The notes: generated from the sequence alone by a model not told the origin. DNA of 32,000 nucleotides from Promethearchaeum syntrophicum (GCF_008000775.2 NZ_CP042905.2:3630001-3662000), one strand, 5' to 3'. Positions 1 to 32,000 are shown, counted from the stretch's first letter. Program-made: numbers and translations.

Positions 1-25
1 GAAAAAAAACCGAGTTATTCTCGGT
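1..25 (-). terminator. Putative terminator of the 97..1647 gene (hairpin followed by oligo-T)
   Basis: The minus strand reads ACCGAG-AATAA-CTCGGT (25->9), followed directly by a T7 run (8->2). This lies about 70 nt downstream of the stop codon at 97..99. Oligo-T tracts are the established archaeal termination signal. Confidence 0.45.
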
Positions 26-96
26 CAGTGGTCATCTGGACCTCAAAGCAGATGATCATAGCATCGGGTTAATTACTTCTATCTGTAAAAAAAATA

Positions 97-1647
97 TTAT
101 TCTTCGACTAGATTTTTCTTTTTGTTTCTATATTCTTTAAACCACGGAATTGCTAATGTGATGGATGTCAAAATCCCCATAATAACAATATAAAATGGTT
201 GATATTCTACGTATTCGTATCCACTAAGGTCACTTTCATAGATCCAATTGCTCAATAATATAATTAATATATTTGTAATGAATACAATTAAATTAAGAAG
301 CAACGCTCCCAAATTAATATTTTTCTTGAATTTATGTTCCGTGAAAAGTAATCCGAAATTAAGGATTCCGAGTATTATTATTGAGATCGTATAAATTGAC
401 CACCCTTCCATCCAAGACGGAAAAATTCCAATTAACTCAATAAAATATAACATTTTAAGATAATTGTCATCGTTACTCAGTTCTTCTTTTAAATTACTTG
501 AATTTATGAACAATTGAATCAAAGCCATAGCTTGGAACACAATAAACACAATCCCAATAAAAATAAAATGGATGGTAAGTTCTGCACTCCTGAAAGAACT
601 TCCTAAAATAAATTCATAGATAGCAAAAGAGCTTCCCGAAATAATTAATCCATAGAGAATTAGCGGTAAATTAATTTTAATTTTGGAATTATTTTTATAC
701 TTAATAACAATGAAACCAATCACTGCACTTAATATGCTAAAAATTAGAAATTGTTTAATATACAGTAAACCGGCATTATATCCAAAAACGGACACAAAAT
801 TTCCTACTGTAAAATAGAAACTGAAGAATAAAATATTCAATTGATCTTTCTTAGATCCCGAAAGAAGGGAAACTCCAATTCCCAGACAACTGACTACAAA
901 TATCACCAAAAATAATAATTGAGGACTTTCTACTATTTTTATTCCATTACCGAAACCAGTTTCACTCCAATAAGTTAAAGAGAGAATTACCAGAAAACAA
1001 AGATATTGAATTCCAAATAAAATTAAATTTTTACCTTTCTCTTGCTCACGGGGTTTAAGAGAGAGCCAAATAGAAATTATTGCAATAATGATGCTAATTG
1101 ATAGCAGAATATAAAAAATAATTTCGGAAGTTTGATTATATCCCCAAAGAATTCCTACAAGATGTGCAGTGAACATTAGAATGATATCCAGAATCAATAT
1201 TATTATAGAAAAAATCAGCGAAAACTTAATCTCCTTTCCAGCAACCGAGATGCGATATAAAATTGGTTCGGCGGATTTTTCACTTGTTTCTTCCGCCTTC
1301 ATTCCCGATTTAAATTGATTTTTTTTATGTTCCTTTTTACTTATTACAATGATAAACGCTATAAGAATTAAAATCATGGTGACTGCAATTATATAAGGAA
1401 GGAAATCAGCTTGGAAAATATCAGAGAAAAATCTTGAAATAATTTCCCAAAATGAATCAACTCCCAGTCTATATCCTATATATTTCAATTTTAATGAGAA
1501 GTATGCTAGAAAAACATAGGGAATAAATATCATCAAAAAAATGTGTAAATTGTTCTTAAATTGAATTTTTGTTTCATTTTCTTCCGAAGTGTGGGAAGCC
1601 AGTATGGGTGCTTTCGACGCCATAAATGTGATAAACGAAAACGACAA
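97..1647 (-). CDS. Polytopic integral membrane protein, function unknown
   Basis: A 516-aa ORF made almost entirely of hydrophobic 20-25 aa segments (a dozen or more by eye), with short K/E-rich loops. I recognise no catalytic or family motif. The listed start is TTG at 1647; an in-frame ATG at 1623 (MASKAP...) is an alternative. Confidence 0.6.
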   Translation of the reverse strand: MSFSFITFMASKAPILASHTSEENETKIQFKNNLHIFLMIFIPYVFLAYFSLKLKYIGYRLGVDSFWEIISRFFSDIFQADFLPYIIAVTMILILIAFIIVISKKEHKKNQFKSGMKAEETSEKSAEPILYRISVAGKEIKFSLIFSIIILILDIILMFTAHLVGILWGYNQTSEIIFYILLSISIIIAIISIWLSLKPREQEKGKNLILFGIQYLCFLVILSLTYWSETGFGNGIKIVESPQLLFLVIFVVSCLGIGVSLLSGSKKDQLNILFFSFYFTVGNFVSVFGYNAGLLYIKQFLIFSILSAVIGFIVIKYKNNSKIKINLPLILYGLIISGSSFAIYEFILGSSFRSAELTIHFIFIGIVFIVFQAMALIQLFINSSNLKEELSNDDNYLKMLYFIELIGIFPSWMEGWSIYTISIIILGILNFGLLFTEHKFKKNINLGALLLNLIVFITNILIILLSNWIYESDLSGYEYVEYQPFYIVIMGILTSITLAIPWFKEYRNKKKNLVEE

Positions 1648-1669
1648 TATAGTTAGATCCCTTCATATT

Positions 1670-1705
1670 CATATGATACCATATGTCACCATATGATGCC
1701 TTATG
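1670..1705. repeat. Tandem decamer array with a palindromic CATATG core (3 perfect cores plus 1 degenerate)
   Basis: The sequence reads CATATGATAC / CATATGTCAC / CATATGATGC / CTTATGATTT. The CATATG cores sit at 1670, 1680 and 1690, an exact 10-bp phasing. The array lies between the MFS stop (1701..1703) and the start of the next minus-strand gene. Confidence 0.7.
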
Positions 1706-3050
1706 ATTTTTCATTTGTTTTTTCTATTTTATCATTATGAAGTTCTTTCTTGGTTTTTTCTGCTAAATGGGGGAGAATAAAGGTTACAGCAATCCAATAG
1801 AAAGGGATTAGACATAACTCAACATATATAGAAATCAGGAAGGGTGCTGTGGGATCAATTTTATCCCATGCTAAGCCGCCAAAAAGAGGTCCAGCAATAT
1901 TACCAATATTAATGAATAATTTTTGAAGACCAAAGATTTTTCCTCTATTATTTATAGAAATCCTGCTAAGTAGATTTTGCACTGAGAGCCCAGCAACGGA
2001 TGCAATAGTAGTATCTAGAGTCCACAGAATAGCAATCATTACTAATGAGTCTGTATTAAGGAAGAAATACGTAGTAATAGCCCCAAATACACTTGAAATT
2101 GTGATTGCTAATGCAGGATTAAACCTATCAACAAAACTTCCAATTTTTGGAGCAAGAGTAAATGAAATAATACCACCGGGGAGATAAGCAAATAAGAGTG
2201 CATTTGGATTATTCGAAATATTGTCTAAAATATAGATTTGAATAAAGGGTTGAGCGATCGACCCATTTAAACTCGCTAAGAATAGAACAATTAATAGAAA
2301 TACGAACCCTAAAATTAAAAATTTTGATTGTGAATTTCCATTCTTTTGGAACAATTCCTCAGTGAATGAATCTGAATTTAGATTGTCTTTCCTAAATTTT
2401 ATAGATTCATCAACATTTCGGACAAATTGAGTACCGGCATACATATTTCCTAATCCAAAAAGAATCATTGGAGAGAAAAGCAAAAAGACTGGCCAATTTA
2501 GTCCAGTTCCAAATCCAAAAAGTGTAAACCCAATAAAGGATCCGATCATTACACCTTTTCCCATTTCCTGGTCTCGCTTACCGAAGGCATAACTCCTATT
2601 TTCTCTGTTTGATTTTTCTGAAATCAGAGTGTCAAAGGGAATCCAAAAAAAACCAACCCCAAAACCTAGTGAAAATGTCCCTACACTAAGTAAAGTTAAT
2701 GATTGTGCTAAGGTGGCTATGTAAATGATAAAATATGAGATTCCTCTACCCCAAGACCCAACTAATATTAATTTAGTTTTTGAGAATTTTGAATTATCAG
2801 TTAAGATCCCAACAAATAGAGAAGAAAACATATATCCAAATATTTGTACTGAAGCCAAAAATCCAATTTGAAATCCCGTTGCTGTTAATGTTTCGTTAGC
2901 AATATAAGGAACAAGAAATGTAATATAGAACAGTCCTAAACTATTATAAAACACTATTTTTATCATTGAGTTAAAATCTTCAGTAGTTTTTGGAAGCGCC
3001 TTTCTGTCAGCTGTTGTTATTTCGTCTATAATTTTGGGTATATCGGTCAT
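1701..3050 (-). CDS. Major facilitator superfamily (MFS) transporter
   Basis: A 449-aa ORF with about 12 hydrophobic helices in a 6+6 arrangement around a central hydrophilic loop (residues ~210-245). The GILTDNSKFSKTKLIL segment after TM2 resembles the MFS G-x-x-x-D-R/K-x-G-R-R/K loop. ATG start at 3050. Confidence 0.7.
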   Translation of the reverse strand: MTDIPKIIDEITTADRKALPKTTEDFNSMIKIVFYNSLGLFYITFLVPYIANETLTATGFQIGFLASVQIFGYMFSSLFVGILTDNSKFSKTKLILVGSWGRGISYFIIYIATLAQSLTLLSVGTFSLGFGVGFFWIPFDTLISEKSNRENRSYAFGKRDQEMGKGVMIGSFIGFTLFGFGTGLNWPVFLLFSPMILFGLGNMYAGTQFVRNVDESIKFRKDNLNSDSFTEELFQKNGNSQSKFLILGFVFLLIVLFLASLNGSIAQPFIQIYILDNISNNPNALLFAYLPGGIISFTLAPKIGSFVDRFNPALAITISSVFGAITTYFFLNTDSLVMIAILWTLDTTIASVAGLSVQNLLSRISINNRGKIFGLQKLFINIGNIAGPLFGGLAWDKIDPTAPFLISIYVELCLIPFYWIAVTFILPHLAEKTKKELHNDKIEKTNEKS

Positions 3051-3140
3051 TGGTATTTCACGTTTCTTTTTAAAATCTCAATAATCACTATGAGGTTATG
3101 TCAATAGATAATACTTCAACGTAGTTACTGCCATTTGTTA

Positions 3141-3800
3141 TCAAATTAAGAAAGTACAATCTTTAGCATAGAAAAGCAATAATCCACTTTTAAATTTCAC
3201 TTTTATTGACCCATTTGCTACATTACTCAAAGTCAAAGTTGATGAGAGTTCTACAGTTTTATTCTTTAAATCATAATTACTTCCTGTTATTGATACACCA
3301 GTGCATTTACTAAATGGGATTAAAGAAAAAATCGTGTTTGGTTTTAATTCTATGATTGATTCAGAATCAGATTCTAACGCCCATAAAACACCATTAGGGG
3401 TTAAAATTTTAATGAAAATTGGTTTTTTAAATAATAACAATGCATTAAATAGAAAATGATCAAGCCGCGCACCGCTGCTGTTTAGAATTATCATTTCTTG
3501 GAATTTTCTTTTCAATGCGAAATCAATGGCTAATTCAGTATCAGATTTATCCTTATCACTTTTAAATCTTAAAATTTTATCATTAGAATATTTTTTTAAA
3601 ATATCGGGCTCAACCGAATCAAAATCTCCAATTATTTTTGAGATTGGGATTTTAAGTTTATCGCAAATCTCAAGACCCTTATCGATTGCGTAAATCGTGT
3701 CTTTTCTCACATCAATTATGTTTTCTTTAACGAATTTCAAATATTCATAGTTAATTTCTGGTGAACCACTAATTAAGAAAGCTCTTGGATATGATTTCAT
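3141..3800 (-). CDS. Thiamine pyrophosphokinase (TPK)
   Basis: The 219-aa product has the TPK hallmark motifs in order: IIGDFDSV, KDKSDTELA (KD-x-TD-x-E-x-A) and GARLDHFLFNALLL (G-x-R-x-DH). The length and the C-terminal beta-rich thiamine-binding half are typical of the family. Confidence 0.85.
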   Translation of the reverse strand: MKSYPRAFLISGSPEINYEYLKFVKENIIDVRKDTIYAIDKGLEICDKLKIPISKIIGDFDSVEPDILKKYSNDKILRFKSDKDKSDTELAIDFALKRKFQEMIILNSSGARLDHFLFNALLLFKKPIFIKILTPNGVLWALESDSESIIELKPNTIFSLIPFSKCTGVSITGSNYDLKNKTVELSSTLTLSNVANGSIKVKFKSGLLLFYAKDCTFLI

Positions 3801-3864
3801 CGAATAAAGAAAAAATGAAAACCATTTAAAATATCTTATTTTTTAAATCTAATGTGAAAAAAAT

Positions 3865-4251
3865 ATGGAAACAACTAAATCAGTTCTTAGTTCACTCGTG
3901 AGTCTGCTTCGAACATATGGTCACAGATTGCTTGCAGAATTAACGGATGAAGAAATACATTGGGTACCTTCTCAAACCAGAGGACGTTCCATTTATAGTT
4001 ATTTCCTCCATTTGATCAATTCAGAATACTATTGGTTCAAGGATTTTGGTTTTTCAACCCCAGAATACCTTGGGAAAGATGCACCTTTTGACGAGCTTTT
4101 GCAGAGTTATAATGATCTGGAGAACTATCTGATCGAAACGATTCATAATATACCAGATGATCAATTTTTTTTACCTACTAAATTTTTGGAAATTAGTATT
4201 TTTAGGAAAAACTATAACATCTATTTTTTATTTTATGAAATTGTTACTTAA
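3865..4251 (+). CDS. Hypothetical protein with a DinB/YfiT-like N-terminus, possibly truncated
   Basis: The segment LAELTDEEIHWVPSQTRGRSIYSYFLHLINSEYYW resembles the first helices of DinB-superfamily four-helix bundles. The last ~30 aa (FFLPTKFLEISIFRKNYNIYFLFYEIVT) look non-native and follow a T8 run at ~4165. Confidence 0.3.
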   Translation: METTKSVLSSLVSLLRTYGHRLLAELTDEEIHWVPSQTRGRSIYSYFLHLINSEYYWFKDFGFSTPEYLGKDAPFDELLQSYNDLENYLIETIHNIPDDQFFLPTKFLEISIFRKNYNIYFLFYEIVT

Positions 4252-4270
4252 AGCAAACAAACTTGAAGGA

Positions 4271-4295
4271 AAACTCTTCGGGATGAGTTTTTCGA
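4271..4295 (+). terminator. Hairpin plus T-run downstream of the 3865..4251 ORF
   Basis: AAACTC (4271..4276) pairs with GAGTTT (4285..4290) across an 8-nt loop. The hairpin is followed by TTCGATTTT. Confidence 0.3.
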
Positions 4296-4358
4296 TTTTA
4301 AATTAAACTCGAAAGCCATTTATAGCATCTCTTTTTTTTATTCACATGTGGAAACACA

Positions 4359-5567
4359 ATGAAAAAAAATTATACTTTTTTATCGATTTTACTATTACTT
4401 CTAGTGGTAAGTTCACAGATTTCAGTAAAAAGTGAAGAAATTCAGAGTGAGACGAAACTAACGATATATACTTATGATTCCCTTCTAGATGATCCTGGTT
4501 ACGATTTTATAGGAGCGTTTGCAAATCATTCTGGGATATTGAAGGAAGAAATTAATCTTGTGCTCTTATCAGATGCCAACCAAATTGTAACACAAATGGC
4601 GTTGGAAAAGGATAGCCCCGTTGCAGATGTAGCAATAGGTATTGATAATGTTCTTATCCATAGTGCAAAAAGAGATAATTTGTTAACGCCTTATATCTCC
4701 CCTGAATTAGCAAATATATCCTCAGATTTGATAGATAACCTCGATTCTGAAAAATTTGTTCTACCCTATGATTTTGGTATAATAGCTTTATATTATGATA
4801 TGAATCGAATAAATTCAACTACAAATCCAGAGATTACGAATATAACTTTAGAGGAAATTATTGAGTTCGATTTGGATAAAAAACTAATTGTTGAAGATCC
4901 AACTCTGAGTTCACCAGGATTAGGTTTTCTTCTATGGACGATTGCAATTTATGGTGATCCTACAATTAATTTCAACGGAACCTTAGGTTTAGATTGGCGT
5001 GATTGGTGGAAAACAACAAAGGATGATTTGAGGATTGCCCCAAGTTGGACCGCAGCTTTTGGGGAATGGTATGAGGGGGAAGAAAATCGCCCAATTATGG
5101 TTTCATATGGAACAAGTCCAGCATATAGTGCTTGTCAATATAATGATACATCTCAAGGCGCCTTTTTATCTCATGAAAATGGAACGCAAAACGGATGGTT
5201 ACAAATCGAAGGAATTGGGCTCGTGAATAACGCCCCTCATGAAGATCTTGCCAAGAATTTTATAGATTGGTTCTTAAGTAAAGAACTCCAAGACAACATT
5301 GCGGAAAATAATTGGATGTATCCCGCAAATGATTACGCTGAAATCTCAACTAGGTTTAATGAATCATCAATTAATCCCGATGATGTTAACATTTTAAATT
5401 CACTAATATCTTCGGAAACAATAGGAACAAATCTCGAGATGTGGAAGGGAGATTGGGAAACCATTATAAGTTCAGACCTTAACATTAGCGGATATAGTTC
5501 AATTTTCTTCATTTTTGCTTCAATAGGAGCAATAGCGTATATACAAAAGAAAATAAAGAGAAATTAG
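4359..5567 (+). CDS. thiB: Thiamine/TPP-binding ABC substrate-binding protein (TbpA/ThiB family), membrane-anchored
   Basis: Blocks are collinear with E. coli TbpA as I remember it. LTIYTYDS matches LTVYTYDS. ADVAIGIDNVL matches ADVVLGLDNNL. LPYDFGIIALYYD matches VPFDYGYFAFVYD. DPTLSSPGLGFLLW matches DPRTSTPGLGLLLW. VSYGTSPAY matches LSYTTSPAY. NIAENNWMYPAN matches AIPTGNWMYPVA. There is an N-terminal signal peptide and a C-terminal hydrophobic anchor followed by KKIKRN. Confidence 0.85.
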   Translation: MKKNYTFLSILLLLLVVSSQISVKSEEIQSETKLTIYTYDSLLDDPGYDFIGAFANHSGILKEEINLVLLSDANQIVTQMALEKDSPVADVAIGIDNVLIHSAKRDNLLTPYISPELANISSDLIDNLDSEKFVLPYDFGIIALYYDMNRINSTTNPEITNITLEEIIEFDLDKKLIVEDPTLSSPGLGFLLWTIAIYGDPTINFNGTLGLDWRDWWKTTKDDLRIAPSWTAAFGEWYEGEENRPIMVSYGTSPAYSACQYNDTSQGAFLSHENGTQNGWLQIEGIGLVNNAPHEDLAKNFIDWFLSKELQDNIAENNWMYPANDYAEISTRFNESSINPDDVNILNSLISSETIGTNLEMWKGDWETIISSDLNISGYSSIFFIFASIGAIAYIQKKIKRN

Positions 5568-5608
5568 AAAAATCGAAAATAAGAAAATCTAAAGGTTAAA
5601 ATTAATAC

Positions 5609-7351
5609 ATGAAAAATTCAAAGCCGAATTCGAAAATTAAGACTGAAGGCTTATTAAATAAGCTGATTGTAGGGATAGTTATTACAGCCTTAATTTCTTT
5701 TTTACTCACTTTTTTTTATTTACCAATTGTTAAAATCTTAAATTTTGCGTTAATTCAAGAGGGTTCATTCACATTCGATATTTTTTGGTCGACTCTCACT
5801 TCTTCATTAAATCTTAATGCTATTGCCTTTACTTTTATTCAATCACTACTTACGACATTTATTTGTATGTTTTTAGGATTTCCAGTCTCATTTTTTTTAG
5901 CTAAATATTCCTTTAAAGGGAGAAAATTGATAATAAATCTATTAACTGTTCCGTTTGTGTTACCATCAATTGTAGTTTTACTCGGTTTTATAATTTTATA
6001 CGGTGAAGGAGGTTTTATCAACCAAATTTGGATAAATATTGCTGGAGTGCCTTTAATCAATTTGTACGGAAGTATTGAAGGCATTGTACTTGCTCATTCC
6101 TTTTATAATATTTCAGTAATAATCCGAATGATGATCCCAGCTTGGGAAAATCTTGATCCGAATTTAACTGAAATTTCCAAGACACTTGGAGGAAAAAACT
6201 GGATGATATTCTGGAAAATTATGTTTCCCCAAATCAAAAACTACCTGATCTCAGCCGGTTTGTTGGTATTTACCTACACTTTCAACAGCTTTGCTCTTGT
6301 CTTGTATCTTGGTGAAGTAAAATTCCAAACCTTGGAAGTAAGAATTTTTAAACTGATGAGGAATACTTTAGATTTTCCTGCAGGGGCATCTTTAGGAATT
6401 TTACAACTGTTTTTTAATTTAATCATAATAATTCTCTATATAATTTTTGAAAAGAAAACTAGGGCCATGGCTTCTGGAAAAGATAACATATATCACCATG
6501 AAAAAATTGTTTTTTTAAAATCAAACTGGAAAAAAACTTTAGGAGAAATAATCCTCATAATTTTTACAATTCTCATAATTCTTTTCTCAATTTCACCTAT
6601 GATTGCAGTTTTCATTACTTCTCTTACTCCGAATACCTTAGGTGGTTCTCCATTTTGGGGATATACAAGTTTATTATCAAATGATTATGATACTCTACTT
6701 GGAGCACCTCCTTCAAGATTACTTCTAAATACATTAACATTTGCCTTTCTAACCACATTAATTACTTTGATTTTCTCAATCGGAATTGTTTTTATACTCA
6801 GAAATCGCTTGCAGCGCGTAAATAATTATAAAAAATCAGTTATTGAAAACATAATATCACTAGCAATTATTCTACCAATGGGTACTTCATCGATTACATT
6901 AGCAATGGGGTTATTTCTTCAACTGAAAGATAGTGCCGTTTTTAAAAATTATGTGTGGATATTAATTGTTCTCGCTCATGTTTTAATTAGCGTCCCCTTT
7001 GCAACGAGATCTATTTTATCAGCCTACAATCGAATTGATACTGATTTGCTTAATATTGCTTCTACGTTGGGGGCATCCAGATTAAGAATATTTTGGAAGG
7101 TAGAATTGCCCATGATAAAATCAGGGTTAATAGTTGCAGGAATTTTTTCATTTGCTATAAGTCTTGGTGAGTTTGGTGCCACCAATTTCTTAGCTCGGGC
7201 AGAATACGGGACATTATCATTAGGAATTTCAAAATTATTATCTTCACGAACAATGCAACTCCCGGCTTCAATGGCTAGCATTTTAATCATCGTAACTTTT
7301 ATTTGCTTTTTTTTAATTCAAAAAACAGGAGAAAAAGATTTGAAATTTTAA
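5609..7351 (+). CDS. thiP: Thiamine ABC transporter permease (fused two-domain ThiP type)
   Basis: A 580-aa ORF with about 12 TM helices. It has two EAA-type loops (ISKTLGGKNWMIFWKIMFPQIK and ASTLGASRLRIFWKVELPMIK), which indicates a duplicated permease domain as in ThiP. It sits directly downstream of thiB. Confidence 0.75.
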   Translation: MKNSKPNSKIKTEGLLNKLIVGIVITALISFLLTFFYLPIVKILNFALIQEGSFTFDIFWSTLTSSLNLNAIAFTFIQSLLTTFICMFLGFPVSFFLAKYSFKGRKLIINLLTVPFVLPSIVVLLGFIILYGEGGFINQIWINIAGVPLINLYGSIEGIVLAHSFYNISVIIRMMIPAWENLDPNLTEISKTLGGKNWMIFWKIMFPQIKNYLISAGLLVFTYTFNSFALVLYLGEVKFQTLEVRIFKLMRNTLDFPAGASLGILQLFFNLIIIILYIIFEKKTRAMASGKDNIYHHEKIVFLKSNWKKTLGEIILIIFTILIILFSISPMIAVFITSLTPNTLGGSPFWGYTSLLSNDYDTLLGAPPSRLLLNTLTFAFLTTLITLIFSIGIVFILRNRLQRVNNYKKSVIENIISLAIILPMGTSSITLAMGLFLQLKDSAVFKNYVWILIVLAHVLISVPFATRSILSAYNRIDTDLLNIASTLGASRLRIFWKVELPMIKSGLIVAGIFSFAISLGEFGATNFLARAEYGTLSLGISKLLSSRTMQLPASMASILIIVTFICFFLIQKTGEKDLKF

Positions 7352-7382
7352 AATTCAAATTATCACAGAATGTGTTGCTAAC

Positions 7383-8486
7383 ATGACCTACTTAAAACTT
7401 CAGAATATTCACATGAAATACCAAAATGAATTGATAATTAATGATCTTAATTTAAATGTTGAACGCGGAGAACTTTTAATCCTATTAGGCTCAAGTGGAT
7501 GTGGAAAAACAACATTACTCAAAATTATTGCAGGTTTAATTCACCCTGAACAAGGTTTAATTATGATTGAAGATCAAGATATTACAAATTTTTCTCCACA
7601 AAAAAGAGAAATTGGTTATGTCCCTCAGTCCCAAGTTCTATTTCCCCACCTAAACATCAAGGAAAATATTGCATTTGGACTTCGCGCTAGAAATAAAGAA
7701 AATTCTAAAGAAGAAATTGAGCAAAAAATCCAAGAAGTTGCTAAATTAGCTCAAATCGAAGATATTTTATCTCGTTTTCCAAGTGAAATTAGTGGAGGGC
7801 AAAAACAGCGAGTTGCCCTAGCTAGAGCTATAGTTATAAATCCAAGATTACTTTTACTTGATGAACCCTTATCAAGTATTGATGCAAACGGTCGCGAATC
7901 CTTAGCATTAATGATAAAACGAATCCAAAGAGAAACAAAAACAACTACAATTTATGTCACACACAATCAACAAGAAGCTCGTTTGATTGCTGATAAAGTT
8001 GCTATAATGTATGATGGGATAATACAACAATCAGGAACCATGACAGATATCGATATCCATCCGATGAATTTCCAGATCGCTAACATAATTGGAAAACTCA
8101 ATATTTGGAAAGTATATTCGCAAAAATTTGAACAAGGACAGCTAATTATTTCGAGTCCTCTCGGTGATATAACAATTGCTTCTAAAGAAGAGAAAAAAAT
8201 AGCAGGAATTCAAATTCACCCCAGTAAAATCAAAATAGCTAATGAAAATGAAAACTTCGACATGAAATTCTCAGAGCAGATTTTAGTAATTAAAGGGAAA
8301 ATAATCTCCATTATTCAATTAAAAAGTAAAATATTTCAAATAATTATCCAAATCAATGAAAATCAATTAACTAAGCCATTTATCTACATCAAAATGCAAT
8401 TGCTGGATCAAAATTTAATTAAAAATCTAACAATTAACCAAGATATTAAACTTAAAATAGATCCAAAGGATATAATTCTTTTTTGA
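7383..8486 (+). CDS. thiQ: ABC transporter ATP-binding protein with a C-terminal regulatory (TOBE-like) extension; thiamine importer by context
   Basis: All the ABC ATPase motifs are present: Walker A GSSGCGKTT, Q-loop YVPQ, signature ISGGQKQRVALARA, Walker B LLLLDEPLS and H-loop YVTHNQ. About 130 extra C-terminal residues are beta-rich, as in PotA/CysA-type ATPases. This is longer than the E. coli ThiQ I recall. Confidence 0.7.
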   Translation: MTYLKLQNIHMKYQNELIINDLNLNVERGELLILLGSSGCGKTTLLKIIAGLIHPEQGLIMIEDQDITNFSPQKREIGYVPQSQVLFPHLNIKENIAFGLRARNKENSKEEIEQKIQEVAKLAQIEDILSRFPSEISGGQKQRVALARAIVINPRLLLLDEPLSSIDANGRESLALMIKRIQRETKTTTIYVTHNQQEARLIADKVAIMYDGIIQQSGTMTDIDIHPMNFQIANIIGKLNIWKVYSQKFEQGQLIISSPLGDITIASKEEKKIAGIQIHPSKIKIANENENFDMKFSEQILVIKGKIISIIQLKSKIFQIIIQINENQLTKPFIYIKMQLLDQNLIKNLTINQDIKLKIDPKDIILF

Positions 8487-8529
8487 TTTTTATCTACTTC
8501 AGAGTTATTGTGAAACAAATCCAAAGATA

Positions 8530-9261
8530 CTAAATTGCTAAATTCTTGAGTCTTTGTTGAAGATCTTCTAAAAACGGTTTATAATAATCCTGAGTTTCAG
8601 ATAATTTTTCTATTTGAAGTAACGATCTATCGTAAGCCCATTTTACTTTATCTAAAAGACCCATTTCCTCGTAATTTAAACCCAAGTAATAAAATGCCAA
8701 TGGATAATTAAAGTCGATTTTGACAAGTTTCATTAATTGTTGTATCGCCTGTCCATGTTTCTTCAGTTTATAAAATGCATAGGCCAAAAAAAATAGAATT
8801 TTTGGATATCGGGGGTCCCTATTAGCAAATTTGTAGATGTCAATCATATCCCAAAGTAAATTGAGCGCCTCCGTATATTTCTCCACGGAAATTAATTTTT
8901 CCATACGTTCAAATTTCTCCAAATACTCTGGATCTTCTTCTTGGGATGCTTGTTTCAATTTTTCTTTTTTTGCTTGGAGTTCCTGCTCTCGTTTCTCCGC
9001 TTCTTTACGATCTTTTTCCAGTTGCTCCAAATATTCATTAAATACATTAATAACGTGGGTATCGTACTCCTCAAAACATAAAGGGCACTTTGTACTATGA
9101 GAAATCCACTTTTTTAAACACTCATAATGAACTAAGTGCCCATTCGGGCAACCAACAAAATTTTTTGTAACATGTTCCCTTCCAAAATGTGATAAATCAA
9201 TCGGTCCATGGCAAATGCAGCATTGCATAACTTTGGCATTGGAAGTATCAAGTTTACCCAT
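8530..9261 (-). CDS. RING-H2 zinc-finger protein with coiled-coil and TPR repeats (putative E3-ligase-like)
   Basis: Residues 14-62 fit the full RING-H2 spacing: C14-x2-C17-x20-C38-x3-H42-x2-H45-x2-C48-x10-C59-x2-C62. They include the typical H-x-x-H-x-x-C-L-x-x-W...CPLC context. A K/E-rich coiled coil follows (EQLEKDRKEAEKREQELQAKKEKLKQ). The C-terminus has TPR-like repeats (e.g. AIQQLMKLVKIDFNYPLAFYYLGLNYEEMGLLDKVKWAYDRSL). Confidence 0.75.
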   Translation of the reverse strand: MGKLDTSNAKVMQCCICHGPIDLSHFGREHVTKNFVGCPNGHLVHYECLKKWISHSTKCPLCFEEYDTHVINVFNEYLEQLEKDRKEAEKREQELQAKKEKLKQASQEEDPEYLEKFERMEKLISVEKYTEALNLLWDMIDIYKFANRDPRYPKILFFLAYAFYKLKKHGQAIQQLMKLVKIDFNYPLAFYYLGLNYEEMGLLDKVKWAYDRSLLQIEKLSETQDYYKPFLEDLQQRLKNLAI

Positions 9262-9353
9262 TTTCTTATAATTTTATAATGGAACGGTTGGAAAAAAAGA
9301 AATCGAAATCTTATTTCATCCCTGAAATCATAAAATTTTTTTGTTAAAACACG

Positions 9354-9364
9354 TTTATTTAAAT
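9354..9364 (+). promoter_or_regulatory. TATA-box candidate for the tRNA gene
   Basis: TTTATTTAAAT is centred ~26 nt upstream of the first tRNA nucleotide (9385). This is the canonical archaeal TATA-to-TSS distance. Confidence 0.45.
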
Positions 9365-9384
9365 CACTTAAGGAATTTTATGAA

Positions 9385-9482
9385 AGGTCCGTCGTCTAGC
9401 CTGGATATGGCGCTGGGTTGCGATCCATAACGTAATTGTGGCAAACACCCAGTTTTCGAGGGTTCAACTCCCCCCGGACCTA
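9385..9482 (+). tRNA. tRNA-Arg (anticodon GCG) with a 23-nt intron at the canonical 37/38 position
   Basis: Manual cloverleaf fold. Acceptor stem is AGGTCCG/CGGACCT with discriminator A. U8 is present. D stem is GTCT/TGGC. Anticodon stem is CTGGG/CCCAG, with loop TTGCGA[intron]A. The intron TCCATAACGTAATTGTGGCAAAC contains GCAA, which can pair with the loop TTGC to give a bulge-helix-bulge-like junction. The T arm is GAGGG-TTCAACT-CCCCC. A T5 run (9494..9498) follows. Confidence 0.75.
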
Positions 9483-9568
9483 CTAACTCCTTCTTTTTGG
9501 ATTTTGAGAGTATAAATCTAAAAAAATTTCTTGAAGAGGACTCACCTACCTATGGGGCGATTTTTTCT

Positions 9569-10672
9569 TTAATATGATTCCACGAAAAAGACATCCACAT
9601 TATGATCTGTCATAAAAACGTATACATCACCAGAAAGGATTTCAATCGCATCTGAATTCTTCTTAAGGTGCGCGTCCATGTGTAAGAGACCAAGTCCTTG
9701 TAAATATGCATGCCCTTCTTCAGCAGAACACAATATATCAAACGAAGGCATTTTTTCTTTAATTTTCTTTGACAAGGGAACATCTCCAAAAAATATTTCT
9801 GGGTGCTGTTTGATTAGATTATGAGTCGATTCTGCTTCCTTGCAGAAGTGCAAATGATCAGCATTATTAAGAACTACCATTAATTTGGGTTCTAATGTGC
9901 GTTTAAACATGTCATAGATCGATCTTACATCTACTAATGTATCATTCTGTGCTGCCAGGTATAGTGTTGCAATAGTGTGCTTCCAATCTAAGTTTAGGAT
10001 ATCGGAAAGCGGATTTGATTCTTTTAAGTCAGGAGAATTACCACCTATTGAAGCAATAGGAAGAGCTGCAGAAATTCTTGAATCACTAGATGCTACCATA
10101 AGAATGGTCCATCCTCCATAGCTGTACCCGGCCACGCCTATACTATTAACATCAATCATCTTTAATGGGATTTTTACCTTCTCAGATGTCATACAATCTA
10201 TAATGAATTTGATATCACTGGGGCGGTTCATGAAAATCTGTCTACTGAGTTCTGCTGTATTTGGAGGCATTCCTTTCTGAGTATGTTCTCTGTAGGTTAA
10301 TAAATCCAGATATGTATTACCTAAATGATCGGGTGCAGCTACAATATAACCGTGACTGGCTAAGTGAGTACATAAGTGTGAAGTTAAACGTCGATGAGCG
10401 CCATGTCCATGGGAAAAAACAATTAATGGATAAAATCCCTCGCGAATGTCTGCATCTCTAACCGCATTTTGAGATAAGGAGATGTCTCCTATTTGATATT
10501 TATCTTTCGTAGCTTCCTCAAAATCTTTATTCTTAAATTCATCTGTTGCGGGGAACCAAATCTCTGTAGGGAGTGTTCGATTTCTCTTTGGATCATGAAA
10601 GTTTTGGGTTATTACACCAACGGGAAATGGTCCACGATTAAAAGGATTATATTTTGCTTGATCTGTGCTCAT
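9569..10672 (-). CDS. Alpha/beta hydrolase, PAF-acetylhydrolase/lipase-like esterase
   Basis: The oxyanion region FSHGHGAHRRLTSHLCTHLASHGYIVAAPDH is typical of the PAF-AH-like family. The nucleophile elbow is GYSYGG (G-x-S-x-G). Downstream acid and His candidates are NDTLVD and ADHLHF. Confidence 0.65.
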   Translation of the reverse strand: MSTDQAKYNPFNRGPFPVGVITQNFHDPKRNRTLPTEIWFPATDEFKNKDFEEATKDKYQIGDISLSQNAVRDADIREGFYPLIVFSHGHGAHRRLTSHLCTHLASHGYIVAAPDHLGNTYLDLLTYREHTQKGMPPNTAELSRQIFMNRPSDIKFIIDCMTSEKVKIPLKMIDVNSIGVAGYSYGGWTILMVASSDSRISAALPIASIGGNSPDLKESNPLSDILNLDWKHTIATLYLAAQNDTLVDVRSIYDMFKRTLEPKLMVVLNNADHLHFCKEAESTHNLIKQHPEIFFGDVPLSKKIKEKMPSFDILCSAEEGHAYLQGLGLLHMDAHLKKNSDAIEILSGDVYVFMTDHNVDVFFVESY

Positions 10673-10804
10673 TTTATCTACCTCTTTAAATAAAATTCTA
10701 AATTTATATTTGAATAGAGTTTTTTCTGAACAATAAAATTATTGTTGTTCAAAATATGACTTTAAAAGAATGAAAAATAAAAAAAAAAACTCTAAATTCA
10801 TTAA

Positions 10805-11692
10805 TTATTCTAAATCCCATTTCAATAAGGATTTAACAAGATTACCATGACTAAGCTCGCCCCTGGACATAAATTTTGCAAAGCGATTTTCACCCTTCTT
10901 CCATAGGAGGGTTACAATCTTCTTCACCACATCCTCAGTTTTAATCACACCTTGACTCCTCAATTGATCCTTAAATTGATGGACATCTAAGTGTAACTTT
11001 TCGATTTCATCTATTTTTTCCTTAAGAAATGTACGGGGATAGACCTTGGCATGGGCTACAAAGATACGCAAATCATCCATACCCTCTGTTAACTCATATA
11101 ATTTTTTTTGGGAAAAATAAATCTCCTTAATATTCTCTTGAATATCTTTACAACCACCCCCAAAAAGCATCTCATACCGTTTCATAAGGGCATCCCCCAC
11201 AAATAGAAGTTGATGCTCACGCTCGAGTAAAGCGGTTAGATCGGGTGAATGGCCTGGGGAGTTGATCAAATCAAAATTATATTTTCCTGATTTTGAGGAA
11301 ATATGATCACTAATTGGTTGGGTTGAAATAGGGGGTAACAATTTTCTGCCCCAGTATATTTGGCGGTACAATCGGTAAGATTTGAGGGATTCAAACTGTT
11401 TCTGAGTAGAGGGAGAACAGAAGATTGGAATATTCATTCGTTCTTGAAGAATTTTGGCACCTCCGGCATGATCCTCATGGAAATGTGTAAGATATACTTG
11501 GTTAATGCGATCATTTTCGGGTAATTGCGATGCCCATTCATAAATATCCTCACTCCCTGCAGGTGCACCGGTATCTATTAATAAACCATCTAATTTGTAA
11601 CTTGAAGTCCATTTTGGGATAGTGGCCAGCCAATGTTCGGATTTCCATTGCCATTCTAATATATCCCCATGCAATTTTGTACGAGTAATCAT
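10805..11692 (-). CDS. Metallo-beta-lactamase fold hydrolase
   Basis: It has the H-x-H-x-D-H motif (THFHEDHAGG), a later metal ligand candidate in PGHSPD, and GDAL. The 295-aa length fits, with a helical C-terminal extension. Confidence 0.7.
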   Translation of the reverse strand: MITRTKLHGDILEWQWKSEHWLATIPKWTSSYKLDGLLIDTGAPAGSEDIYEWASQLPENDRINQVYLTHFHEDHAGGAKILQERMNIPIFCSPSTQKQFESLKSYRLYRQIYWGRKLLPPISTQPISDHISSKSGKYNFDLINSPGHSPDLTALLEREHQLLFVGDALMKRYEMLFGGGCKDIQENIKEIYFSQKKLYELTEGMDDLRIFVAHAKVYPRTFLKEKIDEIEKLHLDVHQFKDQLRSQGVIKTEDVVKKIVTLLWKKGENRFAKFMSRGELSHGNLVKSLLKWDLE

Positions 11693-11931
11693 TTTAAGTT
11701 ATTCTCCTAATTAATCCAATTTAAATAAAACCTTTGCTATCTTGTCGACAGTTCGTAATCCAGAACTGTAATTCGGGTAAAAAATTTTCCTTATAGGATA
11801 AGGGTGTAAAAATTACTTTAAAAACTTTAATCTTTTTTGCATTTAAGATATTTGTAAGTCGTTTAACCCATTAATTTATAAGTTAAACCAATTTGGTGAG
11901 ATAGAAAAAAAAATAAAAATAGATATAAAAA

Positions 11932-12693
11932 TTATCGAGCAGAAATTGCCACGCGTTCTAATTCATCCTTGCGTTTAACTGCACGTGAATTAGTATCGTT
12001 GCGACCAGCCAAGATTAATTCATTAGCTAATAATTCATCAATAGTTTTAATATTATTATATGCAAGCCCTACTGTTCCTTGAACAATCAACTTTAAAGCT
12101 AAATCAACTCTGCGTTGTGGTGAGATATCAACGGCCTGTTGATAACTGATACCACCGAGTGATATTCGGGTTGTTTCTTCTTTTGGAGCTGCATTTTCTA
12201 TAGCATTAATTAACACTTGAATCGGATTCTCTCCGGTCTTATTTTCAATAATTGCAAAAGCATTGTAGATGATATTGATTATTTTTTGCTTCTTACCCAT
12301 GTTGAGTGATGAACCGCGTCCTTTGATTCGCTTACCCACTAATCCCGGAGTCATGATCTTGTTAATAAAACGTTCAACAATGGAGATATGTTCCGTCTTC
12401 CAGAACTTTTTATGTTGATGTTTCCCACCTGAATGCGGAATAATAACGGGGGTTAAATTAATGTAACTTTGCAAGCTTAAATCTTTCACTTCAGTACCTT
12501 CAAAAGACCAGCGATTAAATAACAAAATCTCTTGTCCTGTTTTCTTTTTTGGTGCAGGTTCACTTTCATCAGCAGGTTGAGGTTCTACAGTCGGTTCTTC
12601 CGGAGAAGGTTTACTTTCTTCCACTTTCTCTTCGGATTTCTCTTCTTTTGGTTCTTCCGGCTTTGCCTCATCTGTTTTCTTCTTTCGTGCCAT
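11932..12693 (-). CDS. rps7: 30S ribosomal protein uS7 (S7p/S5e) with a ~54-aa acidic/Pro-rich N-terminal extension
   Basis: The conserved core starts at ILLFNRWSFEGTEVKDLSLQSYINL and ends in SRAVKRKDELERVAISAR, as in the archaeal S7/eukaryotic S5 C-terminus. An AGGTGA SD at 12700..12705 lies 6 nt upstream of the ATG. Confidence 0.9.
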   Translation of the reverse strand: MARKKKTDEAKPEEPKEEKSEEKVEESKPSPEEPTVEPQPADESEPAPKKKTGQEILLFNRWSFEGTEVKDLSLQSYINLTPVIIPHSGGKHQHKKFWKTEHISIVERFINKIMTPGLVGKRIKGRGSSLNMGKKQKIINIIYNAFAIIENKTGENPIQVLINAIENAAPKEETTRISLGGISYQQAVDISPQRRVDLALKLIVQGTVGLAYNNIKTIDELLANELILAGRNDTNSRAVKRKDELERVAISAR

Positions 12694-12699
12694 TTTTTT

Positions 12700-12705
12700 T
12701 CACCT
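12700..12705 (-). promoter_or_regulatory. Shine-Dalgarno site (AGGTGA) for rps7
   Basis: The minus strand reads AGGTGA, then 6 nt, then ATG (12693). Confidence 0.6.
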
Positions 12706-12713
12706 TTTAGAGC

Positions 12714-13157
12714 TTAACGAACTGCCCTCTCCTTCTTTCCAGAGATTAAAGCATCTAAACTTACACCGTTCACTTTAATTACTTTCCATCGAATACCTGG
12801 TAAATCTCCAACAGCACCTCCCATAGCTCCACCGATTCCAACTATTGACACACTGTCGTGTTCTTCAACGAATGTTAGTGCGGAATCTCCTGGTAGAAAT
12901 GCGGACACTTGTTTACCATTTTTTCTTAATTGAACTCTTACACATTTTCTGATTGCAGAGTTAGGTTGTTTTGATTCGATACCGATTTTCTCAAGTACAA
13001 TTCCTTCAGCCATTGGAGCGGCTTCTAGTGGATCGGTTTTTCTTTTAATCTTCAAAACTCTTCGCTTGTATTTAACATCTTTCCATTGAAAGTGTTTTCG
13101 CTTCTTCGCTAGAGCACGTGCTGCGTATTCGCCTCTAGGGGACTTTGATCTTGCCAT
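12714..13157 (-). CDS. rps12: 30S ribosomal protein uS12 (S12p/S23e)
   Basis: It carries the signature [29 protein letters not shown]. Length (147 aa) and termini are archaeal/eukaryotic S23-like. Its ATG overlaps the rpl30e stop (TAATG at 13157). Confidence 0.92.
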
Positions 13158-13522
13158 TATTTTATCACCTTTAATATGCTGGAGTTTCCTTCAGAAAGAA
13201 TTCCAACAGTAGATACCCAAAAAGGTTTTGCGCAAACAGCTCCAAGATCCCAGCTGGAGTTTTTTGAAGTAAAGATAGGTACGGGTGTTTCTAAACAATT
13301 ATTAAATAGTTTAATTTGATCTACTACCTGTTTGGGGGCATTATTTGCTAAGATTAACAATTTTAAATCTCCCATGGATAGTTGTTTTAGTACGGATTTT
13401 GTTCCTAGTAATACCTTCCCAGTTTTCACTGCAACATTAATCTCTTTGTTCTCATCGAACGAGAGCTTTGCACTGGTGCGCTTTCTTTTCTTGAGTTTTT
13501 GTTGACCTCGTTTATAGGACAT
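13157..13522 (-). CDS. rpl30e: 50S ribosomal protein eL30 (L30e) with a ~20-aa basic N-terminal extension
   Basis: [40 protein letters not shown] matches the eL30 core. Compare eukaryotic SGKYVLGYKQTLK...KLVILANNCP as I recall it. Confidence 0.85.
13165..13170 (-). promoter_or_regulatory. Shine-Dalgarno site (AGGTGA) for rps12
   Basis: The minus strand reads AGGTGA, then 7 nt, then ATG (13157). The site lies inside the 3' end of rpl30e. Confidence 0.6.
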
Positions 13523-13668
13523 ATTTTTTCAACTCGATATTTCCTAAAAGGAAAAATGAAGCATAAATAAAAAAATTTGTGAATAGAACGGTTTAATAAT
13601 ATTTTCAGAATGTTTTTTCTTTGAAAATTTTAATAATCTACATATAAATTTAATAAAGCAAAATTGTA

Positions 13669-14325
13669 TTGTTTTTACATAAAATGATTGATAATTCCGT
13701 TTCAAACTTCGATTTAATTTACCCAAAAGAATCTAAATTGAATAATAATCCTGAAAAAATGTTTATATTCTCAGTTCTGACATATTTTATTGTAATAGGA
13801 TTATTTTTAATTCTATCTGCTTCTGGAGTTGTTGAATTCATACCGAATTACGAAAGTTCCAGAATAATTATTTTGGTTTTTGCAATATCTTGGAATTCTG
13901 CAATTCTGATTATAATCGTTGGTCTTCTGATTAATTCGAATAAGAACATAAAGATTAATTCCGAGAATTTTAATCAGTACACTCAAGAATATCAATCTCA
14001 ACGAATTGAAATGGAACAGATTACTAGATCACATGATTATCTATCTCCACAATTTATCGAAACCAAAAAAAAATTAATCCGAGCTTTTTATATTATGTCT
14101 TTTTTTCTTTCTTTTGTGTTTTTACTTCTCTTGGCTATTGGCATATTATTAATTTTATATTCGGTTGGTATTTTTGATTTCGGTTTAGAAAATCCTTCTT
14201 TTAATATAATCCGTAGTATATTTGCTGGGATTTGGAACATAAGTTTATTTTTTGCATTCAATAAAATTATTAAATCTTTTACAAGGTTACAGAAAAAGAC
14301 AACTAAAAAATTCAGCTTTATGTAA
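13669..14325 (+). CDS. Small 4-TM membrane protein with an internal 2-TM duplication, function unknown
   Basis: The 218-aa product has two halves, each with a TM hairpin and similar motifs. RIIILVFAISWNSAILII in the first half corresponds to IIRSIFAGIWNISLFFAF in the second. Confidence 0.5.
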   Translation: MFLHKMIDNSVSNFDLIYPKESKLNNNPEKMFIFSVLTYFIVIGLFLILSASGVVEFIPNYESSRIIILVFAISWNSAILIIIVGLLINSNKNIKINSENFNQYTQEYQSQRIEMEQITRSHDYLSPQFIETKKKLIRAFYIMSFFLSFVFLLLLAIGILLILYSVGIFDFGLENPSFNIIRSIFAGIWNISLFFAFNKIIKSFTRLQKKTTKKFSFM

Positions 14326-14504
14326 AATTTTTTTTGGAAAAATTATATCATTGCAGAAACCCGATCTATTATTTGGATAGGAACCACTGAAATTTTGGGA
14401 GGTATTGGTAGGAAATACTTATCTCTCAGTTTTTTCTAAAAGATCAAAATATAACCGTTTGAATAACGATAATTCTCGTTCTAATTCTTTAATTGTTTGT
14501 TTTA

Positions 14505-14710
14505 AATCCCCTTCATTGTTAAAACCGAATTCTGCAGTATAACAGAATATGTTAGTGGAAATGGCTAAATGAGTATTTTTTTCATCTTTCATGTATCCTA
14601 AAGAAACTTGTAATCCAGAGAAACAGATATACCCGATTTCTCCATCCGATAATTTACTACCCACTGAAGCATCAGCATGCAATTCTTTTCTTATACTTAG
14701 TGTGGTTAAA
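14505..14710 (-). pseudogene. Relic fragment of an AMP-dependent acyl-CoA synthetase (paralogue of 22368..24083)
   Basis: There is nucleotide-level similarity to ~22746..22946. For example, gagaaacagatatacccgatttctccatccgataatt aligns with gagaaacagatatgcccgatttctccgcctgataatt. At protein level, SDGEIGYICFSGLQVSLGYMKDEKNTHLAISTNIFCYTAEFG aligns with SGGEIGHICFSGSQVFLGYLNDEEKTRRTISTDGFCYTGDLG. Similarity continues upstream of the 87-aa ORF (14419..14682) across in-frame stops. Everything else of the ~570-aa enzyme is missing. Confidence 0.8.
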
Positions 14711-14855
14711 GTAGATATAAAAATGCATTTAAAAAAAGAGGTTAATCATTAAAATAATTCTTTTCTATCATTTCAACAAATAGGTAAAATACAATAACGT
14801 TTTATTTTGTAATGTTTTATGTTATTATATTTAAAAAAAGGAAGAATGGTAGATT

Positions 14856-17165
14856 TTGATCATCGACATTTATGATAAAAAAACACAGAAAATAATGCTT
14901 TTAGTATGGGTTATTTCTGTCGTTGGTTCAGGCGTTATTTACTCAATAGTAAAGCCTTTAAGTCGGACTGATGTGGATTATATAGCAATAGAGGGTAATT
15001 TTCAATTAAATGCATTCTTTTCAGATCAATCAATGGATGGTGAATCTTGGGATACTGCTTATGTTTTTAAAAACTTCAAGTTTGATATCCCGGATGATAA
15101 TTATGGTTTAATTCTAAATAATACGGATAAGTTTATTATTATTAAGGATTGTGAATTTAAATGTAAGAGATACAGTGACTCGTATGGAATATATATATTC
15201 AATAGTGAAAATATAAAAATTGACAGCATTAATTTAAAATATTGCGATATTGGAACAAATATAATAAATTCTTCTAATATTGAAGTTTCCAATACAGATT
15301 TTGGAACCAATTCTCGATACGGTACAATCTTGGAAAATAGTACGAATATCAACCTTAATAAAAATACATATCTGGGACGATCTACATATGACATTAGTAT
15401 TAGGTCTTCAAACAATTGTTCTTTAATACAGAACAAAATGATATACAGTGGATTATCTATATCTCTTCAAGATAATCCTTCTTCTCAATTAATGATTGAT
15501 TCTTCTAATACAATAAATAATCAACCAATCTATTATTATGAAAACATATCTCATTTAAACATAAACTTCAATCAACAAATAGGTCAATTACTTCTTAACA
15601 ATTGTTCTGAAAGTACCTTTAGCAATGCATATATCACGAGCACTAAATCAAATGTGATCATTACTAATTCAAAATTAAATCACTTTAATAACATCTCTTC
15701 TACTGAATCAACTGGTTATGGTATTAATATGCATAATTCACCCAATAACACGTTTTCATCATGTAATATATCTGAAAACAATGTAGGGTTTCAAATATCT
15801 TATTCTAACAATGCAACGATAATTGAAAATGAATTATCAAATAATTCTGAAGGAATTTATCATGAATATTCAAACAATTTAATTTTGAAAGAAAATTTAA
15901 TTTTTAATGAGATATCATCTGAGGTTGTCGTTGGTTTAAATCTAGATCACAGCAATAACAATACCATTGATAGTAATAGATTTTATTCTCATTATGAATA
16001 TGAGGGTATAGGAGGTAAATTGTATTATTCAGAATATAATAGTTTTATCAATAATTCGTTTTATGGGGAAACCGCAATTCATAATGTGTATTATTCACCC
16101 TATAATACCTATGTAAATAATAAATTTATTAACTGCTCCCTTAGTAAATCAATACTACTGGCAGATGAGTTCGATTCATCCAATATCCTTAACGGAAAAG
16201 AATTTTCTCTTAACAGAGACAAAGATGAATTTCAAGTTGAAGATCTCACTGATATTTCTCTTCTGATGTTGGATAATTGCTCCAATTTTGATGTCTCCAA
16301 TTTAAACTTTTCAAATATCGAATATTGTCCTATTATTATAAATGATTGTGAGAATTTTACAATTTCCAATTTAAACATCGAAACAAAGGGATATGGAATA
16401 GATATTTATCAGGGCAATATTGGAATCATTTCTGATTGCACCGTTTATGCAACTAGTTATGCTATTTATTTCTATTTGTGCAATAATCTGACAATTTATG
16501 AAAATGAAATTAACTATTCGAAAAATGGGATTTATATTCAAAGCAGTGATGACATCACCGTTTCTAATAATATTATTAGTAGCATACGAACAAATTCTAC
16601 GTCTTCTTTCAGTGATGGTGTTGAAGGAACGCATTCTGATCGAATAAAAATAACCAATAATATTATTGATTGTGATGGTCAAGGAATTTATTTGTATCAA
16701 TGTAATATCTCCAGAATTAACGAAAATCAAATAATAATGTCTAATGTAGGTATCACACTTTCTTCTTTTGATGATGATGATGATTATTCTATCCTTGGAA
16801 ATAATATCACATACATTAGTAGTTGTATTTCCATTATCATTGATGGAGTTCAAATAACAAATAATACTTTAAATGAAACGAATACATGCAATTACCACGG
16901 AATTAATGATGATCCAAATCTACCAGAGAATGACTATATTGATAATTTCGGCTTGAATATTGCTATTCTCTTACTACTAATGGCATTCTCTATTACAGTA
17001 ATAGGGTTAATTTTTCTTAAAATAAAAAAATATGAAAATAAGGAACTAATTAGTCCAACGGAATTTAGGTCTCAGATTGACCCAACGGAATTAGATGGAT
17101 TTAAGACAACAAAGGACCAAAATGAAGCAACGGAACATAATGAAACAAAGGAGCTGAAAGAATAA
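14856..17165 (+). CDS. Surface-anchored right-handed parallel beta-helix (PbH1/NosD/CASH-like) repeat glycoprotein
   Basis: The 769-aa product has an N-terminal signal-anchor (LLVWVISVVGSGVIYSIV). It contains many imperfect ~22-aa repeats of the type N-x-x-I-x-x-N / SNN-x-I-x-x-N (e.g. NNATIIENELSNNSEGIY, NNTIDSNRF, ITVSNNII). I count more than 20 N-x-S/T sequons by eye. There is a C-terminal TM helix (IAILLLLMAFSITVIGLIFL) plus a charged tail. The listed start is TTG; the in-frame ATG at 14895 is an alternative. Confidence 0.65.
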   Translation: MIIDIYDKKTQKIMLLVWVISVVGSGVIYSIVKPLSRTDVDYIAIEGNFQLNAFFSDQSMDGESWDTAYVFKNFKFDIPDDNYGLILNNTDKFIIIKDCEFKCKRYSDSYGIYIFNSENIKIDSINLKYCDIGTNIINSSNIEVSNTDFGTNSRYGTILENSTNINLNKNTYLGRSTYDISIRSSNNCSLIQNKMIYSGLSISLQDNPSSQLMIDSSNTINNQPIYYYENISHLNINFNQQIGQLLLNNCSESTFSNAYITSTKSNVIITNSKLNHFNNISSTESTGYGINMHNSPNNTFSSCNISENNVGFQISYSNNATIIENELSNNSEGIYHEYSNNLILKENLIFNEISSEVVVGLNLDHSNNNTIDSNRFYSHYEYEGIGGKLYYSEYNSFINNSFYGETAIHNVYYSPYNTYVNNKFINCSLSKSILLADEFDSSNILNGKEFSLNRDKDEFQVEDLTDISLLMLDNCSNFDVSNLNFSNIEYCPIIINDCENFTISNLNIETKGYGIDIYQGNIGIISDCTVYATSYAIYFYLCNNLTIYENEINYSKNGIYIQSSDDITVSNNIISSIRTNSTSSFSDGVEGTHSDRIKITNNIIDCDGQGIYLYQCNISRINENQIIMSNVGITLSSFDDDDDYSILGNNITYISSCISIIIDGVQITNNTLNETNTCNYHGINDDPNLPENDYIDNFGLNIAILLLLMAFSITVIGLIFLKIKKYENKELISPTEFRSQIDPTELDGFKTTKDQNEATEHNETKELKE

Positions 17166-17166
17166 A

Positions 17167-19308
17167 ATGTCAAATAATGGAAATTTAACTAAAAATTCAG
17201 AATTGCACCATGGGAAAGGGTCTATGGATCCTGATAAAGACCCAGATAATGACTTGAATTTTGAGTTTAGATATAAAAATGACAAATTTTTGACTAAAAA
17301 ACTTATTAATCGTATAGAAACCCTCTCGTTTGATATTCCTAAAGATGAAAAAATTACTGCCATGTTCTGTGACCTTCAATGGGATGATTCAACACCATTT
17401 TTTGTGATTTATCTAATACCATTAATTTTTTCTATGTCGATGATGATCCCAGGATTTTTGATTGATGGAATGTCAATAATATCGCTTTTTATTTTACCAT
17501 TAGGTTTATTATTATCATATATTATTATAATTCTTATTACAAAAACGAGACCTTTCAAGATTTTGCTTTTTACAGAGAAATCTATCAATTCAATTCATTT
17601 ATTTAGAAGTGGGTCGTTTCATAAATATATCCCCTATGACAGAATCTCATTTCTTGCTATTGATAAAAATACCATATCGATAGAAGATAAAAATAAAAAG
17701 GCTTACATCAAATTTTCCATGAATTATAATAAAAATACGTTTCTAAAAACAGTAAGAGAGTTGATATATAATCACTTGGGAGAAAATTCTCTAGTAGAAT
17801 ATGAAAATGATATAATTAAGACGCGAGTTGAAGATTTAAAAGAAAAAATTGAAACCTCTAAATCAGGAAAATTTGCGGAAAAAAATAGAAAAAAAAGGTT
17901 TAAAGAAATTGAAGGACTAAGCGTCCCAATAAAAATAGGATTGCACAATTATAATTCTAATGAAAATAGTGTTAAGTTAATTAAGAAGAAAATTAGATCA
18001 TCCAAAACGACAATAATCGTCTCAATACTTATTGTAATTCCAATTATTGTCCTCATCACAATCTTTTTCTCTTCATCCTTAACAGTTATGATAATGACAT
18101 TTATAATAGGTCCGTTGATATTAGGTGTTTTTATTATTATTTCAATTCAAGAATATCATAGACTAACGAATTTTACAAATTCAGATAAATCTACAATACG
18201 GATATTGGAAGATGGCTTGGAGATAATTAATAACGACAATAAAGATCTTGGTGGCGTGATTAAAGTGCCGTTTAAGACCGATATGATTATTAAACCATAT
18301 GGTTATATAAATCCCAGCTACTCGAAATATAGTATTAATTATAATACTATTGATATTTTAAGATGGCTTCATCCACAATACAAAATTAAGATTGGAAAAA
18401 TAGAAAATATTCGGGATTTCTACAATAACCTCTACATAGCTTATTTTAAATGGTATAAATCCACCCAAGGTGACAAGATCCTTTCAACGGATGAAATTTT
18501 TAACAAATTTATACATACTGATGATTTCAACAAGAAATTGTATAATACTATGAAACAATCAATTCAAAACTTCCTATGTGATGTAAAACGTTCCACTTAT
18601 CGTTTTAATAGGATTGAATCTATCATGAAAACTGTCAATCTGACGGATATTGACGAAATAAAAAAACCATTAAAAAAACTAGAAGATCTTCCTGAAATAA
18701 TTGAGATTCCAGAAGGAGTGATAAATCCTGATTGTGGCTCTGAATCTGAAGGGGATAAAATCAGAACTAGGGATTTACTTGAGTGGAGTCTTATTTATCC
18801 AAAAGAATTCTACCAATTTTATATAAATGATGATGAAAAGATACTATTTGCCTATCATCCATCAAGTAACATAAAAATCGGAACTTTTGTAAAAAGAATC
18901 GTTGTTTTAGTTACATTATTTTTTATATCAACCTATTCAGTTTATCTATTATCTGATGAGATTGTTTCGGCATTATTTCTAACTACTATTCTTTTTCTCT
19001 GCCCGATTTTTAAAATTTTCACTGGAATAGACACATACAAAAGAGAAATAATCTTTACTGATAAGAAAATTCTTAACTTGAGTTATATGAATCTATATTT
19101 TACAACCTATACCAATATTGAAAAAGCTTCAAAATATCACCAGAAATCGGATAAAATCCTCAAAAAATTAGTCCTCTCTCTAAAAACAAATGCTACAAGT
19201 ACCACAAATATAAATATTCATTCAATTAATATAAAAAAACTTCCCCTAAACTCACCAATCTTTGCGATATTATCTAAAAAAGGTGTTTCATTATATAGGA
19301 GTGATTAA
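17167..19308 (+). CDS. Membrane protein with three [TM-hairpin + soluble PH-like domain] modules (YdbS/YdbT-like topology)
   Basis: The 713-aa product has three pairs of adjacent TM helices at ~aa 77-124, ~282-328 and ~575-620. Module 1 begins with DEKITAMF and module 3 with DEKILFAYHP. In these two modules the hairpin is followed by a motif like ILLFTEKSINSI...IPYDRISFLAI or REIIFTDKKILNL...YTNIEKAS. This resembles the bacterial PH (bPH_2) signature Y-x-hT-x-x-R/K-h. The gene starts 1 nt after the upstream stop. Confidence 0.45.
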   Translation: MSNNGNLTKNSELHHGKGSMDPDKDPDNDLNFEFRYKNDKFLTKKLINRIETLSFDIPKDEKITAMFCDLQWDDSTPFFVIYLIPLIFSMSMMIPGFLIDGMSIISLFILPLGLLLSYIIIILITKTRPFKILLFTEKSINSIHLFRSGSFHKYIPYDRISFLAIDKNTISIEDKNKKAYIKFSMNYNKNTFLKTVRELIYNHLGENSLVEYENDIIKTRVEDLKEKIETSKSGKFAEKNRKKRFKEIEGLSVPIKIGLHNYNSNENSVKLIKKKIRSSKTTIIVSILIVIPIIVLITIFFSSSLTVMIMTFIIGPLILGVFIIISIQEYHRLTNFTNSDKSTIRILEDGLEIINNDNKDLGGVIKVPFKTDMIIKPYGYINPSYSKYSINYNTIDILRWLHPQYKIKIGKIENIRDFYNNLYIAYFKWYKSTQGDKILSTDEIFNKFIHTDDFNKKLYNTMKQSIQNFLCDVKRSTYRFNRIESIMKTVNLTDIDEIKKPLKKLEDLPEIIEIPEGVINPDCGSESEGDKIRTRDLLEWSLIYPKEFYQFYINDDEKILFAYHPSSNIKIGTFVKRIVVLVTLFFISTYSVYLLSDEIVSALFLTTILFLCPIFKIFTGIDTYKREIIFTDKKILNLSYMNLYFTTYTNIEKASKYHQKSDKILKKLVLSLKTNATSTTNINIHSINIKKLPLNSPIFAILSKKGVSLYRSD

Positions 19309-19311
19309 ATA

Positions 19312-20808
19312 ATGGAAAACAACAACAATAATCAACTAGATCCAGATAAAAAGGAGATTGTGGCAAATAATCAAGATTTAAAAATTCAAAATTCAATATT
19401 GCATGAAGATAATGAAGATAATGAGCAAATTTTATTTTTTAAACAAAAGATCGAGAAGATCTTAAAGGAATATGTTACAGTATTTGAAGTAGAAGAAAAA
19501 AACGAGATAGAAGAGAAAGAAAGGATTAAAGACACTGAAGATGATGTGAAAAAAATCCTTCCTGAATTTATTATTTGTATTACTAGAAAAGATTCTATTG
19601 AAGAATTAGAAATGATGAAAGACCATCTTAATCAGTCTGGATTTAAATTCACTTTGAATATAATAAAGAAGGAAGATCCCAAAGACTATGCGAATCGAAA
19701 AGAGATTATTGATTATATAGATTCGGTAGAAAAAAAAAATTACGGAAATAATTCTATTTCAAATGATGATAGAATTCATAAATACACTCTCTTTAGAATG
19801 AAGTTTAATCCTATTAGTCCCCTTTTTTATCAGAAAATGAAGAAGAAATCACGTAATAACATTTTAGATAGAAAAAAAATCAATCTGAATTTAACACGTT
19901 TATCTCTTTCGTTGCTTGGCTTAGCCCTTTTTATTGTTATTCAAGTAAATATTTTAACAGATCACTCGGATTTTACATCATCTTTTTTGAATTCCTTTGG
20001 AACTTCAGATGAGGAAACTAAAAAAATAAATATTTTGTATTTAGTTTTAGGATTTGTATCCATCATATTGGTTCGTGAAATTACTTACTTAATAACTTCC
20101 AGGATTCGAGATGTTAAATATGAAACACCTTATTTTGCTAGTTTAGATAATTTATCTGTCAAAAAATTAAATCCTAACAATATGTTTGATTTAGCCGCTT
20201 CGCGTATTCTTTCAGGATTTCTATGCTCTCTGTTATTATTAATAATGGGTTTGGTATTATCAGAGCAAATTCCAACAAGTCTTTTAATCTCTAATAAAAC
20301 GGGAGATCATATAAACAGATATAATCTATTGACTCAATTATTGAAAAATCTCTTTTTTTCAGATCAAAATAATTTCATTGAGATATTATATGGCGATTCT
20401 ACTTATCTATTACCTAAATATACCATTCTAATGCACCCTCTTGCTTACGCAGGACACTTGGGGCTTCTATTGACTCTCTTCAGTATTTTTCCAATCCAAT
20501 ACACTGATGGCGGAAAAATGTATTATGCTGTATTTAGAAATAAATATGGTCATTGGATCGGATTAGCATTAGTTGCAGTACTTATTGCAACACTGATAGT
20601 TTTTTCTGAGTATGTGTTTTTAATTATCGCTATTTTTCTAATAACTGGAATTAAAATTTATGATTCTAAATATCAAATAGAAGATTTAAAATTCAATTTA
20701 TACCCAATATCAAAAGGAAGAAAAAAATTTCTTATTCTATTTGTGATTTTAATAGTATTGATTTTTCCAATTTCAACATTAGTCAACTTTTTTGGATATT
20801 TGTACTAA
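19312..20808 (+). CDS. Site-2-protease (peptidase M50, EGY-like) homologue lacking the HExxH zinc site, with an acidic N-terminal cytoplasmic domain
   Basis: The membrane core is collinear with the M50 consensus. VREITYLITSRIRDVKYETPYF aligns with xHExGHxxxARxxGVKxxxPYF. NMFDLAASRILSGFLCSLLLLIMGL aligns with xLFDIAxAGPLAGFxxSLxxLxxGL. HPLAYAGHLGLLLTLFSIFPIQYTDGGK aligns with HPLAFAGWxGLLVTALNLLPxGxLDGGH. The H-E-x-x-H is replaced by R255-E-I-T-Y259 (20074..20088). The Asp of LDG is kept (D399, 20506..20508). An AGGAGTGA SD lies upstream. Confidence 0.6.
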   Translation: MENNNNNQLDPDKKEIVANNQDLKIQNSILHEDNEDNEQILFFKQKIEKILKEYVTVFEVEEKNEIEEKERIKDTEDDVKKILPEFIICITRKDSIEELEMMKDHLNQSGFKFTLNIIKKEDPKDYANRKEIIDYIDSVEKKNYGNNSISNDDRIHKYTLFRMKFNPISPLFYQKMKKKSRNNILDRKKINLNLTRLSLSLLGLALFIVIQVNILTDHSDFTSSFLNSFGTSDEETKKINILYLVLGFVSIILVREITYLITSRIRDVKYETPYFASLDNLSVKKLNPNNMFDLAASRILSGFLCSLLLLIMGLVLSEQIPTSLLISNKTGDHINRYNLLTQLLKNLFFSDQNNFIEILYGDSTYLLPKYTILMHPLAYAGHLGLLLTLFSIFPIQYTDGGKMYYAVFRNKYGHWIGLALVAVLIATLIVFSEYVFLIIAIFLITGIKIYDSKYQIEDLKFNLYPISKGRKKFLILFVILIVLIFPISTLVNFFGYLY

Positions 20809-20821
20809 TTTAACACTTTTT

Positions 20822-21967
20822 TCATTTTTTAAAGAGTAATTTCACATCATTTTGCTCTTCGACCCAATATTGATCGAAGATTTCCTTAGCTCGTTCACGC
20901 TGACTCTGGTGTTTCTTTAGAAAGTGGATTATCTTTTCTTGAAGATATATTTTACATTGACCACAGAGACGTTCTCCCTTCCGGCATTCTTCATCAATGG
21001 TTGAGATTATTTTATTGTCCATTTCAAAAAGCATGAAGAGATATTTAAACACGGAACAAATTTCAGGATTCCCCCCTTTTTCTCTTTGTTCTTTGGCTGA
21101 TCCCCGTCCGCCAGTAAATGCTCTATTAATTTTCTTTTTGATAGTAGCTATATTATCTGTTGTGTATATGGCTCCAACGCCTTCAGAAGCTGACATTTTC
21201 CCCCCTTGTTTTAGTCCTGGAAGAAATAGGCATTGAATTGAAGCGGGTTTATAGTAATTCAATTTCGGTAATACGTCCCGTGCAATACGAAAGTGAGGAT
21301 CTTGGTCAACAGCATGAGGGATTAGGCACGGGACATTATTTCCAGTAATAACACTCTTCATAATGGCTGGAACTGCTTGCATGCTAGTATAAAAGATTTT
21401 CCCAATATTAGAACTCTCGTTTAATCCAAAAGATGCTTTAATCATAGAAAAAGTTATCCGATTGGCTATTAATGCCGCTTGGTTGTACATAAATTTTGCA
21501 ATTCCTGTGTTAGAGAAAATATGGGTTTTTTTAGGATCAAAACCCATAGCGATCACATCTAAAGCGTTTTCTCGGGCGAGAGCTTGAGCTTTTTTTAATG
21601 AAATATCATCTTTGAAATAAAATTTTTCATCATCAGTCATTTGGAAAAAGAGTTCAACACCAAACTTATCTTGTAACCACTTAGTAAATAACCAAGGCAT
21701 AATATGTCCCAGATGCACACTTCCTGAGGGACCCCGTCCAGTATAAAGATAAAATACGTTTCCTTTTTCATATTCGTCCAATATCCAATTCATGTCTCTG
21801 TGAGCAAAAAAAATCCCATGAGTAAGATATGGATGTAAAACTCTGGTGTGTTTTTTAATTCTTCTTAAAAGATTTTTATCTATCAGTTGAATCCCAAATT
21901 CTTTAATCAGTTTTGAGTAATCAACATCCCCAATTACTTCCCAAGGGGTTACTTTAAAATTTTCCAT
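20822..21967 (-). CDS. trpS: Tryptophanyl-tRNA synthetase (archaeal/eukaryotic type)
   Basis: The N-terminus VTPWEV...VDYSKLIKEFG is characteristic of archaeal/eukaryotic TrpRS. The class I HIGH motif appears as SVHLGH and KMSKS as KMSAS. The 381-aa length fits. There is a C-terminal Cys4 motif. Confidence 0.88.
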   Translation of the reverse strand: MENFKVTPWEVIGDVDYSKLIKEFGIQLIDKNLLRRIKKHTRVLHPYLTHGIFFAHRDMNWILDEYEKGNVFYLYTGRGPSGSVHLGHIMPWLFTKWLQDKFGVELFFQMTDDEKFYFKDDISLKKAQALARENALDVIAMGFDPKKTHIFSNTGIAKFMYNQAALIANRITFSMIKASFGLNESSNIGKIFYTSMQAVPAIMKSVITGNNVPCLIPHAVDQDPHFRIARDVLPKLNYYKPASIQCLFLPGLKQGGKMSASEGVGAIYTTDNIATIKKKINRAFTGGRGSAKEQREKGGNPEICSVFKYLFMLFEMDNKIISTIDEECRKGERLCGQCKIYLQEKIIHFLKKHQSQRERAKEIFDQYWVEEQNDVKLLFKK

Positions 21968-22079
21968 GGTTAATCCTTTTTTGTTTTTTTATGGTTATTT
22001 TTAATTCTTATTCATTTATATCCCTAAAAAAAAAATTTATTCTTAATTAAATATATTAAAAATGTTTGAAAATACAGCA

Positions 22080-22129
22080 GCTCTAAGATAGCAGATCAAA
22101 ATATAGAGATCTTTACACTTTCTTAGAGC
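22080..22129. other. Extended hairpin (9-bp outer stem plus 5-bp inner stem) in the acs/trpS intergenic region
   Basis: GCTCTAAGA (22080..22088) is the perfect reverse complement of TCTTAGAGC (22121..22129). Inside the loop, AGATC (22093..22097) pairs with GATCT (22108..22112). Confidence 0.5.
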
Positions 22130-22367
22130 AAGTGCCAAGGCCAAGAATTTAAAAGAAAAGAATCAGAGGTTTGTGAATTAATAAAAAAATATTCAAGTTT
22201 TTCTTTAGCCATAATGATACCTTCTGAACTAAAAATAGTAATAACCATTTATTAAAAAACATTTCCAACATCTTAAGGTGTGTTTTTACACTATATGCCA
22301 AAATAATGATTGTGTTTAATAAACTTGATCAAGAAATGGATAAAAAAAAAGAAAAGAAACTTACTAT

Positions 22368-24083
22368 TTAATTCACATCCCATTTACCATTAGATCTAAG
22401 GGTTTCGCTAATTTTTAAACCACGTTTCCGTAATTCGACATAATCAACCTTTTTCGTCCGATTTAAAGGCATTTCACCAGGTTCAATAATTTCAAAATGA
22501 AGTGGACGTTTATATGAGGCAATTTCGGGTAAGATTTGTTTTATTTCTTCAACGTTTAATTCAGTTTTTGGGTTTTTTGCAACAAAGGCAATTATACCTT
22601 CACTAAAAATTTTGTGTGGGGCACCGACAACTCCAACCATCATTATTTTTTCTTTGAATTTATTTTGAATGAAATCTTCGATTTCTGCAGGAAAGACTTG
22701 ATATCCTTTTGGTTTAATTACATTTTTTGCGCGTCCCGAGAGATGTAACCCATTTTCATCATAAGAACCAAGATCTCCGGTATAGCAGAATCCGTCAGTG
22801 GAAATAGTACGTCGAGTTTTTTCTTCATCATTTAAGTATCCTAAAAATACTTGTGAACCTGAGAAACAGATATGCCCGATTTCTCCGCCTGATAATTCCA
22901 AACCAGCGGAACCATCCTCATTCATTTCTTTTCGTATACTGAGAGGGCATAGAGGGGATTTATATCCAATTTTTCCATATACTTCATCAACTGAATTACT
23001 TAACTTACAATACACTGGCACTCCGCTCATTTCAGTAATCCCATACCCTGAACCAAAAATCGGACTAAATAGTTTAAGTTGAGACAGGAATTCTTTTGTT
23101 GCAGTTTGCCCAACTGATAAAGCCCAACGTAAAGAAGAAACATCATATTCCTTATAATTAGGGATTTGCCACATTATTGAATACATTGCGGGAACCATAC
23201 CAAGAATAGATACCTTATATTTCTGGATTGCATCAAGAGATTGAACTGGGTTAAACATATGAAGTAAACATGAGATACCCCCCAAATATAACATAGTCAT
23301 ATGTTGGATAATTGTACCCCCCGCATGCGATGGAGGTAGGTTCACCAGCATGACGTCGCTTTTAGCACCTTTCCAAGCTACTTTAAATCCAATACTTTGA
23401 ATGAGAATTCCTTCGCTGCTTATTAAAGCAGGTTTTGGGTATCCCGTACTCCCAGTGGTAAACAGCATTACAATGGGATCACGTTTGGTAACTTGTTTTT
23501 GGAAATCATCAAGACTTTTAAGATCAAATTCTTGGTGTTGCATGAAATCACCAAACCCAATTGCGTTATCAACTATTAAATCAGGTTCTCTTTGAAATTG
23601 AATAAATATTTCACATGGTCCACCATTTTTTTTACTATATTTTTTAATCAACGCTTCAATATTTGGTCGAAAATCCGCAATTTCTGTTTTACCTACAGTA
23701 AAATATGCTTTTGGGGATATAATTGAGAAACATCGATCAAGCTCGTTAATTTTAAGTCGTAAATCTAAAGGAGTAATTATTGCTCCAATTCTGGCACATG
23801 CTTGCATTAAGTAAGCATGTTCTTTTAGGAATGGTAATGATGTTGCAATTACATCACCTTTTTTGACTCCTTTTGATATCAATTTTGCAGCAATAATTTT
23901 AGACATTTCGGAAAATTCTTTCCACGAAACTTTTTTCTCTGTATTATATTCAATTATCGCTGTCTTATCCGGCATTTCTTTAGCCCAATGATCTAACCAA
24001 TTAAAGACAAGAGGGTTTTGATCAAGTGCTTTATAGAGTTGTTTACATTGCTCATCTTGTTCAGAATTTAGAATAATATTCAC
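22368..24083 (-). CDS. AMP-dependent synthetase/ligase (acyl-CoA synthetase, ANL superfamily)
   Basis: The ANL core motifs appear in order: LFTTGSTGYPKPA (A3, T-S/G-G-T-T-G-x-P-K), GYGITE (A5), YTGDLG (A7), KPKGYQVFPAEIE (A8) and the C-terminal PLNRTKKVD Lys (A10). The start is GTG at 24083, overlapping an AAAGGTG motif. Confidence 0.85.
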   Translation of the reverse strand: MNIILNSEQDEQCKQLYKALDQNPLVFNWLDHWAKEMPDKTAIIEYNTEKKVSWKEFSEMSKIIAAKLISKGVKKGDVIATSLPFLKEHAYLMQACARIGAIITPLDLRLKINELDRCFSIISPKAYFTVGKTEIADFRPNIEALIKKYSKKNGGPCEIFIQFQREPDLIVDNAIGFGDFMQHQEFDLKSLDDFQKQVTKRDPIVMLFTTGSTGYPKPALISSEGILIQSIGFKVAWKGAKSDVMLVNLPPSHAGGTIIQHMTMLYLGGISCLLHMFNPVQSLDAIQKYKVSILGMVPAMYSIMWQIPNYKEYDVSSLRWALSVGQTATKEFLSQLKLFSPIFGSGYGITEMSGVPVYCKLSNSVDEVYGKIGYKSPLCPLSIRKEMNEDGSAGLELSGGEIGHICFSGSQVFLGYLNDEEKTRRTISTDGFCYTGDLGSYDENGLHLSGRAKNVIKPKGYQVFPAEIEDFIQNKFKEKIMMVGVVGAPHKIFSEGIIAFVAKNPKTELNVEEIKQILPEIASYKRPLHFEIIEPGEMPLNRTKKVDYVELRKRGLKISETLRSNGKWDVN

Positions 24084-24296
24084 CTTTATGATTTTTATTG
24101 ATGTTAAAATAAGATCCCAATCTATTTTACTTCGATTTTAAATCTTAATAATCTTTATTAAATGATTAATCTATGATAAAGGGATAAATAGAATTTTATG
24201 TAGATTTATAGATAGAAAATGTGTAGAATTTATAAAATGCAAGAATAACCGTATACTTTATGAACTAATTTTCTTAAACCTAATTAGGAGTTATTA

Positions 24297-25697
24297 ATGG
24301 AAACTGATAGTAATCACGAGAAAATGCTAAATAATCAAGATAAGATGAAATTACAGAAGGAATTTGCGGATTATAATTTCTTTTTTCGATTATCACATTT
24401 CATACTAAAATACCGGTTATATCGCGGTTTTGATGGTCTACCATTTCTTGGATTACGTATGATCGCCATAGTTTTAGGGAAAATAAATGCAAAGAAGGTT
24501 TATAAGAAACTTCACACTATTTGGCAAATATTATATCCCGATGCGTTTTTAAAGAAAATTAATACAAATAAATGGGCAGATTGTTTTATTACGTTTAATA
24601 TTGAATTATTTTTTATTATTAGCTTTATTTTACCCCTTCATTCGTATAAGAACATTGAAACTTATGCCCCGCTTCAAGGAATAGAGCATTTAGAGAATGC
24701 TTTAAAACGGGGAAAGGGTGCTTTAATAACAACAACTCACTTAGGTCAAAGTGTAAACCCAATTAGCACTTTACTCCATCATAAAATATATATCAATGAT
24801 AAAGAAGAGAAAATTTTTGTGGTTATTCTTACATCACGTTCTAAAGAATTTGTGTTCAGAGAAATTTCGAAAAAATGGGACAATATTGACGTTGTTATCT
24901 CGGGAAAATTTGATACTTTACAAGATATTATCAAAAATCATTTAGAGCAAAATCATTGTGTTTTATTCATGCAAGATTTTTACCATAAAAGTCAATTACG
25001 TGTCCCGTTTATATATAGGAGTAAAAGATATAATTTTTTAGTCCCATGTCCACAAATGGTATCATCATTTCATTTCAATCATGGTTCTCCTGTTTTACCT
25101 ATGCTTTCATTCCCAACGGATGATATTCGAAAGACCAAGTTAATAATATTAGAAGAAATGGATCTTATGAAATTAGATCCCAATGAAGAAGAATCCCTAA
25201 TAAAGGATGAACTTTTAAAATTCCAAAGTGGGAAATTAACCAAAAAGGCCAAATATGGTTTATTATCTTTAAAAATAAATGAATTTTTAAATCCATTAAT
25301 TTTAAAATTTCCATTTTACTGGGAAGAATTATATTCCTTTAAGAAAAAGAGTAGTTTTCGAATTAATTTTAAGGAGGTTAATTCATATTATAAGTTTTTA
25401 GAGTTAACTATTGAACAATTAAAGAAATTTATTGAAAATTCTTACGAACCGGGTCGTGACGACCAAAAAATAATAACAGTTCTAGAAGATATAAAGAAGG
25501 AAATGAAAACTTTAATTAGAGAAAAAGAAGAAGATTTTCATATACATAATAAATTTATTGAAATCGGGAACCTTAACACATTTCAAGCGATAAAAAAAGT
25601 CGTTTCAATTGCATTAGCTTATCAAACTATATTTATTAAAGAAAATTATTCAAATATTGAGAATTTATTGAAAAAACTAATATTATACTCAAAATGA
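24297..25697 (+). CDS. LpxL/HtrB/PatA-like (lysophospholipid acyltransferase superfamily) protein with a ~150-aa helical C-terminal extension
   Basis: The layout resembles the lipid A lauroyl-acyltransferase family. There is an N-terminal membrane-proximal region ending in ...WQILYPD. This is followed by QGIEHLENALKRGKGALITTTHLGQ (compare G-x-E-x-L...GkGvIl-x-x-H-x-G-N-W-E). Next comes NHCVLFMQDF...RVPF, and then GSPVLPMLSF. The acidic residue expected 5 positions after the His is Val here. An AGGAG SD lies 8 nt upstream of the ATG. Confidence 0.45.
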   Translation: METDSNHEKMLNNQDKMKLQKEFADYNFFFRLSHFILKYRLYRGFDGLPFLGLRMIAIVLGKINAKKVYKKLHTIWQILYPDAFLKKINTNKWADCFITFNIELFFIISFILPLHSYKNIETYAPLQGIEHLENALKRGKGALITTTHLGQSVNPISTLLHHKIYINDKEEKIFVVILTSRSKEFVFREISKKWDNIDVVISGKFDTLQDIIKNHLEQNHCVLFMQDFYHKSQLRVPFIYRSKRYNFLVPCPQMVSSFHFNHGSPVLPMLSFPTDDIRKTKLIILEEMDLMKLDPNEEESLIKDELLKFQSGKLTKKAKYGLLSLKINEFLNPLILKFPFYWEELYSFKKKSSFRINFKEVNSYYKFLELTIEQLKKFIENSYEPGRDDQKIITVLEDIKKEMKTLIREKEEDFHIHNKFIEIGNLNTFQAIKKVVSIALAYQTIFIKENYSNIENLLKKLILYSK

Positions 25698-25731
25698 AAA
25701 ATGTAAATAAAATTGGAAAAAAAAATCGTTA

Positions 25732-27096
<1,365 letters not shown>

Positions 27097-27102
27097 TCAC
27101 CT
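27097..27102 (-). promoter_or_regulatory. Shine-Dalgarno site (AGGTGA) for rpoA2, overlapping the rpoA1 stop codon
   Basis: The minus strand reads AAATAGGTGAATCATAATG. The TAG stop of rpoA1 is embedded in AGGTGA, with a 6-nt spacer to the ATG at 27090. Confidence 0.6.
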
Positions 27103-30100
27103 ATTTCTTTTTTTTTTCACTTTCCCAATCTTTAAATATTTTTGTTTTCCGACCTCGAACAATGGCTTTTTTGTCTGTTTCTTGATTGTATAGTTCATAT
27201 TTTTCTTCAATGGACAAACTTTCAAAAGATTTCTTTGAGAGATCTACCTTTTTCTCTTTTGGTGGTTCTTCTTTCTTCTTAGCAGTTGTTTTCTTCTTAG
27301 CCGTTTTCTTGGTTGTCTTCTTTTTAGCAACCGTTTTCTTCTTAGTAGTTTTCTTGGTTGTCTTCTTCTTAACGGCTTTCTCTACTGCTTTCTTTTCAAT
27401 AACTTTTTCTTTTATTATAGGAGTTTCTGCAATTATTTCTTCTTTTTTAGGTTTAACTTTGCTTTTTGATTTAATGTTAACCGATTTTGAGGTACCTGCA
27501 TCTTCTATTACATACTCTACTGGAAATTCAGGATGAGTACGACCATTTAGGGATTCAGCAATTACTTTCTCTTCTTTCAGTAATTCTCTGTATGCTTTCG
27601 TTTTTAATACAATCTGCTCAAAGCTTATGATGTCTCCACCATCCGAATGTGCAGGATCAACTCCGTCATCACCATATTTGAATTGTATAATGTTTTTTTC
27701 TGATGTTCTTACAGTTAAATCATTTTCTACAACCATATCTTGTAATGCATTCACTAATCGTCTTTGCATATATCCTGAAGAGCTGGTTCGGACTGCGGTA
27801 TCTACCAATCCTTCTCGTCCACCCATAGCATGGAAAAAGAATTCTGTAGGAGTCAATCCAGTTCGATAAGAATTTAAAACAAAACCTCTTGCTGGAGGAG
27901 ATAAATCTTTAATTTTAAAATGTGGTAATGTTCTATCAATAAAACCTCTATGAATCCGATCTTGACGAACAGATTGTTGCCCTACACAAGCAGCCATCTG
28001 AGCAAGGTTGAGAGGATTTCCTCGTGCTCCAGATTTCGTCATAATAACAGAATGAGCCCTATCTCCAAGATATTCGGCGGCAATATTTCCAGCATCACCC
28101 CGAGCTTGGTTTAAGAGCCCCATTAATTGTAATTCTAAGGTTTCATATAAAGTTCTTCCAGGAGCACAAGGTAATACTTCTTGATCATCATCGTGATATG
28201 CTTTTATTAACCTATTTGATTCATTATATGCGTCATAAATCACACCATGCACATTTTTTCTTGCAACGCCGATATCAACTTCATCAATACCCATCGTTAA
28301 ACCATGAATTGTTATTACCCAAACAAGCATGTAAACTGCATCATCTAAGAATTCTCTTCCTCGATTAGGGCCATAATCTCGAATTACCCGTTGTAGGATA
28401 CTTGAAATTCTGCCATCACCAAAGGAATTTTTATCTAAAACTCCCGATAACATCTTCCCATTTTTAATGAATACAAAACCATCACCCTTTTCACCTTCTT
28501 CTTCACGGTAGAATTTGGATCTAATACTCATGTTTAAATCATGGGGTAAAATGCAGCTGAAAATAGCTTTTCCCGTATACATCCTGTCTTCTTTCGGTGC
28601 TTCTGGATTAACGGGTATTATTTGGTCAATTTTGAATGAGGGGTTTCGTTTAAATACATTCCCCCAATAAAGTAAAGAAAATGTGTCTTTTCTAGAAAAA
28701 GTATTTGGAACTCCAGGAGATCGTTCATCTCTGGTGAACATATATCCAACAGAAATAAAATCTTGGATACCACCAATGATTGGTCCTCCAAATCTAGGAG
28801 ATATAATATGTTCTTGGACTTTTAATAGATATTGGGCTTCGGTACGTGCCTCCTCGCTTTGAGGAACGTGAAGATTCATTTCATCACCATCGAAATCAGC
28901 GTTATATGGAGGGCAAACTACTAAAGATAATCGAAATGTCTGACCTTGCATAACTTTTACTTCATGAGCCATAATGGACATCCTATGAAGAGAAGGTTGC
29001 CGATTAAATAAGACAAGGTCCCCATCTCGCAAGTGTCTTTCGATTATAAATCCTGGTTTGATAGTAGAAGCAACAATTTCTCTGGCTTTTACAAATCTTA
29101 AGTCAATTCTTCTTCCATCTTCACGAATTATATAATTTGCACCAGGATGATTTTTAGGACCATTTAAAACAACTTGTTTCATTTCTTCGATATTAAATTC
29201 CGTAACATAGCTTGGAACGGTTAAAATTTTGGCAATTTTTTCTGGAACACCTACTTGATTAATGGATATATGAGGATTAGGGGAAATAACAGTTCGAGCC
29301 GAGAAATCAACACGTTTTCCTGAAAGATTGCTTCTAAATCTTCCCTCTTTTCCTTTTAATCTTTGAGTTAAAGTTCTTAGTGCACGACCAGAGCGATGTC
29401 TTGCAGGGGGAATCCCACTGACTTCATTATTAAAATACGTAGTTATGTGATATTGTAGTAATTCCCATAAATCCTCTACAATTAATTGTGGAGCCCCAGC
29501 ATCGATATTTTCTCGCAATCTTTGATTAATTCTGATAACATCAACTAATTTATGCGTTAAATCATCTTCTGATCTGATTCCACTATCTAATGTAATAGAA
29601 GGTCTAACACAAACTGGAGGAATGGGTAATACAGTTAAAATCATCCATTCAGGTCGCGCCGTTGATGGGTTAATCCCAACTAATTCACAATCGTCAACAT
29701 TCATATTTTCAAGTCGTTCTCTGAGGAAATTTGGAGTTAAGCGTTCCCCATCTTCATATAAAGTAGTTGGTTTTTCGATCGTAATTTTTTTCTTTGGTTC
29801 GCCACAATAAGGACATTCTTTTGCTTTTCTTGCAGTTTTAAATATTTCTGAATAAATAGTCTCATCATTTTCATCAAAAATATCCCTATAATTCTTCTGT
29901 TTAGAACGATACTGTTGAATTTGATCTTCCGTGATTAATAAACGTGAACAATTTGAACATAATGCTCTTAGAATTTTTAATAGAAGTTTTGCATGACCCA
30001 CATGTATTACTGGTCTTGCTAACTCAATATGACCAAAATGACCATGGCATGCTCCCACTCGATTACCACATGTGGCGCATTTTTGACCAGGTTCTATGGT

Positions 30101-30214
30101 ACCGAGTTTAAGATCCATTAACCCTGATTTAATAGGGAGACCATCCTCATCATATGTATCAGCCGTAATTATTCTGCCAACAGACATTTTCCTGATTTCT
30201 TCAGGTGAAAGCAA
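27101..30214 (-). CDS. rpoA1: DNA-directed RNA polymerase subunit A' with a ~163-aa Lys-rich C-terminal extension; the true start is probably upstream of the listed TTG
   Basis: It has the zinc motif CATCGNRVGACHGHFGHIEL and the catalytic NADFDGDEMNLHVPQS. The bridge-helix region GREGLVDTAVRTSSSGYMQRRL is also present. The in-frame conserved sequence KIIEKIRFG continues upstream of the TTG at 30214 as far as a TAG at 30278..30280. Confidence 0.92.
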   Translation of the reverse strand: MLSPEEIRKMSVGRIITADTYDEDGLPIKSGLMDLKLGTIEPGQKCATCGNRVGACHGHFGHIELARPVIHVGHAKLLLKILRALCSNCSRLLITEDQIQQYRSKQKNYRDIFDENDETIYSEIFKTARKAKECPYCGEPKKKITIEKPTTLYEDGERLTPNFLRERLENMNVDDCELVGINPSTARPEWMILTVLPIPPVCVRPSITLDSGIRSEDDLTHKLVDVIRINQRLRENIDAGAPQLIVEDLWELLQYHITTYFNNEVSGIPPARHRSGRALRTLTQRLKGKEGRFRSNLSGKRVDFSARTVISPNPHISINQVGVPEKIAKILTVPSYVTEFNIEEMKQVVLNGPKNHPGANYIIREDGRRIDLRFVKAREIVASTIKPGFIIERHLRDGDLVLFNRQPSLHRMSIMAHEVKVMQGQTFRLSLVVCPPYNADFDGDEMNLHVPQSEEARTEAQYLLKVQEHIISPRFGGPIIGGIQDFISVGYMFTRDERSPGVPNTFSRKDTFSLLYWGNVFKRNPSFKIDQIIPVNPEAPKEDRMYTGKAIFSCILPHDLNMSIRSKFYREEEGEKGDGFVFIKNGKMLSGVLDKNSFGDGRISSILQRVIRDYGPNRGREFLDDAVYMLVWVITIHGLTMGIDEVDIGVARKNVHGVIYDAYNESNRLIKAYHDDDQEVLPCAPGRTLYETLELQLMGLLNQARGDAGNIAAEYLGDRAHSVIMTKSGARGNPLNLAQMAACVGQQSVRQDRIHRGFIDRTLPHFKIKDLSPPARGFVLNSYRTGLTPTEFFFHAMGGREGLVDTAVRTSSSGYMQRRLVNALQDMVVENDLTVRTSEKNIIQFKYGDDGVDPAHSDGGDIISFEQIVLKTKAYRELLKEEKVIAESLNGRTHPEFPVEYVIEDAGTSKSVNIKSKSKVKPKKEEIIAETPIIKEKVIEKKAVEKAVKKKTTKKTTKKKTVAKKKTTKKTAKKKTTAKKKEEPPKEKKVDLSKKSFESLSIEEKYELYNQETDKKAIVRGRKTKIFKDWESEKKKK
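27288..27377 (-). repeat. Two tandem 45-nt (15-codon) repeats inside the rpoA1 C-terminal tail
   Basis: On the plus strand, gttttcttcttagccgttttcttggttgtcttctttttagcaacc (27288..27332) is followed by gttttcttcttagtagttttcttggttgtcttcttcttaacggct (27333..27377). These encode KKKTTKKTTKKKTVA / KKKTTKKTAKKKTTA. Confidence 0.8.
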
Positions 30215-30536
30215 GCCAAATCGAATTTTCTCGATTATTTTCAGAGTTTCAACATTTAATGAAATTTTTACAACACCCTATATGGTTTAAAATTTTTTTT
30301 TTTTAAAATAAGAAATTGAAAGTGATTAAAAGTCCTTCCACTGTTCATGAACACGATATCAAAATACTCGATTTGTAAAAAATTTTTCGTTTTATTTAAA
30401 AATTAAACAAGAAATGTGTTAAATAATGAGAGTAGGGAATGAATTCAATAAAAATCTCGGTAAACCATAAAAGAAAATTAGCAATTTCTATGATTTCACC
30501 GAAATCTGATATAATTTTAAAAAAAGATAAATTATT

Positions 30537-31283
30537 CTATTCCTCCTTATGCAAAGCCCAGAAAATCAATATCGGTGAAACGAATAAGAATATTTGTCCG
30601 ATCATTGAAGTCCAAAGAGAATATGTCTGAAAAAGTAAACTCTTAAACATAAAATATAGTAAACCAATAGGAATTAAATCAATCCCAATAACTAAACCAA
30701 GCATTTTTTTTTTAGATACGCGATCTTCGGTTTTTTTAATTGTCTTACTAAGATTTACCGTTGCTATTATGTAAAATATAAAAGGAATAGCTGAAGCAAT
30801 TGCACTTATTACTGAAAATCCTTCTGCACTTGTAAATACTCCTGAAGGAGGTAAGGTTTTCGGATCGATTACATCTTTATTTTCATCCAATACCTGTAAA
30901 GGCGCTTCAATTATCATCAATACTGTTGAAATCAATAATAATGTAATTTCCACGAATTGATATTTTTTCTTCTTTACTCTTAATTCACCATGGGTTATTA
31001 TATTTGAAGCGTTATATACCAAACCAGAATACAAATTAAGCATAACTTTTTGGATAGCCCATAAAACTGAACATATTAAAAAACTCGTATAACTAGCGGG
31101 TGCAAATGTGAATGAAAAACTATCAAATGTACTAAAAATAGCCCAGCTTAAAAATGCAAAGAAAAAAATCTTATTTAGAAGATAATTACTTTCGCGTTTA
31201 ATTCTAAATGCAAAAAACAAAAACATCATTGCCACAAACATTTTTGGAATGATTAACCAAACTCTTACGGGATCAACAATCAT
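30537..31283 (-). CDS. Integral membrane protein (~7 TM), function unknown
   Basis: A 248-aa ORF with alternating hydrophobic helices and short loops. There is one longer extracytoplasmic loop (QVLDENKDVIDPKTLPPSGVF). I recognise no family motif. Confidence 0.5.
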   Translation of the reverse strand: MIVDPVRVWLIIPKMFVAMMFLFFAFRIKRESNYLLNKIFFFAFLSWAIFSTFDSFSFTFAPASYTSFLICSVLWAIQKVMLNLYSGLVYNASNIITHGELRVKKKKYQFVEITLLLISTVLMIIEAPLQVLDENKDVIDPKTLPPSGVFTSAEGFSVISAIASAIPFIFYIIATVNLSKTIKKTEDRVSKKKMLGLVIGIDLIPIGLLYFMFKSLLFQTYSLWTSMIGQIFLFVSPILIFWALHKEE

Positions 31284-31341
31284 ATTAAATATAAAAGATT
31301 AAAATACCTAAGTAATTCACTTAAAATAAATTCTATTTAAC

Positions 31342-31749
31342 CTATGGACAAAAAAAACACTTATCCTTAAGTTTTTGTTCTTTTATCCAAGCTTTCAATC
31401 CAATTTTCTTCATTTTTTTTGAATTTTCTATTGTTCTCCTATGATGATCCATTCCATCGGAACCAAATTTATTTACAAGCGAACAAGGAAAATCCGTACA
31501 TTCAAAACAATAATTAAGATTTTTATTTAAAGCGCAAGCTCTCATCTTACAATCAGAACTCCAATGGACATCATTTGAACTTCTACATCCATTACATACA
31601 AATGAATCAGGATTTACTATTTCATTCCTTTGTTCTTTGAAATAATCTAAGAGTTCCTTTAAAATTGCTTGATCACCATGCGACGCAAGATAAATATCAC
31701 ATTTTGAACAATTTAAGCCGCAAATTGAAATATTCCAGTTTTCAATCAT
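31342..31749 (-). CDS. Cys-rich DUF3795-like protein (putative metal/Fe-S binding)
   Basis: The 135-aa product has N-terminal CGLNCSKCDIY, then CNGC...CKMRACALNKNLNYCFECTDFPC, and a C-terminal CFFC. The Cys pattern and size are as I recall for the uncharacterised DUF3795 family. Confidence 0.5.
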   Translation of the reverse strand: MIENWNISICGLNCSKCDIYLASHGDQAILKELLDYFKEQRNEIVNPDSFVCNGCRSSNDVHWSSDCKMRACALNKNLNYCFECTDFPCSLVNKFGSDGMDHHRRTIENSKKMKKIGLKAWIKEQKLKDKCFFCP

Positions 31750-31839
31750 AATATTTAATTAATATTCTTGAATTAAAAATATTACATTTGCTTTAAGGAA
31801 CATTTAAATTAACAATGAAATTAGTCTTCCAAGAGAGAA

Positions 31840-32000
31840 ATGCAAATATCCAACTCTAAAAATGTCCTTTTTATTTGGGAAGTGCCAATTCGGCTAAAAA
31901 AGTACTTGAATAAACATTTAGATAAAATTTCTAATCTAAAGCTTATCTTTCCACAAAATATTTCAAAAGAAAACTTAGAAAATCTAGCGTCCGAAGCTAA
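31840..32000 (+). CDS. Partial ORF running off the window end (N-terminal 53 codons), function unknown
   Basis: The frame is open from the ATG at 31840 to the end of the window (MQISNSKNVLFIWEVPIRLKKYLNKHLDKISNLKLIFPQNISKENLENLASEA...). It vaguely resembles the N-terminus of D-2-hydroxyacid dehydrogenases, but it is too short to call. Confidence 0.3.
   Translation, partial: MQISNSKNVLFIWEVPIRLKKYLNKHLDKISNLKLIFPQNISKENLENLASEA

What the first reader, a model, noticed from the sequence alone, without database searches (positions are those of the whole stretch)
14856..20808. Tightly coupled three-gene envelope operon with no nameable function: beta-helix surface glycoprotein, triple TM-hairpin/PH-like protein, and dead site-2-protease homologue
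Three plus-strand ORFs are separated by 1 nt (17165/17167) and 3 nt (19308/19312). The second and third are preceded by GGAG and AGGAGTGA, so they very likely form one transcription and translation unit.

Gene 1 is a signal-anchored parallel beta-helix repeat protein that also has a C-terminal TM anchor. It carries more than 20 N-x-S/T sequons. Gene 2 has three repeats of a TM hairpin followed by a soluble PH-like domain. Gene 3 is an M50/S2P-type membrane core that has lost its zinc-binding histidines, fused to an acidic cytoplasmic domain.

No product has an obvious intact active site, and I cannot match the combination to any described system. The block is conspicuously more Asn/Ile/Lys-rich than the housekeeping genes around it. 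It sits inside the disrupted rpo/ribosomal-protein string, next to a decayed gene fragment, and so looks accessory.

Working hypothesis (inference only): this is a surface sensing or surface-protein handling/immunity module. The pseudo-protease and the PH-like protein would form the membrane part, and the beta-helix protein the exposed part.
Basis: partly seen in the sequence, partly recalled or inferred. Interest (0 to 1): 0.7.

Follow-up and report, generated by a model that had tools for sequence, protein, structure and literature searches.

The report
Asgard dead-protease membrane module with surface protein
Three tightly packed genes of the Asgard archaeon Promethearchaeum syntrophicum encode a membrane-anchored beta-helix surface protein, a membrane protein with three helical hairpins, and a site-2-protease relative that has lost its zinc-binding histidines. 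The last two are a gene pair conserved across Asgard archaea and not found described in the paper library searched, so the block is a real module of unknown function.

Summary
The window is from Promethearchaeum syntrophicum MK-D1, and gene 3 is DSAG12_03889. Three intact plus-strand ORFs lie 1 and 3 nt apart, with GGAG-type motifs before genes 2 and 3.

- **Gene 1** is a parallel beta-helix protein (Pfam E about 1e-31) with TM segments at both ends.
- **Gene 2** has three TM hairpins. The PH-like fold is only weakly hinted at.
- **Gene 3** belongs to the M50/S2P family. HExxH is replaced by R-E-I-T-Y, and the Asn of NxxP and the His of LDGGH are also lost. The catalytic Glu and the Asp ligand are kept.

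New findings:
- A gene-2-like protein sits directly upstream of the M50 gene in every close relative with enough upstream sequence. This includes lineages with an intact HExxH, one of them a Hodarchaeota MAG.
- The histidine-less proteins form one long-branched clade (bootstrap 1.0), sister to the active, gene-2-linked clade.
- The beta-helix gene joins the pair only in that clade: Promethearchaeum and one contig at about 30% identity with different flanks.

Best reading: an S2P-plus-adaptor module whose protease became a pseudoprotease that binds, but does not cut, the beta-helix protein. The mechanism is inferred. I found no support for a defence role. It is a new variant of a known kind, of moderate interest.

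The parts
14825..14835 (+). A/T-rich TATA-like stretch (TTATATTTAAA) 21-31 nt upstream of the gene 1 start; a candidate archaeal promoter
   Evidence: Read directly from the sequence. No archaeal promoter tool was available, so this is inference only.
14856..17165 (+). Gene 1: 769-aa parallel beta-helix protein. Short basic N-terminus, N-terminal TM segment (aa 13-31), about 670-aa beta-helix ectodomain, C-terminal TM anchor (aa 702-720) and a 49-aa acidic tail
   Evidence: ORF. Pfam NosD and Beta_helix E about 2e-31. TM segments and 25 sequons. Full-length orthologue with the same architecture in L004, 30% identity. dN/dS 0.40 against L002.
14892..14948 (+). Gene 1 N-terminal TM segment: signal anchor or signal peptide, N-in orientation by the positive-inside rule
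   Evidence: Hydropathy. KKTQK precedes it, and this is conserved in L002.
16959..17015 (+). Gene 1 C-terminal TM anchor
   Evidence: Hydropathy 2.89. Conserved in L002 and L004.
17150..17153 (+). GGAG, 13 nt before the gene 2 ATG, inside the 3' end of gene 1
   Evidence: Identical in L002.
17167..19308 (+). Gene 2: 713-aa protein with three TM hairpins, each followed by a soluble beta-rich domain ending in a helix. All soluble parts are predicted cytoplasmic
   Evidence: ORF. Hairpins. Homologues directly upstream of M50 genes in L002-L007, L089-L091 and L174/175. Modules 1 and 3 are related, hhalign E 4e-5. No Pfam family reaches its cut-off.
17392..17550 (+). Gene 2 TM hairpin 1 (aa 76-128)
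17998..18156 (+). Gene 2 TM hairpin 2 (aa 278-330)
18871..19029 (+). Gene 2 TM hairpin 3 (aa 569-621)
19297..19304 (+). AGGAGTGA Shine-Dalgarno-like motif before gene 3, inside the 3' end of gene 2
   Evidence: GGAG/GAGGTG/GGAGG-type motifs lie at the same place in L002, L004, L005, L089 and L090.
19312..20808 (+). Gene 3 (DSAG12_03889): 498-aa M50/S2P-family membrane protein. About 190-aa acidic cytoplasmic N-domain plus a six-TM core, with a degenerate catalytic centre
   Evidence: 100% match to the named protein. Pfam M50 23.6 bits. Family profile against 3B4R, 7e-10. 250 homologues at E<=1e-3. dN/dS 0.36.
20074..20088 (+). R255-E-I-T-Y259, in the position of the HExxH zinc and catalytic motif
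   Evidence: Alignments A2. REITY in four Promethearchaeum sequences, REISH in P0008, RELCR in P0009, HExGH in the 19 others aligned.
20491..20514 (+). P394-IQYT-D399-GG, in the position of NxxPxxxLDGGH. Pro and Asp are kept; Asn is replaced by Ser and the trailing His by Lys

Best explanation
**What it is.** The block is an Asgard-specific two-gene membrane module plus one added gene.
- The module is a triple-TM-hairpin adaptor (gene 2) with an EGY-like site-2 protease that carries a cytoplasmic N-domain (gene 3).
- In the Promethearchaeum lineage the protease has become a pseudoprotease, and a co-transcribed bitopic beta-helix surface protein (gene 1) has been added.

**Shown**
- All three are intact genes under purifying selection.
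- The gene 2-gene 3 adjacency is conserved across divergent Asgard lineages, most of them with an intact HExxH.
- The histidine-less proteins form one long-branched clade.
- Gene 1 is found with the pair only in that clade.

**Inferred mechanism**
- Gene 3 keeps the S2P membrane fold and its cytoplasm-facing cleft, but can no longer hold zinc with the canonical His-His-Asp triad.
- It therefore binds rather than cuts a transmembrane helix of gene 1. The N-in signal anchor has the orientation S2Ps prefer.
- Gene 2's large cytoplasmic domains gate or stabilise this complex.
- The result would be a dedicated holder, anchor or quality-control device for a surface protein, comparable in logic to other intramembrane pseudoproteases such as EGY3 and iRhoms.
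For: - **ORFs and coupling:**
- **Beta-helix:**
- **S2P membership of the family:** (3B4R, 7e-10, both motifs aligned).
- **Loss of catalytic-centre residues:** His1, usually His2, the NxxP Asn and the LDGGH His are lost in all six members of the subclade, while Glu256 and Asp399 stay invariant.
- **Phylogeny:** the subclade is monophyletic (bootstrap 1.0) on a long branch. It is sister to the active gene-2-linked clade, and the two together have bootstrap 0.83.
- **Gene 2 next to the M50 gene:** homologues lie directly upstream in L002/3, L004, L005/6, L007, L089, L090 (Hodarchaeota), L091 and L174/175.
- **Trio conservation:** the trio, with a full-length gene 1 orthologue, is conserved in L004 at about 30% identity with different flanks.
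- **Selection:** dN/dS is 0.27-0.40 for the three genes.
- **Topology:** by the positive-inside rule the motif positions sit at the cytoplasmic ends of TM2 and TM4, and gene 1's N-terminal TM is N-in (inference).
- **Precedent:** a histidine-less S2P homologue with a non-proteolytic, protein-stabilising role is known, EGY3 (PMC10978774).
- **Context:** Lokiarchaea have a single membrane without an ordered S-layer, studded with unidentified surface proteins (PMC9834061).
Against: - No direct evidence links gene 1 physically to genes 2 and 3.
- The gene 1 association rests on two independent lineages (2 of 2 histidine-less loci with upstream sequence, against 0 of 3 active loci). That is too few for statistics.
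- The catalytic Glu and the Asp ligand are invariant, which could mean residual or altered catalysis.
- The fold of gene 2 is unresolved (pLDDT 33 and 38).
- No transcript or protein data were found.
- dN/dS is several-fold higher than in neighbouring ribosomal genes, so constraint is moderate.
Confidence: 0.4

Rival explanations
1. Gene 3 is still a working intramembrane protease with a non-canonical metal site (Glu256, Asp399 and nearby His375/His382). Gene 1 is its substrate in a regulated-intramembrane-proteolysis cascade that releases gene 1's acidic cytoplasmic tail or clears its signal anchor. Gene 2 is the regulator.
For: - Glu256, Asp399-Gly-Gly, Pro394 and His375-Pro are invariant or nearly so, even in the histidine-less clade.
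- The genes are under purifying selection.
- Close relatives with an intact HExxH have the same partner gene.
- P0008 keeps the second His, as REISH.
Against: - The first zinc histidine is Arg in all six members.
- The second is Tyr or Arg in five of six.
- The NxxP Asn and the LDGGH His are also replaced.
- The clade sits on a long branch, typical of released catalytic constraint.
- Plant EGY3, which lacks HExxH, is classified as non-proteolytic because it lacks that motif.
Confidence: 0.15
2. Only genes 2 and 3 are functionally linked. Gene 1 is an independent surface adhesin or polysaccharide-binding beta-helix protein that merely shares a promoter or position in these genomes.
For: - Gene 1 is absent next to the pair in L007, L090 and L174.
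- Beta-helix surface proteins are common; another, non-orthologous one lies near the pair in L005.
- Gene 1 evolves fastest: 72% identity against 82-83% for the other two, and dN/dS 0.40.
Against: - The order gene 1-2-3 and the 1-nt gap or 4-nt overlap are kept at about 30% identity in a different genomic context.
- Gene 1 appears together with the loss of the catalytic histidines.
Confidence: 0.3
3. The block is an immunity, defence or peptide-export module. This would be analogous to bacterial YdbS/YdbT PH-domain membrane proteins, which have been implicated in bacteriocin transport and resistance.
For: - Gene 2 has the same gross layout as YdbT: repeated TM hairpin plus a small beta-rich domain (the YdbT layout is from my own knowledge).
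- YdbS/T-type proteins are linked to leaderless bacteriocin transport (PMC8657885, seen).
- The block has low GC and lies in a rearranged region.
Against: - PADLOC gave no match for any of the three proteins.
- Pfam bPH_2 does not match gene 2 or its relatives, even at E<=10.
- No toxin, ABC transporter or mobile-element gene lies nearby.
- The pair is conserved vertically across Asgard lineages next to housekeeping genes.
Confidence: 0.05

Closest known systems
Site-2 protease / Peptidase M50 family (for example M. jannaschii S2P MJ0392, PDB 3B4R; plant and cyanobacterial EGY-type S2Ps)
   Same: - The six-TM core is homologous: the family profile matches 3B4R at 7e-10 across both motif regions.
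- The Glu of HExxH and the Pro and Asp-Gly of NxxPxxxxDG are conserved.
- The bacterial homologues in the alignment lack PDZ and CBS domains, and I take them to be EGY-like from memory of that subfamily. This was not tested against EGY sequences.
   Different: - Both zinc histidines are replaced (R...Y), as are the NxxP Asn and the LDGGH His.
- There is a cytoplasmic acidic N-domain of about 190 aa with no Pfam family.
- There is an obligate upstream partner gene.
EGY3, the Arabidopsis chloroplast S2P pseudoprotease (and, by logic, iRhom/Derlin rhomboid pseudoproteases)
   Same: An S2P homologue that lacks HExxH and is thought to act by stabilising or binding other membrane proteins rather than cutting them (PMC10978774; PMC3149277, listed).
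   Different: - The loss is independent. The archaeal clade nests among Asgard sequences with an intact HExxH.
- Other independent H->R losses occur elsewhere in the family.
- No partner gene or surface client is described for EGY3 in the papers read.
YdbS/YdbT-type bacterial PH-domain (bPH_2) membrane proteins
   Same: Repeated units of a TM hairpin followed by a small beta-rich domain with a C-terminal helix; YdbT has three such units (my own knowledge). Weak, non-significant PH-fold signals are seen here.
   Different: - There is no bPH_2 HMM match.
- The middle module is much larger (about 240 aa) and unrelated in sequence to modules 1 and 3.
- It is always paired with an M50 gene.
NosD / CASH-type right-handed parallel beta-helix proteins
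   Same: PbH1 repeats match Pfam NosD and Beta_helix strongly.
   Different: - It scores 64.8 bits against the 300-bit cut-off of the NosD subfamily model.
- There are no nosZ/F/Y/L neighbours.
- It is membrane-anchored at both ends.
- No solved structure is detectable by sequence.

Membership tests
Peptidase M50 / site-2 protease | Sequence homology of the polytopic core to M50 proteins | tested here: met
   - 250 homologues at E<=1e-3.
- Family profile against PDB 3B4R, 7e-10.
- The single sequence scores 23.6 bits against the Pfam cut-off of 27.2. 80%-identity relatives carry precomputed PF02163 hits.
Peptidase M50 / site-2 protease | HExxH zinc-binding and catalytic motif in a TM helix | tested here: not met
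   The motif is R255-E-I-T-Y259. The first His is Arg in all six clade members, and the Glu is retained.
Peptidase M50 / site-2 protease | NxxPxxxxDG motif supplying the third zinc ligand (Asp) | tested here: inconclusive
   Pro394, Asp399, Gly400 and Gly401 are present and invariant. The Asn is replaced by Ser or Thr in the clade.
Peptidase M50 / site-2 protease | Zinc-dependent intramembrane proteolysis | not testable with these tools
   Needs biochemistry.
S2P pseudoprotease (EGY3-like, as a functional class) | S2P homologue lacking the HExxH histidines but kept under selection | tested here: met
   Motif loss. dN/dS 0.36, with an intact ORF at 80% and about 30% identity.
S2P pseudoprotease (EGY3-like, as a functional class) | Common descent with plant EGY3 | not tested
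   No EGY3 sequence was included. The tree places the clade among Asgard sequences with an intact motif, which suggests an independent loss.
Bacterial PH domain proteins (bPH_2, YdbS/YdbT) | Match to the Pfam bPH_2 model (or other bPH models) | tested here: not met
   bPH_2 gave no hit at E<=10 for whole proteins, single modules or consensus sequences. One relative hits bPH_3 at E 0.019, below cut-off.
Bacterial PH domain proteins (bPH_2, YdbS/YdbT) | TM hairpin preceding each soluble domain, repeated | tested here: met
   Three hairpins in gene 2 and in all full-length homologues.
Bacterial PH domain proteins (bPH_2, YdbS/YdbT) | PH superfold: seven-stranded beta sandwich capped by a C-terminal helix | tested here: inconclusive
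   - The AlphaFold models have low confidence (pLDDT 33 and 38).
- Their secondary-structure order is strand, hairpin, 5-6 strands, helix.
- Most of the top Foldseek PDB hits are PH, PTB or FERM-C domains, but all have E>=0.16.
Right-handed parallel beta-helix (PbH1) proteins | Pfam Beta_helix/NosD repeats above the gathering score | tested here: met
   109 and 109.5 bits against cut-offs of 25.9 and 23.6, in 4-5 stretches. TIGR03804 repeat, 42 bits against 19.45.
NosD (nitrous oxide reductase maturation) | Subfamily model score and nos gene neighbours | tested here: not met
   TIGR04247 scores 64.8 bits against a 300-bit cut-off. No nos genes lie in the window.
Known anti-phage defence systems | Match to any PADLOC model | tested here: not met
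   No hits for the three proteins or two neighbours at E<=0.01.

The most novel reading that the evidence does not exclude
The gene 2-S2P pair is an Asgard-specific intramembrane-proteolysis system that the paper searches here did not find described. In the Promethearchaeum lineage its protease was converted into a non-catalytic receptor that holds a large beta-helix glycoprotein at the cell surface. That would make it an archaeal counterpart of eukaryotic pseudoprotease client handling (iRhom/Derlin logic). It would also put a name on one of the unidentified surface proteins on the S-layer-less envelope that mediates Asgard cell-cell contacts.
Probability: 0.2. Interest if true: 0.7.

Novelty: new variant of a known kind. 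Interest (0 to 1): 0.5.

Why it matters
- **Testability.** Promethearchaeum syntrophicum is one of very few cultured Asgard archaea. Its envelope, a single membrane without an ordered S-layer, is thought to matter for the syntrophic contacts invoked in models of eukaryogenesis. Yet its surface proteins and their handling machinery are unidentified (PMC9834061).
- **What this block offers.** It gives a concrete, conserved candidate: a membrane-anchored beta-helix protein coupled to a site-2-protease-derived pseudoenzyme and a partner protein that accompanies this S2P subfamily across Asgard lineages.
- **For protease biology.** It shows a prokaryotic S2P-to-pseudoprotease transition with the active sister clade still available for comparison. 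It also identifies a constant partner gene that could be the missing regulator or adaptor for PDZ-less, CBS-less S2Ps.
- **If the link to gene 1 is fortuitous,** the finding reduces to an uncharacterised conserved gene pair.

Tried and rejected
- **Structure of gene 2.** Two AlphaFold2 runs, with 3-sequence and 6-sequence alignments, gave pLDDT 33 and 38.
- **Word-indexed homology searches.** For genes 2 and 3, and for a gene 2 profile, these found only the >=80%-identity relatives.
- **PDB sequence searches.** Genes 1 and 2 gave nothing.
- **Pfam on gene 2.** Scans of modules and consensus sequences gave no family. The only signals were scattered sub-threshold hits to PH-related families: bPH_3, PH_trem, Myosin_TH1 and, as I recall its clan, EbsA.
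- **Pfam on the gene 3 N-domain.** Nothing.
- **Metagenome scans.** The gene 2 pattern found no relatives. The M50 pattern returned only distant M50 genes at about 22-32% identity, which look bacterial and have no gene 2 homologue nearby.
- **Genome scan.** It found one Promethearchaeum MAG plus two Heimdall-type loci whose active M50 has no gene 2 neighbour.
- **Other checks.** PADLOC gave no hits. Rfam gave no RNA family in the window. Literature searches found no paper on these locus tags and none combining Asgard with site-2 protease.
- **Rejected: NosD function.** The score is far below the subfamily cut-off and there are no nos genes.
- **Rejected: gene decay.** The ORFs are intact across about 70% divergence and dN/dS is below 1.
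- **Rejected: recent foreign insert.** The position between L30e and rpoA'' is shared with an 80%-identity relative, and the GC is like other non-ribosomal parts of the window.

Full report
**Identity of the window and check of the observation**

Gene 3 is 100% identical to DSAG12_03889 of Promethearchaeum syntrophicum, the cultured Asgard archaeon MK-D1. Gene 2 is DSAG12_03888.

The gaps are 1 and 3 nt. GGAG lies at 17150-17153 and AGGAGTGA at 19297-19304.

The TTG start of gene 1 corresponds to an in-frame ATG in an 80%-identity relative, and the residues that follow are conserved.

GC in the block is 0.26-0.29, against 0.35-0.39 in the neighbouring ribosomal-protein genes. Other stretches of the window are equally low, so the block is not a compositional outlier.

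**The three proteins**

*Gene 1*
- It matches Pfam NosD and Beta_helix at E about 2e-31 in four to five stretches.
- It is far below the cut-off of the true NosD subfamily model: 64.8 against 300 bits.
- It has an N-terminal TM segment (aa 13-31) preceded by lysines, and a C-terminal TM anchor (aa 702-720) followed by a 49-aa acidic tail.
- Its 25 sequons compare with 19.2 +/- 3.9 in composition-preserving shuffles. The count is real but mostly a consequence of 14% Asn.

*Gene 2*
- It has three TM hairpins (about aa 76-128, 278-330 and 569-621) separated by soluble regions. The basic flanks place these regions in the cytoplasm (the topology is inferred from the positive-inside rule).
- No Pfam or NCBIfam family reaches its cut-off.

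*Gene 3*
- It has a roughly 190-aa acidic N-domain, with no Pfam family, and a six-TM core.
- Pfam Peptidase_M50 scores 23.6 bits, just under the 27.2 cut-off.
- An exhaustive HMMER search found 250 homologues at E<=1e-3.
- A profile of 25 of them matches the solved M. jannaschii S2P (3B4R) at 7e-10 over both catalytic motifs.

**State of the catalytic centre**

In the alignment of gene 3 with 24 homologues, the HExGH motif takes these forms:

| Sequences | Motif |
|---|---|
| Four Promethearchaeum sequences | R-E-I-T-Y |
| P0008 | R-E-I-S-H |
| P0009 | R-E-L-C-R |
| The other 19 | HExGH |

- In the same six sequences the Asn of the (L)NxxP motif is Ser or Thr, and the His of LDGGH is Lys.
- Glu256, Pro394 and Asp399-Gly-Gly stay invariant.
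- A neighbour-joining tree of the core puts the six on one long branch (bootstrap 1.0). That branch is sister to a clade of sequences with an intact motif, and the two clades together have bootstrap 0.83.
- Loss of the histidines has happened independently elsewhere in this M50 subfamily, again often as H->R: P0064, P0071, P0126 and P0132.
- The 'dead protease' description is therefore well supported at sequence level. Loss of activity itself is inferred.

**Neighbourhood survey**

This is the most informative result.

*Loci in the histidine-less clade*

| Locus | What is there |
|---|---|
| L002/L003, Promethearchaeum relatives at about 80% identity | The same trio, with 1- and 3-nt gaps, between L30e-S12 and rpoA''. 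|
| L001 | Partial, same arrangement. |
| L004, a JGI metagenome contig with gene 3 at 34% identity | Beta-helix (744 aa), a gene 2 homologue (805 aa) and a histidine-less M50 (475 aa). There is a 4-nt overlap and a 3-nt gap, and the flanking genes are unrelated. Its beta-helix protein is a full-length orthologue of gene 1 with the same two TM segments. |
| L005/L006 | The gene 2-gene 3 pair, but cut off upstream. A beta-helix gene 2.6 kb downstream is not an orthologue of gene 1. |

*Nearest relatives with an intact HExxH*

| Locus | What lies directly upstream of the M50 gene |
|---|---|
| L007 | A 635-aa protein; BLASTP 7e-12 to gene 2. |
| L090 | A 662-aa protein in a Hodarchaeota MAG. |
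| L174 | A 624-aa protein; hmmsearch 7e-29 against a gene 2 profile. |
| L089, L091, L175 | Short contigs ending in recognisable gene 2 C-termini. |

- All full-length members have three TM hairpins.
- None of the three active loci with enough upstream sequence has a beta-helix gene there.

*More distant M50 genes*
- Two Heimdall-type loci (L028, L050) and an independently histidine-less one (L172) lack a gene 2 neighbour.
- One contig (L008) has 463 bp upstream with no detectable gene 2.
- The 160 loci from the M50-pattern scans, nearly all distant M50 genes that look bacterial, also show no gene 2 homologue.

*What this means*
- Gene 2 plus the M50 gene is a conserved pair, apparently specific to Asgard archaea, that predates the loss of the histidines.
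- Gene 1 joins it only in the histidine-less clade. This is 2 of 2 testable loci against 0 of 3, which is suggestive but a small sample.
- Purine-rich GGAG-type motifs lie 6-14 nt before the M50 start in most of these loci.

**Selection**

| Gene | dN/dS, MK-D1 against L002 |
|---|---|
| Gene 1 | 0.40 |
| Gene 2 | 0.27 |
| Gene 3 | 0.36 |
| S12 | 0.02 |
| L30e | 0.085 |

These values come (Nei-Gojobori, approximate in such AT-rich DNA). The genes are constrained but evolve several-fold faster than the housekeeping neighbours.

**Is gene 2 PH-like?**

- Modules 1 and 3 share a pattern: (D/E)EKI strand, TM hairpin, xIxFT(D/E)Kxφ, then (P)Yxxφ. hhalign gives E 4e-5 with the hairpin included and 2e-4 for the soluble parts alone. 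Module 2 is not detectably related.
- Pfam bPH_2 never matches. The only hits are sub-threshold ones to PH-related families: bPH_3 (0.019), Myosin_TH1 (0.0097), PH_trem (0.14) and EbsA (2.1). I recall EbsA as a PH-clan family. Consensus sequences gave nothing.
- Two AlphaFold2 runs were low-confidence, with pLDDT 33 and 38. Their secondary-structure order is one strand, the hairpin, five to six strands, then a long helix.
- Foldseek against the PDB returned mostly PH, PTB and FERM-C domains among its top 50, including the bacterial PH proteins 3B77 and 3DCX. Every E-value was >=0.16.
- I treat the PH-like fold as plausible but unproven.

**Mechanism**

*Shown*
- A conserved pair of adaptor and S2P.
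- A derived histidine-less clade.
- The trio conserved in two lineages at about 30% identity.

*Inferred*
- By the positive-inside rule, the degenerate HExxH and the PxxxxDG lie at the cytoplasmic ends of TM2 and TM4. From my recollection of the MjS2P structure, S2P active sites sit near that face.
- Gene 1's N-terminal TM is N-in, the orientation S2Ps accept. This is established knowledge for RseP-type enzymes and was not tested here.
- I therefore favour a pseudoprotease that binds rather than cleaves a TM helix of the beta-helix protein, with gene 2's cytoplasmic domains as gate or scaffold.
- The precedent is EGY3. It is an S2P homologue without HExxH, classified as a pseudoprotease and reported to stabilise other membrane proteins (PMC10978774).
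- Lokiarchaea have a single membrane without an ordered S-layer but with numerous unidentified surface proteins (PMC9834061). This gives gene 1 a plausible place.

*Rivals*
- Residual, non-canonical catalysis, because Glu and Asp are invariant.
- A fortuitous operon partnership of gene 1.
- A defence or export role, for which nothing speaks: there are no PADLOC hits.

**Genomic setting**

The minus-strand order in MK-D1, starting at rpoA' (27101-30214) and ending at S7 (11932-12693), is:
- rpoA', rpoA''
- a 466-aa ORF of unknown family (plus strand)
- acyl-CoA synthetase
- TrpRS
- the trio (plus strand)
- an AMP-ligase fragment
- a 218-aa membrane ORF (plus strand)
- L30e, S12, S7

In the relative L002, the trio lies between L30e and rpoA'' with only a 76-aa ORF in between. 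The trio's position therefore predates the species split, and MK-D1 gained extra genes on both sides.

A 208-nt direct repeat (73% identity) links the fragment at 14512-14719 to the intact synthetase gene at 22755-22962. The two copies bracket the trio and TrpRS.

**Verdict**

The block is best filed as a new variant of a known kind: an S2P-family pseudoprotease with a partner gene I could not find described in the paper searches here, and a lineage-specific surface client. Interest is moderate (0.5). The comparative pattern is clear and testable in a cultured Asgard archaeon, but the function and the physical link between the three proteins remain inferred.

Noticed in passing
window 14512-14719 and 22755-22962: A 208-nt direct repeat (73% identity). 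The 87-aa AMP-ligase fragment (14419-14682, minus strand) is a decayed partial copy of aa 387-446 of the intact acyl-CoA synthetase (22368-24083). The two copies bracket the trio plus TrpRS, which points to a past duplication or rearrangement.
   Followed up: partly
L002 8252-10105 versus window 25732-27090: The rpoA'' gene of the 80%-identity Promethearchaeum relative carries an intein with a LAGLIDADG endonuclease domain. The MK-D1 rpoA'' (452 aa) does not.
   Followed up: no
window 11932-12693 (minus strand): The first ~55 aa of this 253-aa ORF, which lies next to S12 and which I read as ribosomal protein S7 (not run against Pfam), are rich in Lys, Glu and Pro.
   Followed up: no
window 13669-14325 and 24297-25697: Two plus-strand ORFs with no family match: a 218-aa polytopic membrane protein that looks internally duplicated, and a 466-aa protein. 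Neither is present at the corresponding place in the relative L002.
   Followed up: no
window 13157-13522 / 12714-13157: L30e abuts S12 directly, sharing one base, with no nusA-like gene between them. From memory, nusA commonly sits between these genes in archaeal rpo-ribosomal clusters.
   Followed up: no
proteins P0064, P0071, P0126, P0132, P0112; L172: Other full-length members of this M50 subfamily have independently lost the HExxH histidines, repeatedly with Arg in place of the first His. P0071 lies next to alanyl-tRNA synthetase, with no gene 2 homologue.
   Followed up: partly
L007 5697-6038: In the locus with an active M50 and a gene 2 homologue, the gene just upstream of the pair is a 113-aa thioredoxin-fold protein with a weak OST3_OST6 hit.
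   Followed up: no
window 14856-20808 versus ribosomal genes: The synonymous distance to L002 is lower in the trio (dS 0.26-0.42) than in S12 and L30e (0.87-1.1). This may be an artefact of extreme AT codon usage, or a sign of different histories.
   Followed up: no
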